The position numbers and the translations under genes are program-made. This document shows, piece by piece, positions 1-64,000 of a stretch of 64,000 bases of DNA. This DNA is from Patescibacteria group bacterium (GTDB lineage Bacteria; Patescibacteriota; Patescibacteriia; Patescibacteriales; JAQTRU01). The stretch lies in NCBI GenBank assembly GCA_028716725.1, contig JAQUPG010000006.1, positions 3,686 to 67,685 of the forward strand, read 5' to 3'. Below the pieces are notes generated by a model. That model did no database searches, was not told the origin of the DNA, and saw only the letters and a list, made by a program, of their open reading frames with translations. Each line of letters opens with the position of its first letter. Positions within the stretch are counted from its first letter, which is position 1.

Positions 1-110
1 CTAAAATCATAAGCTTCGCGGGAGTTTAGCTCACTTACTAATTTATTAGCCTCTTCTTTAACCTCTGTAAAAAAATCTTTATTTCTTAATTGTTCTTCGC
101 TAAATTTCAT
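1..110 (-). CDS. hypothetical protein, N-terminal part only (gene runs off window start)
   Basis: ATG at 110-108 on the minus strand, 18 nt after the stop of the 899-aa gene. Frame MKFSEEQLRNKDFFTEVKEEANKLVSELNSREAYDF stays open to nt 1. Too short for the ORF track. Confidence 0.3.
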   Translation of the reverse strand, partial: MKFSEEQLRNKDFFTEVKEEANKLVSELNSREAYDF

Positions 111-128
111 AAGTATTAGATAATATTT

Positions 129-2828
129 TTACGGTTTTTTATTAAATAGCTTCTCTGCCTTCCCTACGGCTTGCTCGGCAAGATAAATCTTTTCGCCATA
201 CTTTATTAAATTTTCAGCTACTGCCCCATAGGATGAATGGGTGGATTTTGAGGGGTCTTTAGGGTCGGTAAACACAACTTCATCATACCCCATATCTTTT
301 AATTTTTTTACCCATTTCCTTAAGCTTTCTTTATCTTCATAGATATTCATGGCCGCATTGGCATTAAATCTTCCTCGAGCAATTTCATTATTCACCTCGT
401 CAATCCACTCAACAAAATTCATTTTTCCTAGCTCATTTAAAACAAATTTCCTCTTGATTTTCAGCTCCCCGTCTTCATCCGTATATTCTTCCTGAAGTTC
501 ATCACCCCAGCCGATTCTATTAGTTCGCCTTATTGATCCTTCCGGATCGGTTTTTCTGAATTCTCCCCTAGCCCTCTTTTTTTGCGTTAAATGATCCCTT
601 TGGTAAAGCATGCCATTTTTTAAGCCAATAGTTTCCGTATAATTCCAATGCCCTTTATCCTTAGCGATCGTGCTTACTTCCCTTTGTAGGGCGTAAGCCT
701 GCTGTTCGCTCATACCTAATCCCTCAATAAAGGCCTGATCAATTAAAGTATTAAGTCCTTCCGCTCCCTGAGTCAAAAATCGTCCTTTTTTAAATTTTAT
801 CTTCCCGTCTTCACCCATTACATCTTTTGTGCTTCGCCAATTCTGTATCATCTCATTTAAATGATAAACGCTGGCGGCATGAGTAAGAATCGCCGCACCT
901 GTACCCTGGTCATCGCTGGCAATAGCATTTTTTAGCATAGCGAATAATTCTTCCTCATTATCATTATCTCCTAATTTCTTTTTGCCTTCCGAGATTAAAG
1001 CTTCCCTCGCCCGATCAGCATAAAAAGTTTGAACTGGCTGTAGCCGATCTAACTTTTTTTCTAAACCGAATATTTCCTCCTCCCTTTCCGCTTTTTCCTT
1101 TTTAGTTACTTTATTCTTTTCCATATCCTCTATCCTCAACCTGCCCTTTTTCAATTCCTCTCCTAATGCCTTCACTCTCACCATATCCCCGGCCTTGTAA
1201 GCTTCTTTTATTTGTCTTTTTATTCCCGTTGAGCGTCCTGCTTCTATACTGGTTTCGCTATCAATTTCTTCCTGCGTAAAACCCGCCCTCTTCTTCTTTG
1301 TTTCAATTTCATCAAGCAATCTCTTCCTTTTTTCCGGAGAACTGCTTACTATATCCTCCGCTCTTTGAAACCCTTTGGCCCATAAAAATCCATGAGCCAA
1401 AGAACTTGTCAAATCTTCCGACACTCCTAAACCTTTAACTAAGCCAAGCATCCCGCCTTTCTTTAAGCCCTCGCTTGAAGCCACCATCCCTTTGGCTTCA
1501 TCCTCTTCTCCTTTTGCTTTCAAGGCCCTGCCGATTCCTTCAATCATTTTTGTCGGCCTCGTTTCTAAACCATACAGAGTGCTGGCCAAACCGGCGCCAA
1601 ACTTACCAAAGCGTCCGCCTCGAGAATCCCATTCTACTCTCTTGGTTATATTGCCTTCCGCATCTTTCTCCTCTACTACTCTTCGATTAGCAAAAAGTCC
1701 GGAAACTGCGCCGGATTTTAATTTTAGCGCCGCCCAATTTCCGCCGGTTTTAAGGCCCCAGCCCGCGGCTTTAGCCCCGCCGTTAGCAGCTTTAGCTATA
1801 AATCCGCCCATCTGCTGAGCCACCATCAGCCCGCCGACTAAAAGGCCAATAACAATAATAAATTTTTGTAAATTATTCTGGCAAAAAAACGCTCCGATGC
1901 CAGCGCATAATTCATCGTTACCAACCATATACATTTTTTCAGAGCTTTTACTGGCCGTAGTAAGAGCCAACCAGATAAAAAAGGCCAAAGCCGGGCCGAT
2001 TACCAATTGCTTGGTAAAATCTTCCCAAATTTGCCCGGTATATTTTTGGAGAGGCGGAAAGGCAAAACCTAAAAAAACAAACGGGGATAAAATCGTATAA
2101 ATCCAAAGCATTATCACCCTCATTACTAAAACGGCTAGCATGGCCGCGATAACAATTACGGTAATAATTGCCGCTATTACGCCCATTATTACGGCTAAAG
2201 AAGTTGCCCAGGGCGTAATACCATAGGACTTTAAATTAGCTTCTAAAGCTTCGCTAGTTGAAAGACTATGCCATAAATCCACCCTGAACATATCCATAAA
2301 CCATCCTCCGCCCTCTTTAAAGCTGCTGGCAAAAGTTAGCATTATAACCTGGGAGAAATCTATTAAAAGTCCAAAAATGGTTTTTGAAAAATTTATCAGA
2401 ACCGCCATTATTAACAATTTCGGCAACATTTTTTTTAAACTATAATTTTCTACCCGCAAAATCGTGGCAAAGGAAATAATTAACAAAATTAAGATAAAAA
2501 ACATGTTGCATAAATCCCTAACCATTACCCAGCCATCAATAACCGTCGGCACATCAATAATGTGGTTAAATTGGGCTACCCCTATTAAAATTTGGACTAA
2601 AAGAGTTAAAACTAATCCCAAAACTGCTGTTAATATATAAGCTATAACCCCCAATACTAAGGCTAAAGTAGTGCCCAAACCTCCGACTGCCAATGTCCCA
2701 GCCCATTGACCAGCAGTTTGGGCAAATACTAATCTGACTTTATAGAAAAGGATAAAAATAAAACAAAACAAAACTATGGCTAAAATAGTTTTTCTTTCTT
2801 TTTTAATTTTACTTAAAAACTTTTTCAT
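129..2828 (-). CDS. TrbL/VirB6-like polytopic membrane protein with ~560-aa charged soluble C-terminal domain
   Basis: 899-aa ORF. The N-terminal ~340 aa hold a signal-like segment plus about 7 hydrophobic helices; the first are Gly/Ala-rich (AGQWAGTLAVGGLGTTLALVLGVIAYILTAVLGLVL), as I recall for TrbL/VirB6. The C-terminal half is K/E/R-rich with no Walker A. The family call is recollection, not a search. Confidence 0.5.
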   Translation of the reverse strand: MKKFLSKIKKERKTILAIVLFCFIFILFYKVRLVFAQTAGQWAGTLAVGGLGTTLALVLGVIAYILTAVLGLVLTLLVQILIGVAQFNHIIDVPTVIDGWVMVRDLCNMFFILILLIISFATILRVENYSLKKMLPKLLIMAVLINFSKTIFGLLIDFSQVIMLTFASSFKEGGGWFMDMFRVDLWHSLSTSEALEANLKSYGITPWATSLAVIMGVIAAIITVIVIAAMLAVLVMRVIMLWIYTILSPFVFLGFAFPPLQKYTGQIWEDFTKQLVIGPALAFFIWLALTTASKSSEKMYMVGNDELCAGIGAFFCQNNLQKFIIVIGLLVGGLMVAQQMGGFIAKAANGGAKAAGWGLKTGGNWAALKLKSGAVSGLFANRRVVEEKDAEGNITKRVEWDSRGGRFGKFGAGLASTLYGLETRPTKMIEGIGRALKAKGEEDEAKGMVASSEGLKKGGMLGLVKGLGVSEDLTSSLAHGFLWAKGFQRAEDIVSSSPEKRKRLLDEIETKKKRAGFTQEEIDSETSIEAGRSTGIKRQIKEAYKAGDMVRVKALGEELKKGRLRIEDMEKNKVTKKEKAEREEEIFGLEKKLDRLQPVQTFYADRAREALISEGKKKLGDNDNEEELFAMLKNAIASDDQGTGAAILTHAASVYHLNEMIQNWRSTKDVMGEDGKIKFKKGRFLTQGAEGLNTLIDQAFIEGLGMSEQQAYALQREVSTIAKDKGHWNYTETIGLKNGMLYQRDHLTQKKRARGEFRKTDPEGSIRRTNRIGWGDELQEEYTDEDGELKIKRKFVLNELGKMNFVEWIDEVNNEIARGRFNANAAMNIYEDKESLRKWVKKLKDMGYDEVVFTDPKDPSKSTHSSYGAVAENLIKYGEKIYLAEQAVGKAEKLFNKKP

Positions 2829-2832
2829 TTTT

Positions 2833-3843
2833 TTAGGCTCCCTTTAATAAATCAAATAAAGCCTTGGCTGCTCCCCAACTCAAGCCCGTCAAACCCCCGA
2901 CAACATCTAAAACATCTTTGGCTTTTTCTATTAAGTTCCCTCTCCTAAAATCAACAATCATAACAATTAGAGCTAACTCCGTGGCAATAATAGCTAAAAC
3001 AATCAAATCTAAAATTAACAACCCTATCACCTCAACGATTCCAAAAGCGGTGCCGCCTATATTTTTAGCGCTGCTCTCGCCGGCCACAATTTTCGGCATC
3101 CATTCTTCCCCCAACTTGCAAAAGAGATCGGGAAATACCCATCTTAAAAAAACGTGCATATTTATATAAATCAAGGTCAGACCAAAACTGTCAATTAAAT
3201 TCCCCCAAGCGGCTTTCAGCAACCGATTCGTTCCTTGCTTAACCGGGTCCATCACTTTCTTCTCTATTTCTTCCTTGGCCCTTCTCTTTAAATTCGCCTG
3301 CATTTTTAACCTATTAATCCTCTTCCCCCAACTCTCTTCGCCTTCTTGATCTTCTTCACCTTCCGGACTTTTTTTCGCTTCCCCTTCCTTTTCTCCGTCT
3401 TTTTCTTTATTCTTTTCTTCTTTATTTTCCTCTTCCTGCCCGGCCATTAACCGGCTATCTAAATCACCGGCCGCGCCCATTGGCTTGCCCCCGGCAGCTT
3501 TAGCGGAAGGGGGCTGTCCGCCGGCAAAAGCCGTTGGTCCGGCGCCAGACCCTCCTCTCCCCGACTGGCCAGGCCCGGAATTATCTCCACCGGCCTGGCT
3601 GCGGCGGCTAGCCGGGAGCGGCCTTTCCGGCCTAACTGGCCGGCCCAGATTATCTCTGCTCGACCCGTCTGCCGTTTTTCTGTCTCTCCCCATGCCGCCC
3701 ACTCCGCTGGCTAAACTCATTAAATCATCAAGTGAATTGTTTCCCCCATTTCTTCTCTCTTGTCGTAATTTACTAGCCGCTGAAGCTTCATCTTCTTGAT
3801 TATCCAATTTTCTTTTATCATCAATTGTGGCTGGCTCAGGCAT
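2833..3843 (-). CDS. membrane protein with long disordered G/P/S/E/K-rich N-terminal region and two C-terminal TM helices
   Basis: 336-aa ORF whose stop lies 4 nt before the VirB6-like start. Low-complexity N-terminal 180 aa. Hydrophobic segments LIDSFGLTLIYINMHVFL and FGIVEVIGLLILDLIVLAIIATELALIVMIV. Confidence 0.7.
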   Translation of the reverse strand: MPEPATIDDKRKLDNQEDEASAASKLRQERRNGGNNSLDDLMSLASGVGGMGRDRKTADGSSRDNLGRPVRPERPLPASRRSQAGGDNSGPGQSGRGGSGAGPTAFAGGQPPSAKAAGGKPMGAAGDLDSRLMAGQEEENKEEKNKEKDGEKEGEAKKSPEGEEDQEGEESWGKRINRLKMQANLKRRAKEEIEKKVMDPVKQGTNRLLKAAWGNLIDSFGLTLIYINMHVFLRWVFPDLFCKLGEEWMPKIVAGESSAKNIGGTAFGIVEVIGLLILDLIVLAIIATELALIVMIVDFRRGNLIEKAKDVLDVVGGLTGLSWGAAKALFDLLKGA

Positions 3844-3890
3844 AAAACTTAACTAAAGCTAGAATTATAAAATAAGATAGTTCGTTGCAT

Positions 3891-3912
3891 GTTATGCGTT
3901 ACGTGTTATGCG
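3891..3912. repeat. GTTATGC heptamer words in spacer
   Basis: gttatgc gttacgt gttatgc directly downstream of the giant gene stop. The same heptamer is arrayed at 31475-31509. Confidence 0.8.
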
Positions 3913-3917
3913 GCTAG

Positions 3918-6900
3918 TTACTTTTCCTTTACTTTTATCGTGCCGGAGAATGGCTCACTGTCGGTATAGCCCCAATTGTCTTTTATGGCCACTGTTGGCT
4001 GGATTAAACAATAGCCCGTATCTCCTTCGGCGCCGCAAGTTATGCTTGTGCCGGTTTTGCCTGCTTTATTCCTTAAATCCCAATAACTGTATAAATGATA
4101 AACCGAGTGCGGAGTTTTTTCGTCCGGCCGGTGGTTCATCTCCACTCCGGAAACAACCGTAGTCCCCCCATCGCCCCAATTAACTTCATATCTTACTAAT
4201 GGCAATTGATTAACATCAACTGCCGTATTAAAGGTTAAATTGGCAAAACCATTTTTAATAATCGTAGTTTCACCTGTCTCCACATTATTAACTTTTACGT
4301 GACCTATATTCGGATTTGAACCGTCAATCGGCGTCCAATTAGCAAACCCGCTGTCAGGAATATACCGGCCCGCGCCTTCGCAAGTGCCAATCTGGCACTC
4401 GCCCACGGAATCAGCCGTAGTACAATCCGTATTAGTGCTGCAAATTTTTGTTTTTGAGGGATCATTGCTGCATTGACTGCAGGGCTTAATTTCCGCTTCT
4501 AATCTTGAACATGGCTGCCCGCCATTCTGCCCGCCGACACAGGCATATAATCCGTCACCCGTGTTTTCTATACATTGAGGATCGCCGGTATCAAGCCCAC
4601 AGCATCTTTTCCCGTTATTTATTTTATAAACCTTCACACAAAAATCATCGGTTACAACACACCCATCTTTAATGCCATTCGTATCAGGAGCGCATTCGAT
4701 TCCCGGATTTTCACCCCCGATACATTTTTCCGAAAGACAAGTCCCCGGGCCAACATCCTTACATTTCCCAGAAAATGGCGTGCAATGGCCGGGATTCATT
4801 GGGCAATCAGCGCTTACAGTGCAATCTTGGCCGATCCTACTTCCCCCATCGCAATACCGCAGGCATGTGCCGCTGCCTGCCGAACAAGGACTATTATCAT
4901 AACAGCTTATGCTATTATCATTGGAACATACGCCTTGGGGACAGGAGAAATCGCCTTCACAACTGGAAGCGTTATGAATATCACAAGAATTGCCATCTAA
5001 ATCACCATTTACGCATCTATAGGTTTGGCATGGGGCATCCCGGTCATCGGCTTCCATATCACAAAAAACATTAATATTATCACATCTCCATATTGGACAA
5101 TCGCCATCAACAGAACAATTTTGTTCGTGTTTATTTGAATCACTACTGCATACCTTTTTACATATTCCACCGTAGCAACAATTAGTGCCAGAACCAGCGG
5201 TTGTTTTTACGGTTGAATTGCATTTGTATTCTCCGGTGAAATTGCAATCATCCGGAGTGCCAGTGCCTTCTATGTCGCAAGTGGCGCCACTATTTGAGCA
5301 TTTACCCCCTATGCAGAAACTAAGAGGAGCGCAACAAAGCGACCCGCTAGCTGTTCCGCCGCACGTATACGCATCTGCTTCTTCATTATATCGGCAGTTT
5401 TCCGCAGGGCAAACGGGATTTCCATCTAACGGCGGAAAGCATTCTTGACCCTCGTTTCCCGATTGGTCATCACAAGAATAAAATTTATCTCCGGTCTGGG
5501 CGCAATAACCGCCGCCGGTACAAGTCTGCTTCACGGTGCAGGCTTGCTCGTTTAAACTGCAGACTCCGTCGCTTAACCTATAACGACCATAACTTTGGGC
5601 AAAAAGTTTCTTCAATTCACCTTCATAATAAATATTCGGCGGGTTAGTATCTGCATCAATATATAACTGCCCCATCCTGGACGAATTTTTATCCTGACTA
5701 TAATAAAGCGGCTGGATGCCCTCGTCGTTTTTAGTGTCCCATTCATAGGGATTGGCGGCCGGTTCGGGGTAAACGATTGTACCAAACGGCGAAGCATCGC
5801 TGCTGTAATCCGCTTTATCAAAATAACCGGAAATGCCCTGATTAATATTAACGGTAAAACCGCTCTTTCCACCAGACAAAAGCGACTGGTAAACCTTGTT
5901 TTCCCCGGCCGCGGAAACCGTCTGGATGAACTCTTGACAAACCGGCGCGATATTGATAATTGCCCGGCAAACAATCGTTTTGTCCTTAACATCTGCGTCG
6001 CCCGCCCAAATTTTCTGAACCCCAGGATTGCGCGTGGAATCATCAACATAAGTCGGCTTTCCCCACTTCAAATTGTCTTGATAGCCATAATCGAGCTCAT
6101 TGATACCCTTACCGGTCTCGACCGACGGAATCTCCTGAGGACCGAAATAATACCCTTTATTTAGTGTGGTATTAGGAATTTCGGCGCAACTCCAGCCGTA
6201 TTTGTCATCAATTGAAGTAGGCATCGGTTCCATATAAGCGGAATTAGCGGCCTCGATTAAAGCTTCTACATAACCATCCCCCGCCGGCCTATTGTAAGCT
6301 TTTAAAACAACAACATGCTTGCCAGGCGCAAACTTTTTCGTTGTTACCCCCCGCCTATAATCTCTACTCGTCCCGCCGTGAACCAAATCGCCATTATCAC
6401 CATTTTCTTTAACGCCGTCAATATAAAGCCAGAATTGATCATCGGCTATCGCTTTATATTTTAACTCTATTCCATCGGTTAAGCCGGTGCAATAATACAA
6501 GGGAAATTTTCCTTTATAGCCGGCACCTTCTTCAATGCCTTCACCTTTGACTTTATCAACCGGATACCAAAGCAGACAGGAATCGGTTGAGCCAGGACGC
6601 CGGTCGTATTCCAAACAATAGCCGGTTAAGCCCTTTTGGGTTACTCCGGAATTATCCACATAGCTGCAGGACAATGAGTCTTCCTTCGGATAAAGCCGGC
6701 AAGATTGCGAGGAATAAGTATTTTGTTTTATTTCCAGAGCCGGTTTTATTTTTATATCATCAAAATAAGCTAACCCGCCGAAAGCGGATGAAGTAACAAT
6801 TAATTTACCCGAAATTAAACCGGAAAGATTATCTAATTTTTTCTCAACATAACCGTCGTTCCCCGGCCCGACAATTAACGACCACCTATCATCGGATGTT

Positions 6901-9900
6901 TTCAGGCCGACAGTCCCGCCCGATAAACTCATAGTATTAATATAGGCGCTAACAACGTAAACCTTTGATTCAAAATTAATTTCCTCGCTGGCGATTGAGG
7001 TTCCGGAACTCATCTTTAAAATATTTCTGCCTTCGGGCGGAGAAAATCCTAAGGCGGCTTTAGCTTCGGCCGCATCAGTTATTACCTTAAATTTACTTTC
7101 ATCCCAGATGCCGCCGCCGGCATTGCTCCAGCCGACCGGATAACCGTTGCCACCCGCCATCTCAAACCCGCCGTTAGATAAACTGATTATATCGCCGACC
7201 TGTTCCATCTCTCCCAGAGGATAATAATTATTGCCCAAATCCCCGCCCTCATAGCCGAACTTTGAATAGCCGGTTAAATTGCTGATGAGGTTGGGATCAT
7301 CGCCGTCTTTAAATATCTGCTCGGCTTTATCACCTGTAGAAGCAATAAAGTTGCCGCAATTGCCATTATCGTCAAAGCTATTGCAAAGCCCGATGTCAAA
7401 ACAAACATTATTGCCGTTTTTATCCTTAATATAACTACGGCAAGCCAGCCACTGGTCGCAGACTCTATTGGGCGAAACTTTTACCGGCGAACCGTTGGCA
7501 TTGTTTTCTCCGCTTAAGCTTTTCTGCGGTGAAACGCCGTTCTTATCGTCAATGGTCAGATTCGCATCAAAATTCAACCCGGCTAAACCACTCCCGCTAT
7601 TCTGAGTGCGCTCATTAAGCAAAATACATCCCTGCTCAAAATCAACCAGGCCTTTGCAGGTGGTCTTATCTAATTCCTGCTTTAACCTATATTCAACTAT
7701 GGCTTTTTTAAGATTTAACTCTCCTGTAATGGTGCAATCGTTCCGACCGGAAGAATTGTTAAAAAATATAACTAAACCATTGCCAGAAACAGCCACTGAA
7801 CTTGCGGGACTATCTAAGGTATTATCTTCTTTCAATAAACGTAAAGACTGACTAGAACAATTTTTTATCGAATTGGTTCCAGCTCCTATCCCTTTTAATA
7901 TATAAAGAGTAGACGGCTCAAGACTTACTTGATCCTTATCTTTATAACTAGCACCCGTGGCTGGTTTGCTTATCGGGTCAATATATTCGCTGCAGCCTCC
8001 TTGGGCTGCCGGGCAGGTTCCGGCCCAGCCGCCTTCCGGCTGATAAACAGTCTGGCCCTCCCCGCCATAACCAAAAGTTTTTAAATCACTAGCCGGGCAG
8101 GGAGTATCTTGAGTTTCCAGCTGGCAAGTTTTATAACATTTTTTATTAAGGCATAGGTTGCTGCTGCCACAATCTTCATTTTTAACGCAGGTAGTTGGAC
8201 TATCTACTAAACAATCTTGATTTTTTAAACAAATTTTTCCGTCGTTGTCGCCGCATCTTTTTACTTTTTTCTTATACCAGCCCCAGCCGGTTTCGCTAGC
8301 TCCGGCAATTTGGCGCCATTCGCAAACCATATCGCCCGGGTCCTTGAAGAAAGAATTGCCATTTCCTACTCCCCAGGCCTGGCAGCCTTCCCCTTCCTTA
8401 TCGCATAAAATCTCGTGGTATTTGTCCGGATTATTTTTCAGATAAACATCGCCGTAAACTATTTCCTCCCCATATCTATAGGGCGAGCCGAAACGGCTGC
8501 AGCCCTTTTCCGCCTTATTGCATTGCTTGGTTTTGTCATAAACCACGTAAGTAAGACTATCCGCGGCTATTGTCACGACCGGATCAGTGGCCGAAGCCGA
8601 AGTTCCGGCTTCACTGGAATTTTGAGTGTCAATCATTAATTCGCAGCCCACGGCCGACTCCTGGCATAACCCGCTGAAGTTATGGAGATAATGCGTATTT
8701 TTCGCCCTGTCCTTATACTGGCCGCAGCCCAGCATATAAAGAGGGAAAGCATTGCCGTTTATATCCTGGTTGCAGGAAGCGGGCGTTGTCCATGAATTTT
8801 TTATAAGGTAATAACGGTCGATTATTTCCGTTAATCTTATATCGTCAATAAAGAAATTCCCGTTAGCCGCTATCGTTAAGCTTTCATCGGCGCCGGCCTC
8901 ATGGTTAAGTTTGGCTAAATTGAATTTATATAATTTCCATTCGCTGGTTAAAGCATCGGTTAAAACAACTTCTTCTGTCCCATTGCTGCCAGCGAGACTG
9001 ATTGAGTTAAATTTAGTCGCCCCGTCCTCTTTGGCAATAAAGCTTAAAACATAAGACCTTCCTTTCTGGACAGAAGCACCAACGGTCTTAGCGGTGGAAT
9101 TGCCGGTTGTTCTTAAAGAGTTCCCGCCGACAGTTAAGGCCTCGCTGGCAATGCCGCCCGTCCAGTCCTGGGTATTGCCCGGAAAATCATTGTTCAAAAT
9201 AATTCTCATGTTGCTGCCGCGGTTGCCGCTATATTCCCGGCAACCGGATTGAAAGGCCCCGCAGCTTTTGCCTTCGCCCGGAATAGCCATATAAACGGTT
9301 GAGTCGTCAGTCCGGCGATAAGCATGGCAATTATCGCTGCAGGAAATTGTCCTGGTATATAAATGATAAGAAACTTCGCCAGCTTTATTATAAAATTGGC
9401 GGCAGTCCGGATTATAATTCGGGTCAGTAGCAGGCAGATTATATTTTGTGGCATCGCATTCCGAGCTGTCAGCTGAAGTTACTTTGGGGTCATCGCCCTC
9501 TTTTTGCAAGTTAAAAACCTTTAACTGATAACCGCTTTCATCGCTTCCTTCCCAGGTATAAAATTCGGCGCAGGTTGAATCCGGTTTTATACATTGCCTT
9601 AAATAAGTATAATATTCTTTGCCTTCCCCGCCCTTGGCCACTTCGTCTAAATTAGTAAATTCATCGCAGCCAACCGCGTCAGCACTGCAAGTTTTAGCTT
9701 CACCGGGGATAAGATATTCTACAAAACTGGAAGCAAAATTAGTTTCAGCCTGGACATAAGTGTCAAAGCCGTCGCATTCCTGCAGGCAATAATCGCTAAT
9801 CGTAGTTTTAGCCGGAATGCTTATGCCGTCCGCCACTCCCGTATAGGCCTCGCAGCCGACATCAGCCGGCCGGCAGGTGCCTACAAACTTATTGCAAAGG

Positions 9901-12554
9901 GCGGGCGGGTCGGTTTGATCGCAACCCATATAGGCCGGAGCCAATTTTTCATAAACGACATTGACCGCTCCGTATTCTTTATAAGCTGTGGCTTTAAGCC
10001 CGATTTCAAATTGGATATTGTCAACATAAAATTCGACTTCGCCTGGCCCGTATCCATAAATATAAAATTCATTAGCCCCAATACTCTCATCGTTGTTTAA
10101 AGTTACAGCTATTCTCCCCCAACTTCCTTTCTCGGTTAATCCTTTCTCTCCCCAATCCGTGTCATTATTACCAATCGCTACCACTATTTGGCCTCCTTTT
10201 ACTAAATAAACATCTGCACTCAAAGTATAGGAAACTCCCGGCTCCATCATAAATCCTTTCGGGGTTATAGACACTTCGTTATAGTAGCTGGAAGAATGGT
10301 CATAGGAATACAAACCGCCCCTACCGCTTCCCATTGTGATATGTAGAATTTTTCCGGATCTACCCGGCGCATTATCTATAATTTGAGCCTGTAAATCAGT
10401 CCCCCCTTCCTGATATAACGGCCAATTATTAAGTTTAACCTCGCTTCCAGAAATGGAAGTAACGGAAACACTGTCGCCAACGGTATTATCTTCAAATCCG
10501 GAATTAACAACTAAATTGGTGCCTAGGCCGGATTTTGTCCTGATAAACTCGTGGCAACCCTCGTTTTCCTGCTTGCATCCCTCAACGCTTTGGTTGAAGT
10601 AAATCGAATCGGAACTGATCCAATCAACGGCATTGGTGCCGGAATCGTAGCTGGTAAAGGATGTGGCGTATCCTTTGCAACCGGCATTGTCTGGAGAACA
10701 ACCGCTATAATCCAAAGTGTTTTCCAAATAAGAAACGGTTTTCCCGTTTTGCCCGCGGAAAGTCTGGCAGGTATTATATTTAGGTTCGCAGGCCGCGGCC
10801 CCAAAATTCCAGGCCCGGCGCTCCTCTGTACAGTAGCCATAAGCTTCGCAGGAACCGTCTTGCCTTTCTTTAATGCAGCTTTGTTCGTCTGCGCAATAAT
10901 CATCGCTGCGGGCAACCGATCTTTCTTTGCCCCCCTCGCCGCCGTCAGCTATCTCGTCAGAAGTTATTTCCGGGCCGTAGCCTTCTTTGGCGCAAAAATT
11001 CTGCGGCGCCTTCAGAACCCAATTCGGGTCAACCAGACCGCGGCACCATCTCTCCCCGCCATCATCGTTATACCCGCGATAATTGTCGGTCGGGTCAAAG
11101 CAGGCAATCATTTTTCCTAAAATGGCATCTTTTAATTTGTCTTGATGGGAATGAATATATTCCGCCGCCAATTCCCAGCCAACCGGGATAATCCTGTATT
11201 TTCTTAAAATTATCATTGACCGGTAGGGATAACCCTGATTATAAACCGGCTCCATCGCCCCGGAACCACCGGACCTAAAGCCGAAAGGCCAGTCTTTCAG
11301 ATATCCCAAACTTATTGCCTCCCCCACCGTCTTTCTCTCTTCTATGGCCTGCCTGAAGCCCTCATCAATAACGCAATCGGTCGGTCCGGCTTTGCTTGGG
11401 GCAGGGCATGTTGATAGTTCGGCTAAAATATCATAATCCGCCCTGGTATTAAATCTGGGCTCTAATAATTGCCTTAAAGAATCATTGGCACCGGAAGTGG
11501 GGCTGGCTTCAAAATTAGCCAAGTTATTATAGTCAAAAGGGGAAGAGGCTGGCCCGACTTTTTCTCCCAGCTTCATCATTTTGGCATTAAAGGCGGCAAT
11601 CGCCAATTGGTTTATAAATATTTTAGAAGCGTCAACTAAGGCGTTGTTTGTAAACTTGCCAATATTGCTTAAAATATTCGCGCTGGATACCTCAAAAGAA
11701 GTCTTCGCCCAGCTGGGCAGGCTTTTTAAATTACCGGCTATGTCGGTCGGGTCAAGCCAGCCCCCGTTTGCCTGCAATTTTAATCCCTCTTCATCTAAAG
11801 TAGTTTTTGCCTTGTCCATCATTCCCGTTTGTAAAGTCAGGGCAATGCCCAAATCATTCCCCGCCGGATTAAATGATTGCTGGAAAATTTTTAAAAAGTC
11901 CGGCTGGCTCATAGCGGCCAATCTTTCATATTCGTTCTTCCAGTTATTTTTCATTTTTGACCAGGTACAATCCGGCTCTTTGGGCCGGTTCATATCCACC
12001 AAGCCCAGGCCTATTTTCATTTTAATATCAAGTTTCGGCTCGCATAAATTAAACTTAACATAACCGTTGTTTTGCCCTAAATCCTCTATAAACTGCCCCT
12101 TGGCCCTGTCTTCCATATTGCTTAGATATGTCTCCCAATTTTCCTTTATAAACAAAGAGCCCTGGCCTTTATTGCCCGTTGCCAGTCTGTTGGCGGCGTC
12201 ATAAGCCAATTTATTCAAAGTTGAGGTTATGGAATCCTGCAAAATCGAAGATCCGCTCTTAAGCGCAGCCTCTTTTGTCTTAGCCCATGACTTTTCCCAT
12301 TGAGACATTGCATCCCATTTTTCCTGCGCTGCCAGTCTGTCCGCCTCTGCCTTCTTTGCGTCTGCCTGCTGTAACGTTGTTTGCGTTTGTATTAATGCAT
12401 CTGTTGCCGGGGCAACAACTGTCATCTGCGCATAAACCGGTTCGGTTTTAAAAGAAAAAGAGGCAAATAAAAGCAAAAATATAATAATAAAACCAACAAT
12501 AAATAAAGATTTCGTTTTATTATATTTATTTACCTTTTTCTTTGGGGAAATCAT
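3918..12554 (-). CDS. giant secreted/surface protein (2878 aa), multi-domain, cysteine-rich, adhesin-like
   Basis: Uninterrupted 8.6 kb ORF with N-terminal signal anchor KSLFIVGFIIIFLLLFASFSF..VYA. Three beta-sandwich CBM4/9-like modules start N(S/N/G)(G/D)F(E/P) and end (V/I/F)DxI(Q/R/K): approx nt 10000-10520, 8830-9210 and 6750-7200. PA14-like stretch AIADDQFWLYIDG at approx 6250-6500. A ~395-aa block with 54 Cys by my count lies at approx 4370-5580. C-terminal PKD-like domain (YEVNWGDGG...HSVYHLYSY...AIKDNWGYT) at approx 3921-4310. Confidence 0.9.
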   Translation of the reverse strand: MISPKKKVNKYNKTKSLFIVGFIIIFLLLFASFSFKTEPVYAQMTVVAPATDALIQTQTTLQQADAKKAEADRLAAQEKWDAMSQWEKSWAKTKEAALKSGSSILQDSITSTLNKLAYDAANRLATGNKGQGSLFIKENWETYLSNMEDRAKGQFIEDLGQNNGYVKFNLCEPKLDIKMKIGLGLVDMNRPKEPDCTWSKMKNNWKNEYERLAAMSQPDFLKIFQQSFNPAGNDLGIALTLQTGMMDKAKTTLDEEGLKLQANGGWLDPTDIAGNLKSLPSWAKTSFEVSSANILSNIGKFTNNALVDASKIFINQLAIAAFNAKMMKLGEKVGPASSPFDYNNLANFEASPTSGANDSLRQLLEPRFNTRADYDILAELSTCPAPSKAGPTDCVIDEGFRQAIEERKTVGEAISLGYLKDWPFGFRSGGSGAMEPVYNQGYPYRSMIILRKYRIIPVGWELAAEYIHSHQDKLKDAILGKMIACFDPTDNYRGYNDDGGERWCRGLVDPNWVLKAPQNFCAKEGYGPEITSDEIADGGEGGKERSVARSDDYCADEQSCIKERQDGSCEAYGYCTEERRAWNFGAAACEPKYNTCQTFRGQNGKTVSYLENTLDYSGCSPDNAGCKGYATSFTSYDSGTNAVDWISSDSIYFNQSVEGCKQENEGCHEFIRTKSGLGTNLVVNSGFEDNTVGDSVSVTSISGSEVKLNNWPLYQEGGTDLQAQIIDNAPGRSGKILHITMGSGRGGLYSYDHSSSYYNEVSITPKGFMMEPGVSYTLSADVYLVKGGQIVVAIGNNDTDWGEKGLTEKGSWGRIAVTLNNDESIGANEFYIYGYGPGEVEFYVDNIQFEIGLKATAYKEYGAVNVVYEKLAPAYMGCDQTDPPALCNKFVGTCRPADVGCEAYTGVADGISIPAKTTISDYCLQECDGFDTYVQAETNFASSFVEYLIPGEAKTCSADAVGCDEFTNLDEVAKGGEGKEYYTYLRQCIKPDSTCAEFYTWEGSDESGYQLKVFNLQKEGDDPKVTSADSSECDATKYNLPATDPNYNPDCRQFYNKAGEVSYHLYTRTISCSDNCHAYRRTDDSTVYMAIPGEGKSCGAFQSGCREYSGNRGSNMRIILNNDFPGNTQDWTGGIASEALTVGGNSLRTTGNSTAKTVGASVQKGRSYVLSFIAKEDGATKFNSISLAGSNGTEEVVLTDALTSEWKLYKFNLAKLNHEAGADESLTIAANGNFFIDDIRLTEIIDRYYLIKNSWTTPASCNQDINGNAFPLYMLGCGQYKDRAKNTHYLHNFSGLCQESAVGCELMIDTQNSSEAGTSASATDPVVTIAADSLTYVVYDKTKQCNKAEKGCSRFGSPYRYGEEIVYGDVYLKNNPDKYHEILCDKEGEGCQAWGVGNGNSFFKDPGDMVCEWRQIAGASETGWGWYKKKVKRCGDNDGKICLKNQDCLVDSPTTCVKNEDCGSSNLCLNKKCYKTCQLETQDTPCPASDLKTFGYGGEGQTVYQPEGGWAGTCPAAQGGCSEYIDPISKPATGASYKDKDQVSLEPSTLYILKGIGAGTNSIKNCSSQSLRLLKEDNTLDSPASSVAVSGNGLVIFFNNSSGRNDCTITGELNLKKAIVEYRLKQELDKTTCKGLVDFEQGCILLNERTQNSGSGLAGLNFDANLTIDDKNGVSPQKSLSGENNANGSPVKVSPNRVCDQWLACRSYIKDKNGNNVCFDIGLCNSFDDNGNCGNFIASTGDKAEQIFKDGDDPNLISNLTGYSKFGYEGGDLGNNYYPLGEMEQVGDIISLSNGGFEMAGGNGYPVGWSNAGGGIWDESKFKVITDAAEAKAALGFSPPEGRNILKMSSGTSIASEEINFESKVYVVSAYINTMSLSGGTVGLKTSDDRWSLIVGPGNDGYVEKKLDNLSGLISGKLIVTSSAFGGLAYFDDIKIKPALEIKQNTYSSQSCRLYPKEDSLSCSYVDNSGVTQKGLTGYCLEYDRRPGSTDSCLLWYPVDKVKGEGIEEGAGYKGKFPLYYCTGLTDGIELKYKAIADDQFWLYIDGVKENGDNGDLVHGGTSRDYRRGVTTKKFAPGKHVVVLKAYNRPAGDGYVEALIEAANSAYMEPMPTSIDDKYGWSCAEIPNTTLNKGYYFGPQEIPSVETGKGINELDYGYQDNLKWGKPTYVDDSTRNPGVQKIWAGDADVKDKTIVCRAIINIAPVCQEFIQTVSAAGENKVYQSLLSGGKSGFTVNINQGISGYFDKADYSSDASPFGTIVYPEPAANPYEWDTKNDEGIQPLYYSQDKNSSRMGQLYIDADTNPPNIYYEGELKKLFAQSYGRYRLSDGVCSLNEQACTVKQTCTGGGYCAQTGDKFYSCDDQSGNEGQECFPPLDGNPVCPAENCRYNEEADAYTCGGTASGSLCCAPLSFCIGGKCSNSGATCDIEGTGTPDDCNFTGEYKCNSTVKTTAGSGTNCCYGGICKKVCSSDSNKHEQNCSVDGDCPIWRCDNINVFCDMEADDRDAPCQTYRCVNGDLDGNSCDIHNASSCEGDFSCPQGVCSNDNSISCYDNSPCSAGSGTCLRYCDGGSRIGQDCTVSADCPMNPGHCTPFSGKCKDVGPGTCLSEKCIGGENPGIECAPDTNGIKDGCVVTDDFCVKVYKINNGKRCCGLDTGDPQCIENTGDGLYACVGGQNGGQPCSRLEAEIKPCSQCSNDPSKTKICSTNTDCTTADSVGECQIGTCEGAGRYIPDSGFANWTPIDGSNPNIGHVKVNNVETGETTIIKNGFANLTFNTAVDVNQLPLVRYEVNWGDGGTTVVSGVEMNHRPDEKTPHSVYHLYSYWDLRNKAGKTGTSITCGAEGDTGYCLIQPTVAIKDNWGYTDSEPFSGTIKVKEK

Positions 12555-12582
12555 ATTATTATTTAATAAATTTCTAATTACT

Positions 12583-12711
12583 CTAATTTCTAAGAGGAAT
12601 AGTTATATTATTTTTAGGGATTTTTTTGGCAAACTTAATAATATTTTCACCAAATTTCGCGGTTCTTTCTTCCAAATTATATTTAGAGCTGTTAGTTTGA
12701 TTATTAGACAT
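12583..12711 (-). pseudogene. truncated four-helix-bundle (23S rRNA IVS / Avd-like family) gene fragment, 42 codons
   Basis: Minus-strand ORF MSNNQTNSSKYNLEERTAKFGENIIKFAKKIPKNNITIPLRN* matches the N-terminal helix pattern (dLEERt.kFa..ii.f.kklPk) that I recall for this family, then stops. Bracketed by an 11-bp inverted repeat ctaatttctaa (12583-12593) / ttagaaattag (12730-12740). Confidence 0.4.
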
Positions 12712-12782
12712 TCGAGAATTGGGATTTATTTAGAAATTAGGTTAATTAGGTTAATTAAAAATTTACTAAGTTCTTATTGGCT

Positions 12783-13457
12783 CTACTGGCTTTGCAAAAT
12801 CTCCTGATAGCTGGCCATTAAATCCGCATCGCTTATTTCATTCAAAGTTTCCTGGTCCATCCCTGATTCCAAAAGCATTTTCCTCAAAGCCGAGGCATCG
12901 CTTTGCCCCTCAAGCATTTTTTGCAAATCTTCTTCCTGCACCGAAGCCGGCACGTCCAAAGTTGCGCCCGTATTCAAATCCGGGATGGCCTGGCCGGAAA
13001 CGGGCTCCTCTTCCGCTGTACCCGCGGCAGGGCTGGTATCAATTAAAGTCGAGCAATCCCGGCCAGCCGGGCAATTCGGGTCGGTTCCGGTCCCAATTTC
13101 TTCCTTATCAGAAATGCCGTCGCTGTCGCTGTCTTCCAAATAAGGGGAAGTTTCATAAACATTAAGTTCATCCCAGTCTGTCAGCCTGTCGCCGTCCGTA
13201 TCCATTGTTTTAAGGGATTCCTGGCAATCCGGACCTTCGCAAGTGGCGGTGCTCCCGGGCGCTTCAGCCAAATTATAGGAAAAAGGACCATTAAGGCTTT
13301 CTTTTAATTGGGCCATCCACATAATAATTACAACCACGGCCAAAACCCCCAAAACCGCCACGGCGACTTTTTGGTTTTTGCCCAAACTTTGCCTCGTCCC
13401 CGGGCCTTGTTCCGGCTCCCCCTCATTTTTTAAATCATCATCATTATAATAATCCAT
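12783..13457 (-). CDS. single-pass membrane protein with thrombospondin type-3-like Ca-binding Asp repeats
   Basis: 224-aa ORF. TM helix VAVAVLGVLAVVVIIMWMA, then DTDGDRLTDWDELNVYETSPYLEDSDSDGISDKEEIGTGTDPNCP (DxDxDG-type repeats). Confidence 0.75.
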   Translation of the reverse strand: MDYYNDDDLKNEGEPEQGPGTRQSLGKNQKVAVAVLGVLAVVVIIMWMAQLKESLNGPFSYNLAEAPGSTATCEGPDCQESLKTMDTDGDRLTDWDELNVYETSPYLEDSDSDGISDKEEIGTGTDPNCPAGRDCSTLIDTSPAAGTAEEEPVSGQAIPDLNTGATLDVPASVQEEDLQKMLEGQSDASALRKMLLESGMDQETLNEISDADLMASYQEILQSQ

Positions 13458-13606
13458 AAATATAAAATTAAAATAAGAAATTATACGAGAATATCTTAAA
13501 TCAGAAAATCACTCCTCTCGGAGGTTCCTCCATTTTTTGATTTTTTAATTTGTAGTCTTTTTTGTATTTTTTATTTTTATCATCCTCGCTATTATTATAA
13601 CACAAA

Positions 13607-14434
13607 TCAAATAAATTCTCCAAATAGTTTTACCCAGTCTTCCACTAACAGCTCTTGGGCCCTGATTTTGGGGTTAAAACCGGCTTCTTTTACCTTTTTT
13701 TCCGCTTCTGCCGAAGTTATATGAAAACCAGCCCCCAGATTATTTTTCAGCATTTTTCTCTTGGCGCTAAACCCGATTTTTACCATTCTAAAAAATTTCT
13801 CTTCATTTTGTACAGACGAACGGCCGTTCGTCTCAACAGCTAATTTTATTATAGCACTATCCACTTCCGGCTGGGGCCAAAAACAATTAGCCGGAACAAT
13901 ATCTATAATCTCCGGCCGGCTATAAAACTGGACGGAAACGGCCAATAGGCTCATTTTAGGGGGGCGGGCAACAATTCTTTCCGCCACTTCCTTTTGCAGC
14001 ATCAAAACCATCATCTCCGGCTTATTTTCCGCCGATAAAAACTTCCTTAGGAAGATAGAAGTTATATTGTACGGCAAGTTTGCCACCACTTTATAAATCC
14101 GAAATCCGAAATCCGAAATCCGAAATTTTAAAATATCACCATTTACCACTTCCACATTTTTTATCCCCTGCGACATTAAACCGGTTTGCAAAACTTCCGC
14201 TAATTTATCATCCAGTTCCACGGCCACAACTTTCTTCACGATTTTTGCCAGCCTCGTAGTTAAAAATCCCAAACCCGAACCAATTTCTAAAACGATATCA
14301 TCCGCCTTAAGATCAGCGGCCTTTACAATTTTTTCATAAACTTCTTCCTTGATTAAAAAATTCTGCCCGCGCGACCGGGCAGGCTTTATTTCGTACAATT
14401 GGCAAAGCTGTTTTGTCGTTTTTAACCAATCCAT
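13607..14434 (-). CDS. rsmA: 16S rRNA (adenine1518/1519-N6)-dimethyltransferase
   Basis: GQNFLI, SAM-binding VLEIGSGLGFLT, and ANLPYNITS motifs; 275 aa. Confidence 0.9.
   Translation of the reverse strand: MDWLKTTKQLCQLYEIKPARSRGQNFLIKEEVYEKIVKAADLKADDIVLEIGSGLGFLTTRLAKIVKKVVAVELDDKLAEVLQTGLMSQGIKNVEVVNGDILKFRISDFGFRIYKVVANLPYNITSIFLRKFLSAENKPEMMVLMLQKEVAERIVARPPKMSLLAVSVQFYSRPEIIDIVPANCFWPQPEVDSAIIKLAVETNGRSSVQNEEKFFRMVKIGFSAKRKMLKNNLGAGFHITSAEAEKKVKEAGFNPKIRAQELLVEDWVKLFGEFI
14098..14125. repeat. TCCGAAA x4 heptamer array inside rsmA
   Basis: Perfect tandem heptamers on the + strand, encoding ..FRISDFGFRIY.. on the minus strand. Confidence 0.9.
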
Positions 14435-14445
14435 ATATTAAAAAT

Positions 14446-14533
14446 TTCAAATGTCAAAATCCAAATGTCAAAAACGGCTTTGGGTTTTGAACTTTGGATT
14501 TTATTTGACATTTGAACTTTAGATTTTGGATTT
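14446..14533. repeat. spacer-filling imperfect palindrome built from A-tract words
   Basis: ttcaaatgtcaaaatccaaatgtcaaaa ... ttttgaactttggattttatttgacatttgaa, then ctttagattttggattt. Lies between the rsmA start and the MFS stop. Confidence 0.8.
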
Positions 14534-15755
14534 AGTCTATTATGCTTTCTCTTTTTATTATTTCTTCATCAGCTAAAAAATTCATAGACAGCGAAGCAAC
14601 CGCGGCTAAAACGAACATCCATTGAATATTAAAAAATGGCAGAAGAAGCAGAACAAAAATAAGCATAAAGCTCTTGCCGAACTGAACCGCCATTTCATGG
14701 ATAACGGTATATTCGTCAATATAATGGCCTTGGTCAGCCGTTCTCTCATAATTTAAAACGTCAAAAGGCGTCCGGGCAAAAATTCTGGCTAAATTATGAT
14801 AGGTTGAGGTGATAAAAATCTGAAAAGCGGTAGCGATAAAAATTTTAATAATCCAGCCTAAAGCGTAAAATATGCTGCCATACTTTAGCATCTTATTTTT
14901 GTTGCCCTTGTCGGCAAAACGGCCGACCGATAATTGCAAAAATATCGTTATGACAACAATTAAAGAAGATAAAGCCCCGACTTGAAAATAATTTCCGGAT
15001 AAAAGCTCCCAGATAAAAATCGGCCAAATAATAGTGCTAATTATGCTTTCCGCTCCGTCTCCGAAATAAGCCAGGACGGCTTTCCGGCGGCGGCGGGAAA
15101 AAAATTCTCTCCAGGTTTGTAAGTAACTCCAGGAAAAAATTTCTTTAGTTTTCGGCAAAGTGGCAAAAGGAATTAAGGATATAAAAAACGTTAAAATAGC
15201 GATTAAAAATAAAATGTCATAGCTGTAATGAGTTAAAATCCAGCCGGCCAGCAAAGGCATTACCGCCCCGATGGCGATTGTCGTTGCCCCCATTAAACCC
15301 AGTTGCTTTGCCCGGTTGCTTTTACTCGTAAATTTAGCCAAATCGGTATGGAGAGGAATCCAGTACATTAAACGGTTAAGGGTTAAGAAAAATACGGACA
15401 AAATTAGAAAAAAAATTATTTCTTTATAGCTCCACAACCATTCTGGCATTTTGGTGCCACGGTCAATAAGATAAAATATAAAATAAAAAGCTGCCCCCCA
15501 GACTATGCTTATCCTGAGCGACCGCCGTAATCCCACTTTATCTAAATATCTGGCCCCCCAGGCCACGGTTGCGCCATAAAGCAAATTCCCGATTAAGTAA
15601 TAATAAATAACCTTATTTAAATCAAAATTAAATAATTTGTATAAAAAAATAGGCAGAAATAATCCCAGCAAGCCGTCCGAAATCCATAAAACCATCCGAC
15701 CTGAATAAAGAGAAACAAACCCCTGGGAAATTCTGCCTTTAAAATATTTAAACAT
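14532..15755 (-). CDS. MFS-type transporter
   Basis: 407 aa with about 12 hydrophobic helices and a central charged loop (FFSRRRRKAV). General MFS look only. Confidence 0.6.
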   Translation of the reverse strand: MFKYFKGRISQGFVSLYSGRMVLWISDGLLGLFLPIFLYKLFNFDLNKVIYYYLIGNLLYGATVAWGARYLDKVGLRRSLRISIVWGAAFYFIFYLIDRGTKMPEWLWSYKEIIFFLILSVFFLTLNRLMYWIPLHTDLAKFTSKSNRAKQLGLMGATTIAIGAVMPLLAGWILTHYSYDILFLIAILTFFISLIPFATLPKTKEIFSWSYLQTWREFFSRRRRKAVLAYFGDGAESIISTIIWPIFIWELLSGNYFQVGALSSLIVVITIFLQLSVGRFADKGNKNKMLKYGSIFYALGWIIKIFIATAFQIFITSTYHNLARIFARTPFDVLNYERTADQGHYIDEYTVIHEMAVQFGKSFMLIFVLLLLPFFNIQWMFVLAAVASLSMNFLADEEIIKRESIID

Positions 15756-15891
15756 GAGTTTAAGTGCTTAGTTAAATAGTTAATTAGTTAAATGGGTTTC
15801 TATTTAAAAAACTAATAAACTAATTAACTATCTAACTAATCAACTACTATTTTATTAATTTTCAATTTTATAACTTTTGAACTTTATAAAC

Positions 15892-17103
15892 TCAATTTCC
15901 TATTATTACCGCGAGAGGCTTTAATTTAACAATTGGTTTGGCTAAATCCTTCTGATGCCCGATCACCTCTTCAATATTTTTATAAGCCTGCGGAGCTTCG
16001 TCAAATTTGCCGTGCCAGCGCCCGAATAAAACTCCGGCTATGGCTTTCTCCGCCTCTTTTTCCGAGATTTTTTTATTGGCTTCCCGCCGGCTCATCTGCC
16101 GACCGGCGCCATGGGAGCAGCTTTTAAAGCTTTCCGGATTGCCAAGCCCCTCAACAATAAAGCTTGGCGTACCCATACTCCCCGGCACGATTCCGAGTTG
16201 GCCGGCAAAAGCGGCTGTCGCGCCCTTGCGGTGAACTATTACCGACTGGCCGAAATGCTCTTCGCGCGCCGCATAATTATGATGAATGCCAACGCAAACT
16301 TCTTGTTCCTTGCTTTCCGAATTATGCTCTCTGTTAAAATTTATAAACTCATTTCCCGTAATATCAGAAAAAATTTCCATAAACCGCTTTATCATTAAAT
16401 CGCGGTTAGCTCTGGCAAATTCCAGGCAATAATTCATGGCCTGCCAATATTCCTTCCCCTCCTCCGAATCCAGGCCAAAAAAAGCTAAATCCTGGTTGGG
16501 CAAAGCCACGCTGTTTCGTTCGCAAAATTGCTGGGCTTTCCGGTGGTAAAAATTAGCCACTTTCAAGCCAAAATTGCGCGAGCCGCTATGAAGCATCAGC
16601 CAAATATTTCCTTCTCCTTTTATATCCCATTTTCCATCATCTATTTCCTGTAAAATTTCCAGGAAATGGTTGCCGCTGCCTAAAGTGCCGATTTGCTTGC
16701 GGGCCGAAGCCAGTTCCTGCTGGATAATGGGCACGTCCGGCGCCCTATCAAAACCTTCCCATTTTTGCGGTTTCCGGTGATGCTCAAATCCGACCGGAAT
16801 TTTCTTTCTCAACTCTCCTAAAATTTTTTTTAAAGTATTCTCTCCAATTTCTTTTAATAAAGATTTTACTGCCACCATACCGCAGCCGATATCAACGCCA
16901 ACCGCATTAGGAACGACAGCATCAATCGTTGCCAAAACTCCGCCAATCGGCATGCCATAGCCGACATGAGCGTCCGGCATAATGGCGATGTGGTGGAAAG
17001 CAACTGATAAATCCGCTAAATTTCTCGCCTGCTTTTCCGTTTCCGGCTCGATTTTATCCAGCCACATTTTTATAGGAATATTTTCCGAGTCAATTATCCG
17101 CAT
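15892..17103 (-). CDS. rtcB: RNA 3'-phosphate/2',3'-cyclic phosphate ligase RtcB
   Basis: PDAHVGYGMPIGGV, GSGNHF, HRKGAT, GSMGT and SCSHGAGR motifs; 403 aa. Confidence 0.9.
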   Translation of the reverse strand: MRIIDSENIPIKMWLDKIEPETEKQARNLADLSVAFHHIAIMPDAHVGYGMPIGGVLATIDAVVPNAVGVDIGCGMVAVKSLLKEIGENTLKKILGELRKKIPVGFEHHRKPQKWEGFDRAPDVPIIQQELASARKQIGTLGSGNHFLEILQEIDDGKWDIKGEGNIWLMLHSGSRNFGLKVANFYHRKAQQFCERNSVALPNQDLAFFGLDSEEGKEYWQAMNYCLEFARANRDLMIKRFMEIFSDITGNEFINFNREHNSESKEQEVCVGIHHNYAAREEHFGQSVIVHRKGATAAFAGQLGIVPGSMGTPSFIVEGLGNPESFKSCSHGAGRQMSRREANKKISEKEAEKAIAGVLFGRWHGKFDEAPQAYKNIEEVIGHQKDLAKPIVKLKPLAVIIGN

Positions 17104-17114
17104 TGTTAAATTAC

Positions 17115-17559
17115 TAAATTGTTAAATTGTTAATCTGGAATTGGTAAATTTAATAAGGGAATTTAATTCTTTTGGCAGTTTATCCAATTCGCAAAAAATG
17201 AAATTATATTCTCTGTCACTCAACAAATTCCGCACCCTAGATTTTTCATTCCAATCCAAAGATTCCTTAATCGACCCATAGCTATAGCGATAAAATTTTA
17301 TCTTATCTTTCTTACCATATCGGCCGAATCCTTCCGCGATATTAGCCGAAATTGAATCTACCGCCCTGACAAACTGCTTGCCAACCGTGTCTTTTTCAAA
17401 ATAATTCCAGCCAATTACAATTTTCCAAACGTAATTAGATAAGTTAAAGGAAATTCTATAAGCGGAAATGTTATTTAACTTTAAATAATTGATCCCCTCC
17501 ATAATCAATTTGCGATAGAAAAATATAGCAATGAAATAATTTAATAATTTAACAATTTA
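17115..17559. mobile_element. putative IR-bounded cassette carrying the four-helix-bundle gene
   Basis: Perfect 14-bp inverted repeat taaattgttaaatt (17115-17128) / aatttaacaattta (17546-17559) fills the whole rtcB-to-leuS spacer around the gene. Confidence 0.3.
17122..17502 (-). CDS. four-helix-bundle protein (23S rRNA intervening-sequence protein family)
   Basis: SISANIAEGFGRYGKKDKIKFYRYSYGSIKESLDW is the family core as I recall it. The track start at 17508 is TTG; the ATG at 17502 (MEGINYL) is preferred. Confidence 0.75.
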   Translation of the reverse strand: MEGINYLKLNNISAYRISFNLSNYVWKIVIGWNYFEKDTVGKQFVRAVDSISANIAEGFGRYGKKDKIKFYRYSYGSIKESLDWNEKSRVRNLLSDREYNFIFCELDKLPKELNSLIKFTNSRLTI

Positions 17560-20112
17560 TTTTACTACGATGTTAATCAATCTACCCTTCACAAATATTA
17601 TTTTTACCACCTCTTTCCCCTCTAACCACTTTTTAACTTTTTCGCTCTTCATTACTTCTTCTTTGGCTTCTTTTTCGGAAATATCAACCGCCACGGAAAT
17701 CGTATCGCGCAGTTTTCCGTTAACCTGCACGACTAAATTTATAGTTTCATCTTTTATTAATTTTTTATCATATTCCGGCCATTTCTCTTTGAAGATGCTC
17801 TCTTTATGCCCTAACTCATGCCATAGCTCTTCCGCCAAATGCGGGGCAAATGGAGATAATATTTTAAGAAATGATTCATACGCATTTAAATCTATCCTTT
17901 CGGTTTCTTCCATTTTATTCGCCAAAATCATCATTGTGCTGATAGCCGTATTGAGTTTAAATTCTTCAATATCTTCCCCCACCTTTTTAATGGTTTTATG
18001 AAGTAAATTGCTCAACCCATCAGCCATTTTCACTTTTTCAATTCTGGTTTTTAACTTTGCCACCTTTTCTAAAAATTTTCTCGCTCCAATCAATCCATTA
18101 GTGCTCCAGGCGCAGGCTCCCGAAAACGGCCCCATAAACATTTCATAAACCCGCATGGAATCAGCTCCGTATTTTTCCACGATTTCATCGGGATTTATGA
18201 CGTTTCCCCAGCGTTTGCTCATTTTCCGTCCGTCTTCGGCTAAAATCAGGCCGACATGCTGCAGGCGCGTAAACGGCTCGGGATAATTTACCGCGCCGAT
18301 ATCAAATAAAAATTTATGCCAAAAGCGGGCATAAATTAAATGCCGGGTGGCGTGCTCGGCTCCGCCCACGTAAAAATCAACCGGCGACCAATATTTTTCT
18401 TTTTTCTTATCAACCAGCGCTTTTTCATTTTTGGGGTCAATATATCTTAACCAGTACCAGGAAGACCCGGCCCATTGCGGCATGGTGTTGGTTTCGCGTT
18501 TTCCCGGCCCGCCGCATTTCGGGCATTTCGTATTCACCCATTCTTTAATGTTTGCCAAGGGAGATTCGCCCGTTCCGGTCGGCTCGTATTGCTTTACTTC
18601 CGGCAGTTTTACCGGCAAATCTTTTTCCGAAACCGCTACGGCGCCGCATTTTTTGCAATGGATGATCGGAATCGGCTCGCCCCAATATCTTTGGCGCGAA
18701 AATACCCAGTCCTTTAATTTATAATTAACGGCTTTTTTGCCGACTTTATTTTTCTCCAGCCACTCAATCATTTCTTCCTTGGCTTTTTCTGTTTCTAGAC
18801 CATCTAAAAATCCAGAATTAATATTGACTCCTTCGCCGGTATAACACTCTATTCCATCTTCGACTCTTTCACGGAATCGTTTGAAACTATCCTCTGGGGT
18901 TTTACTATCAACCCAATAGGCTATTGCCTCTCCTGTTAATTTTTTTGTTTTCTCTGTGCTTGAAGATGGTTTTAAAGCTGAATCATCCACACTTCTGTAC
19001 TTAACAACCAAATCATTAATACTTCTCGGACTCGTTACACATCTAATGCATATTTCGTATTCCCTCGCAAAATCAAAATCCCGTTTATCATGACCTGGCA
19101 CGGCCATAATTGCCCCAGTGCCATAACCCATTAAAACATAATCAGCAATCCAGACTGGAATTTTTTCCTGGTTAACCGGATTAATAGCGTAAGCGCCGGT
19201 AAAAACCCCTGTTTTTTCTTTAGCTAAATCCGTTCTTTCTAATTCGGATTTTTTAGCCGTTTTCTTTATATATTCCTCTACGTCTTTTTTCTGCTCAGGC
19301 GTTGTCAGTTTTTTTACTAGTGGATGCTCGGGCGACATTACGAAATAAGTCGCGCCAAAAAGTGTATCTGGACGAGTAGTAAAAACGTCAATTGAAAATT
19401 GAAAATTGAAAATTGAAAATTGAACAATTGCCCCTTCCGATCTCCCAATCCAATTTCTCTGCATTTCCTTAATTGATTCTTCCCAATCGGGCAATTTTTC
19501 CAGATCATTAAGCATCCTGTCGGCATAATCGGTAATTTTTAAAACCCATTGCCGCATTGGTTTTCTTTCAATATCAGAACCGCAGCGTTCGCATTTCCCA
19601 CCTTCCAAATCTTCATTAGATAAAACGGTTTTGCAGCTTGGGCACCAATTGACCGGCTCATTTGATTCGTAGGCTAAACCCTTTTTAAACATCTGTAAAA
19701 ATATCCACTGGGTCCATTTATAATACCCGGGGTCGGTCGTGTTAATCTCCCGCGCCCAGTCATAAGTAAAGCCGAGCTTTAAAAGCTGATTTTTAAACTT
19801 TTTAATATTTTCTTCCACGGCCTGGCGCGGGTGGACTTTATTTTCAATCGCATAATTTTCCGCCGGCAAACCAAAAGCGTCCCAGCCCATGGGATGAAGA
19901 ACATTATATTTCTGCATCATTTTCATCCGGGCAAAAACGTCCGTGGCAATATAACCCTTCGGATGCCCGACGTGCAAACCCGCTCCGGACGGGTAAGGAA
20001 ACATGTCTAAAATATAATATTTTTTCTTTTTCTTATCGTCTTTAGTCTTATAAAGCCCCGACTTCTCCCATTCCTTCTGCCATTTTCTCTCTATTTTTTT
20101 ATGGTCGTACAT
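17557..20112 (-). CDS. leuS: leucine--tRNA ligase
   Basis: HIGH-type PYPSGAGLHVGHPKGY, KMSKRWGN, TTRPDT and editing-domain layout; 851 aa. Confidence 0.95.
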   Translation of the reverse strand: MYDHKKIERKWQKEWEKSGLYKTKDDKKKKKYYILDMFPYPSGAGLHVGHPKGYIATDVFARMKMMQKYNVLHPMGWDAFGLPAENYAIENKVHPRQAVEENIKKFKNQLLKLGFTYDWAREINTTDPGYYKWTQWIFLQMFKKGLAYESNEPVNWCPSCKTVLSNEDLEGGKCERCGSDIERKPMRQWVLKITDYADRMLNDLEKLPDWEESIKEMQRNWIGRSEGAIVQFSIFNFQFSIDVFTTRPDTLFGATYFVMSPEHPLVKKLTTPEQKKDVEEYIKKTAKKSELERTDLAKEKTGVFTGAYAINPVNQEKIPVWIADYVLMGYGTGAIMAVPGHDKRDFDFAREYEICIRCVTSPRSINDLVVKYRSVDDSALKPSSSTEKTKKLTGEAIAYWVDSKTPEDSFKRFRERVEDGIECYTGEGVNINSGFLDGLETEKAKEEMIEWLEKNKVGKKAVNYKLKDWVFSRQRYWGEPIPIIHCKKCGAVAVSEKDLPVKLPEVKQYEPTGTGESPLANIKEWVNTKCPKCGGPGKRETNTMPQWAGSSWYWLRYIDPKNEKALVDKKKEKYWSPVDFYVGGAEHATRHLIYARFWHKFLFDIGAVNYPEPFTRLQHVGLILAEDGRKMSKRWGNVINPDEIVEKYGADSMRVYEMFMGPFSGACAWSTNGLIGARKFLEKVAKLKTRIEKVKMADGLSNLLHKTIKKVGEDIEEFKLNTAISTMMILANKMEETERIDLNAYESFLKILSPFAPHLAEELWHELGHKESIFKEKWPEYDKKLIKDETINLVVQVNGKLRDTISVAVDISEKEAKEEVMKSEKVKKWLEGKEVVKIIFVKGRLINIVVK
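19391..19425. repeat. ATTGAAA x4-5 heptamer array inside leuS
   Basis: attgaaa x4 then attgaac, encoding ..QFSIFNFQFSID.. just before the TTRPDT motif. Confidence 0.9.
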
Positions 20113-20170
20113 ATATAAAAAATTTAAAAATATCTATTAACACTTTATCCTAAAATCCCTTAAAAATCAA

Positions 20171-20197
20171 ATGCCCAGAGAACGAATCTCCGGGCAT
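20171..20197. terminator. hairpin with T-runs on both strands
   Basis: atgcccagaga-acgaa-tctccgggcat (one mismatch). Flanked by ttgattttta on the minus-strand reading and atttttgttt on the plus. Confidence 0.5.
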
Positions 20198-20223
20198 ATT
20201 TTTGTTTATTGCGCGTTTAACGG

Positions 20224-20352
20224 TCAGCCATGGCCGCCGGGGTCATCTTCCTCTTCAGGATTTTCTTCTTCGGGATCGATCACGGGCATCTCGTCCTGCG
20301 GAACCTCTTTGCCTGGACCAATGCCGCGTTCTTCGTCATCTGGACGGCACAT
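20224..20352 (-). CDS. possible 42-aa highly acidic peptide
   Basis: ATG at 20352 preceded by GAGGGGGGGAAAT (strong SD). Peptide MCRPDDEERGIGPGKEVPQDEMPVIDPEEENPEEEDDPGGHG. GC-elevated patch, followed by the hairpin at 20171-20197. No family recognised. Confidence 0.25.
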   Translation of the reverse strand: MCRPDDEERGIGPGKEVPQDEMPVIDPEEENPEEEDDPGGHG

Positions 20353-20461
20353 ATTTCCCCCCCTCGGGTTTTCCGTCATCCGGAGTTTGGACAGCAGGCT
20401 TTTTAAGTCTTGCTGCCGCATTCATCATATCGCACACAATAATATCCCTCTGTTTTTAGAA

Positions 20462-21211
20462 TTAAACTTCGATTCCAACCGGACAATGGTCAGAACCACT
20501 TATTCCATCAAGAATGAACGATTTTTTTATATTTTTTATCATCTTAGCAGAAACGCAGAAATAATCAATCCGCCAGCCGATATTTCTCTCCCGCACATTA
20601 AACCGATAACTCCACCAGGAGTACTGGACTTTATTTTTGTTAAAATAACGGAAAGTATCTATAAAACCGGAATTTAAAAATTCAGTCATCCAGTTTCTTT
20701 CTTCGTAAGTAAAGCCCGGGTTGCCGATATTATCTTTCGGCCGGGCCAAGTCAATTTCCTCGTGCGCCACGTTAAAATCACCGGCGACAATAAGGGGCTT
20801 CCCCTTTTCCAACTTTTTTAAATATTTTAAAAGCTTATTATTGAAATCTAATTTAAAATCAAGGCGCGACAATTCATGGTTGGCATTGGGAAAATAAATA
20901 TTGGCTAAATAAAAATTGCCGCAGTCCAAAACCTGAACCCGGCCTTCATTATCCCAATCCAAATAAGGTAAAATTTTTGCCGACAATCCTTCTTTGACTA
21001 AAATCGCCGTGCCGCTATAACCAGGACGCTCGGCCGGATGCCAATATTCTTTATAATCCCTAAAATCAAACTCCTCTTTTTCCCTGGCTACGTCGGAAAT
21101 TTTAATTTCCTGCAAACATAAAATATCCGGCTTTTGTTTTTTTAAAAAATCCAAAAAACCTTTGCGGGTAACCGCCCTGATGCCATTAACGTTCCAGGAT
21201 AATATTTCCAT
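20462..21211 (-). CDS. xth: exodeoxyribonuclease III (AP endonuclease family 1)
   Basis: SWNVNGIRA, CLQEIK, NVAHEEIDL and SDHCPV motifs; 249 aa. Confidence 0.9.
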   Translation of the reverse strand: MEILSWNVNGIRAVTRKGFLDFLKKQKPDILCLQEIKISDVAREKEEFDFRDYKEYWHPAERPGYSGTAILVKEGLSAKILPYLDWDNEGRVQVLDCGNFYLANIYFPNANHELSRLDFKLDFNNKLLKYLKKLEKGKPLIVAGDFNVAHEEIDLARPKDNIGNPGFTYEERNWMTEFLNSGFIDTFRYFNKNKVQYSWWSYRFNVRERNIGWRIDYFCVSAKMIKNIKKSFILDGISGSDHCPVGIEV

Positions 21212-21221
21212 AATTTATGAA

Positions 21222-22607
21222 TTAACTCTCTAATTCTTTCTTAACATATTTATTCTGCCACTCGGAAACTACCTTGTCTCTTGCCTGGTTCGTCGCCGCT
21301 ATTTTTATTGCTTCTACTGTCCCCTTCACTAATGCCATTAATCCTTTGCCTCTAGCTTTTCTTATGTGCTCTAAAGCATCAAATTTATGCTCCCCGGACA
21401 CGGCATCAAAAACGTCTGGGTCAATCACGGAGAAAAAATATTCCGGATTTTCCTCTGTCGGCAACTTTACAAAAACATTGCCGGTATTTATCACATTTCC
21501 TCTTGCTTCCTTAAAGCCGGCGTCAGAATCAGAAATGTCCAAAACAACGCCGTCTGTTTTTTTCATGGCTTCAAGGCGCCTTAAAAAAACCTTCCAGGCT
21601 TCTCTAAAGCCCGGATCATCCTTTTTTATTTCCGAAGGAAGCTCTTTCACGGTTTGGCCTTTAGCATAATCCTGGCGGACCATTCTTTTATAATTTCCTT
21701 CCTTATCTTTATAAATCGTCATGTCGTTAAAAACTATCCCGGTCTTTACATTCCCGCCTTCCGGCTGCTCGTGGTCTAAGCGCAAACTAATAGCATGCAT
21801 TTCCCGCATCAGCTTTAAGACCGAGGCGAAATCAACATCATGCCTTTCTTTTGTTATTTTAATAACCTGCGGCCTTAATTCTTTTCCTAAAAAAATACTG
21901 TTTTTATTTTCCGCTCCTTCGGATTTTACGGTCGCTTCTTGCCCGGCGACTTCATCAAGATAATTCTGGACATCCTCGGCGATTGTCGGAATGCCGAACA
22001 TCTCGACCATCACTTCTTCCATCCTTGTCCTGTCCGCCAAAGAAGCGCCTTTAAACTCTTTATAAAGTTCATCTAATACCGCAATCCTTTCTTTAATTTC
22101 CTCCGGCGAAATATTTTTATCAATGTAAAGCAGATTGTAGGGCTGCTTAGACTTGGCAATAAAATTCTCAAGTTTCCCTTCCCCTTCCCGGTGCTTTTCC
22201 AATAACTCGGCTCTAAGGCCTTCTACGGTCCCTGACTGGCTGGCGGCCAGAGCTTTCTCCAATAGATGCGGAGGAATATCTGTTTCCTCGGAAATTTCCA
22301 TCATTTCTCCATGCTTTTCCGCCTCAATTTCCTGGTCATAGCCAATAATCCGGGTAAATAACCCCAATAATTTTTCGCGCGTCTCCGGATTTTCTATTTC
22401 CTCAATATTTCTCTGCATGGCCTCCTTGGTTTCAGCACTTAAACCCTCTTGTTTTCTTTCGGAAACACTATCAATTATCTCCCGTATTTGCTCTATCTCC
22501 GGCATTGGCTCCCCGCTTTCCTCTTCGGGATTAGATCGTTCTCTCTCATTACTTTCATCTTTAACTTCGGTATCTCTATTTTTTATTCCTTCTTCCATAT
22601 TGCCCAT
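21222..22607 (-). CDS. hypothetical acidic protein, 461 aa
   Basis: Long ORF tightly packed between a small ORF and xth. Glu-rich helical N-terminal half and a mixed alpha/beta C-terminal half. No family recognised. Confidence 0.7.
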   Translation of the reverse strand: MGNMEEGIKNRDTEVKDESNERERSNPEEESGEPMPEIEQIREIIDSVSERKQEGLSAETKEAMQRNIEEIENPETREKLLGLFTRIIGYDQEIEAEKHGEMMEISEETDIPPHLLEKALAASQSGTVEGLRAELLEKHREGEGKLENFIAKSKQPYNLLYIDKNISPEEIKERIAVLDELYKEFKGASLADRTRMEEVMVEMFGIPTIAEDVQNYLDEVAGQEATVKSEGAENKNSIFLGKELRPQVIKITKERHDVDFASVLKLMREMHAISLRLDHEQPEGGNVKTGIVFNDMTIYKDKEGNYKRMVRQDYAKGQTVKELPSEIKKDDPGFREAWKVFLRRLEAMKKTDGVVLDISDSDAGFKEARGNVINTGNVFVKLPTEENPEYFFSVIDPDVFDAVSGEHKFDALEHIRKARGKGLMALVKGTVEAIKIAATNQARDKVVSEWQNKYVKKELES

Positions 22608-22608
22608 A

Positions 22609-22764
22609 TTAATTATTTTTATTAATTTCCTTTCTTATTTTCTCTATTTTTTCTTTATCAACAATATTAAAAAACTCTTTGACGAGCTTACTTTGTTTTG
22701 CCCTTAAATCATTGATTTTCCTGGCATGCTTCTCGGCTATTTGTTTTATTTTCGCCTTATCCAT
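22609..22764 (-). CDS. small coiled-coil protein (51 aa)
   Basis: MDKAKIKQIAEKHARKINDLRAKQSKLVKEFFNIVDKEKIEKIRKEINKNN. Its stop lies 1 nt before the next start. The track N-terminal extension is low-complexity. Confidence 0.5.
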   Translation of the reverse strand: MDKAKIKQIAEKHARKINDLRAKQSKLVKEFFNIVDKEKIEKIRKEINKNN

Positions 22765-22843
22765 AAAATTGTTAAAATAATTAAAATATTTAATACTAGA
22801 ATAATTACACATTTTCAACTATTTATCAAGTCAAAAATTAATA

Positions 22844-23293
22844 TTATATTTTAGTCTTATAAATCAGCCAATTCTTTTTTTCTTTAAACCGAACTAAAAC
22901 ATACTCACCCTTTAATTTTTTTCCCGCCAGATTGAATTTAAGACTCCCGCTTCCTAAACTGCCTTCAATTATCTTCCATTTTCCTTTATCCCAAACCTCT
23001 ACGGTTCCCGCCCCATATTCCCCTTTTGAGATAACGCCGGAAAAATTAATATAATCAACCGGATGGTCTTCCACCTGGACGGCTAGCCGTTTTATGCCTC
23101 TTTCTTCCGGCACGCCTTTAGGCACGGCCCAGGATTTTAATACCCCCTCCATTTCTAACCGAAAATCATAATGCAAGTTGCGAGCTTGGTGCTTCTGCAC
23201 GACAAAACGGAAAAGGTTGGTTTTTTTTATTTCCCCGCTGGGTTCCGAAGTTCTGCTAAACTCCCGCTTTTTTTGATAAGCGATAAGGCTCAT
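22844..23293 (-). CDS. stand-alone LigD-type 3'-phosphoesterase (PE) domain protein
   Basis: FVVQKHQARNLHYDFRLEMEGVLKSWAVPKGVP is the LigD N-terminal PE-domain core as I recall it. At 149 aa it has no ligase or polymerase domain. Confidence 0.8.
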   Translation of the reverse strand: MSLIAYQKKREFSRTSEPSGEIKKTNLFRFVVQKHQARNLHYDFRLEMEGVLKSWAVPKGVPEERGIKRLAVQVEDHPVDYINFSGVISKGEYGAGTVEVWDKGKWKIIEGSLGSGSLKFNLAGKKLKGEYVLVRFKEKKNWLIYKTKI

Positions 23294-23439
23294 TTTTTTA
23301 TTATTAATCTTTGTAAATTCCGCACGCTGGTGCCGCTTACTCTCATTTTCGGCCTTTTCCTTTTATCTACCCTTTTATACCTTTCTTCCACCCGTCTTTC
23401 CAGCTCCGCGTGCTTTTGGCTGTAATTTTGTTTATTCAT
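23290..23439 (-). CDS. possible 49-aa basic peptide overlapping the PE gene start (ATGA)
   Basis: MNKQNYSQKHAELERRVEERYKRVDKRKRPKMRVSGTSVRNLQRLIIKK*. Its TGA overlaps the ATG at 23293. Not in the ORF track. Confidence 0.3.
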   Translation of the reverse strand: MNKQNYSQKHAELERRVEERYKRVDKRKRPKMRVSGTSVRNLQRLIIKK

Positions 23440-23496
23440 AGAAAAAATGATATAATAAATCTATCTTTATCATAAATAAAATTTACTAATTTAGCA

Positions 23497-24195
23497 ATGG
23501 AAAACGGGCAAAAACATTGGTATGAAAAGTGGTGGGGAATTCTGCTGATTCTTTTTTTAACTTTAACCGCTATAGTTTTAGTGGCCCTGGGTTTTTATAT
23601 TGCCGACCTGACCGGAAGAATTAAGGGCGGAACAACGGCAAATGGGCAATTGCTGGCAGAAATTTCCGATTATAAAACAGCTAAAGCCAACCCGGTAATA
23701 ACCGGGGCTAATAATTACTGGCTAGGCTCGGCCAAGCCAAAAATAACGATTGTGGAGTTTGCCGACTTTGATTGCCAAAATTGTAAAAATTCCTTTCCTA
23801 ATATCCGCGAAATTAGCTTAAATTACAAAAATGATGTTAAAATAATATTCAGGGATTTTCCCGTCTACGAGAACTCAATAAACTTGGCTTTAGCCGGGCG
23901 CTGCGCCGGAGAACAAGGGCTGTTCTGGCTGATGCATGACAAGCTTTATGCCCGGCAGGGAAACTTTAGCCCGGAAGAATTGCCGAATTTTGCTAACCAA
24001 ATCGGAGCGGATGTTAACAAATTTAATAATTGCCTAAGCAACGAAAAATATTTAAGCGACATAAAAAAAGATTATGCGGACGGGCAGTCCATGGGAATAA
24101 CCGGCACGCCCACCTGGTTTATAAACGGCTATAGAATTGAGGGGGACATTCCCCATGATTTATTTATCCAGATAATTGAAGAGTTAATAAAATAA
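23497..24195 (+). CDS. membrane-anchored DsbA-family thiol:disulfide oxidoreductase
   Basis: N-terminal TM WWGILLILFLTLTAIVLVALGFYIA. Thioredoxin-fold CxxC (FADFDCQNCK) and GTPTWFING near the C-terminus. Confidence 0.8.
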   Translation: MENGQKHWYEKWWGILLILFLTLTAIVLVALGFYIADLTGRIKGGTTANGQLLAEISDYKTAKANPVITGANNYWLGSAKPKITIVEFADFDCQNCKNSFPNIREISLNYKNDVKIIFRDFPVYENSINLALAGRCAGEQGLFWLMHDKLYARQGNFSPEELPNFANQIGADVNKFNNCLSNEKYLSDIKKDYADGQSMGITGTPTWFINGYRIEGDIPHDLFIQIIEELIK

Positions 24196-24215
24196 TTCAA
24201 ATACTACAAATTTAT

Positions 24216-24644
24216 ATTCAAATGCTTCAAATTTAGTTATATGGAAAAAGTTGCCCATAAGGAATTATCCTATAAGATAACTGGGTTATTATTTAAAACG
24301 CATAAAGAATTAGACCGCTTTAGAAACGAAAAGCAATATGCCGATTATTTTGAAGAATTGCTAAAGCAAGCAGGAATAAAATATGTCCGTGAGTATAAAT
24401 TTGAAGATCAACAATATGGCCAAGGAAGAGTTAGATGTATATGTGATTTTATAATAGACGACAAAGTTATTTTGGAATTTAAAGCGAAAAATTTTATTAC
24501 CAAAGAAGATTATTATCAGACTAAAAGATATCTAATAACATTAAACTTACAATTAGCCATTATAGTTAATTTTAGACAGGTGAGATTGGCGCCGAAGAGA
24601 GTTTTAAATAGTAACTTCTTAAAAAATATTTGAAGCATTTGAAT
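24216..24644. mobile_element. putative IR-bounded cassette carrying the GxxExxY gene
   Basis: Perfect 17-bp inverted repeat attcaaatgcttcaaat (24216-24232) / atttgaagcatttgaat (24628-24644). The right arm contains the gene's stop codon. Imperfect extension on both sides ends in aattcaaat / atttgaatt. Confidence 0.35.
24241..24633 (+). CDS. GxxExxY-family protein (PD-(D/E)xK-like, IVS-associated family)
   Basis: 130 aa. NEKQYADYFEELLKQAGIKYVRE then CDFIIDDKVILEFKA and LAIIVNF match the family pattern as I recall it. Confidence 0.7.
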   Translation: MEKVAHKELSYKITGLLFKTHKELDRFRNEKQYADYFEELLKQAGIKYVREYKFEDQQYGQGRVRCICDFIIDDKVILEFKAKNFITKEDYYQTKRYLITLNLQLAIIVNFRQVRLAPKRVLNSNFLKNI

Positions 24645-24661
24645 GGTTAATTATTTGAATT

Positions 24662-25210
24662 ATGCAGATGAAACAAATTAGAATTCACGGCCGTGGCGGG
24701 CAGGGAGTGGTAACCGCCGCCGAACTAATCGCGATTGCCGCTTTTGCCGACGGGAAGGAGGCGCAAGCCTTCCCTTCTTTCGGCGTGGAAAGAACCGGCG
24801 CCCCGATTGAATCTTTTGCCCGGATTGACGATAAGCCGATCAGAATCAGGGAGCACATTTATAAGCCGGACGTTTTAATTGTCCAGGATCCGTCTCTGCT
24901 TAATACGGTTGATATTACCAAGGGGGCGGGAGCAAATACTTTGGTTATAATCAACACAACGAAAAATAAAAATGAACTTAAATTAAACCTGAAAGAAGAA
25001 AATATTTATGCCGTAGACGCCACTAAAATCGCCTTGGAAATAATCGGAAAAAATATTGTTAATACCGTAATCCTCGGGGCTTTTGCCCGCGCCACCGGGC
25101 TGGTCAGTTTGGACGGCCTGAAAAAAGCCATTACTCGAAAATTTACCGATAAGGGGAAAGATGTAATAGAAAAAAATATAAAGGCAGTAGTTAAAGCTTA
25201 TAACGCTTAA
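24662..25210 (+). CDS. porG: pyruvate/2-oxoacid:ferredoxin oxidoreductase, gamma subunit
   Basis: IRIHGRGGQGVVTAAELIA motif; 182 aa; first gene of a 4-subunit set. Confidence 0.85.
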   Translation: MQMKQIRIHGRGGQGVVTAAELIAIAAFADGKEAQAFPSFGVERTGAPIESFARIDDKPIRIREHIYKPDVLIVQDPSLLNTVDITKGAGANTLVIINTTKNKNELKLNLKEENIYAVDATKIALEIIGKNIVNTVILGAFARATGLVSLDGLKKAITRKFTDKGKDVIEKNIKAVVKAYNA

Positions 25211-25215
25211 TCTAT

Positions 25216-25482
25216 ATGAAAATAAACATTACCGCTAAACCGGGTTCAACTTTAAAAAATAAAACCGGCGGCTGGCGGACATTTAAACCGAAAACCGATT
25301 TCAATAAATGTATTGGTTGCGGCCTTTGCGCCCGGGTTTGCCCGGAGGGGATAATAGAAATGCTAAATAATAAAGAAGGGAAACTGAAACCTAAGACCGA
25401 TTATGACTATTGCAAAGGCTGCGGCGTCTGCGCCGCCGAATGCCCGGTTAAAGCCATCATTATGGAATTAGATAAAAAATAA
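25216..25482 (+). CDS. porD: PFOR delta subunit (2x[4Fe-4S] ferredoxin-like)
   Basis: CIGCGLCARVCP and CKGCGVCAAECP cluster motifs; 88 aa. Confidence 0.85.
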   Translation: MKINITAKPGSTLKNKTGGWRTFKPKTDFNKCIGCGLCARVCPEGIIEMLNNKEGKLKPKTDYDYCKGCGVCAAECPVKAIIMELDKK

Positions 25483-25612
25483 AAAAGATACCAATATACG
25501 AATGAGTGCGAATGATACGAATCTATACTAATTGACTTTAAAAAATATTGTCAGCATATTCGTATTTATTAGTATTATTAGCATTATTCGTATATTAGTA
25601 TCTTGTCATTTT

Positions 25613-26788
25613 ATGAAACAAATACTCGAAGGTTCCAGGGCCATCGCCCTGACAATAAAAAATATCAACCCGGCAGTCATTTCTGCTTACCCGATTACTC
25701 CCCAAACTCATATTGTCGAAGATCTGGCTAAATTTAAAGCTAACGGGGAGGCCGATTACGAATATGTTCGGGCGGAAAGCGAATTTGCCGCGGCTTCGAT
25801 TATAGAGGGCGCCAGCGCTACCGGCGTGCGGGTTTATTCGGCCACTTCTTCCCAGGGCCTGCTTTTAATGGCTGAGGTTATATTTAATATTGCCGGCATG
25901 CGCCTGCCAATAGTTATAACCTGCGCCAATCGGGCGGTGTCCGCGCCCATTAATATCTGGAACGACCAACAGGACGCTATGACCGTCAGGGACGCCGGCT
26001 GGATTATGTTTTTTGCCGAAAACCACCAGGAAGCGGTTGACCAGCATATTATCGCTTATAAAGTGGCGGAGAAATTAAATCTGCCGGTAATGGTTAATAT
26101 TGACGGCTTTGTTTTAACCCATACTTACGAGCCGGTGATTATACCCGAAGCTAAACAGATAAAAAAATATTTGCCGGACTATAAGCCTAAAGCCGGCCAG
26201 TTTTTAAATCCGGCTAACCCTGTTACCATGGGCGCTTTTGCCACTCCGGCCCATTACATGGAAATCCGCCAGGACCTGCACGATGACCTGACTTCCGGCT
26301 TAAAAGTAATTAATGAAGAATATAAAAAATATTATGAAATTTTCCGAAATCCGACATCCGAAATCCGACATCCGAAATCCGAAAATGGTCTAGTCGAATA
26401 CTACGGTCCGAAGAATCCAAAGACAATTTTAGTGGCTATGGGTTCGGTCATCGGCACTATGAAAGAAGTTGTTGACGAACATAATTCTTCTTTCCCGGGA
26501 GATAAAGTCGGCATATTAAAAGTAAAAACTTACCGGCCTTTCCCGGCCGAAGAGGTTATAAAAATTATAAAGCCGGCCAAATATGTCGCGGTTATTGATA
26601 AATCCATTTCCCTGGGCCAGATTGGCCCCTTAGCCAGCGACCTAAAAGCGGCTTGCCAAGGGAAAATTAAGGGTAAAATTCAGAGTTTCGTTGTTGGTTT
26701 GGGCGGACGGGACGTTACGAAGGAAATGATTAAAAAAATAATTAATGAAGTTAAAAAGAATGATGATGAAATAAAATTTATTGGTTAG
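25613..26788 (+). CDS. porA: PFOR alpha subunit
   Basis: MKQILEGSRAIAL..AYPITPQT..SEFAA motifs. The track start at 25532 adds 27 aa encoded by spacer repeat DNA, so the ATG at 25613 is preferred. Confidence 0.85.
   Translation: MKQILEGSRAIALTIKNINPAVISAYPITPQTHIVEDLAKFKANGEADYEYVRAESEFAAASIIEGASATGVRVYSATSSQGLLLMAEVIFNIAGMRLPIVITCANRAVSAPINIWNDQQDAMTVRDAGWIMFFAENHQEAVDQHIIAYKVAEKLNLPVMVNIDGFVLTHTYEPVIIPEAKQIKKYLPDYKPKAGQFLNPANPVTMGAFATPAHYMEIRQDLHDDLTSGLKVINEEYKKYYEIFRNPTSEIRHPKSENGLVEYYGPKNPKTILVAMGSVIGTMKEVVDEHNSSFPGDKVGILKVKTYRPFPAEEVIKIIKPAKYVAVIDKSISLGQIGPLASDLKAACQGKIKGKIQSFVVGLGGRDVTKEMIKKIINEVKKNDDEIKFIG
26343..26384. repeat. TCCGA(A/C)A x6 heptamer array inside porA
   Basis: 42 nt, in frame, encoding RNPTSEIRHPKSEN. 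Same heptamer and same + strand orientation as the array in rsmA. Confidence 0.9.
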
Positions 26789-26794
26789 TAGCCA

Positions 26795-26825
26795 CCCCCT
26801 TGATAAAGGGGGCCAGGGGGATTTT
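26795..26825 (+). repeat. C/G hairpin plus G-rich tail element (family A)
   Basis: ccccctt-gata-aaggggg followed by ccagggggatttt. Other copies at 47779, 56034, 62022, 43138 and 34633. Confidence 0.85.
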
Positions 26826-26850
26826 AAAAGTTAAACCTCCCCTACCCCTC

Positions 26851-26871
26851 CCTGCCTACCGGACAGGCAGG
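26851..26871. repeat. CCTGCCT hairpin
   Basis: cctgcct-accggac-aggcagg. A related cctgcctg-tcgg-caggcagg lies at 30503-30522, after porB. Confidence 0.7.
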
Positions 26872-26898
26872 CTTTCGAAGGAGGGCATACATAATAAT

Positions 26899-27924
26899 AT
26901 GAAACTTTCTAATTTAGTTAAAACTTCTAACGGGGTGAAAAAGCTTCCCAAAATTTTAACAATAACTTTTCTCTCCATTTTAATTTTCCAAATGGTTTGT
27001 TTGATTATTTTACTGACGATCCCTAAAAAAACCCAGGCGGCTGACATAAGATTCAACCCGCAGGTTGAAATTCCTGGCTTGGAAGAAGAAGTTCAAAAGG
27101 ATGGGGGGGGATACTATGTCGGCACAGAAACAGAAGTAATGAAAGATGGTAAAAAAGTGAAAACATTCAGCAGCGACCTCTTGGGGAAATACATCCAGGC
27201 AATTTACAATTACGCCATCGGCATTGTCGGAATTTTAGCCGCCGTGGTTTTGATGTTCGGGGGAGTAATCTGGCTTACGGCCGGCGGCAGCCCGGAAAAA
27301 GTTAATGAGGCTAAGGCCTGGATTGGCGCATCTCTTTCCGGCCTAGTTTTGGTTTTATGCTCTTATATGATTTTAAATACCATTAATCCGGATTTAGTCA
27401 GCTTTAAGCCGATAGAAGTGCAAACTATTGAAAAAATGCCTGTAATGGGTTGCTGCGAATATAAGGAATGTGATGATAATATTACGGAACCGGACTGCAG
27501 AAAAAAGGAGGGATATATTGCCTGGCGGGAAGGAAGTATTTATACTTGCAATGCTGAAAATAAATGCGAAAAATCATGTTTTTGGATAACCCTTAGAAAT
27601 GATGAATATTGCAGAAGTATCGGGTATGAAATGGAGGGAACCAGCGAAATGTGCGGGATAGGGCAATTTGGAGCAGCTGCTTACTCTACGGGGGGAGAAT
27701 TCAAATCCGTTTGCTGTTGCAGCCATGGGAAAGTGGCTAATCCTTGCGAAGGCAAAAAAAATGGGGACGAATGCACTACAAGCGGAGGAGATAAAGGATA
27801 TTGTATGCATAATGCGTGCCATACTTGCAAGCCGGCAGGCACTACTTGCACTCAGTGGTTATATGGAAATAAAGAATGCTGTAACGGAGATTGCCAAGGA
27901 TTAAAAGACCCTAAATGTAATTAA
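26899..27924 (+). CDS. VirB2/TrbC-like pilin-domain protein with 22-Cys C-terminal domain
   Basis: Signal anchor ILTITFLSILIFQMVCLIILLTIPKKTQA. Two-helix hairpin IYNYAIGIVGILAAVVLMFGGVIWLTAGGSPEKVNEAKAWIGASLSGLVLVLCSYMIL. C-terminal 160 aa contain 22 Cys. The track start at 26800 (TTG) lies in repeat DNA, so the ATG at 26899 is preferred. Confidence 0.7.
   Translation: MKLSNLVKTSNGVKKLPKILTITFLSILIFQMVCLIILLTIPKKTQAADIRFNPQVEIPGLEEEVQKDGGGYYVGTETEVMKDGKKVKTFSSDLLGKYIQAIYNYAIGIVGILAAVVLMFGGVIWLTAGGSPEKVNEAKAWIGASLSGLVLVLCSYMILNTINPDLVSFKPIEVQTIEKMPVMGCCEYKECDDNITEPDCRKKEGYIAWREGSIYTCNAENKCEKSCFWITLRNDEYCRSIGYEMEGTSEMCGIGQFGAAAYSTGGEFKSVCCCSHGKVANPCEGKKNGDECTTSGGDKGYCMHNACHTCKPAGTTCTQWLYGNKECCNGDCQGLKDPKCN
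27202..27400 (+). repeat. conserved pilin-hairpin coding block, copy 1
   Basis: Direct repeat of 28170-28368. By eye about nine of ten bases are identical, with most differences at third codon positions. Confidence 0.85.
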
Positions 27925-27935
27925 TAATTTAACAA

Positions 27936-28994
27936 ATGCCGAAAAAATTCCCAAAAATTTTTACTGTTATTTTTCTGCTTTTAATAATCCTGCAAACAGG
28001 CGCTTTTGTTTTTCCCATTTTATTTTATACCCCGGCAAAAGCGGCGGCCAAATGGGCTAACCCGGTAGACCAAATAAAAATACCCGGGCTAAAATTTTCC
28101 GAGCCAAAAGCCTGCCCGGATGACCCGTTAAAAACCTGCGTCCCCTGGATAGGAGAATATATCGGCGGCATTTACAATTACGCCATCGGCATTGTCGGGA
28201 TTTTGGCGGCCGTGGTTTTGATGTTCGGGGGAGTAATCTGGCTCACGGCCGGAGGCAGCCCGGATAAGGTTAATGAAGCCAAGGCCTGGATCGGCGCGTC
28301 TTTATCCGGCTTGGTTCTAGCTTTATGCTCTTACATGATTTTATACCAAATTAATCCTGACTTGGTTAAACTTAATCCTTTGAAAGTAAATGTCGTTACT
28401 GAAAAAAAGATAGAAGGTGCGGCTGCCCAAAAATGCCAATGGGGAGTTGGTTCATGGAATGAATTTTATGCAGATACTTGCAAAGATATGGCAAAAAAAG
28501 GAAATTGGGAAAATCCCAATACCTGGGAAGTAAAAACAGAAGAAAATTGCGAAGGGACTAAACCACAGGGAAACTATGTTCTCTGTTGCTGCCCTCCCTG
28601 TCCGGCAGAATGCCAAGCAGTAGGCTGTAATTACTGCGCGGCCTGCGAAAATTGTACAACTCTTACAATTCCCACAAAAAATGGTACACAACTAACTGCA
28701 CCTTTGGCCCAAAAACTAGCAAATGCTTTTAGCCAGAAAAATAACTGGCGAGTAACCGAAGCTTGGCCGCCAAGCCAGGGCCATGCCGATTCCTGCCATT
28801 ACAATGGCATGTGCGCTGACATTAATTTTTCTAACGGCTCTAAAGATCCAACCGAGGTAAAAGAATTATTCGACATATTAACCGCCGCCGGATTAAATGC
28901 AACATATGAATCCGATGATTGTAGCGCCTATACGGGAGTAACATGCGACAAAGGCTCGGCCTATACCAACGCCCAACATTTTCACGTAAAATAA
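27936..28994 (+). CDS. VirB2/TrbC-like pilin-domain protein with Cys-rich linker and LAS-type zinc peptidase-like C-terminal domain
   Basis: Carries the same hairpin as the upstream gene. The C-terminus has SCHYNGMCAD (H-x6-D) and a terminal HFH (H-x-H), which together form the LAS/peptidase M15-type zinc signature. 16 Cys after the hairpin. Confidence 0.7.
   Translation: MPKKFPKIFTVIFLLLIILQTGAFVFPILFYTPAKAAAKWANPVDQIKIPGLKFSEPKACPDDPLKTCVPWIGEYIGGIYNYAIGIVGILAAVVLMFGGVIWLTAGGSPDKVNEAKAWIGASLSGLVLALCSYMILYQINPDLVKLNPLKVNVVTEKKIEGAAAQKCQWGVGSWNEFYADTCKDMAKKGNWENPNTWEVKTEENCEGTKPQGNYVLCCCPPCPAECQAVGCNYCAACENCTTLTIPTKNGTQLTAPLAQKLANAFSQKNNWRVTEAWPPSQGHADSCHYNGMCADINFSNGSKDPTEVKELFDILTAAGLNATYESDDCSAYTGVTCDKGSAYTNAQHFHVK
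28170..28368 (+). repeat. conserved pilin-hairpin coding block, copy 2
   Basis: See 27202-27400. Confidence 0.85.
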
Positions 28995-28998
28995 CAAT

Positions 28999-29214
28999 AT
29001 GCTTTATTTTACCAAGTATGCGGAAAAAAAATTTGATATTTTAAACAAGCATAAAGTCTATTTTACCCGCGAGCAGATAGAAGAAACCTTAAAGTTGCCC
29101 GACAAAACGGGCAAAAGAGGAAAATATTTAACCGCCTCCGGGGACGGAATTAAGGTAATTTATAAAAAAGAAAATGAGTTAATAAAAATCATCACTTTTT
29201 TCCCTGAAAAATAA
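28999..29214 (+). CDS. DUF4258-like small protein (putative toxin component)
   Basis: 71 aa. FTKYAEKKFDIL...IKVIYKKENELIKIITFFP pattern. Its stop overlaps the next start (TAATG). Confidence 0.55.
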   Translation: MLYFTKYAEKKFDILNKHKVYFTREQIEETLKLPDKTGKRGKYLTASGDGIKVIYKKENELIKIITFFPEK

Positions 29215-29429
29215 TGCAATACGATAATGAGGCCAATTTAATAAGCTGGGAAATAACGGGAGGCAAAATCAGCCACGCCCGGGAATTCGGCAATTTTATA
29301 ATTCATTTTTCTCCGGCGGGTAAACCGATTTTAGTGGAAATTTTAGACGCTTCCAAATTCGTCGGGCAGCTTGATAAGATAAAAGTTGGGGATTTAAAAA
29401 ATATTGAAAAAACGATTCCGGCGAGTTAG
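29214..29429 (+). CDS. DUF2283-family small protein (putative antitoxin component)
   Basis: YDNEANLISWEI...GKPILVEILDASKFV matches the YDxEaDaLyi...GIEILdAS pattern. Confidence 0.65.
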   Translation: MQYDNEANLISWEITGGKISHAREFGNFIIHFSPAGKPILVEILDASKFVGQLDKIKVGDLKNIEKTIPAS

Positions 29430-29434
29430 CATCA

Positions 29435-29548
29435 TTAAGATTTAAGAATTAGGATTTAAGATTTACGAATAAAAAATGGCCACTTTGTAACTAAATAACC
29501 ACTTCAAAAATCCTTCTTAAATCTTAATTCATAAATCTTAAATCTTCT
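29435..29548. repeat. spacer-filling imperfect palindrome (TAAGATT words)
   Basis: ttaagatttaagaattaggatttaagatttacgaat ... ttcttaaatcttaattcataaatcttaaatcttc, upstream of porB. Confidence 0.8.
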
Positions 29549-29556
29549 ATACGGAT

Positions 29557-30489
29557 ATGTTAAAAAAAATAAAAGCTAGCCAAGGTTTAAATATCAAGGC
29601 AAGCAAATACCCCCTCTCCCCCGGCCACCGGGCTTGCGCCGGTTGCGGGCAGATGATTGCGGCCCGGACCGTAGCCGAGGCCTTGGGGCCTGACGTTATT
29701 ATCGCCAACGCGACAGGATGTTTAGAAGTTACGACTACGCCTTATCCGGAAAGCGCCTGGGGCATGCCCTGGATCCATTCTCTTTTTGAAAACGCTTCGG
29801 CCGTTGCTTCCGGAATTTTGGCCGCCCTAAAACAAAAAGGTGATAAAAAAACCAAGGTGATTGCCCAAGCCGGAGACGGCGGTACGTTTGACATTGGCAT
29901 CGGTTTAATTTCCGGCATGTGGGAAAGGGGCGAAAATATTTTATACATTTGCTACGACACCGAAGCTTATTCCAATACCGGCATCCAGGCGTCCGGCGCG
30001 ACTCCCTGGGCAGCCAATACCACGACCACCCCGGCCGGCATTGGCCCGACGATTGACGCCATTGGTTCGCACCAGAGAAAAAAAGACATGATTGCCATTG
30101 CCTTGGCGCACGGCCTGCCTTACGTTGCCCAGTCTACTTCCGGGTTTACCGAAGATATCGCCCGCAAAGTAAAAAAAGCCCTAGCCATACAAGGCCCGAG
30201 CTATATCCAAATTTTAACTCCTTGCGTCCCGGGTTGGAATATTGACCCCAGCCAAACCATAAAAACGGGAAAATTAGCGGCCCAAACCGGACTTTACCCT
30301 TTGCTGGAATATGAAAACGGCCAGCTGACAAACGTTTCTAAAATCCCGACGCCGGAGCCAAAAGTGGAAGAATATTTAAAACTACAAGGCAGATTTAAAC
30401 ATTTATTCAAGGACCAGAAAGGCAAAGAGCAAATTGAATATATCCAGAAACTGGCTAACCAAAATATTGCCAAGTATGGGTTAAAATAA
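29557..30489 (+). CDS. porB: PFOR beta subunit (TPP-binding)
   Basis: GHRACAGCG, GDGGTFDIG and TEAYSNTG motifs; 310 aa. Confidence 0.85.
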   Translation: MLKKIKASQGLNIKASKYPLSPGHRACAGCGQMIAARTVAEALGPDVIIANATGCLEVTTTPYPESAWGMPWIHSLFENASAVASGILAALKQKGDKKTKVIAQAGDGGTFDIGIGLISGMWERGENILYICYDTEAYSNTGIQASGATPWAANTTTTPAGIGPTIDAIGSHQRKKDMIAIALAHGLPYVAQSTSGFTEDIARKVKKALAIQGPSYIQILTPCVPGWNIDPSQTIKTGKLAAQTGLYPLLEYENGQLTNVSKIPTPEPKVEEYLKLQGRFKHLFKDQKGKEQIEYIQKLANQNIAKYGLK

Positions 30490-30530
30490 AAAATTAAAGA
30501 TACCTGCCTGTCGGCAGGCAGGAAAAATAA

Positions 30531-30560
30531 AAAACACGCTCATTATCAGGCGTGTTTTTT
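30531..30560. terminator. bidirectional rho-independent terminator
   Basis: A-run, stem aacacgc / gcgtgtt with a 10-nt loop, then T-run. Lies between the porB end and the tRNA-Val 3' end. Confidence 0.7.
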
Positions 30561-30561
30561 G

Positions 30562-30635
30562 TGGGCTTAAGAGGGCTCGAACCTCTGACCTTACGGATGT
30601 GAACCGTACGCTCTAACCAACTGAGCTATAAGCCC
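30562..30635 (-). tRNA. tRNA-Val (anticodon CAC)
   Basis: Minus strand reads GGGCTTATAGCTCAGTTGGTTAGAGCGTACGGTTCACATCCGTAAGGTCAGAGGTTCGAGCCCTCTTAAGCCCA. Full cloverleaf with 7-bp acceptor stem, GTTCGAGCC T-loop and anticodon loop TTCACAT. No encoded CCA. Confidence 0.9.
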
Positions 30636-30668
30636 AAACTATATGTGCAGACGCATAATCATGCGTCT

Positions 30669-31022
30669 CTACCTCCTTAATCCAACTCTGTTAAAACCTT
30701 CAAAATGTATATTTTCATCGTTAAACACTTCAACCACTTTATATTTGCCTTTTGTCCAGATCTCGTTATTCTCAACAAAATGAGTGGCTTCTAAAATTAT
30801 AATACTGGCTTTGGGCCTAGATAAATTTTCGCTGCCTTTAGTTTCAACCAAAGGAATTTCCCCAAATAACCAATAATTCCTTTGCTCTTTTTTAAGAAAA
30901 GGATAAATTTCCCCGATTTCTAAACTTTCCGGGATACATTCTTCTTTTTTGCGATTCCCGTTTTTATATTCCAAAATATTTCTTAATGCCAAATCCGGAT
31001 TAAATTCGACTTTTATGCCCAT
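30669..31022 (-). CDS. hypothetical protein (117 aa)
   Basis: Clean ORF between RNase H and tRNA-Val. No family recognised. An 8-bp hairpin agacgcat-aatc-atgcgtct follows it at about 30640-30663. Confidence 0.6.
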   Translation of the reverse strand: MGIKVEFNPDLALRNILEYKNGNRKKEECIPESLEIGEIYPFLKKEQRNYWLFGEIPLVETKGSENLSRPKASIIILEATHFVENNEIWTKGKYKVVEVFNDENIHFEGFNRVGLRR

Positions 31023-31060
31023 AAAATTATTTCAAATTCTTAATTCCTTATTCTTAATTC

Positions 31061-31471
31061 CTATTTTCCCCGATCCATCGCCTTATTTGCCAAGGCATCC
31101 GCTTCTTTATTTCTTTCCCGCGGCACATGGTGAAAACTAATTTTTTTAAAACCGATTTCTAAATTATAAACCTGCAAAAACAAAGGCGCTAAATCAGAAT
31201 TTTTAACTTTATATTCTCTCTTCAGCTGTTTAACGATCAACTCACTGTCTAAATAAAATTCCAGCTCCTCCCCCCCTAACTCTTTAGCTTTTTTTAGGGC
31301 CGCAATTACGGCTTTGTACTCGGCCTGGTTGTTGGTGGAGTGGCCTATATGTTCAGAAATTTCCGCCAGCTTTTTTTTATTCCCGTCATAAACCACTGCG
31401 CCAATACCGCCCGGCCCGGGATTGCCCCGCGCTCCGCCATCCGTATATATTGTAAGCCTCTTATAAGACAT
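31061..31471 (-). CDS. rnhA: ribonuclease HI family protein
   Basis: IYTDGGARGNPGPGG, NNQAEYKAVIAAL, DSELIVKQL and REKNKEADALAN-like motifs; 136 aa. Confidence 0.85.
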   Translation of the reverse strand: MSYKRLTIYTDGGARGNPGPGGIGAVVYDGNKKKLAEISEHIGHSTNNQAEYKAVIAALKKAKELGGEELEFYLDSELIVKQLKREYKVKNSDLAPLFLQVYNLEIGFKKISFHHVPRERNKEADALANKAMDRGK

Positions 31472-31474
31472 AAT

Positions 31475-31509
31475 CGTTATGCGTTATGCGTTATGCGTTA
31501 TGCGTTATG
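31475..31509. repeat. CGTTATG x5 heptamer array
   Basis: Perfect tandem array spanning the recJ stop codon and the spacer up to the RNase H start. Confidence 0.9.
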
Positions 31510-33249
31510 CGATTTAATATCCACCAGCTTCAACTGCACTTCGCTCCTCCCATTAAAATTATTGTTCTCTATATAATAAACTACGTCAACCTTATCACCA
31601 ATTTTAAATTTTTTCCATTCCTCGCTCCGGCCAAAAGCTACGGCCCAAAGCCCGTTAAAACGAAACTTTACATGCTGGCCGTCAATTCCCATATTTATTA
31701 TATCCTTAATTTGTGCTTTCCGGCTAATAAACTTCGGCCTCGGATTATCCTGGCCAAAAGGAGAAAATTTTTCTAAATTTTTTACCAAACCTTCATCAAT
31801 TTCTTCCAGTGCCAGTTCGGCCTCTATTTCCAGTTTCGGCCGAAGATCAGTTTTATTCAGTTTCCCTTCGGCAAGCTTTTTCATCTTATCAATAAAATTC
31901 TCTAAATTTTCTTCTTTCAAGGAAAAACCGCAGGCCGCCGGATGCCCGCCGTATTTTTCTAAAAATTCCCTTGCCTCTTCCAGGGCGGCAATAATATTAA
32001 ATTCGGGAATGCTCCGGCCAGAACCCTTATAGCCTTCCTGCCCCTTGGTTATTACCAAAACCGGCCGATAATATTTATCGCTAAGCTTTCCGGCCACCAA
32101 GCCGATTACGCCTTCGTTCCAAACCTCCGCTTCCTTTTCCTCCCGCAAAGGGCAAACTCCGATAATTATTTTTTCCCTTGCCCCGTTAGAAAGAGTGGAC
32201 TTTCTAACGGGGTCGGCTCCAACCTCAATTTTTTTCTCTATTTCCCCCATGATTTCTTCGGTAATTCTCTGGCGGTCTATATTCCGGTTATTGAGCCTCC
32301 TTGATAAAGTTTCGGCTTCTTCTTTATTTTTGGTTGTCAGCAATTCAAAGGCGGTATTAGCGTGCTCCATCCGGCCGGCCGCGTTAAGCCGCGGGGCAAT
32401 CTGGAAACCGATATTCCATTCTTCAATTTCGCCGTTTATCTGGGCTACTTTTATTAATTCCCCCAAACCCATTCTTTTATTCTTATTCACTACTTTTAAC
32501 CCCTCTTTCACTAAAATCCTGTTTTCGCCCAGTAAACTTACGCAGTCGGCGATTGTACCAATCGCGGCTAAATCAAGGGTTTGCTCCCTTAATTTTTCCT
32601 TTATTTCTTTCGGCAGTTTCGCCCGGCTTATTATGGCTTCGGCCAGTTTCGCCGCCACGCCGGCTCCGGCTAAATTTTTAAAGGGATAATTTTCTCCGGC
32701 GACATTCGGGTTAATTATTAAACAATCAGGCAAATCTTTTTCCTCCGGCGAGACATGATGGTCGGTAATAATAATATCAAGGCCGCTGGCTTTTGCATAT
32801 TCCACCTCATTTTTGTCCCGGATGCCGCCGTCAACGGTAATGATTAATTTTAGGTTATTTTTTATAAACTCATCAATCGCTTTTTTATTAAGGCCATAAC
32901 CTTCGCTGGCCCGGTCCGGTATGTAAATTTCAATTTTGGCTTTAAGAATCGTTAAAACCTGGGCTAAAATTGCGGTTGAAGTTACGCCGTCCGCATCATA
33001 ATCCCCATAAATCACAATTTTATCCTCGGCCTTGATGTGTTTGATTATTAAATCAACCGCCGTTGCCATATTATTAAACAAAAACGGATCAAAAAAATCT
33101 CCGGAAGAAGAATTAAAAAATTGTTCAATTTCTTTTTTATCTTTCAGGCCCCGATTAAAAAGCAACTGCAAAACAACCCGGCTAAACCCGGGGTTTTTAA
33201 TAATAAAGTCATTATCAATTTTCGGCCTTACCTGCCAGACCTTTTCCAT
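31498..33249 (-). CDS. recJ: single-stranded-DNA-specific exonuclease RecJ
   Basis: DHH-family motifs IYGDYDADGVTS, TVDGG and ITDHH; 583 aa. Confidence 0.9.
   Translation of the reverse strand: MEKVWQVRPKIDNDFIIKNPGFSRVVLQLLFNRGLKDKKEIEQFFNSSSGDFFDPFLFNNMATAVDLIIKHIKAEDKIVIYGDYDADGVTSTAILAQVLTILKAKIEIYIPDRASEGYGLNKKAIDEFIKNNLKLIITVDGGIRDKNEVEYAKASGLDIIITDHHVSPEEKDLPDCLIINPNVAGENYPFKNLAGAGVAAKLAEAIISRAKLPKEIKEKLREQTLDLAAIGTIADCVSLLGENRILVKEGLKVVNKNKRMGLGELIKVAQINGEIEEWNIGFQIAPRLNAAGRMEHANTAFELLTTKNKEEAETLSRRLNNRNIDRQRITEEIMGEIEKKIEVGADPVRKSTLSNGAREKIIIGVCPLREEKEAEVWNEGVIGLVAGKLSDKYYRPVLVITKGQEGYKGSGRSIPEFNIIAALEEAREFLEKYGGHPAACGFSLKEENLENFIDKMKKLAEGKLNKTDLRPKLEIEAELALEEIDEGLVKNLEKFSPFGQDNPRPKFISRKAQIKDIINMGIDGQHVKFRFNGLWAVAFGRSEEWKKFKIGDKVDVVYYIENNNFNGRSEVQLKLVDIKSHNA
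32181..32212. repeat. perfect 13-bp-arm hairpin inside recJ
   Basis: ccccgttagaaag-agtgga-ctttctaacgggg, encoding ..DPVRKSTLSNGA.. Confidence 0.85.
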
Positions 33250-33260
33250 ATTTTTTAAAA

Positions 33261-33359
33261 TTACATAAGCGCCAGGCCGATTGTCCAGATAACCATGGAA
33301 AGAATCATTAAAACCGATATTATCGTCCAGGCAATTTTTATTACCTTACGTTGTTTCAT
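33261..33359 (-). CDS. possible 32-aa single-TM peptide
   Basis: MKQRKVIKIAWTIISVLMILSMVIWTIGLALM* lies between the lepA stop and the recJ start. Basic N-terminus plus one hydrophobic helix. Not in the ORF track. Confidence 0.3.
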   Translation of the reverse strand: MKQRKVIKIAWTIISVLMILSMVIWTIGLALM

Positions 33360-33376
33360 ATGTTATCCTAAGAATC

Positions 33377-35206
33377 TTATCGTTTTAAAATTTTCACGAA
33401 TGCTTCCGGCGGAATTTCCACGCTCCCCTTGCCGGCGGCCATCATTTTCTTTTTGCCCTTTTTCTGCTTTTCCAGTAATTTTCTTTTCCGGCTGACGTCC
33501 CCGCCGTAAAGCTTGGCCGTCACGTCCTTGCGCATGGCGGAAAGCCTTTCCGCGGCAATGACTTTCCCGCCAATGGCGGCCTGCATTTTTAAGACAAACA
33601 TCTGCTTCGGCAAAGTTTCCTTTAAAGTTTCCACGATTTTTTTGCCTTCCCGAAAAGCTTCATCGCGATAAACGATCATGGACAGAGCTTCAACTATGTC
33701 TTCGGCCACTAGAATATCCATCTTCACCACATCGGCCGGGCGGTAATCCAGATAATCATAATTAATGGAAGCGTAGCCGGAGCTGATACTTTTTATCTTA
33801 TCATAAAAGTCGGTTAAAATCGCCGCCATGGGTATTTCATAATGGAGAATAACCGTGTCTTTTTCCAAATATTCCGTATTTTTATAAGCGCCCCTCTTGT
33901 CCTGCGCTAATTCCATGACCGCGCCTATATAATCTTTTGGGGTAACAATGTCCAAAGATACCCACGGCTCTTCCACCTGCTTTATTTCCGCCTGGTCCGG
34001 CAATTTTTGCGGAGTGCGGATAATTATTTCCTCGCCGTTTGTCTTATGGACTTTATAAGCCACGCTCGGCAAGGTTACGATTAAAGCCAGGTTATATTCC
34101 CGCCGCAGCCTTTCCTGAAAAATTTCTAAATGCAGAAGCCCGAGAAAACCGCACCGAAAACCAAAACCCAAAGCTTCGGAACTTTCCGGCTCATACGTCA
34201 GGGCGGCATCATTTAATTTTAATTTTTCCATGGCTTCCCGCAAGTCCTGAAAATCGCTGCCTTCCCTAGGGAAAACCCCGGCAAAAACCATGGGCTTCAC
34301 CTCTTTATAGCCATGCAAGGGCTCTAAACCGGACTCAACGGATTTAAGATTGGAAACCGTGTCGCCCACCCGGCACTCGCTGACATTTTTAAAACCGGTA
34401 ACAATATAACCAATTTCCCCGGCTTCCAGTTTCCCCGTGGATTTATACTCGGGCTTAAATATGCCGATATCCAGGGCCTCACTTCTGGCTTTTGTGGCCA
34501 TTAAATAAATTTTATCCCCCTTTTTTATTTCCCCGTCCATAACCCTGACATGCGCCACCACTCCCCGATATTCATCATAATTGGAATCAAAAATTAAAGC
34601 CCGCAGAATTTCAATACCTCTCCCCTTTTGTTCCCCTCCTCTAATTAGGGGAGGGGTTAGGGGTGAGGTCCCGGGTGCTGGCACGTGTTTAACCACCGCT
34701 TCTAAAATCTCCTCTACCCCCTGACCAGTTTTGCCAGAAGCTAAAATTATTTCTTTTTCATTACAGCCAATTAATTTTATAATTTCCCCTTTGGTTTTTC
34801 CGATATCGGCCGCGGGCAAATCTATTTTATTAACCACCGGAATGATTGCCAAATCCTGTTCCATGGCCAAAAAAAGATTAGCCAGAGTCTGGGCCTGAAT
34901 TCCTTGGGTCGCGTCCACTAATAAAACCGCTCCTTCCACCGCGGCTAACGAGCGGGAAACTTCATAGGAAAAATCAACATGGCCAGGAGTGTCTATCAAA
35001 TTCAAAACATAGCCATTATATTCCATAGTCACGGGCTGGAGCTTGATTGTTATTCCCCTTTCCCTTTCTATATCCATTCTGTCCAGAAACTGTTCTTTCA
35101 TTTTTCTTTTTTCAATCGTCCCGGTAATTTCCAGCATCCGATCCGCCAAAGTTGACTTGCCGTGGTCAATATGCGCGATAATGCAGAAATTTCTAATATT
35201 GGTCAT
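33377..35206 (-). CDS. lepA: elongation factor 4 (LepA)
   Basis: IIAHIDHGKSTL, DTPGHVDF and NKID G-motifs, plus the LepA C-terminal region; 609 aa. Confidence 0.95.
   Translation of the reverse strand: MTNIRNFCIIAHIDHGKSTLADRMLEITGTIEKRKMKEQFLDRMDIERERGITIKLQPVTMEYNGYVLNLIDTPGHVDFSYEVSRSLAAVEGAVLLVDATQGIQAQTLANLFLAMEQDLAIIPVVNKIDLPAADIGKTKGEIIKLIGCNEKEIILASGKTGQGVEEILEAVVKHVPAPGTSPLTPPLIRGGEQKGRGIEILRALIFDSNYDEYRGVVAHVRVMDGEIKKGDKIYLMATKARSEALDIGIFKPEYKSTGKLEAGEIGYIVTGFKNVSECRVGDTVSNLKSVESGLEPLHGYKEVKPMVFAGVFPREGSDFQDLREAMEKLKLNDAALTYEPESSEALGFGFRCGFLGLLHLEIFQERLRREYNLALIVTLPSVAYKVHKTNGEEIIIRTPQKLPDQAEIKQVEEPWVSLDIVTPKDYIGAVMELAQDKRGAYKNTEYLEKDTVILHYEIPMAAILTDFYDKIKSISSGYASINYDYLDYRPADVVKMDILVAEDIVEALSMIVYRDEAFREGKKIVETLKETLPKQMFVLKMQAAIGGKVIAAERLSAMRKDVTAKLYGGDVSRKRKLLEKQKKGKKKMMAAGKGSVEIPPEAFVKILKR
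34633..34669 (+). repeat. family A hairpin plus G-rich tail inside lepA
   Basis: cccctcctct-aatt-aggggagggg (10-bp stem with one G-T pair) plus ttaggggtgaggt. On the minus strand it encodes TSPLTPPLIRGGEQKGRG. Confidence 0.85.
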
Positions 35207-35361
35207 AAAAAATTAAAAAAATAAATCAGGATTATCCCTAATTTTAGCTTTTAGCTATTAGCTTTTAGCTTTCTTAATCTTATCTTTTTTTACCCTTTTG
35301 GTCAACTAACCTAAGCACGGACCCATGCGGACTAAATGCAGACTTAAGCGGACTGGCGCGG

Positions 35362-35392
35362 AATAAAACAGGGCGAACATCTCTGTCCGCCC
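35362..35392 (-). terminator. rho-independent terminator of dapB
   Basis: Minus strand GGGCGGAC-AGAGAT-GTTCGCCC followed by TGTTTTATTC. Confidence 0.6.
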
Positions 35393-35408
35393 CTTGTTAT
35401 CATACTGC

Positions 35409-36209
35409 TTACTTCAGGCCCAAAACATCCTGCATGTCGTAAAGTCCCGGATTCTGCTCCGGAGCCCACTCGGCCGCCCGAACGAAACCTTGAGCAAAAG
35501 CGTCGCGGGAAGAAACCCGATGAACCAGCTCAATCCGCTCTCCCGGACCGAAAAAGGTAACTGTGTGTTCACCCACCACATCGCTCGCGCGAAGAGAGTG
35601 GATGCCGATCTGGTCTTTCGGCCGAGGATAACCCATTCCATGCCGGCCATAGCAGGCGACATCTATCAGTTTCTGGCCTCGGACCCCGGCGACAATTTCC
35701 GCCAATCTATCGGCTGTGCCGCTGGGAGCATCCTTTTTCTGATCATGATGGATCTCAATGATTTCAACATCATATCCATCCCCCAGAATTGCCGTCATTT
35801 TGGCCACTAAGGCAAACATCGCGTTTGCCCCGACACTAAAATTCGGCGCCAAAACGATGGGAATCCACTCGGCAGCCAAATCGAGATAATGTCTGGCTTC
35901 ATCATCCAGACCAGTCGAGCCAATCACCATCGGCTTTATACAACTTACAGCCAATTTCGCATTAGCCATAAATGCTTCCTGACCGCTTACGTCAATGACA
36001 ACGTCAGACGAAGCAATAACCGAGGGCAGGTCATCAGAGTCCGAAGGAGTAAAAGAAATCTTCGTCCCTGGAATCGGAAAACCTGAAATCTTCGCTGGTT
36101 TTTCAATTGCCCCGACCAACTCGATTCCGTCTGTTTCATTGATCGCCGGGATAATTCGGCTACCCATTCTGCCAGCCCCGCCAATCACGGTTACTTTTAC
36201 AGTTTTCAC
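35409..36209 (-). CDS. dapB: 4-hydroxy-tetrahydrodipicolinate reductase
   Basis: N-terminal VIGGAGRMG Rossmann motif, EIHHDQKKDAPSGTA signature and APNFSVGAN. GTG start preceded by AAGGGAG. Visibly higher GC than its neighbours. Confidence 0.85.
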   Translation of the reverse strand: MKTVKVTVIGGAGRMGSRIIPAINETDGIELVGAIEKPAKISGFPIPGTKISFTPSDSDDLPSVIASSDVVIDVSGQEAFMANAKLAVSCIKPMVIGSTGLDDEARHYLDLAAEWIPIVLAPNFSVGANAMFALVAKMTAILGDGYDVEIIEIHHDQKKDAPSGTADRLAEIVAGVRGQKLIDVACYGRHGMGYPRPKDQIGIHSLRASDVVGEHTVTFFGPGERIELVHRVSSRDAFAQGFVRAAEWAPEQNPGLYDMQDVLGLK

Positions 36210-36315
36210 GGTACTTCTCCCTTCTTAAAGTAGTTATTGTTAGTGGGCAACTTCAAAAAGAACATCAAATAAAATTATCATAACTTTAAAAATAAGTCAA
36301 CCCGTCGTAATGGGT

Positions 36316-36359
36316 TTAAAAAAGGAGCTCAGCTCCGAAGCTTCGGAGCTGAGCTCCTT
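36316..36359 (-). terminator. 38-nt perfect palindrome terminator
   Basis: aaggagctcagctccgaag/cttcggagctgagctcctt (36322-36359), followed on the minus strand by TTTTTAAA. Confidence 0.7.
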
Positions 36360-36374
36360 ATCTCTATATAAAAT

Positions 36375-37136
36375 CTATTCCACTTGCAGCGGCCCCACTT
36401 TTTCCATTTCAAATTTTTTCTGTTCATTAATATTATTGGTTGTATAATCTAAAAGAATAAATTCTTTTTTTAATATTTTATTTTCTCTGTCAAACTCCGC
36501 TGCGATAAATTTGTTTTTATATTCTTCCAAGATAACTAATTCTGGGTCTGATTTATATACTAAAAAATATTCACGTTTTGCATCTTTATACCCCTTCTCA
36601 CAAATAGGAAAAAGAAGAAAAATTATTAAAAAAATAAGAAGTGGTTTTAATTCTAGTAAAGTAAATACCTCTTCCATTTTTGGTAAATTGCATATATTCA
36701 TAATATTAAGAACCACGAAGGGACTTGCTAGCAACGCTATTATACCTATTGCTGACATATTAACATTGTTAGTAACAAAAAAATCAAAAATTTTCCCCGA
36801 TAAGATTATATATGAAATAATTATTAAAAAAACAGATGAAATATAGCTGGATATTTTTTTAGGATATTTTTTAACAATTATAAACGCCGCCGAGATAAAA
36901 AGCCCCATTAATACGACGATAAAAAAAACAAATACAACATAAAAAGTAGAATATAAAATCCTGTTTATATCAACCTCTATAAACATTAAAGGAATAGAAA
37001 GGGTACGAAAATATATAAATTTATACAAATAACTTACAAAGAATCCCGCAAAAGTTAGTAATGCAACAATAAAAGTTGCTTCACCTAAAAAGGTAATCCC
37101 TAATTTTGATTTATTTTTCATTTCTCCCTCTGACAT
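36375..37136 (-). CDS. hypothetical polytopic membrane protein, extremely AT-rich gene
   Basis: 253 aa with about 6 hydrophobic helices rich in I/F/L/K/N. Far more AT-rich than the surrounding genes. Confidence 0.65.
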   Translation of the reverse strand: MSEGEMKNKSKLGITFLGEATFIVALLTFAGFFVSYLYKFIYFRTLSIPLMFIEVDINRILYSTFYVVFVFFIVVLMGLFISAAFIIVKKYPKKISSYISSVFLIIISYIILSGKIFDFFVTNNVNMSAIGIIALLASPFVVLNIMNICNLPKMEEVFTLLELKPLLIFLIIFLLFPICEKGYKDAKREYFLVYKSDPELVILEEYKNKFIAAEFDRENKILKKEFILLDYTTNNINEQKKFEMEKVGPLQVE

Positions 37137-37203
37137 ATTACCAAAACTTATAAATATAAAATAAAATTGTAAATTAAAAAATTTGTAAATTTGAAAATTT
37201 CCC

Positions 37204-38856
37204 CTAGATTCCCCTGGCTTCTCCCTGGTCTTCGGTCGTCACTTTCTTTAAAGGCTGGCGGCAAAGCTTGCATTTAATCGGCGTCCAGACAGCCATAAAT
37301 TCTTCGCTTCGGAGAAGCGAGCAAACGGCCGCGTAAATGAACATGCCGGCTAATCCGGCGACCAACCCCTGGGTTAAAACTCCCCAGAATTTAGTCATAT
37401 CAATAAACGGCCAAATCAATAATTTCATGCCCTGGACCGTAATCCCGCAAGCCACCCCGGCTGCCGAGAACTTTATCACGGACACCAAAATTTTTATCTC
37501 GTCCATCTGGCCAAGAGAAAAACGCAGGGCCAGCCAAAGGAGAATAAAATTAAGAATGGAGGAAAGGGAAAAAGCTAAAGCCAAACCGGCTACGCCCATT
37601 CGGCTGGAAAGCCATAAAGATAAGACGACATTAATAAGGGCGGAAAATAAACCAATGAAAAACGGGGTTTTAGAATCATGCCGGGCGTAAAATACCCGGA
37701 CTAAAAGCGGCAGAGAGGCCTGGGCAAAAAGGGATAGGCAGAAAAAAGCTAAGGTATTCATGGTTAAAATCGTATCCTCCCAGTCAAACCGCCCGGTCCC
37801 AAAAATAACGCGGATAACCTGAGCGCGCAAAGTTATAAGTAAAACCGTAGACGGAACGATAAAAAATAAAATTTGGCGCAGGGTTGAGGAAAAACCGGCA
37901 ACCAAATCTTTTTTGGAAAAAGCCGCGGCGGAAAGAGCGGGAAAAGCGGCAATGGCAAAAGAGATGCCGAAAATGCCGATCGGAAAAGACTGCAAATTAT
38001 TGGCTAAATTAAAAACCGCCAAAGAGCCGACCGCCAAAGTTGAAGCAATAATTGTAATCACGACTAAATTTATCTGGGAAATGGCCAAACTCATCGTCCG
38101 CGGCACCATCATGGCGCCTATTTTTTTTAAATCGGAATCTTTAAAATCAATTTTTAACCTGTGCCGGAAACCCAGGGCAATCGTGGTTGGAAGCTGGATA
38201 AGCATATGGAGAGAAGCTCCTAAAACCACGCCCCAGGCCAGGCCGTAAATCCCCCAAGCCGGAACAAAATACAAAGCGCCGATGATAATCCCGACATTAT
38301 ACATTATCGGCGCCAGAGAATAGACAAAAAATCTTTTAAATGACTGCAGAATCCCGCCTAAAACCGCCGAGATGCCCAAGAACAAAGGGGAAAGAAACAT
38401 TATTCTGGTTAAGGCCACGGTTAAGGCCTGCTTTTCCGGAGAAAATCCGGGAGTGATTAGTTCGGTCAGGCCCGGAGAAAAAATAATTCCTAAACCGCAA
38501 AGAACCAAAAGCCCCAAAACTAAAATGTTTAAAATATTGCTCGCCAGCGTCCAGGCCTTTTTATTTTCTTCGCCAGCAAAAAAACCGGTAATCTTATCCA
38601 GCGGATTTTTAAGGAGGCCGACAAAAATAGGAATAAAGCCTGCCGATAAAGCCCCCAGGACCAATAAATTAAAAATTGAATCCGGAATCCGGAAAGCGGC
38701 GTAATAAACGTCTAAAGTGTCACCGGCTCCGAATTCGCCGGCTAAAATCCTGTCGCGGAAAACGCCTAAAAAACGGCTGACCAATGAGGAGGCCCCCACC
38801 AGTCCCGCCGCTACGGTTATATTATTGATTTGCCCGTTAAACAAGCGTTTGATCAT
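37204..38856 (-). CDS. murJ: lipid II flippase MurJ
   Basis: SLVSRFLGVFRDRILAGEFGAGDTLDVYYAAFRIPD N-terminal signature and about 14 TM helices; 550 aa. Confidence 0.85.
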   Translation of the reverse strand: MIKRLFNGQINNITVAAGLVGASSLVSRFLGVFRDRILAGEFGAGDTLDVYYAAFRIPDSIFNLLVLGALSAGFIPIFVGLLKNPLDKITGFFAGEENKKAWTLASNILNILVLGLLVLCGLGIIFSPGLTELITPGFSPEKQALTVALTRIMFLSPLFLGISAVLGGILQSFKRFFVYSLAPIMYNVGIIIGALYFVPAWGIYGLAWGVVLGASLHMLIQLPTTIALGFRHRLKIDFKDSDLKKIGAMMVPRTMSLAISQINLVVITIIASTLAVGSLAVFNLANNLQSFPIGIFGISFAIAAFPALSAAAFSKKDLVAGFSSTLRQILFFIVPSTVLLITLRAQVIRVIFGTGRFDWEDTILTMNTLAFFCLSLFAQASLPLLVRVFYARHDSKTPFFIGLFSALINVVLSLWLSSRMGVAGLALAFSLSSILNFILLWLALRFSLGQMDEIKILVSVIKFSAAGVACGITVQGMKLLIWPFIDMTKFWGVLTQGLVAGLAGMFIYAAVCSLLRSEEFMAVWTPIKCKLCRQPLKKVTTEDQGEARGI

Positions 38857-38857
38857 A

Positions 38858-40885
38858 CTAAATTATAATTCTAACATCAGTCGCTACCGCCCCTTTTCTT
38901 TTTATGAACAAAGGATTGATGTCCACCTCTTTTATTCCCGGATTTTCCCGCGCCAGTCTGGCGATATTGACAATCGCTTGGGCTAAACTTTTTATGTCAT
39001 AGCCGAAATGACCCCGCGCTCCTTTCAAAATCGGATAAATTTTTAATTTTTTAATCATAGCTTGAGCCCGGATGTAATCAACGTCATCAACTTCCAAGGC
39101 AATGTCCTGCCAAACTTCAGTATAAATTCCACCCGTGCCAACCATTATAATCGGGCCGAAAAATTCATCCCGCTTAAACCCGACTATCATCTCAAATCCG
39201 TCTTTTATCATTTCCTGGGTTACAATATAATTTTCTCCCCTGTCTCTAAAAGACTTAAAAATTTTTTCCGCCTGCCTGACGTCAGCTATATTTAAAACTA
39301 AACTATTTTTGTCGGTTTTATGAATTATCTTCGGGCCGACCATCTTCAGGGCAACTGGATATTTTAATTTTTTTAAATCGCTTTTTCCTTTCACCGCCGT
39401 AGTGCCAATCGCCGGAATTTTATATTTTTTAAGGATTTTAAAAGATTTTAAATAATCCATTTGTTCGTCTTTCATGCCCCTATTCTGTACAAGCTGATTT
39501 TTACTTAACGAATATGGTTTTAAATTTTTAATCTTCATTTGGTGATTAAAGAATTTCCCAAAAATTTTTATAGCCTGCTCCGGGTAGGCAAAATTAACAA
39601 TATTATTTTGCCTTAATATTTTTCTTGCTTTGCTTAGAGACTCGCCGCCGATAAAACTCGTACAGATTAATTTTTCCTGGTATCTTTTGCCTAACTGGCC
39701 GATTACCTTAGCTGTTGCTTCGGCTTCGGTCGCTGTCTGCGGGGTAAGAAGAATAAAAATATTATAAACGTTTTTTTCTCCTAAAATAAGTTTTAAAGCT
39801 TTCTCATACCGCTTAGCCCCGGCATCGCCTAAAATATCCAAAGGATTAGCCGGGTTCGGAACTTCCGGCAAGCTCTTTTTTAATTTTTTCGCCAGTTCAG
39901 GAGAGAATTTTCCCAAGGCCAGATTATTCTCTTCCAATAAATCCGCCGTCATAACCAGGGGGCCGCCGGCATTGGAAACTATATATAAATCTCCATTCTC
40001 CGACTTTGTCTTCTCCTGCCAGATTTTTATTAAACTGAACATCTCCTCTAAATTGGAAATGTTTATGGCTCCGGCTCTTTCTAGGCCAGTTTCCACGGCC
40101 CGGTAAGAACCGGCCAAAGACCCTGTATGGGATAAAGCCGCGACAGAGCCGGTTTTGGTTTTACCGGCTTTTAAAATCGCCACTGGCTTGCGTTTAGCTA
40201 AACGCGAAACTATTTCCATGAGCCGCCCCCCTTCTTCAATTTCTTCCAGGTAAGCCACAATAAATCTAGTGTTCTTGTCACGGGCTAAAAATTCAAAAAA
40301 ATCATTTTCTTTAAGGCCCACCTTATTGCCCAAACTGATAAAATAGGAAAAGCCGATATTTTTATTATGCAGCCAGTCCAGGACCGCGCTGCCGATCGCC
40401 CCGGACTGGGAAATAAAAGCGAGCCCTCCGGTTCTTAATTTGGCCCGGGCAAAAGTAAGGTTAAGCCGGCAGGCACTGCATATCAATCCTAAGCAATTCG
40501 GGCCCAAAAGATTAAGCTTGTACTTGGAAATCAATTTTTTCAGCTCCTCTTCCCTCATCTTCCCCTCGGCTCCGGCCTCGGCAAAACCCGAACTGATGAT
40601 AATAATATTTCTGATTTTTTTAAAAGCGCAATTTTTTACTTCTTCCAAAACAAAAACAGCCGGAATAACAATAACCGCCAGGTCCACTCTCGCTTTAATA
40701 TCCCTGACGCTTGGATAAGCTTTAAGCCCGGCAATATTTTTTTCTTTCAGGTTAACTGGATAAATTTTTCCTTTAAAGCCGCCCGCTTTTAAATTGGAAA
40801 GGATCTGCCAGCCCAGCTTCTTTTTATTATTGGAAGCGCCAATTAAAGCAATTGATTTAGGCGCTAAAAATGATTTCGACACCAT
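38858..40885 (-). CDS. ADP-forming acetyl-CoA synthetase (acetate--CoA ligase family, fused alpha/beta)
   Basis: N-terminal CoA-binding domain (PKSIALIGAS..YPVN), succinyl-CoA-synthetase-like middle (SQSGAIG, SHTGSLAG) and C-terminal ATP-grasp; 675 aa. Confidence 0.8.
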   Translation of the reverse strand: MVSKSFLAPKSIALIGASNNKKKLGWQILSNLKAGGFKGKIYPVNLKEKNIAGLKAYPSVRDIKARVDLAVIVIPAVFVLEEVKNCAFKKIRNIIIISSGFAEAGAEGKMREEELKKLISKYKLNLLGPNCLGLICSACRLNLTFARAKLRTGGLAFISQSGAIGSAVLDWLHNKNIGFSYFISLGNKVGLKENDFFEFLARDKNTRFIVAYLEEIEEGGRLMEIVSRLAKRKPVAILKAGKTKTGSVAALSHTGSLAGSYRAVETGLERAGAINISNLEEMFSLIKIWQEKTKSENGDLYIVSNAGGPLVMTADLLEENNLALGKFSPELAKKLKKSLPEVPNPANPLDILGDAGAKRYEKALKLILGEKNVYNIFILLTPQTATEAEATAKVIGQLGKRYQEKLICTSFIGGESLSKARKILRQNNIVNFAYPEQAIKIFGKFFNHQMKIKNLKPYSLSKNQLVQNRGMKDEQMDYLKSFKILKKYKIPAIGTTAVKGKSDLKKLKYPVALKMVGPKIIHKTDKNSLVLNIADVRQAEKIFKSFRDRGENYIVTQEMIKDGFEMIVGFKRDEFFGPIIMVGTGGIYTEVWQDIALEVDDVDYIRAQAMIKKLKIYPILKGARGHFGYDIKSLAQAIVNIARLARENPGIKEVDINPLFIKRKGAVATDVRIII

Positions 40886-40896
40886 AAAAATGAAGA

Positions 40897-41088
40897 TTAT
40901 TTTTTTATTTCTTCTTTGCCTGTAACTAATACAATTATACCAGCAAAGAGCCAGCTGAGCAAAACCCAGTTTAAATTAAGATAAGCCAAAACTATATTTG
41001 GCCAAGCCAGTTCTAAAACAACAAAAATTACCAAAGCGCCGGTTAAGGCGTAAAATAATTCTTTAAAGATTAGATTAATTTTTTTCAT
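40897..41088 (-). CDS. small two-TM membrane protein (63 aa)
   Basis: MKKINLIFKELFYALTGALVIFVVLELAW...WLFAGIIVLVTG. The track N-terminal extension is encoded by the hairpin at 41105-41133. Confidence 0.45.
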   Translation of the reverse strand: MKKINLIFKELFYALTGALVIFVVLELAWPNIVLAYLNLNWVLLSWLFAGIIVLVTGKEEIKK

Positions 41089-41104
41089 AATAAATAATCC
41101 ACAT

Positions 41105-41133
41105 GTAGAGACGGGACATTGTCCTGTCTCTAC
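41105..41133. repeat. hairpin element
   Basis: gtagagacgggac-att-gtcctgtctctac (13-bp arms, one G-T pair) in a divergent spacer. Confidence 0.8.
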
Positions 41134-41147
41134 CACGAAAAATAACA

Positions 41148-41176
41148 TTGACAAGAAAAAAATTTTTTGCTAACTT
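41148..41176 (+). promoter_or_regulatory. possible sigma70-like promoter
   Basis: TTGACA (41148-41153), 17-nt spacer, TAACTT. Lies upstream of the SD-led small ORF pair. The -10 box is weak. Confidence 0.3.
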
Positions 41177-41217
41177 CTACTTATATTTTACACCAAAAAA
41201 TCCTAAAGGGAGGGAAA

Positions 41218-41412
41218 ATGGCAACTGGCCAAATCTGGGGCAAAATACCAGAGACAATTCTTTTGGAAGATTTCACTGATGCGAATTCAGGAATCACGCT
41301 TACTGCGGAGACAATTCTGCAAACGCGCGGTTTTTCCGGCAGCCACTATCAGTGTTTAGTCGGCGATCGCAAGTTCGTTTGGGTGCCGAAAAATATAACA
41401 AAAACGGAATAG
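41218..41412 (+). CDS. small protein (64 aa), paralog of the next ORF
   Basis: ATG preceded by AAAGGGAGGGAAA. C-terminus TRGFSGSHYQCLVGDRKFVWVPKNITKTE. Confidence 0.5.
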   Translation: MATGQIWGKIPETILLEDFTDANSGITLTAETILQTRGFSGSHYQCLVGDRKFVWVPKNITKTE

Positions 41413-41431
41413 ACTAAAACGGGGGAAATGA

Positions 41432-41614
41432 ATGAGCTCAACATTAGTAGTCCTAACAGAAGAACACTATGATGCAGGCACTGATACCACTATACCGCCA
41501 AACGTTTCATTTGTAGTAAAAGGCACAAGAGGAACGGGGAATGACAAAGAACTTTGTTGCGGCGGAGGCGGAATAGAATTCTGGGTTCCGGAAAGTAAAA
41601 CAAAACCGGCATAA
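41432..41614 (+). CDS. small protein (60 aa), paralog of the previous ORF
   Basis: ATG preceded by ACGGGGGAAATGA. C-terminus TRGTGNDKELCCGGGGIEFWVPESKTKPA. Confidence 0.5.
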   Translation: MSSTLVVLTEEHYDAGTDTTIPPNVSFVVKGTRGTGNDKELCCGGGGIEFWVPESKTKPA

Positions 41615-41645
41615 AACTATCGCCTATTTGGCGAAAAACATTCGG

Positions 41646-41676
41646 GGTCGACTTCAATAGTCGGCCTTTTTTATTT
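41646..41676 (+). terminator. rho-independent terminator
   Basis: ggtcgact-tcaat-agtcggcc (one G-T pair) followed by ttttttatttttt. Confidence 0.65.
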
Positions 41677-43128
41677 TTTAAAAATCTCGTTTAATTTCTC
41701 CCTTAAAGTTTTGCCCTCCAGCTCTAATTTTATTTCTTTAATTTCTATACTATCATCAATTTCATCATCGGCTTTAAGGCCTGGAATAGAAATTATAAAA
41801 CTATCTTTATTCCATTCGCGATAAGCATTATTCAGATCAAATTCAGCTTGGGCTGTTTTCCAGCCGTCTTTTTCTTCCGGAATTCTGTAGCCAGCTAAAA
41901 TATAGTTTATGCCGATTGGGTTAGCGGAAAAGCTTTCGTCCACTTTTTTAAAATTCGGGTCCAGTAAATTTCCCTGGTTAAAGCTAAAAACTCCGCTGCC
42001 GGATAAAATTACATCTCCCTTGGCAATTTTTATTTCGCTAACTTTATTTTCGAACATCAAGCTAAATTGCCGGTAAGTGGAGCTGATTTCCAATTCTTTA
42101 TCACCTACTTTAATATTTTGTAAACTGCCCGGATTTATAGTCTGGGCGTTGATCAGCTGGCTGTCAGTATAAAGAGAAATATTTTTGTCATTTTCATTTT
42201 CCAGCCAGATTCTGTTTAAAAAAGCCACTCTACTTTGGCTGGTAGTTATTTTTTTGGTAATGACATCGTCGTTGGCGCGCAGCTCTACTTTATAAACCCC
42301 TTCGGGCAGATTGCTTTCAAAAAAATTCAGGCTTCTCACCTCTTTCATCTCGCCGTTATCGGTTTTTACGCCGTCATCGTCCAAATGCCGGCTGGTGATC
42401 AGCTGGTCGCCGTAATATAAATTAACATCAACGGCGTCGCTGTCTTTATTCTGGTTTAAATCCAAGAAGGTAAAAGTAAAATCTAAGTCTTCATTCTTAA
42501 GATAAGTATAAAATTGATAAGTGCCGCGCAAAGAGTAATTAATTTCCTGCTTAACCTTACCGGCTTCATAATTCTTAATTAAAAATTCTTTTTTAAAATC
42601 ATAATTATACAAAGCGATTTCCTCGGCTGGCGGCAAATTAGCTAAAAAGTTTTCAATTGTGTCATATTTTTTTTCTCTCTGGAGTAACATCACGCCGTCT
42701 TTTTCTACTACATTCCAGATTAAAGCCAGTTGATCAATGATTTTATTTTCTATGGGCTGCAATTGGTAGCGCCAAATAATTTTGTCCATTAACACTCCGG
42801 CTTCTACCAAAGGCCGCTCGCTTTCATTTTTGTATTCTAAAGTAAGTTTAGCTTTATTAAATTTTCTTGGCGTGCGCAAGGAAAAATAAACCGGGTCCCC
42901 GATTATTTTCTGGCTTCCATCTTCTATGGGTTCCTCTCTTTCCTCCGGGGTTAATTGCCCGATGAATTTATTGGCTCCGGCCAGCTGATAATCACCATTG
43001 GTAAAATCATAAAAATAAGTGATTTTCCCGCTTGGCACAATCGCCAGATACAAAAAAAAGACCACGGCCAAAGCTAAAACCAACCATAAAAATATCCTTA
43101 ATTTAACTATCCCGCTTATTTTTTTCAT
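41671..43128 (-). CDS. membrane-anchored hypothetical protein (485 aa)
   Basis: N-terminal TM LRIFLWLVLALAVVFFLYLAIV, then a beta-rich extracytoplasmic region. No family recognised. Confidence 0.75.
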   Translation of the reverse strand: MKKISGIVKLRIFLWLVLALAVVFFLYLAIVPSGKITYFYDFTNGDYQLAGANKFIGQLTPEEREEPIEDGSQKIIGDPVYFSLRTPRKFNKAKLTLEYKNESERPLVEAGVLMDKIIWRYQLQPIENKIIDQLALIWNVVEKDGVMLLQREKKYDTIENFLANLPPAEEIALYNYDFKKEFLIKNYEAGKVKQEINYSLRGTYQFYTYLKNEDLDFTFTFLDLNQNKDSDAVDVNLYYGDQLITSRHLDDDGVKTDNGEMKEVRSLNFFESNLPEGVYKVELRANDDVITKKITTSQSRVAFLNRIWLENENDKNISLYTDSQLINAQTINPGSLQNIKVGDKELEISSTYRQFSLMFENKVSEIKIAKGDVILSGSGVFSFNQGNLLDPNFKKVDESFSANPIGINYILAGYRIPEEKDGWKTAQAEFDLNNAYREWNKDSFIISIPGLKADDEIDDSIEIKEIKLELEGKTLREKLNEIFKK

Positions 43129-43137
43129 AAACTTCTA

Positions 43138-43170
43138 CCCCGCCCTTCGCGAAGGGCGGGGTGAGGTATT
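43138..43170 (+). repeat. family A-like hairpin plus tail
   Basis: ccccgccctt-cgcg-aagggcgggg plus tgaggtatt. Confidence 0.8.
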
Positions 43171-43254
43171 CTTGCTAAAACCCCTGATTATTTATATAAT
43201 TCAAGTACGATTTATATAATCTATTTTACCTTATTTTAGAGAAAAAATAAACCT

Positions 43255-43725
43255 ATGATTACAATCAGAAAAGCCAAGGTGAAAGACTTGCCCAAGACAG
43301 CAAAATTAGGAGCCGCTCTCCTTAAACACCATAAAAAATTTGATAAATATTTTTCGCCGGCAGAGGGCATAGAAAAAATTTATAAAAAATTCTTTAAAAA
43401 AAACATTTATTCCCCCAAGGGCTTATTGTTAATCGCGGAAGAAAAAGGAAAAATTATCGGCTACGCGCTCGCGACAATCAGAAAAAGACCATCTGTTTTT
43501 AAATTTCGTAGAATAGGAAATATTGATGACGTCTATATAATCCCGGCTTACCGGCGCTTAAGGATAGCAAAACAATTCTTAGAAAAAATATTCCAATGGT
43601 TTAAAATAAAAAAAATAAAAGACATAGAAATGCAAGTCCATATTAAAAACGAAATCGGCAAAGCCGCTTGGAGTAAATATGGATTTAAAGCTTTCACAGA
43701 ACGGAGAAGGTTAAAACTTAAATAA
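43255..43725 (+). CDS. GNAT-family N-acetyltransferase
   Basis: 156 aa. IGYALATIR..DDVYIIPAYRRLRIAKQFLEKI..WSKYGF is a typical GNAT core. Confidence 0.8.
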   Translation: MITIRKAKVKDLPKTAKLGAALLKHHKKFDKYFSPAEGIEKIYKKFFKKNIYSPKGLLLIAEEKGKIIGYALATIRKRPSVFKFRRIGNIDDVYIIPAYRRLRIAKQFLEKIFQWFKIKKIKDIEMQVHIKNEIGKAAWSKYGFKAFTERRRLKLK

Positions 43726-43773
43726 AAACATTTTTCGCCTCGTCGCAATCTCTTTAAGTAAACAATGTTAAAT

Positions 43774-43870
43774 GTCATTGCGAGGAGCGTAGCGACGAAG
43801 CAATCTCTGGTAAAGCGGAAAGTGCTCGGGACCTGAGATTGCTTCGCTCCTTACAGTCGCTCGCAATGAC
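43774..43870. repeat. family B (GTCATTGCGAG...) large inverted repeat
   Basis: gtcattgcgaggagcgtagcgacgaagcaatctc (43774-43807) vs gagattgcttcgctccttacagtcgctcgcaatgac (43835-43870). Partial copy cgcctcgtcgcaatctc at 43736-43752. Confidence 0.85.
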
Positions 43871-43913
43871 AAAAAAATAAAAGAGAAAAAGATAAAAAAA
43901 GTGAAGGAAAGAT

Positions 43914-44399
43914 ATGGAAACTAAATTTATTCCTAATAATTTTAAACTTCCAAAAATATTAAAAACTGAAAAATTTATTTTAAGGATGCTAACCGCTGAT
44001 GACGTTGCTAAAGACTATGAAGCGGTTATGGCAAGCCTTAAACGTCTTAAAGGCGTCTTCGGCCCGGAAAATCCCTGGCCGGAAGAGAGCCTAACTTTTA
44101 AGCAGGACTTAGAGGATCTTAAATGGCATGAAAAAGAATTTAAAAAACGCTCATCTTTCGCTTACACCGTAATGAATCCGGATGAAAGCCGATGTCTAGG
44201 TTGTGTTTATATTCTGCCGTCGGACAATAGACAGTATGACGCTATGATTGTTCTTTGGGTTAGAAAAAGTGAATTGGCCAATAGTTTAGACGAGAAGTTA
44301 TTTTCTGTTGTTCAAGATTGGTTGGACAAAAAATGGCCGTTTAAAACAGTCGCCTATCCGGGCAGAAAAATTACCTGGGATAAATTTCTAAATGACTAA
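43914..44399 (+). CDS. GNAT-like acetyltransferase family protein (tentative)
   Basis: 161 aa. FILRMLTADDVAKDYEAVMAS...FAYTVMNPDESRCLGCVYILP resembles a GNAT subfamily as I recall it. Confidence 0.5.
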   Translation: METKFIPNNFKLPKILKTEKFILRMLTADDVAKDYEAVMASLKRLKGVFGPENPWPEESLTFKQDLEDLKWHEKEFKKRSSFAYTVMNPDESRCLGCVYILPSDNRQYDAMIVLWVRKSELANSLDEKLFSVVQDWLDKKWPFKTVAYPGRKITWDKFLND

Positions 44400-44405
44400 T
44401 TAATT

Positions 44406-44939
44406 ATGATAAAAATAACTTATTTTGTTCATGGCACAACTACGGATAATGAAAAAAATCTTTCAACCGGCTGGCAGCCGGGAGAGTTATCAGAGTTGGG
44501 AATTAAGCAGGCCAAAGAGCTTGGCAATTTAGTATCTAAAAAATTTGATGCTTTTTTCTGCTCTGATTTAAAACGGGCTGTTGATTCGGCTAATCTCGGA
44601 TTTGGCAATAAATATAAAATTATTCAGGATAAAAGATTAAGAGAATGCAATTACGGAAATTTCAACGGCGGGACGGAAGAAAAAATAGATTATAAGAAAT
44701 ATATTGATATGCCTTTTCCTAACGGCGAAAGCTTAAAAGACGTGGAAAAAAGAATAAGAGATTTTTTAAATTTTTTAAAAGAAGGTTATAATAATAAGCA
44801 CATCGCCATTATGGCCCATAAGGCCCCGCAACTGGCTTTAGAAGTTATTTTAAACAATAAGACCTGGGAACAAGCGATTAAAAAAGACTGGCGAAATACT
44901 AAATCCTGGCAACCGGGGTGGGAATATGAGATAAAATAA
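44406..44939 (+). CDS. histidine phosphatase (phosphoglycerate mutase-like) family protein
   Basis: ITYFVHGTTTDN at the position of the RHGxxxxN motif, CSDLKRA, and MAHKAPQLAL (second His); 177 aa. Confidence 0.65.
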   Translation: MIKITYFVHGTTTDNEKNLSTGWQPGELSELGIKQAKELGNLVSKKFDAFFCSDLKRAVDSANLGFGNKYKIIQDKRLRECNYGNFNGGTEEKIDYKKYIDMPFPNGESLKDVEKRIRDFLNFLKEGYNNKHIAIMAHKAPQLALEVILNNKTWEQAIKKDWRNTKSWQPGWEYEIK

Positions 44940-44940
44940 A

Positions 44941-44977
44941 AGGGGGCCGACAAAGATTAAAACATCTTCATGGCCCC
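44941..44977 (-). terminator. possible terminator of the 143-aa gene
   Basis: Minus strand GGGGCC, 23-nt loop, GGCCCC, then CTTTTATTTTATC. The large loop makes this weak. Confidence 0.35.
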
Positions 44978-45002
44978 AAAAATACAACGAGCAGAATCAC
45001 TT

Positions 45003-45434
45003 TTAACCACCGGCAACTCGACGAACGGTATCCGCGATGTCCCGAAAACCATTGTCGTAACCAACAAAGTGGACTCGGGCTTTCTTAACCCGCGCGTCGT
45101 GGTCATGCACCACTCCACGGCGCAAATCCTGAGTCGAGATAAGTACGATTGGAATCTCGAGCCCTTGCTTACGCAGCATCTCGGCCCGGAGCAGACCAGT
45201 TGAAAAATTTCTGTCAGCCTGGCGATAACCAAGCTCATGACAACCTGCAAGCATGTGAAGCACGACGACCTTAAATGGTTGGCCGGATACTGACAAAAGC
45301 TGTTTCGCAAAGGGGAAATTATCCCCGCCGACACAGACTATGGCCATATCACTGTTCTCTCGCAAATGCCCGAGAATTGCCGCCGCCAGCCAACCTTCAT
45401 CATAACTGACGTAAAGTACTCCGATTTCTTTCAT
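45003..45434 (-). CDS. hypothetical alpha/beta protein (143 aa) in a GC-elevated islet
   Basis: ATG preceded by GAGAGGAGAAAGGC (SD). Alternating beta/alpha pattern (IGVLYVSY, IVCVGG, FKVVVLHM, IPIVLIS). No family recognised. The overlapping ORF 44957-45334 was judged spurious. Confidence 0.6.
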   Translation of the reverse strand: MKEIGVLYVSYDEGWLAAAILGHLRENSDMAIVCVGGDNFPFAKQLLSVSGQPFKVVVLHMLAGCHELGYRQADRNFSTGLLRAEMLRKQGLEIPIVLISTQDLRRGVVHDHDARVKKARVHFVGYDNGFRDIADTVRRVAGG

Positions 45435-45545
45435 GCCTTTCTCCTCTCGATTTTTTCTGCACCTATAGTCTGCTTACCCGAATAAAATATACTAACATAT
45501 ATAAAAAATTTGTCAAAAATAATAAAATCCGTACATTAACTTGCC

Positions 45546-45613
45546 TCGTCGCAGTCTATAACAAAGGACCGCGACGAAAATTACGGCCACAGTCCCTGCA
45601 AGGAGACTGTGGC
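45546..45613. repeat. paired hairpins (family B-related)
   Basis: tcgtcgc, 18 nt, gcgacga, then gccacagtc-cctgcaagga-gactgtggc. Confidence 0.75.
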
Positions 45614-45697
45614 TAGGCGGAAATTAAAAAATTAATAATTCTTATTTTGCATTTTGAAATATCATTTTAGTTTTTACCTTTTATTTTTTAGTTTTTT

Positions 45698-46339
45698 ATG
45701 TACTTTCTCGATCTCCTCGGCACCTTGGCTTTCGCCATCGGCGGCGCTTATAAAGCCAGGTCGAAAAAATTAAATATTTTCGGCGTAATTTTCTTGGGCG
45801 CAATTACGGCTGTGGGCGGCGGAACCTTCAGGGATTTAATTATCGGCCGCACCCCGCTTTTTTACTTGCGCGACCGGAATTACCTTGCCGTCTGCCTGAT
45901 CGCCGGATTGGCCACTTATCTTCTGCCGGCTTTTTTCAAAAAAAGATACTCGGTTTTCCGCCTGATTGATTCAATCGGCTTAGCAACTTTTGTTATTATC
46001 GGAGTTTCAATAAGTTTCAATCATCTTTTCACCAATCTCCATTTTCCCAATATCATCTCTGCCCTGGCCTGCATTTTTTTAGGCATGCTTACCGGCGTAG
46101 GCGGCGGGGTCTTAAGAGACGCGATTATGGGCGATACGCCGTTTGCCTTAAAAAACGGATCCAATTACGTTTCCAGCGCCTTCTGGGGAGCCACACTTTT
46201 TTATTTTCTGATGTTTTTTAATAATCTCCTGGCGGTTCTTGTTTCCATGGCCGCCACTCTGATTTTGCGGGAATTTTTCTCTCCGTTCGGAATTTACAAA
46301 AAAAGAAAAACATTTTTTAAAAAACAGATAAATTATTAA
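45698..46339 (+). CDS. trimeric intracellular cation channel (TRIC/UPF0126) family protein
   Basis: Duplicated GGG motif helices (GAITAVGGGTFRDLIIG and GMLTGVGGGVLRDAIMG); 213 aa. Confidence 0.8.
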   Translation: MYFLDLLGTLAFAIGGAYKARSKKLNIFGVIFLGAITAVGGGTFRDLIIGRTPLFYLRDRNYLAVCLIAGLATYLLPAFFKKRYSVFRLIDSIGLATFVIIGVSISFNHLFTNLHFPNIISALACIFLGMLTGVGGGVLRDAIMGDTPFALKNGSNYVSSAFWGATLFYFLMFFNNLLAVLVSMAATLILREFFSPFGIYKKRKTFFKKQINY

Positions 46340-46363
46340 ACAATTTTTAGTTCATAAAAACGC

Positions 46364-47248
46364 ATGTCCTGGATACTATTTTCAATTTTAGCCGCTTTTA
46401 TTTGGGCGATTGTCAATACGGTTGACAAATACGTTTTGACTAAATGGGTTAAAGAACCAATAATCCCGGTTATGATTATGGGCATAGTCGGTTTAATAGC
46501 TAGCTTCATTATTTTTTTAGTCCAGGGTTTTCCTTATTTATCACCCATAAATATTGCCCTAGCTTTTATTGCTGGAATCTTTTATATTTTAGCAAATTCA
46601 TTTTATTTTAGAGCGGCTAAATTAGAAGAGATTTCCCGGGTCGCCCCCTTATTTAATTTAGCTCCAATTTTTGTCCTGATCCTGGCCGCAATTTTCTTAG
46701 GAGAAATTTTTTCGCCCATAAAATATTTGGGCATTTTTTCATTAGTGATGGGCGCCATCTTAATTTCTTCTAAAAATTATCTGAAATTTAGTTTTAAAAA
46801 ACCTTTTTGGTTAATGATGGCTTCAGTTATAAGTTTTGCCATAACTCTTGTTATCACAAAGTATCTTCTGAATTCGGCTGATTATTGGACGATATTTGCT
46901 TATATAAGACTGGGGACGATAGGGGCTTTAATTCCAATATTTTATTTCCACTTCGGGAAACTGGCATCAATCGTAAAAGAACATGGTAAAAAAATTGTTG
47001 GTTTAATATCAATAAACGAAACCTTAAACATATTCGGAATTTTACTCTTTACTATCGCTGCCGCCTCCGGCTATATAACACTAGTGGAGTCTTTGGCTTC
47101 GGCTGAATCCTTTTTCCTTTTACTAATAACTATAATCATAAGTATTTTTTATCCCAAAGTGTTAAGAGAAGATATCAAAAAATCAACGGTGCTGTTAAAA
47201 TTCATTGCCCTTATTCTTATATTCATTGGCGTAGTTTTAATCTCTTAA
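46364..47248 (+). CDS. EamA/DMT-family transporter
   Basis: 294 aa, 10 predicted TM helices in two halves, typical EamA look. Confidence 0.7.
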   Translation: MSWILFSILAAFIWAIVNTVDKYVLTKWVKEPIIPVMIMGIVGLIASFIIFLVQGFPYLSPINIALAFIAGIFYILANSFYFRAAKLEEISRVAPLFNLAPIFVLILAAIFLGEIFSPIKYLGIFSLVMGAILISSKNYLKFSFKKPFWLMMASVISFAITLVITKYLLNSADYWTIFAYIRLGTIGALIPIFYFHFGKLASIVKEHGKKIVGLISINETLNIFGILLFTIAAASGYITLVESLASAESFFLLLITIIISIFYPKVLREDIKKSTVLLKFIALILIFIGVVLIS

Positions 47249-47297
47249 TAGATTAGGCAAAAAATATTAAGAAACAAATAAATTATTAAAAAAATTC

Positions 47298-47771
47298 ATG
47301 AAACATTCTATAAAAAAGGGCTTTAGTTTCGGTCTAACTTCCGGAGTAATTACGACTTTGGGCCTGATTATCGGCCTGGATTCAGCCACCGGCTCTTCTT
47401 TGGTTGTTATCGGCGGCATTTTAACCATTGCCATTGCCGATGCTTTGTCCGATGCTTTAGGCATGCACATTTCCGAAGAGTCGGAAAACTGCCACACCAC
47501 CAAAGAAGTCTGGACAGCCACGGCCTCCACTTTTCTCACTAAATTCTTTTTTGCCCTCACTTTTATTATCCCGGTTCTTATTTTTACCCTGCCCAACGCC
47601 ATAATCGCGAGCGTTATCTGGGGCCTAATTCTTATAACCACTTTTAGTTTTTTTATGGCCAGAGAACAGAAAGTAAAACCCCACCAGATAATTATTGAGC
47701 ATCTTTCCATTACAATTTTAGTCATCTTTATAACCCATTTTGTCGGCGATTTTATCAGAATCTTTTTCTAA
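47298..47771 (+). CDS. VIT1/CCC1-like membrane protein (C-terminal membrane domain type)
   Basis: GLTSGVITTLGLIIGL and IGGILTIAIADALSDALGMHISEES resemble VIT-family helices. The antisense ORF 47267-47725 is rejected. Confidence 0.6.
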   Translation: MKHSIKKGFSFGLTSGVITTLGLIIGLDSATGSSLVVIGGILTIAIADALSDALGMHISEESENCHTTKEVWTATASTFLTKFFFALTFIIPVLIFTLPNAIIASVIWGLILITTFSFFMAREQKVKPHQIIIEHLSITILVIFITHFVGDFIRIFF

Positions 47772-47778
47772 GCTAACA

Positions 47779-47809
47779 CCCCCTTTCGAAAAGGGGGTTG
47801 GGGGGATTT
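47779..47809 (+). repeat. family A hairpin plus G-rich tail
   Basis: cccccttt-cga-aaaggggg plus ttggggggattt. Confidence 0.85.
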
Positions 47810-48032
47810 CATAGTTAGCCAAATTCCTAATCCTCTAAATCCCCTTTATTCCGCCGACGCTTCCTCCTCCACTAAAGTTTCGGGGGACAAAAAAAGCTAT
47901 GGCGGACAAGCAAGGGGACTTTCCGCTAACAAAAACACCCCGGATTATCCGAGGCGTTTTTTATTTTATTATTTTATTTTTATATTATTTTACTTGCCTC
48001 GCCGTAGCCTTGGCGAAGGCGGGTCATTCAAT

Positions 48033-51000
48033 TTATTTTTCGTATTCAACTCTTTTCTTTCTTCCTTTAAATCCGGTGCCGGCCGGAATTAAGCAGCCGA
48101 TAATAACATTTTCCTTCAGACCTTCGAGATAATCAATCTTGCCGTTAACCGCAGCTTCTATTAAAACCCTTGGGGTTTCCTGAAAGGAAGCGGCGGACAG
48201 GAAGCTGTCGGTCGTTAAAGAAGCTTTGGTAATGCCCAAAAGCAGCCGGTCGGTTTTGGCAAAAATTTTTACTTTGTCATTGGCCCGGCGCAAGACTTTT
48301 TCTTCCACTATTTCCCCGGAAAGAAGGTTGGCGTCGCCCGACTCTTTTATCAGGTGGCGGGAAAACATCTGCCGGGCGATTATTTCCACGTGCTTGTCGT
48401 TTAACGGCTGGCCCTGGGAAGAATAAACGTATTGGATTTCTTTAATAATGTATTTCTGCGTTTCCAGGCGGCCGCGTAATTTATAGAGCTGGTGCAAATC
48501 CAGGCTGCCCTCGGTCAACTGGTCGCCCTTTTTAACTTCGTCCCCGTCCTTTGCCCAGATCATCGTCCCCTTGGGGATCATAAACTCCCTGACCTTGTCA
48601 ACTTCGGTAAAGACCTTTATATATTTGGATTCAATTTTTACCTTGCCGTCGCCTTTGGCTTTAACTTTTTTCCCGCCGGCCGAGAATAAATCATCCCCTT
48701 TCTTAACTTCCCCGCCGTCTTTAACTAAAATTTTTAATTTGTCTTTCTTGCCTTTAGTTTTGCCTTCTTCCGGCTTACTTTCGCTGCCGGCTTCGGAGAA
48801 ATAATATTTTTCCGCTTCCGCGCCCTTATAATGAATATTTAAAATTTTAACCTGGGGGTTAGGAACCATAATTTCCTTGCCGTTTTCGTCCTTAATCGCT
48901 TTCTGGGCCGCCTCTATTTTTATCTTTCCGGAAACGTCAGCCATAATCGCTTTTCTTTTCGGCGGGCGGGCTTCAAAAATCTCTTCCACTCTCGGCAGAC
49001 CCTGGGTAATATCTTCGTGCCCGGCCACGCCTCCCGTATGGAAAGTTCTCATAGTAAGCTGGGTTCCCGGCTCGCCGATTGACTGGGCGGCAATAATGCC
49101 GACCGCCGTGCCCAAAACCACCGGCTTGTTGTAGCCCAAATCATAGCCGTAGCATTTGGCGCAGACGCCTTTGGCCATCCGGCAGGACAAAACCGACCTT
49201 ACGTAAAGTTCCTCGATATTCTCTTTTTTTAATTTTTCCACTATATCTTCGGACAAAAGCTCGCCGGCTTTAACCAGAACTTTCCCGGTTTTGGTTTTAA
49301 TATCCTTAGCCAGGAAGCGGCCGATAATTCTTTTGAAAAAATCCTCGCCCATTCCCTCTTCGCTTTCTTTCTTGGTAATAATCGTGCCTTCGGTGTCCCC
49401 GCAATCTTCTTCGGCAATAATAACGTCCTGGGCCACGTCAACCAGGCGGCGGGTAAGATAACCGGCGTTAGCGGTGCGCAGAGCCGTATCCGACAAGCCT
49501 TTGCGCACGCCATGGGTGGAAATAAAATATTCCAGGACGCCGAAACCTTTTTTAAAATTACCTTTAACCGGCAATTCGATAATATCCCCGGAAGGGGAAG
49601 TCACAAGGCCTTTCATGCCAAGAATCTGGACCGGCTGGGCCCAGGAACCGCGGGCTCCGGATTCAATCATGGAATAAACCGGGCCGTATTTGGGCAGGCC
49701 TTCTTTGCAGATGACCGCTATTTGCTCTTTAACGCCGGTCCAAAGTTCAATAATTTTGCTGTAACGCTCGCTTTCAGTTAAAAGCCCTTCCTCAAACTGC
49801 TCCTGAATAATTTCCACCTGCTCATTGGCTTTAGTAATCAATTCATCCTTCTTGGGCAGGTCGGGCAAATCTCCCATTCCCCAGGAAAGTCCGCTCTTGG
49901 TAATAAATTCCAAACTCTTATTTTTTAATTCATCAATAACTCTGACCGTTGTTTCCTCCCCGTATAAGCGCAGGCAGTCTTTTATCAGGTTCTTCAGCTC
50001 TCCTTTGCCGATAACTTTATTCATAAAACGCAGTTTTTCCGGAAGCAGACTATTAAAAATTATCCGGCCGATAGTCGTTCTGGTAAGCGCCCCGTCGCTG
50101 CCCAGCCTGACTCTGATCGGCTCATTAAGAAGAATATGTTCAGTTTCATAAGCCAGCTCCGCTTCGGCTTCATCGGAAAAATTTTTAAGATCCTTGTCTG
50201 ATTTTTCCTGATTTACTTCTCCGGTCATATAGTAAGCGCCCCAGACAATATCCTGGTTAGGTGTTACGACCGGGTCCCCGGTAGCGGGCTTTAATAAGTT
50301 GTGGGAGGAAAGCATAATGTCTTTGGCTTCGGCCAAAGCTTCCACGGTTAAAGGCACGTGGACAGCCATCTGGTCCCCGTCAAAGTCGGCATTAAAGGCG
50401 CTGCAGACTAAAGGATGGATCTGAATCGCCTTGCCTTCAATCAGAACCGGCTTAAAGGCCTGGATGCCCAGACGGTGCAAAGTCGGCGCCCGGTTCAGGA
50501 GAACATAAGATTTCTTCACGATTTCTTCTAAAATATCCCAGACTTCGTCATAGCCGGCTTCTATATACCGGGAAGCGCTCCGGACATTATGGACAACTTC
50601 TCTTTTTATAAGCTTGCTGATGATAAAAGGCTTAAATAATTCTAAGGCCATAATTTTCGGCAAACCGCACTGGTCAAGGTTTAATTTCGGGTTAACCACA
50701 ATAACGCTCCGACCGGAGTAGTCAATTCTTTTGCCTAATAAATTCTGGCGGAAACGGCCCTGTTTTCCTTTTAAGGAATCGGCCAAAGATTTAAGCTGCC
50801 GTTTCTGCCCGGTCGAAGCGACCACGGTTTTTGAATGCCGGGCGGAGTTGTCAATCAGGGCGTCAACCGCTTCCTGAAGCATTCTTTTTTCGTTGCGGCA
50901 GATAACTTCCGGCGCGTTCAAACCGACTAATTGCTTAAGCCGGTTATTGCGGTTAATCACCCGGCGGTATAAATCATTTAAATCAGAAGCGGCAAAGCGG

Positions 51001-51995
51001 CCTCCGTCTAAAGCCACCATCGGCCTTAGGTCCGGCGGAATAACCGGCACGGTTGTTAAAATCATCCATTCCGGCCGGATATTGTTGGCGGCCAGGCTCT
51101 TTAAGAGCTTTAAGCGTTTGATTATTTTATCCCTTTTTGAATCAATCGTAGTTTTTAAATTTTCGTCCAGCTCCTTTATGCTTTTGGCCAAATCAATTCT
51201 TCCCAGGAGTTTCCTGACCGCTTCGGCCCCGATGCCGGCTTCAAAAATATGCCCGTACTTTAAGCTTAGATTCTGGTAAGTGTCTTCCGAAATAATAAGC
51301 AGGGGCTTTAATTCTTTAAGCTCTTTTCCGGCCTGGCCGAAAGCATTGTCCAGCTTAGCCATCTTTTCTTCCTTGACCGAAGCCAGGGCTTCCACTTCGG
51401 AAGAAATTTCTTTATCAATTTCCGCTTCCTTTTTCCCGGCCTGCAGGAGTTTTCCTTTCCGGTTCTTTATCTCAATCGCCTGCCGGCTGAAATCATTTTC
51501 AATTGATTTCTTTTTCTGCTTGTATTCCGTCTTTATCTGCTCCAGAGTAGCCGTCTTTAAGCTCTCGTCCACGTCCGTGACAATAAAGCTGGCAAAATAA
51601 ATTACCCGTTCCAGAGCCTGGATGCTTAAATTTAAAATCAGGCCGATCTTTGAAGAAATGCCCCGCAGAAACCAAATATGGGAGCAGGGGGAGAGCAGGT
51701 TAATATGGCCCATCCTTTCCCGCCGGACAATCGAGCGCGTCACTTCCACTCCGCATTTGTCGCAGATAATGCCTTTATAGCGAATTTTCTTATATTTTCC
51801 ACAGGAACATTCCCAGTCTTTGGCCGGCCCGAAAATTTTCTCGCAGAACAGTCCGTCCTTTTCCGGCTTTTGCGTCCTGTAATTTATCGTTTCCGGCCGG
51901 ATCACCTCGCCAAATGACCACGCCGAAATTACTTCCGGCGAAGCCAGTTTAAGCTTGATGGCGTCAAAATCAGTTGTCCTTATGGGATTAAGCAT
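48033..51995 (-). CDS. rpoC: DNA-directed RNA polymerase subunit beta'
   Basis: Zn-finger [23 protein letters not shown], catalytic [12 protein letters not shown], and trigger-loop/bridge-helix regions; 1320 aa. Confidence 0.97.
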
Positions 51996-52016
51996 AATAT
52001 TTAATAATTTCTAATT

Positions 52017-55000
52017 TTATTTTTTATATATGTTCTTTTCGCTTCTTTCGTGCCTTTCCTTGCTGTCACCGTCATTATTAATGTTATCTTCCCCTTTCCT
52101 GTCTCCGCCCAATAATTCCACGTCCAGGCACAGGCCTTTTAATTCTCTGACTAAAACGTTAAAAGATTCCGGGACGTTCAGCTTATTTATAACTTCGCCC
52201 TTAATAATAGACTCATAGGCTTTGCTCCGGCCCGGGACATCGTCCGATTTAATGGTTAAAATTTCCTGCAAAATATGGGCGGCGCCATAGCCTTCCAGGG
52301 CCCAGACTTCCATTTCCCCGAAGCGCTGGCCGCCGAACTGGGCTTTCCCGCCCAAAGGCTGCTGGGTTATTAAAGAATAAGGGCCGATCGAGCGCTGGTG
52401 GATTTTATCTTCAACCATATGGTTAAGCTTTAATATATACATGATGCCGACGGCAATCCGGTGGTCATAAGGCTGGCCGGTTTTTCCGTCATACAAATGG
52501 ACCTTGCCGTCCTCGGGCAAGCCGGCGCGGGTAAGCTCTTTTTTTATTCTGGCTTCGCCAATGCCGTTTAAAGCCGGGGTCACGATGCGGTACCCGAGCT
52601 TCTTGGCGGCAAAGCCCATGTGGGTTTCTAAGAGCTGCCCCAGATTCATGCGGGAGATAATTCCCAAAGGTGATAAAATTATGTCAACCGGCGTCCCGTC
52701 TTCCATATAAGGCATGTCTTCAACCGGCACGATTTTGGAAATTACGCCTTTGTTGCCGTGGCGGCCGGCCATCTTGTCCCCGACCTGGATCTTCCTTAAA
52801 TTAGCCACGGAAATCTGAATTGATTTTAAAACCCCGGCCGAGAGCTTGTCGCCTTCTTCGCGGGAAAAAATCTTTATGTCAACGACTTTGCCGTGTTCTC
52901 CATGCTCAAGGTAAAGGGATGAATCGCGCACGTCTTTGGCTTTCTCCCCGAAAATCGCCCGAAGCAATTTCTCTTCGGCTGACAGCTCGGTTTCGCCTTT
53001 AGGCGTAATTTTTCCGACTAAAATATCGCCGGAAGAAACTTCGGCCCCGATGCGGATTATGCCTTCTTCATCAAGATTTTTGAGCTTCTCTTCCGAGATG
53101 TTGGGAATATCATTCGTCACCACTTCCGGCCCCAGCTTCGTGTCCCGGACGTCAATCGTGTAATTTTCAATATGGATTGAAGAATAAATGTCGTTTCTGA
53201 CCAGGCGCTCGGAAATGATAATCGCGTCTTCATAATTAAAGCCTTCCCAGGTCATAAAAGCCACCAAAGCATTTTTCCCCAAAGACAATTCGCCTTCGGC
53301 AATCGCCGGCCCGTCCGTAATAATCTGGTCCTTCTTTACCTTGTCGCCCACGGAAACAATCGGACGCTGGTTTATGCAGGTTGAGGAGTTTGACCGCAAA
53401 AATTTCGTTAATTCGTATTTCGTTATTTTATCTTTCTTGTTTTTTATTTCAATAACCGCGCCGTCCGCTTTTATAATTTCCCCGTCTTCCTCGGCAATAA
53501 TGACATGCCCGGAATCGCGGGCCGCCCGGGCTTCAATGCCCGTGCCCACAACCGGAGCTTCATTTTCAATCAAAGGCACGGCCTGGCGCTGCATGTTCGT
53601 TCCCATCAACGCCCTTTGCCCGTCGTTGTGTTCCATAAAAGGAATTAAGGAAGTGGCGATGGAAATAATCTGGTTGGCGGCCACCCCGAAGAAATCAATC
53701 TTGTCGACTTCATCGGTTGCCGGCTGGCCGAATCTTCTGACTTCGCATTTCTCAACCAGAAAATGCCCCTCGGCGTCAATCGGCGTCGTGGCGGCGGTCG
53801 TAATGTATTTTTCCTCCTGGAAAGAATCAAGATAAACGATTTCGCCCGTCACGACCGGCTTAAGCGGGATAAGAATCCGCTTATCAACTTTTCTGGCGAT
53901 TTCCTCGGCCTGGACTTTGCTTATCTTTTCCCCGGCCCGGGCAATCACCGCGCCCTTTTTGTCTTCTCCGACCCGGGTATATAAAATTTCTTTTTCTCCG
54001 CCCAAATCTTCTTCCGTTAATTCTTTTACTTCGGCAATATCAACCCTGGCAATCTGTCCGGCCGTAATTTTCTGGTCATTTTTCACGTCATGAAGGACCC
54101 GGTAATAAGGCGCTTCTAAAAATCCGTACTTGTTAAGTTTGGCATAACTGGCCAAATGCCCGACCAAACCGATGTTCGGGCCTTCCGGAGTCGCAATCGG
54201 GCAGATGCGGCCGTAATGTGTCGTATGCACGTCGCGGACGTCAAAACCGGCTCTTTCCCGGGTTAAGCCCCCGGGGCCCATGGCGGATAACCGGCGCTTA
54301 TGCTCAAGCTCGGCCAAAGGATTGGTCTGGTCCATAAACTGCGACAGCTGGGAAGACATAAAAAATTCCTTAACCACGGAAATAACCGGCCGGGCGTTAA
54401 TCAGCTTGTTCGGGGTTAAGCTCGTAATATCGGCCGTGCTCATCCGGTCTTTTATAATTCTTTCCATTCTAGCCAGCCCGACCCTGAACCGGTTCTGGAT
54501 TAATTCGCCGATGGCCCGGACGCGCCGATTGCCCAGGTGGTCAATATCGTCTTCCTGCTCGCCCGTTATATTTAACCTTATCACTTCTTTTATCACGGCC
54601 ACCAAATCCTCTTTCCTTAATATCCGGTTTTCTTTTTTATTCGGGACGTCAAAGCCGAACTTCCGGTTTAATTTGTAGCGCCCGACCCGGCCGAAATCAT
54701 ACCGGTCAAACCGGAAAAACATGGAATAGATTAATTGCCGGGCGTTGTCCGTGGCCGCCAAATCTCCCGGCCTGATTCTTTTGTAAACTTCCTGCAGGCC
54801 CTCGGCTTCGTTCTTGGCCGCGTCCCGGGAAATAGTCGCTTCCACATAGCTCATTATTTCTTCATTCGTAACTTTCTTATTAGATTCGTCCCTGCCCGGG
54901 ATGACAAAGCCTTCTTTGGTCGCAAACAATTGCTTTATCTTTTCGTCGCTGTCAAAGCCGAAAGAGCGCAGGAGCGAAGTGATGGCCACTTTTCTTTTCC

Positions 55001-55550
55001 GGTCGATCCTGACCCAGAGAACTTTATTAAGGTCGGTTTCGATTTCCAGCCAGGCGCCGCGGTTCGGGATAATCTTGGCTCCGTAGCATTTTTTTCCTTT
55101 TATAAAATCGGACGTGAAAATTACGCCGGCGCTCCGGATAAGCTGGGAAACAACCACCCTTTCAATCCCGTTAACGATAAAGGTTCCCCTTTTCGTCATT
55201 AAAGGAAAATCGCCCAAAAAAACTTCCTGGGTATTGGCCTCCCCTGTCCGTTTATTGGCCAAACGAGTTTTCACCCGAAGCGACGCTTCAAAAGTCGTGT
55301 TCTTGGCCTTGCTTTCCGTTTCGTTGAATTTCGGCTCGTCCAGATAATAATCTTCAAAATACAATTCAAGGTCGCGGCCGATAAAATCCGTGACCGGAGA
55401 AATTTCGTCAAAAAGTTCGGCCAGGCCTTCTTCCAGAAACCAATTATAAGAATCCTTCTGGATCTCAATCAGGTCGGGCATGGGCATGGTTTCCCGGAGG
55501 CCGTCCGCGTCCCTATCAATTTTTATGTTTTGCGCCTTAGAGTTGGGCAT
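52017..55550 (-). CDS. rpoB: DNA-directed RNA polymerase subunit beta
   Basis: Rifampicin-cluster region [30 protein letters not shown]-like, plus [13 protein letters not shown] and [14 protein letters not shown]; 1177 aa. Confidence 0.97.
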   Translation of the reverse strand: [1177 protein letters not shown]

Positions 55551-55700
55551 ATGATAAATCTATTGATAATGATTTTAAGACAACAAAAAACCTCAAGGCC
55601 TTAGGGCTTTGAGTTTAAAAAGCTATTTAATTAAGTTAGAAAGGAAAAAATAAATCACCTTTGGGGAAAGAGTTTATAAATTAAGAAGCATGGGGATTTA

Positions 55701-55765
55701 CCCCGCACCTTTTAGGAAAGATACGGGGGTGTACATATAAGTAACAGATTTAAAAAGGTGCGGGG
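55701..55765. repeat. 13-bp-arm inverted repeat in rpoB upstream region
   Basis: ccccgcacctttt (55701-55713) / aaaaggtgcgggg (55753-55765) with a 39-nt loop. Confidence 0.8.
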
Positions 55766-56033
55766 TTTATAAATGGCAAAGGAGAAAAACGGAATAGAGA
55801 ATAAAACAAAAAAACGGCTAAACAAGCGCAAACAGAGACGCAAATATTTCCGTTTTTATAACGTTTTGTATATGACTAGTATTAGTTTATTACTTGTTCT
55901 TATACTAACAGCTAAGAAAAAATATGTCAAGCGGATAAGCAAAATAATTAAAATAAATCAAATCCCTTAATTTTTTCTTTATTTTTAGCTAAAATCTAAT
56001 TTTTCCTAAAAAGTTATCCACAGGACATCGTCT

Positions 56034-56084
56034 CCCCCTTGATAAAGGGGGTTGGGGGGATTTAAAGGGGGACGAGGGGGATTT
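56034..56084 (+). repeat. family A hairpin with duplicated G-rich tail
   Basis: ccccctt-gata-aaggggg, ttggggggattt, then aaagggggacgagggggattt. The hairpin is identical to the copy at 26795. Confidence 0.85.
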
Positions 56085-56532
56085 ATTCTCCCCCTTCTTT
56101 TTCTTTTGTAAAATATTCCTTAGCGCCAACCAGCACCTTCATCGCCCGCATTATGTTAAACAATTCATTGGATCTCGCATTTTCATCAAAGTCATTTAAA
56201 TAACCTTTTTCATATATATAATTTACTCTATGCAAAGCATACCTGAGCGAAGTCAGCATATCAAAAACATCTTTTCTCTCGCACTTTTTAGCTAAATCAG
56301 AAATTTCCTCTACTTCGGCAAACATTTTTTCCACTCTTTCTTGGGTAAAAATTTTATCAGAATTAAGATACAAATCTTTAAATTCAACTTTCTTGGTAGC
56401 TTCTTTCAACCCGCCGCAAATTTCTTCCATAAATACAAACAGCCTTTCCAGCCTTTCCTCAACTTCTTTTTCCATATCATCCTCTTTTCTCTCCTTAAAC
56501 CCTCCTGTATTATCGGCATTTTCTCCAAACAT
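56083..56532 (-). CDS. hypothetical helical protein (149 aa)
   Basis: Clean ORF, acidic and helical. Its 3' end overlaps the family A repeat. No family recognised. Confidence 0.55.
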   Translation of the reverse strand: MFGENADNTGGFKERKEDDMEKEVEERLERLFVFMEEICGGLKEATKKVEFKDLYLNSDKIFTQERVEKMFAEVEEISDLAKKCERKDVFDMLTSLRYALHRVNYIYEKGYLNDFDENARSNELFNIMRAMKVLVGAKEYFTKEKEGGE

Positions 56533-56603
56533 ATATTTTTAATCAATTACGAATTATGAATTATCAATTGTTAATTGCCAATTGGATTTACTCGCGCTCC
56601 TGG

Positions 56604-57551
56604 CTAGGGCCTAAAGCGGCGGTAGATTTTTTTAGCGATCCAGTAAACGAGCCAGATTATAAAACCGTAAATTACGAGCATGGGCAGAACCACGATTATA
56701 AAAGCAATCAGGCCGTCAATAAAGCCCTGGCCGTTGGCTAAAAATTGCTTGACCGAAAGTTTTACTTTTTCCCAAGGCCGCCAGTCCTGGCTCACGGCCG
56801 CGATTTCCACGTCTTCGCTTATCTCGGTGGTGATGGTTGACATGTCGGTTTGGGAATTAAGATAGCGCATCTGGCCCTGCAATTGCTCAATTTCACCGCG
56901 CACCCGCGCCACTTCCTTGGTAACGGCTAAAACATCTTCGATTTTACCGGAACGGGAAAGTATTGCCACGAAGGAGGCTTCTTCGGCCTGCGTATTTTTT
57001 AATCTCGCTTCCAGATCAATGTACTCGGCCGTTATATCCTGGGCGTTGCTGGCTTCAGATACGACTTGGGTCGCGACTTTTTTAATCTCGGCAAAAGCCT
57101 TGTCAAAATTATCATAAGGCACGCGGATCGTGATATAGCCGGATTTTACTCCCGCGCCCGATTCGTAAAAACTGGAGTTGGAAACTTCCCCTTTATTTAG
57201 CTTCGCAATATTGGCTATGCTTTCCGCCGCGGTTTCCGCCTTTTCCACCCTTAAATCCAGGCTTCCGGTTTTAATAATTTTTTTATCAACCGTAGCCATA
57301 ACTCCCGGAGCCGCTTTTGGCGCGACTGAATTACTATCCGCGGCGTATTCTTCGGAATAAGAACTTTGGCTGGGTGTTGGCATGCCTCCCCGGGACATGC
57401 CTTTTTCCACCAGGCCCATGCTTGAATTGCCGGATATATTATCGCCCGTAATTTGGCCGACAGCGCCGAAAAGAATCAGGAGGCCGACAAATAAAACAAA
57501 AATAACCAGAATAATAATGCCGATAATTTTTAGAATTTTTTTGATTGGCAT
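56604..57551 (-). CDS. DUF4349-like protein with N- and C-terminal TM anchors
   Basis: 315 aa. N-terminal TM, GSLDLRVEK segment, coiled-coil region (YIDLEARLKNTQAEE), C-terminal TM pair. Layout as I recall for DUF4349. Confidence 0.55.
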   Translation of the reverse strand: MPIKKILKIIGIIILVIFVLFVGLLILFGAVGQITGDNISGNSSMGLVEKGMSRGGMPTPSQSSYSEEYAADSNSVAPKAAPGVMATVDKKIIKTGSLDLRVEKAETAAESIANIAKLNKGEVSNSSFYESGAGVKSGYITIRVPYDNFDKAFAEIKKVATQVVSEASNAQDITAEYIDLEARLKNTQAEEASFVAILSRSGKIEDVLAVTKEVARVRGEIEQLQGQMRYLNSQTDMSTITTEISEDVEIAAVSQDWRPWEKVKLSVKQFLANGQGFIDGLIAFIIVVLPMLVIYGFIIWLVYWIAKKIYRRFRP

Positions 57552-57574
57552 AGGTTTTAGATTTAAAAATTAGT

Positions 57575-58195
57575 TTATTTAATATATTGATCAAAATCTT
57601 TAATAGTAGTGACAATAATTTCTACATTGTTATTAAATTTAATTTTATTTTGTGGGATATTAACAACAGTTTTATAACCAAAAACAAGCATGGGTTTGAC
57701 GAATTTATTTGGGTTCTCTCCGAATTTTAAATTTCTCACTAATTTACAATGTTTTAGTAAAGCAATCAAAATATCAGTGTTATCAAAACCATTTATGTAT
57801 AGTGAACCATTATTAAACATTACGTTACCCGCCCAATTTTTTGCTTCCACTCCATAATACGAGTTACCTTTTGTGATTAAAAAATCCAGATCGCCATAGA
57901 CAGTCTCTATGTGTTGGACGTATTTAATCCATAATTTTTTTAGTTTATTCTCTATTTGTGTTTCCAAATTAAGCCCCTTCCCATAAGAATCTTGCCTGTT
58001 TATACAATATTCGATAATAAAAAGAACAAATACCCCAACGGCGCCCAGCACCAACCCTACAACAAAATTTGACAAGTTATTATTAAAAAAGAAATATCTT
58101 CCTGCAAAATAAGCGAAAAGAATTAAAATAACTACAATAACATATCTGTATAATTCATAATTCCTGATTTTACTTTTTAGATAATTATTCGGCAT
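57575..58195 (-). CDS. membrane-anchored NERD (nuclease-related) domain protein
   Basis: Two N-terminal TM helices, then GKGLNLETQIENKLKKL...YGDLDFLIT...YGVEAKNWAG (D..D/ExK-type NERD core). Confidence 0.6.
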   Translation of the reverse strand: MPNNYLKSKIRNYELYRYVIVVILILFAYFAGRYFFFNNNLSNFVVGLVLGAVGVFVLFIIEYCINRQDSYGKGLNLETQIENKLKKLWIKYVQHIETVYGDLDFLITKGNSYYGVEAKNWAGNVMFNNGSLYINGFDNTDILIALLKHCKLVRNLKFGENPNKFVKPMLVFGYKTVVNIPQNKIKFNNNVEIIVTTIKDFDQYIK

Positions 58196-58200
58196 GAAAT

Positions 58201-58443
58201 TTATTTTTTTATAATCTTAAGCTTTTCCGCCCGGGATAATTTTTTTATTCGGCATTCTTCCTTTTGCGCCAGAGATTTATTTTTTTTCTTAACAGAATAA
58301 ACTAATTTTACCGGCCGCCGGCCTTTCGTATATTTAGCTCCCAAAACTGAATCATTATGCTCCTTTATTCTGCGTTTAAGGTTGGTTGTTACGCCAGTAT
58401 AAAAACTCTTGTCCTTGCATTGCACTATATATACATACCACAT
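58201..58443 (-). CDS. GIY-YIG nuclease family protein (UPF0213-like)
   Basis: WYVYIVQCKDKSFYTGVTTNLKRRIKEHN; 80 aa. Confidence 0.85.
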   Translation of the reverse strand: MWYVYIVQCKDKSFYTGVTTNLKRRIKEHNDSVLGAKYTKGRRPVKLVYSVKKKNKSLAQKEECRIKKLSRAEKLKIIKK

Positions 58444-58458
58444 TATATTTATATATAA

Positions 58459-58695
58459 TTAAACCGGGCAATCGCAATCCTTATGTTTTAAAATTATTTT
58501 TTGCTCTTGCTTGGTGTTTATAAAGGGTTTGGTCAGATTGGCGGCCAGAAAAAACAGGGTAATAACAATATAGGTTAAAACCGCGACTAAAATCTTGCGG
58601 GCCAAGCTCGTTTCCCAGGCCTTGTCCGCTTCCACGCGCTTGTTGCGCTCTTTTATCTTTTTTATCTCGTTTTTTAACTCTTGTAATTCATCCAT
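58459..58695 (-). CDS. small coiled-coil/TM protein (78 aa)
   Basis: MDELQELKNEIKKIKERNKRVEADKAWETS, then TM ILVAVLTYIVITLFFLAA. Confidence 0.55.
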   Translation of the reverse strand: MDELQELKNEIKKIKERNKRVEADKAWETSLARKILVAVLTYIVITLFFLAANLTKPFINTKQEQKIILKHKDCDCPV

Positions 58696-58842
58696 AAAAA
58701 TAGGTTAAATTATACCCTAATTTTCCCACTTTTGGCCTCAAAAGTCAATTTGACAAGGAATTAGTAATTAGGAAGTTCATAGGTCCTAAGCTCCTCTAAC
58801 AGGGGCTTAGGACCTTTTGGGTTTACCTTTCGAAAGGGGGCA

Positions 58843-58882
58843 AATAAAATAAAAAAGCCCTGTACCGCATAGCGCAGGGCTT
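58843..58882 (-). terminator. rho-independent terminator of the Zn-ribbon gene
   Basis: Minus strand AGCCCTG-12 nt-CAGGGCT followed by TTTTTTATTTTATTT. Confidence 0.7.
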
Positions 58883-58915
58883 CAAGTCTTTCTCCTTGGG
58901 TGTTATTACCATCCT

Positions 58916-59338
58916 TTAGTAAGATGGGCGCATTAGAGCGCCGCAACGTCGGCATTTTATAACTGTTGAATGGCCACAATCATCTGTGTAGATTGTTTCT
59001 TTTGGGTTTGGATAATTGCCGCAGTTACAGCATTCTCCGTCTCTGTCTTTGGCCCAGGGCAAATCCCAATAATTGATGCCTTTATCTTTTTGCGGCGGAC
59101 CTGGCCGGAACCTTCCCTGGCTGGCAGACGGAAAAGCGCCAGCCAGGCCTCTGGCCACACTTCCCTGCTTCGGGATCTTTTTCGCTCCCGGCACTTCCTG
59201 CGGCCGGCCGCCGGTATCGGTAAAGTGTAGGATGCCGCCGATCCAGGCCATTTTCCTGTGGGGATATTCTTTTTCCCATTTTTTCAACTCATTTTTTCTG
59301 TCCGCCACTTCTGATCCGGCTGACCTTGCTTTACCCAT
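58916..59338 (-). CDS. hypothetical protein with C-terminal CxxC...CxxC zinc-ribbon-like motif (140 aa), GC-elevated islet
   Basis: ATG at 59338 preceded by AAGGAGGTTTGCC. C-terminus ECCNCGNYPNPKETIYTDDCGHSTVIKCRRCG. The track start at 59413 lacks an SD. Confidence 0.6.
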   Translation of the reverse strand: MGKARSAGSEVADRKNELKKWEKEYPHRKMAWIGGILHFTDTGGRPQEVPGAKKIPKQGSVARGLAGAFPSASQGRFRPGPPQKDKGINYWDLPWAKDRDGECCNCGNYPNPKETIYTDDCGHSTVIKCRRCGALMRPSY

Positions 59339-59487
59339 GGCAAACCTCCTTTGATGATGGTTTTCTTTGAATTTTGTTTTTATCTTACTATTTTTAAAAA
59401 GAAAGTCAAACAAAAAAACCGCCTCGTTCGGCGGAGCTCACGACAGGCTTTTTAGGCGGAATTTTAATAAAATATATGGGTCAAGTG

Positions 59488-60861
59488 TTAAATGTTACGA
59501 GTTAATAGTTCTTTCGCCGTTTCCCTGTCATCCCACTTAATTTTTTTCCCATCCGCTACGCAGATTGCCTGCTCGCTTCCTTTTCCGGTTATTAAAACAA
59601 TATCGTTTTCTTTAGCTAAAGATAAAGCCTTTTTGATGGCTTCGCGCCGGTCTAAAATTTTAAAGACTTCTTTTTTTGTTTTAACGCCCTTAGCCACTTC
59701 GTCAATAATTACTTGCGGATCTTCGTCATACGGGTCCTCGTTCGTTATTATAATATAATCCGCATTTCTTCCGGCTAAAGCGCCTAATTTCGGACGGCGG
59801 GCTTTGTCCCGCCCGCCGCCGGTTGAACCGAGAACGTGAATAATTTTAGAATGCGGGATTAATTCTATGGTTTCATAAAGTTTGGCAACCGCTTTAGGCT
59901 CAAAAGCATAGTCCACGACTACGGTAAAATTCTGGCCCTGATCAATTTTTTCCAATCTCCCGGGCACGCCCGCGATATTTTCAAGGCCTTCTTTAATTTT
60001 TTTGATATCAATTCCCTCGGACAAGCCGAGGCAAACCGCCACCATGGCGTTAACAGCGTTAAAATCTCCCAGAAGTTTTAAATTTATCTTTGCCTTATTT
60101 ACGGAAAAACTCATGCCCTTGTTATTTGCTTCCACTTCCCCGTATTTTATTTCTTCCACTCCGGCCAGGCCCAAATTTTTATTTTTAACATACGCCATTT
60201 TTTCTTCGGCCCAAAAACTTAAAAAATATTTGGCTTCCTTGTCGTCGCCATTGGCGATAATTCTTTTTTTCACCTGGTTTAATTCTATTTTTTTAATCCC
60301 CGAATCGGAAAGGCAGACGCATTTGCCATTATTAACGTATTTACTTTTGCCTCTTTTTAAATGCTTGAATAATTTTCCTTTTGCTTCTTTATAGTTTAAA
60401 AAGGAGCCGTGGGATTCTATGTGCTCGGGATAAAGACCGGTAAAAATTAAAGTGTCGTAATTTATGAAGCAATGCCTAAATTGCTTTATCCCCTCCGAAG
60501 TCGTTTCCACCAAAGCGTATTGGCAGTTATTTTTTACCATCGCCCGCAAAATCTTCTGGGTGAAAAACCGGCCCGGCATAGTCATCTTTTTGTCGTTCAG
60601 CCATTCTTTGTTCCCGTCGGAAAACATGGCCGTGGAAGTAAAACCGGTTTTATAGCCGGCCGCCGTTAGCATCTTGGCGATTAAATAAAGACTGGTGGTT
60701 TTGCCGGTCGTACCGGTAATGCCGATTACAATCAATTTCTCGCTTGGCCAGCGGTAAATTAAAGCCGCGAGCCAGCTTAAAATAAAATGATAACCCGGCT
60801 GGAGGGCTTTAAATATTTTAACGGGAATGTATCTTTTTATAATATTTAATAGTTTCTCCAT
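59488..60861 (-). CDS. murE: Mur ligase family protein (MurE-like UDP-MurNAc-dipeptide ligase)
   Basis: IGITGTTGKTTS P-loop, Mur ligase middle and C-terminal domains (GSTGGGRDK). The first 15 track residues are encoded by family B repeat DNA, so the ATG at 60861 is preferred. The amino acid added is not determinable here. Confidence 0.75.
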   Translation of the reverse strand: MEKLLNIIKRYIPVKIFKALQPGYHFILSWLAALIYRWPSEKLIVIGITGTTGKTTSLYLIAKMLTAAGYKTGFTSTAMFSDGNKEWLNDKKMTMPGRFFTQKILRAMVKNNCQYALVETTSEGIKQFRHCFINYDTLIFTGLYPEHIESHGSFLNYKEAKGKLFKHLKRGKSKYVNNGKCVCLSDSGIKKIELNQVKKRIIANGDDKEAKYFLSFWAEEKMAYVKNKNLGLAGVEEIKYGEVEANNKGMSFSVNKAKINLKLLGDFNAVNAMVAVCLGLSEGIDIKKIKEGLENIAGVPGRLEKIDQGQNFTVVVDYAFEPKAVAKLYETIELIPHSKIIHVLGSTGGGRDKARRPKLGALAGRNADYIIITNEDPYDEDPQVIIDEVAKGVKTKKEVFKILDRREAIKKALSLAKENDIVLITGKGSEQAICVADGKKIKWDDRETAKELLTRNI

Positions 60862-60900
60862 AAAAATCTTTTTGTCATTGTGAGGAGGCACCTTTTCCTC

Positions 60901-60940
60901 TGTCATTGCGAGCCCCGAAGATTCGGGGCTCGCAATGACA
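60901..60940. repeat. family B perfect palindrome
   Basis: tgtcattgcgagccccgaa-ga-ttcggggctcgcaatgaca. A partial copy gtcattgtgaggagg lies at 60874-60888. Confidence 0.9.
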
Positions 60941-60943
60941 TTC

Positions 60944-61957
60944 TTAAAACGTTCTTCTCACTTTCCTGACCATCTTATAAACGCTGTACCAGCCGGAATC
61001 AAAGATTAAATCAAAAGTCCCGGGATAATTTATTTCTCTTCCCGAAAAGCCATTTTTAAATCTCGTTACCCCCGGCCATTTCTTTTCATCAATCCCGAAA
61101 AAATCATAATACTTATTGCCCTCTTTTTTTGCCAGTTTTATAATCTCCCATTGCAATAAGTAGGGCGCCATAACATTTCGGTCTTTATCGGACGAAGCGC
61201 CATGCATGTAAGTGGCTGTATCGCCGAAAAAAGAAACAATGGCGGTCGCGATATGCTTCCCGCAGTAATCGGCGAAAAATAATTTAATAAAATCTTTGCC
61301 CAGCTTCAGCATTTCCTTATAATAATCTATGCCATGCGACCGGAAATCGTCGCGGTCGCTCGTTTGGTTCATCAGCTCCCAGAACTTATCAAAATCTTCT
61401 AGTCCGGCCTCTATAATTTTTATTCCTTTCTTTTCCGCCAGCCGGATATTATACCTGGTCTTGGGATGCATCTTTTCCAGCAATTCGTTTTCGGATTTTG
61501 CCAGATCAAGCACTAAAGTTTTACTCGGCTGGACGTCCAGGGTTTTTTCTATCTGCCAGTTTCCTAAATTCAACTCTTTATCCGGCTCAAACCGCAAAAA
61601 CATCGCCCCCTCTTTCCTGGCCAGTTCCCTAATTTCATAAAACAACAATTCAGCAACTTGTTTGGAATTTTGGATTTGGTTATTTGAATTTGTTTGGAAT
61701 TTGGAATTTTGGATTTGGAATTTGCCCACGGGGCCGCGTGGGCAATAAAAATAATTCTTGCCCATAGGCAGAACTTTTTTTACGATCGTGGCCGCGGCTA
61801 TTAATTTTCCCCCTTCTTCCGCCCCCAAGCGAAAAACTTTGCCCGCTACTTTTTCCTGAAACTGGCCCCAGAGGAAGGACTGCAAAAACTGGCCGTGTTC
61901 CTGCCCGGTTAAAAAATCATTAAGCTTATTTTCTTCTTTTAGTTCAACTATTTCCAT
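60944..61957 (-). CDS. FemAB-family peptidoglycan interpeptide-bridge aminoacyltransferase
   Basis: FLQSFLWGQFQ, YCPRGPV and YDFFGI motifs with the typical two-GNAT-lobe length; 337 aa. Confidence 0.75.
   Translation of the reverse strand: MEIVELKEENKLNDFLTGQEHGQFLQSFLWGQFQEKVAGKVFRLGAEEGGKLIAAATIVKKVLPMGKNYFYCPRGPVGKFQIQNSKFQTNSNNQIQNSKQVAELLFYEIRELARKEGAMFLRFEPDKELNLGNWQIEKTLDVQPSKTLVLDLAKSENELLEKMHPKTRYNIRLAEKKGIKIIEAGLEDFDKFWELMNQTSDRDDFRSHGIDYYKEMLKLGKDFIKLFFADYCGKHIATAIVSFFGDTATYMHGASSDKDRNVMAPYLLQWEIIKLAKKEGNKYYDFFGIDEKKWPGVTRFKNGFSGREINYPGTFDLIFDSGWYSVYKMVRKVRRTF
61661..61724. repeat. TTGGAAT/TTGGATT word array inside the femAB-like gene
   Basis: tttggaattttggatttggttatttgaatttgtttggaatttggaattttggatttggaatttg, encoding KFQIQNSKFQTNSNNQIQNSK. 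Confidence 0.85.
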
Positions 61958-62021
61958 ATTTGTTATTATAACACATCGGATAAAAAGAAAAGAGAGCGGC
62001 TAATCCACCCCTTTCAAATTG

Positions 62022-62164
62022 CCCCCTTTCGTTAAAGGGGGTTAGGGGGATTTTTCTCCCCCTTGCTAAGGGGGAGGTAGGAGGGGGTAGGATGATTAGA
62101 GAAAAGAACAAAAAGAAGAACTCAACTCACCTCACCCCAACCCTCTCCTTAGCAAGGAGAGGGG
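62022..62164. repeat. cluster of three family A hairpin elements
   Basis: (1) cccccttt-cgtt-aaaggggg plus ttagggggattttt. (2) ctccccctt-gct-aagggggag plus gtaggagggggtagg. (3) In the opposite orientation, cctcaccccaa plus ccctctcctt-agc-aaggagaggg. Confidence 0.85.
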
Positions 62165-62230
62165 GAATAAAAAGAAAAGGAAGTGGAAAAACCACCCCCT
62201 AATTCATGCTTAATACTTCAGGCTTTATGC

Positions 62231-63130
62231 TTAATTCTTTTTCATCTTCTCCCAAACCACTAAGACCGGCGAAGCCACGAAGATTGAACTGTAGGTACCG
62301 ACAAAAACGCCGATCGACAAAGCCAGGACGAAATCATGGATCGTGCTTCCGCCCCAGAAAAGAATAGCGAATAAAACCAATAAAACCGTCAGGGAAGTAT
62401 TTACGGAACGGGCCATGGTCTGGTTGACACTGGTATTAACCGTGCCCTCGAAATCCTCTTCGCTTCTCGGCAAATTTTCCCTGATCCGGTCAAAAACTAC
62501 GATCGTGTCGTTTATGCTGTAGCCGAGCAGGGTTAAAAGTGCAGCGACAAAAGGCGTATTGATTTCCGTGCCGTAATAATGCCCTAAAACCGCGAAAACC
62601 CCCAGGGTAATTAAAACGTCATGGGCCAGGGCGATAATCGCCGCCAGGCCGTATTTCCAGGAAGCTACCGGTTTTGATATTTTTCGGAAAGCAAAAGCGA
62701 TATAGGCGATAATTATAATCAGGACGATAATAATAGCGTTAAAAGATTTGCTTTTTAATTCTTTGCCGACTGAAGGCCCGATTGAATCAAAACGCAATTC
62801 TTCGACCGTGTCTCCCTTCCCGGCGGCAAACTCGTTTAACTTTGAGAGAAGGGCCTGATGAGTTTCTTCAGAGTTCTCCTGGAACCGCAAAATAAAGATG
62901 CCGCCTTCCATCGGCTGGACGGTCAGGCTGCTTAAGCCGGTATCTTTCAAGGTCTCCTGAATTTCGGTGACAGCCGGCTGGTTATTGGAAAATTTAACTT
63001 CCAATAAGCTGCCGCCGGTAAAATCTATGCCAAATCTTAAGCCCCAGACAAACAGGGAAATAATCGCCATAGCGACCAGAGTTCCGGAAATGGACAGCCA
63101 GATTTTCCTTTTTTGGATAATTTTATACAT
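62231..63130 (-). CDS. secF: protein translocase subunit SecF
   Basis: GIDFTGGS, IGPSVG, YSINDTIVVFDRIRE; 299 aa. Confidence 0.9.
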   Translation of the reverse strand: MYKIIQKRKIWLSISGTLVAMAIISLFVWGLRFGIDFTGGSLLEVKFSNNQPAVTEIQETLKDTGLSSLTVQPMEGGIFILRFQENSEETHQALLSKLNEFAAGKGDTVEELRFDSIGPSVGKELKSKSFNAIIIVLIIIIAYIAFAFRKISKPVASWKYGLAAIIALAHDVLITLGVFAVLGHYYGTEINTPFVAALLTLLGYSINDTIVVFDRIRENLPRSEEDFEGTVNTSVNQTMARSVNTSLTVLLVLFAILFWGGSTIHDFVLALSIGVFVGTYSSIFVASPVLVVWEKMKKN

Positions 63131-63135
63131 AATAT

Positions 63136-64000
63136 TTATTTTATTTTTTCCTTATTGGCTTTAGCCCCCACCAGCCAGCTTCTCTTTTCCAGCCGCGGGC
63201 CGTTAACTAAAAGGAATAAATTTCTGGTCACGACAATCGCGGAAAACATGGAGACAACCACGCCGATAAACAAAGTTGTGCCGAATCCCTGGATTGTCCC
63301 CGTGCCGAAAGTCATTAAAATAAGGCAGACAAAAATCGTGGTTATGTTGCCGTCGCGGATCGAGGGCCAGGCCCGCCTGAATCCATCTTCAATCGCCATG
63401 GTCAAAGGGCGCCCGTTTCTTATTTCTTCTCTTATCCTTTCAAAAATCAGAATGTTAGCGTCAACCGCCATGCCGATGGACAGGATAAAGCCGGCGAAAC
63501 CGGCCAAGGTCAGGGTAACGGAATTGTAAGCGAAAGAAAACATCAATATGCCTATTAAAACGATCATGGCCGCCATGCCGGCGCCAAACATTCTTAATTC
63601 ATTAAACGTTATAATCGACAAGCTGCACATTAAAATAATTAAAATCAGCGAAAACCAAATCGGCATTGATTTAAAGAAAGCCAAAACCGACAAGCCATAA
63701 ACCACTAAAGACAGAACGGACAAAAGGCCGGGAACCCGGTAATAAAGAATCATAAAAATCGCCACGAAAATTAAGCCGATAATCCCGGCTTTTAAGCTGT
63801 TGGCGATTGACTGCTGCCCCAAACTGGCTCCCACCGTATTCTGGCTGGCTAAAGTTATCGGAACTGGCAGGGCACCGGCGTTCAATCTTTGCGCCAGTAA
63901 CTTCGCCTCTTTTATATTAAAATTGCCGGTAATGACCGCCTTGCCTCCGGTAATTTTTTCATTAACGGTCGGAGTGCTGATGGGATAATTGTCTAAAAAA
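63136..64000 (-). CDS. secD: protein translocase subunit SecD, C-terminal part (gene continues past window end)
   Basis: GALPVPI..VGASLG, LAGFAGFILSIGMAVDANILIFERIRE. The track start at 63885 is an internal TTG. I translated 63886-64000 by hand and the frame stays open (..ISTPTVNEKITGGKAVITGNFNIKEAKLLAQRL). Confidence 0.9.
   Translation of the reverse strand, partial: FLDNYPISTPTVNEKITGGKAVITGNFNIKEAKLLAQRLNAGALPVPITLASQNTVGASLGQQSIANSLKAGIIGLIFVAIFMILYYRVPGLLSVLSLVVYGLSVLAFFKSMPIWFSLILIILMCSLSIITFNELRMFGAGMAAMIVLIGILMFSFAYNSVTLTLAGFAGFILSIGMAVDANILIFERIREEIRNGRPLTMAIEDGFRRAWPSIRDGNITTIFVCLILMTFGTGTIQGFGTTLFIGVVVSMFSAIVVTRNLFLLVNGPRLEKRSWLVGAKANKEKIK

Follow-up and report, generated by a model that had tools for sequence, protein, structure and literature searches.

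Class II intrastrand triplex repeats dispersed in a Patescibacteria contig, and an association of such repeats with DUF559 nuclease genes

The short hairpins with a G-rich tail that are scattered over this Patescibacteria contig, here called family A, belong with high confidence to the class II purine-motif intrastrand triplex repeats, the class of the BoxC/PIT/TM (TMECO) elements. As an overall explanation we favour, at a probability of roughly 55%, non-autonomous REP/MITE-like elements of this triplex class whose partner is a DUF559 protein. Knowledge of BoxC/PIT elements goes back to the 1990s, and the triplex that they form in vitro is well documented. The present analysis extends the class to the ultra-small genomes of Patescibacteria and to many other phyla, in which an almost identical C5T3 type occurs.

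Family A units in the window

The window is the whole stretch of 64,000 nucleotides that was analysed. A reading made from the sequence alone had described a dispersed repeat family in it. Because a covariance model cannot encode a third strand, a dedicated triplet scanner was used together with shuffled sequences; it seeks a pyrimidine arm, a loop, a purine arm, a linker and a mirrored third strand. Six clean class II motifs, each with at most one faulty triplet, were found in the 64-kb window against a mean of 0.03 in block shuffles, and the family is thus real. With looser settings and class I motifs included, the numbers are 10 in the window and 0-1 in shuffles. The string CCCCCTT-N(2-6)-AAGGGGG occurs five times in the window, always on the + strand (26795, 47779, 56034, 62022 and 62058), and never in 100 dinucleotide shuffles. 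The units and related arrangements are as follows.

26795-26822, + strand: class II triplex motif, CCCCCTT-GATA-AAGGGGG-CCA-GGGGGAT, 7 nt past the stop codon of the PFOR alpha gene.
26836-26885, - strand: decayed inverted partner of the 26795 unit, CCCTCCTT-CGAAAG[CCTGCCTGTCCGGTAGGCAGG]GAGGGG-TA-GGGGAGG, tails facing inward.
34617-34669, + strand: decayed triplex-type element in lepA, CCTCTCCCC-TTTTGTT-CCCCTCCTC-TAAT-TAGGGGAGGGG-TTA-GGGGTGAGG.
47779-47808, + strand: class II triplex motif, CCCCCTTT-CGA-AAAGGGGG-TTG-GGGGGATT, 8 nt past the stop codon of a VIT-family gene that converges with rpoC.
56034-56061, + strand: class II triplex motif, CCCCCTT-GATA-AAGGGGG-TTG-GGGGGAT, between orf149 and rpoB.
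56065-56095, + strand: adjacent class I-type arrangement, AAGGGGGA-CG-AGGGGGAT-TTATT-CTCCCCCT, in the order third strand, purine arm, pyrimidine arm.
62022-62052, + strand: class II triplex motif, CCCCCTTT-CGTT-AAAGGGGG-TTA-GGGGGATT.
62056-62089, + strand: class II triplex motif with nine perfect triplets, CTCCCCCTT-GCT-AAGGGGGAG-GTAG-GAGGGGGTA.
62128-62163, - strand: class II motif similar to the E. coli TMECO type, CCCTCTCCTT-GCT-AAGGAGAGGG-TTG-GGGTGAGGTG.

The six clean copies have perfect stems of 7-10 bp with 3' arms made only of A and G, a first loop of 3-4 nt and a linker (the second loop) of 3-4 nt, and the fold energy of their hairpins as DNA is -7 to -9.8 kcal/mol in a folding that models Watson-Crick pairs only. 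The hairpins at 26795 and 56034 are identical, as had been noticed before. The decayed inverted copy at 26836-26885, interrupted by a nested 21-nt palindrome, had escaped the sequence-only reading; with it the window holds two inverted pairs, 26795/26836 and 62056/62128, the latter also with inward tails. What had been taken for a duplicated tail at 56034 is itself the class I-type motif at 56065-56095. The proposed copy in lepA is real and coincides with an in-frame insertion of 15 residues relative to LepA structures, whereas the one proposed at 43138 is no member of the family: positions 43138-43161 are a palindrome of 24 nt, perfect but lacking a mirrored tail, and its "purine" arm contains a C. 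Some ends of predicted ORFs are indeed artefacts of the elements, since the TTG start of the ORF at 26800-27924 falls inside one of them.

The window has five intergenic unit loci in a span of 36 kb, and the only exception to intergenic placement is the in-frame copy in lepA. All units of the window are gene-less. No copy was found in the 10 kb beyond the window, and an Rfam scan of the whole window returned one tRNA and no family at the gathering threshold on the units. Further copies are many in this lineage and in many phyla. It is to be noted that short-read contigs break within the unit cluster. An NCBI contig with the left part of the window, JAQTQT010000001.1, seems to stop near window position 47670, from which it follows that the window derives from an assembly joined in another way.

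A third strand that covaries with the hairpin

What makes these hairpins different from ordinary stem-loops is the tail, which mirrors the purine arm: G corresponds to G, and A to A or T. Class II purine-motif intrastrand triplexes are built in this way, from G*G-C, A*A-T and T*A-T triplets. On one strand, each unit consists of a pyrimidine arm, a loop of 3-4 nt, the complementary purine arm, a linker of 2-4 nt and the mirroring G/T(A) segment. In single-stranded DNA the first two arms would pair into a Watson-Crick hairpin, and the third segment would fold back into its major groove via the reverse-Hoogsteen triplets just named. The third segment runs antiparallel to the purine arm, and the six window copies have 0-1 faulty triplets.

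Does the tail really go with the hairpin beside it? Among 132 distinct arm/tail combinations from many phyla, the triplet rule is obeyed in 1056 of 1079 triplets (G-G 680, A-T 213, A-A 163, others 23). Of 56 variant hairpins, 45 match their own tails; in 2000 swaps of the tails the number of matches averaged 21.7 and never exceeded 31. Differing arms always carry matching mirrored tails at loci of many phyla, as in CCTTCTCCCCTC-GGC-GAGGGGAGAAGG-TCA-GGATGAGGGGTG, where 12 of 12 triplets are correct. The mixture of T and A opposite A fits a purine motif on the G strand and not a pyrimidine motif on the C strand. This three-part covariation implies that the triple fold, and not the hairpin alone, is conserved, and the keeping of the three-strand rule through compensatory changes speaks, on comparative grounds, for a role in cells of the triplex and not of the hairpin alone.

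The design itself was already published for BoxC/PIT/TMECO (Hoyne 2000; Holder 2015, PMC4666352). Single-stranded TMECO oligonucleotides of E. coli form a stable triplex by CD and NMR, with a Tm of 70-82 C, and the E. coli elements are intergenic, form inverted pairs and mark variable loci (Holder 2015, PMC4666352). Triplex formation in E. coli in vivo was not detected, and PIT elements there had no in vivo phenotype and no tie to mobile elements, in the account of Hoyne and Maher (2002) that Holder et al. give (Holder 2015, PMC4666352). Family A shares with BoxC/PIT/TMECO the class II order, a linker of roughly 3 nt (TTA, CCG and similar), the mirrored G/T(A) strand, the intergenic and multi-copy occurrence, the inverted pairs and the variation among lineages. 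All six clean copies lie within the ITxF limits (stem 6-15, loops 1-6 nt; Holder 2015), which the two decayed copies, at 26836-26885 and in lepA, exceed. By their letters, the window copies belong to the triplex class and not to the TMECO subtype. Most of them are of the form C5T2-3 / A2-3G5 / G5AT1-2 with 7-9 triplets, unlike TMECO, and the C5T2-3 copies do not match its consensus, CCCTCNCCC N3-6 GGGNGAGGG N3 GGGNGAGGG. The unit at 62128-62163 is close to this consensus and off at two triplets; its E. coli comparison sequence is CCCTCTCCCC-TTT-GGGGAGAGGG-TTA-GGGTGAGGGG, and most of what separates it from the E. coli consensus is triplets changed in a compensatory way (C-G*G to T-A*T). Of 5426 genomes, 5416 contain the E. 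coli 36-mer. The main text of Holder et al. (PMC4666352) does not include Patescibacteria, nor in-frame copies in genes, palindromes nested in loops or a link to DUF559. Family A also resembles H-DNA in its purine-motif reverse-Hoogsteen triplets and the mirror repeat of a purine tract, but its pyrimidine partner lies in cis on the same strand, and therefore the whole triplex can form from one strand without a long homopurine-homopyrimidine duplex.

Gain, loss and placement of the elements

The elements are non-coding, dispersed and lineage-specific repeats, which occur as solo copies, inverted pairs with inward tails and arrays. Close relatives differ by gains and losses of copies and by the entry of other small palindromes into them. 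At the porA-pilin site the window and L172, the closest relative, carry the element, and in another relative, L173, the site is empty. The L172 orthologue of the 26795 unit carries a 35-nt palindrome in loop 1, and that of the 26836-26885 unit is intact (CCCTCCTT-CGA-AAGGAGGG-GTAG-GGGAGGTT). In lepA, the G-rich strand of the copy at 34617-34669 is antisense to the gene, and the encoded extra peptide is TSPLTPPLIRGGEQKGRG; clean motifs stand in frame at the same LepA protein position in L173 and L175, and L172 has no motif in lepA. About 390 kb from other relatives contain essentially no copies. The 56034 unit is positionally homologous to an array in the relatives L127, L129 and L130, and this array upstream of rpoB is kept in position between lineages whose RpoB proteins are about 90% identical. 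The neighbouring orf149 (56083-56532) has no detectable family and fills the slot that a DUF559 gene has in L129. The lepA and porA-pilin comparisons, whose sequences are too diverged, yielded neither a target-site duplication nor a precise junction between empty and filled sites. The 2.7 kb between porA and porB was considered as an element-bounded insertion and rejected, as T4SS-pilin genes are conserved there in relatives and the C-runs at 29610 are coding sequence of porB.

A common orientation of the copies, proposed from the window, does not hold: the window offers only about five independent loci, at which the bias is not significant, and among 304 elements of other genomes the G-strand agrees with the majority coding strand in 155 and opposes it in 149. 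E. coli elements are divided 13 to 10 (Holder 2015, PMC4666352).

DUF559 nuclease genes beside the elements

Which gene might move or maintain such repeats? DUF559 is the top family beside the elements (6 of 150 neighbours). The layout unit / DUF559 gene / inverted unit recurs in Patescibacteria relatives, Omnitrophota, Nitrospirales, Bacteroidota and Gammaproteobacteria. Flanking on both sides is seen for 4 of 8 DUF559 genes and for 1 of 764 other ORFs (p = 2e-8), in a set of loci most of which were selected for carrying the element. The reciprocal approach started from six DUF559 proteins chosen by protein similarity alone, which stand for about five independent loci from two clades; in all six, an inverted unit overlaps the stop codon or lies no more than 17 nt from it. 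The flanking unit is always of the same sequence type as the dispersed units of the genome. In Bacteroidota, genes are interleaved with a doublet unit of 145 nt, in the order unit, DUF559, unit, Macro-domain gene, unit. Enterobacteria show the downstream unit only; in E. coli, a decayed unit stands at the stop codon of ycjD, and an intact TMECO follows 168 nt downstream. The median number of TMECO-like sites is 17 in E. coli genomes that have ycjD and 5 in those that lack it, a correlation confounded by phylogroup; lineages without ycjD still hold 1-13 copies. The gene belongs to groups A, B1 and C, in which it takes the place of eefRABCD (PMC12817139). Its presence or absence was considered as a simple cassette indel, and this was rejected: in O157:H7 the slot is occupied by the TetR/RND operon eefRABCD (PMC12817139).

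In profile comparison, DUF559 matches the endonuclease-like protein of PDB 3hrl and, weakly, the I-Bth0305I homing-endonuclease family (E = 0.006). With the Vsr-like/EDxHD homing endonucleases (I-Bth0305I, PDB 3r3p; PMC3239194) DUF559 shares the fold family and the E-x-D-G-x-x-H core, and both are small selfish-looking genes. I-Bth0305I, however, resides in a group I intron of a phage and carries an extra region for DNA binding (PMC3239194), whereas the DUF559 genes here are free-standing, encode 117-136 aa and are bracketed by triplex repeats.

The flanking of DUF559 genes in many phyla suggests how the elements might spread. On the other side, the 64-kb window itself has no DUF559 gene. An equally good fit to the flanking pattern is the homing of a DUF559 gene into pre-existing inverted pairs, and we put the chance that DUF559 is the cognate enzyme of the elements slightly below even. 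The bracketing of DUF559 by the genome's own units, including the case of ycjD, provides a concrete and testable partner candidate, and one of the commonest nuclease families of "unknown function" gains a possible substrate.

How the elements may spread, and other explanations

That the elements are a dispersing selfish repeat acting at the DNA level is probable. As non-autonomous REP/MITE-like elements, they would have as partner the small DUF559 (Vsr/EDxHD-fold) endonuclease, which might act at the folded or extruded structure and start a copying that depends on recombination or repair; the gene-less inverted pairs and solo copies of the window would then be derivatives mobilised or maintained in trans. 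Looked at as possible MITEs, the elements show inverted pairs, and in other genomes the unit / DUF559 gene / inverted-unit form; no target-site duplication or clean empty/filled junction was found. A more ambitious version is put forward tentatively: the triplex repeats may be the cis elements, and DUF559 the trans partner, of an unrecognised system that spans phyla and is a functional analogue of RAYT-REPIN, with gene-less units as non-autonomous progeny and with folded DNA rather than sequence being recognised, which would explain the triple covariation. As a lead only, the integron attC site may be mentioned, a recombination-type site that functions by the fold of one strand rather than by primary sequence, as the elements would; the alternation of units and genes in Bacteroidota is a further likeness. 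Here there is no integrase, and the proposed fold is a triplex while that of attC is a bulged hairpin.

A clearly less probable explanation, though the best of the others, takes the elements as structural DNA signals useful to the host, that is, switches that absorb supercoils or pause replication, or, in line with the proposal of Holder et al., inducers of local plasticity of the genome. DUF559 would then be either a free-standing homing-type gene that inserts in inverted pairs or a structure-processing nuclease. Selection on the fold is suggested by the upkeep of the triplex rule in many phyla and sequence types; the conserved position of the array upstream of rpoB and the excess of convergent over divergent sites (38 to 19, in other genomes) point the same way, as do the stalling of polymerase in vitro and the higher variability of the surroundings of E. 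coli copies (Holder 2015, PMC4666352). Homing is made plausible by the true homing endonuclease in the DUF559 fold family and by the layout unit / gene / unit, which is exactly a filled inverted pair, but homing alone leaves unexplained why the flanking unit always has the type dispersed in that genome. Signals useful to the host are also hard to reconcile with close relatives that do entirely without the elements, similar to Salmonella compared with E. coli (Holder 2015, PMC4666352), and with the nested insertions and decay tolerated in copies. No gene class or position is consistently served, in agreement with Holder (PMC4666352), and in E. coli the elements showed no phenotype in vivo (Holder 2015, PMC4666352).

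It is improbable that the elements work in transcripts, as bidirectional intrinsic terminators or stem-loops stabilising 3' ends to which the G-tail is incidental. All intergenic copies of the window do sit right after a stop codon, their hairpins are stable by the energies given above, copies are depleted in divergent promoter regions, and a terminator scan flagged one cluster (56065-56095). The same terminator/promoter scan of the window, however, yielded 35 terminator-like matches against 32 in shuffles, and it passed over most units. Since the tail comes between the stem and any T-run, no U-tract stands next to the stem, and the elements of other genomes are indifferent in orientation, their G-strand following the upstream, flanking gene in 65 cases and opposing it in 62. 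An RNA hairpin needs no mirrored tail, yet this tail covaries with the arm; earlier work, as cited by Holder et al., reports that purine-motif triplexes do not form in RNA and that PIT elements are without terminator or promoter activity in E. coli (Holder 2015, PMC4666352). Nor would a transcript signal be expected in frame inside lepA, and in a Nitrospinota genome the element comes after a separate terminator-like hairpin with its own T-run.

REP/BIME elements mobilised by a RAYT (Y1 HUH) transposase, with which the sequence-only reading had compared the family, are very improbable. The comparison is sound as to the short palindromic intergenic repeats in solo copies, inverted pairs and clusters, and palindromes nested in loops resemble the insertion of IS elements into REPs, which is a known event. 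It fails in that no conserved GTAG/GGAG tetranucleotide stands 5' of the hairpins and that the REP model does not provide for a mirror-repeat tail. The search for a cognate RAYT-like transposase came to nothing: the 64-kb window encodes no Y1 or other transposase, and no DUF559 gene, and Y1_Tnp is not among the 25 commonest families beside 150 sampled elements, where DUF559 leads. The idea of a cognate enzyme may nevertheless be right, with the DUF559 nuclease as candidate in place of RAYT. The likeness of the preferred reading to REP/REPIN lies in short structured intergenic repeats with solo and inverted-doublet forms and tens of dispersed copies, in one small nuclease-type gene standing between inverted copies of the repeat type proper to that genome, and in fewer repeats in E. 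coli lineages without this gene. The repeats themselves differ, a triplex-capable mirror repeat standing against a simple imperfect palindrome with a GTAG head, and so do the proteins, DUF559, a putative nuclease, having a PD-(D/E)XK/Vsr-like fold and not that of an HUH Y1 transposase.

The least credible explanation, G-quadruplex-forming sequences, can draw on four runs of G5-6 spaced 2-7 nt apart at 56047-56080, but this composite is the only one with four G-runs where a single unit has two, interrupted-run variants such as GGGAGAGG keep the mirror rule including A/T positions that a quadruplex does not need, and NMR of the E. coli element gave 18 imino signals, which fit a triplex and not a quadruplex (Holder 2015, PMC4666352).

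Whatever the elements do, they have practical consequences: the units break short-read assemblies, give rise to spurious ends of ORFs, and add peptides rich in Pro, Ser and Gly to genuine proteins, LepA among them.

Units in the window

A sequence-only reading of the window had described a dispersed family of hairpins with G-rich tails (family A), and this family is genuine: the bare hairpin CCCCCTT-N2-6-AAGGGGG is matched five times, every time on the + strand, against none in 100 dinucleotide shuffles, which is far beyond chance. As it had claimed, the copies at 26795 and 56034 have one and the same hairpin. A unit consists, on one strand, of a pyrimidine arm, a loop, a purine arm, a linker and a mirrored G-rich third strand (class II motif); class I has the parts in reverse order. 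Scanning for the three-part design (a hairpin with a purine arm plus the mirrored tail, at most one faulty triplet) gives six motifs in the window versus 0.03 per block shuffle, and a looser scan, with one stem fault and the class I order permitted, adds four matches versus 0-1 in shuffles.

Triplex-type motifs in the window
26795-26822, + strand: class II motif, three-part scan
47779-47808, + strand: class II motif, three-part scan
56034-56061, + strand: class II motif, three-part scan
62022-62052, + strand: class II motif, three-part scan; copy 1 of the three-copy cluster at 62022-62164, CCCCCTTTCGTTAAAGGGGG-TTA-GGGGGATT
62056-62089, + strand: class II motif, three-part scan; copy 2 of the cluster, CTCCCCCTTGCTAAGGGGGAG-GTAG-GAGGGGGTA
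62128-62163, - strand: class II motif, three-part scan; copy 3 of the cluster, CCCTCTCCTTGCTAAGGAGAGGG-TTG-GGGTGAGGTG
56065-56095: loose-scan match, previously read as a duplicated tail
62035-63: loose-scan match, overlapping alternative
inside lepA: two weak loose-scan matches

As for the duplicated tail of the copy at 56034, the extra segment is present, but 56065-56095 scores as a motif of its own when class I is permitted. The hairpin at 43138, formerly counted as a copy, is a perfect 24-nt palindrome (43138-43161, CCCCGCCCTTCGCGAAGGGCGGGG) without a mirrored tail, and is thus ruled out as a triplex unit; it lies in a divergent intergenic region between an ORF at 41671-43128(-) and a GNAT gene at 43255(+). 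A decayed inverted partner of the 26795 unit, at 26836-26885, had been missing from the list of copies. Folded as DNA, the Watson-Crick part alone gives -7 to -9.8 kcal/mol in a model without the third strand.

Two further features are found around the units. Four runs of G5-6 with 2-7-nt spacers at 56047-56080, the product of two adjoining triplex-type units upstream of rpoB, make a canonical G-quadruplex motif. A second short repeat, AAAAGAAAAG-(A/G)GA(G/A)(C/T)GG...CCACCCC, borders the three-copy cluster at 61990-62011 and 62178-62200; both copies are terminator-like on the - strand (a stem and a T-run), and one is located just after secF.

A mirrored third strand and a known class of repeats

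What is the tail of these hairpins? Among hairpins with an all-purine 3' arm gathered from the retrieved loci, the segment after the hairpin is the mirror image of the purine arm in every sequence type collected, in which G is kept as G and A becomes A or T, and it is mostly one-sided although the hairpin itself is strand-symmetric.

Examples of mirrored tails
CCCTCCCTTT-GAA-AAAGGGAGGG-CTG-GGGAGGGATT
CCTCTCCC-TTGAC-GGGAGAGG-CTA-GGTGAGGG
CCTTCTCCCCTC-GGC-GAGGGGAGAAGG-TCA-GGATGAGGGGTG

The triplets of 132 distinct arm/tail combinations are G-G (680), A-T (213), A-A (163) and other (23). Of 56 hairpins with variant arms and a G-rich flank downstream, 45 match their own tail, versus a mean of 21.7 and a maximum of 31 in 2000 swaps of tails between hairpins. 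A Watson-Crick fold has no need for a mirror repeat, and we know of no templated copying process that makes such a non-complementary repeat of the same polarity. The rule is exactly that predicted for a purine-motif (reverse-Hoogsteen) triple helix, in which one strand would be folded twice, and, at the level of sequence, it has been maintained in evolution. The folding strand is probably the G-rich one, since both A and T stand opposite A, while a C-rich pyrimidine-motif fold would require A only.

The family A copies of the window are class II intrastrand-triplex repeats. The class is already known and the novelty in this respect is modest: the same design was described by Holder et al., 2015 (PMC4666352), and the class had come to light in E. 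coli as BoxC and then once more as PIT elements (Hoyne et al., 2000, in PMC4666352). The E. coli type, TMECO, has the consensus CCCTCNCCC N3-6 GGGNGAGGG N3 GGGNGAGGG with TTA or CCG as the second loop; CD and NMR revealed a very stable single-stranded triplex, which turns into a duplex once the complement is present, and DMS footprinting detected no triplex in vivo (PMC4666352). TMECOs are always intergenic, have no strand bias (13 versus 10), form inverted A+B pairs, mark unusually variable loci and are flanked by genes with no common function (Holder et al., PMC4666352). Earlier work summarised there found neither promoter or terminator activity nor an in vivo phenotype for PIT elements, and RNA reportedly does not form purine-motif triplexes (PMC4666352). 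The 36-mer CCCTCTCCCCTTTGGGGAGAGGGTTAGGGTGAGGGG is found in 5416 of 5426 complete E. coli genomes, at a median of 17 places per genome, all unannotated. Relative to this 36-mer, the window copy at 62128-62163 has mostly triple-compensatory changes (C-G*G to T-A*T), while the remaining copies are of a distinct type, C5T2-3.

Distribution and orientation

The exact C5T2-3 pattern with tail, searched in one genome per species, is found in more than 119 stretches versus about 0.003 expected by our own estimate. Matches listed come from Patescibacteria, Omnitrophota, Nitrospinota, Nitrospirota, Ignavibacteria, Bacteroidota (including isolates of Algoriphagus and Cyclobacterium), Myxococcota, Desulfobacterota, Chloroflexota, Spirochaetota and Gammaproteobacteria (including Acinetobacter, Chromatium and Lysobacter), and several genomes supply many contigs each. 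About 390 kb of control loci, retrieved via an unrelated protein from relatives of the window genome and other bacteria, hold essentially no units (two weak matches), except in a lineage (L127, L129, L130) whose RpoB is about 90% identical to that of the window and which has a same-type array at the same position upstream of rpoB. The window itself belongs to a Patescibacteria MAG; an NCBI entry has a LepA of 100% identity, and contig JAQTQT010000001.1 of GCA_028712785.1 corresponds to the left part of the window.

Intergenic copies of the window lie directly after stop codons, and at four loci they are on the + strand irrespective of the direction of neighbouring genes. The same-orientation bias read from this does not hold up: about five independent loci are too few for significance, and among 304 class II motifs of the cross-phylum loci, flanking genes classed relative to the element are tandem-sense in 65 cases, tandem-antisense in 62, convergent in 38 and divergent in 19, while the G strand is the majority coding strand in 155 and the minority strand in 149. 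For these 304 motifs, neither strand is preferred with respect to transcription or, by proxy, to replication; their sole context preference is avoidance of divergent promoter regions. This lack of transcriptional polarity suits a DNA-level element and speaks against a role as terminator or RNA element.

Gain, loss and nesting

The elements are dispersed repeats, specific to lineages, that are gained and lost and that have other repeats nested in them. At the porA-pilin spacer, the window has an inward-tailed inverted pair that is also found in L172, its closest relative (LepA 89% identical), and the spacer of L173 (78%) is short and without the element. One member of the window pair is split by a 21-nt palindrome, CCTGCCTGTCCGGTAGGCAGG (26853-26873); the other member in L172 has a 35-nt GC-rich palindrome in its first loop (around 15640-15675), and a unit of L129 has a 31-nt element in its loop (around 8150-8180). 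Thus, unit loops seem to attract other small palindromic repeats, like insertion targets. Among the repeats nested in loops or arms is TCCGCCGACGCTAAAGCTTTGGTGGACAAGC, and a related stretch, TTTATTCCGCCGACGC, is located near 47850 of the window.

Two T4SS-pilin-like genes stand between the pyruvate:ferredoxin oxidoreductase alpha and beta genes (26800-28994); the arrangement is conserved in L172 (13569-15546) and L173 (15585-17614), which rules out a recent insertion. Units are also assembly breakpoints: three Logan short-read contigs from independent assemblies (ends of L001, L002 and L178) stop inside the 62022-62164 cluster, and the NCBI contig JAQTQT010000001.1 appears to end at about 47670, about 100 nt before the 47779 unit.

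The copy that had been placed inside lepA at 34633 is borne out as a decayed element, which coincides exactly with 15 extra residues (TSPLTPPLIRGGE..GRGIE) of the window LepA, relative to Aquifex LepA, at the junction of the G domain and domain II.

Elements inside lepA
34617-34669: decayed element in window lepA (33377-35206, - strand)
L173 10540-10575, antisense to lepA: clean class II motif, CCCTCTCCTT-TTA-AAGGAGAGGG-TTG-GGGTGAGGTA
L175 963-998, antisense to lepA: clean class II motif, CCCTCTCCTT-TAT-AAGGAGAGGG-GTA-GGGTGAGGTC

No motif is found at the lepA linker of L172, and this patchy pattern indicates probable insertion or replacement events, which would be tolerated in a surface linker. 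In 120 Patescibacteria LepA proteins (571 to 653 aa), the length of the linker is between 7 and about 50 residues, and repeat-derived peptides are often encoded there. Lying between 'PAP' and 'LRALIFDS', it is an insertion hot spot whose peptides derive from three or more small-repeat families, namely the triplex type (TSPQPSPLKGEG), the 'ALADK/ALVDK' type and the 'VETRHGASL/VETNGRSS' type.

DUF559 genes between inverted units

Which enzyme could serve such a family? Pfam scans of 39 window ORFs, including most of the long ones, found no transposase, and the REP/RAYT reading is not supported. Small stand-alone genes of selfish-looking or nuclease-like kinds (23S_rRNA_IVP/bAvd-like, PDDEXK_3, NERD, GIY-YIG) are present among housekeeping genes at 17122-17508, 24241-24633, 57575-58195 and 58201-58443; none is directly flanked by a triplex unit, and the window has no DUF559 gene. 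The idea of a cognate enzyme may nevertheless be right in another form, as DUF559 (a Vsr-like PD-(D/E)XK nuclease fold) is the commonest family among the 150 ORFs closest to element clusters in the cross-phylum loci (6/150). The same units bracket DUF559 genes in many phyla. In the recurring layout, a unit ends 7-34 nt before the start of a DUF559 gene of 120-136 aa, with its G strand on the gene strand, and on the opposite strand a second unit overlaps the stop or starts 0-26 nt beyond it, so that the gene stands between inverted units whose tails face inward.

DUF559 genes flanked by units
L127, L129, L130, Patescibacteria relatives: bracketed
L013, Omnitrophota MAG: bracketed
L020, Nitrospirales chromosome: bracketed
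L097, Algoriphagus: bracketed
L010, Thalassocella: bracketed
L089, unclassified MAG: bracketed
L028, L062, L051: one-sided flanking

Units flank both sides of 4/8 DUF559 genes versus 1/764 other ORFs in the same loci (Fisher p = 2e-8), and either side of 7/8 versus 73/764; element-free control loci contain no DUF559. Reciprocally, loci of six DUF559 proteins picked by protein similarity alone, three of Bacteroidota type (P0177, P0229, P0239) and three of YcjD type (Enterobacter asburiae, Klebsiella quasipneumoniae, Franconibacter), all have a unit on the opposite strand that overlaps the stop or lies no more than 17 nt from it (6/6). The upstream unit is present in 3/3 Bacteroidota loci and absent in 3/3 enterobacterial ones. 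The type of the flanking units is that of the host: C5T2 in the Bacteroidota loci, TMECO in the enterobacterial ones. In Enterobacter, a type B unit over the stop is followed 11 nt on by a type A unit, the A+B pairing that Holder described for E. coli. One Bacteroidota-type chromosome has a 145-nt doublet unit as a direct repeat on either side of DUF559, with a further copy behind the next gene. In K. quasipneumoniae (L202/L203 1555-1750), three tandem copies of an approximately 66-nt unit (TCTCCCTCAGCGAGAGGGAGAAAGAGAGTCC...) lie between the TMECO overlapping the DUF559 stop and a second TMECO.

It might be supposed that a unit, a DUF559 gene and an inverted unit form the gene-carrying form of the family, and that its gene-less derivatives would be the solo units and the pairs with inward tails (in the window, 26795/26836 and 62056/62128; in E. 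coli, the A+B pairs). The nuclease would act at the folded or extruded structure, from which copying might start. Such a system would parallel RAYT and REPINs, while the protein fold and the DNA structure differ. In the chief competing reading, DUF559 would be no more than a homing-type gene that targets inverted pairs, and the repeats would persist for structural reasons or as neutral passengers; the data fit either reading. The DUF559 profile has a match in PDB 3hrl, an 'endonuclease-like protein' (E = 7e-33), and a weak one in 3r3p, of the I-Bth0305I homing-endonuclease family. In the literature searched, no paper was found tying DUF559 or ycjD to BoxC, PIT or triplex repeats. It is chiefly the DUF559 bracketing, together with the covariation across phyla and the in-frame copies in lepA, that opens a long-standing puzzle to experiment.

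ycjD in E. coli

The DUF559 gene of E. coli K-12, ycjD, ends with CCCTCTCCCTGA followed by a decayed purine arm, and one of the 23 TMECOs of the genome is 168 nt downstream. ycjD is present in 3377/5426 E. coli genomes. In an evenly spaced sample, TMECO-like places have a median of 17 with ycjD (n = 37) versus 5 without (n = 22; p = 6e-10), a comparison confounded by phylogroup. In groups A, B1 and C and in two other lineages, ycjD stands in place of the eefRABCD operon (PMC12817139). At least two independent replacements at this slot were inferred (PMC12817139), and this would be in keeping with a ycjD segment that is mobile or recombinogenic. ycjD, the decayed unit and the TMECO (L179 16041-16828, fabI-ycjD-sapF in K-12) fill the slot that the TetR/RND (eefRABCD) operon occupies in other E. 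coli lineages (L197).
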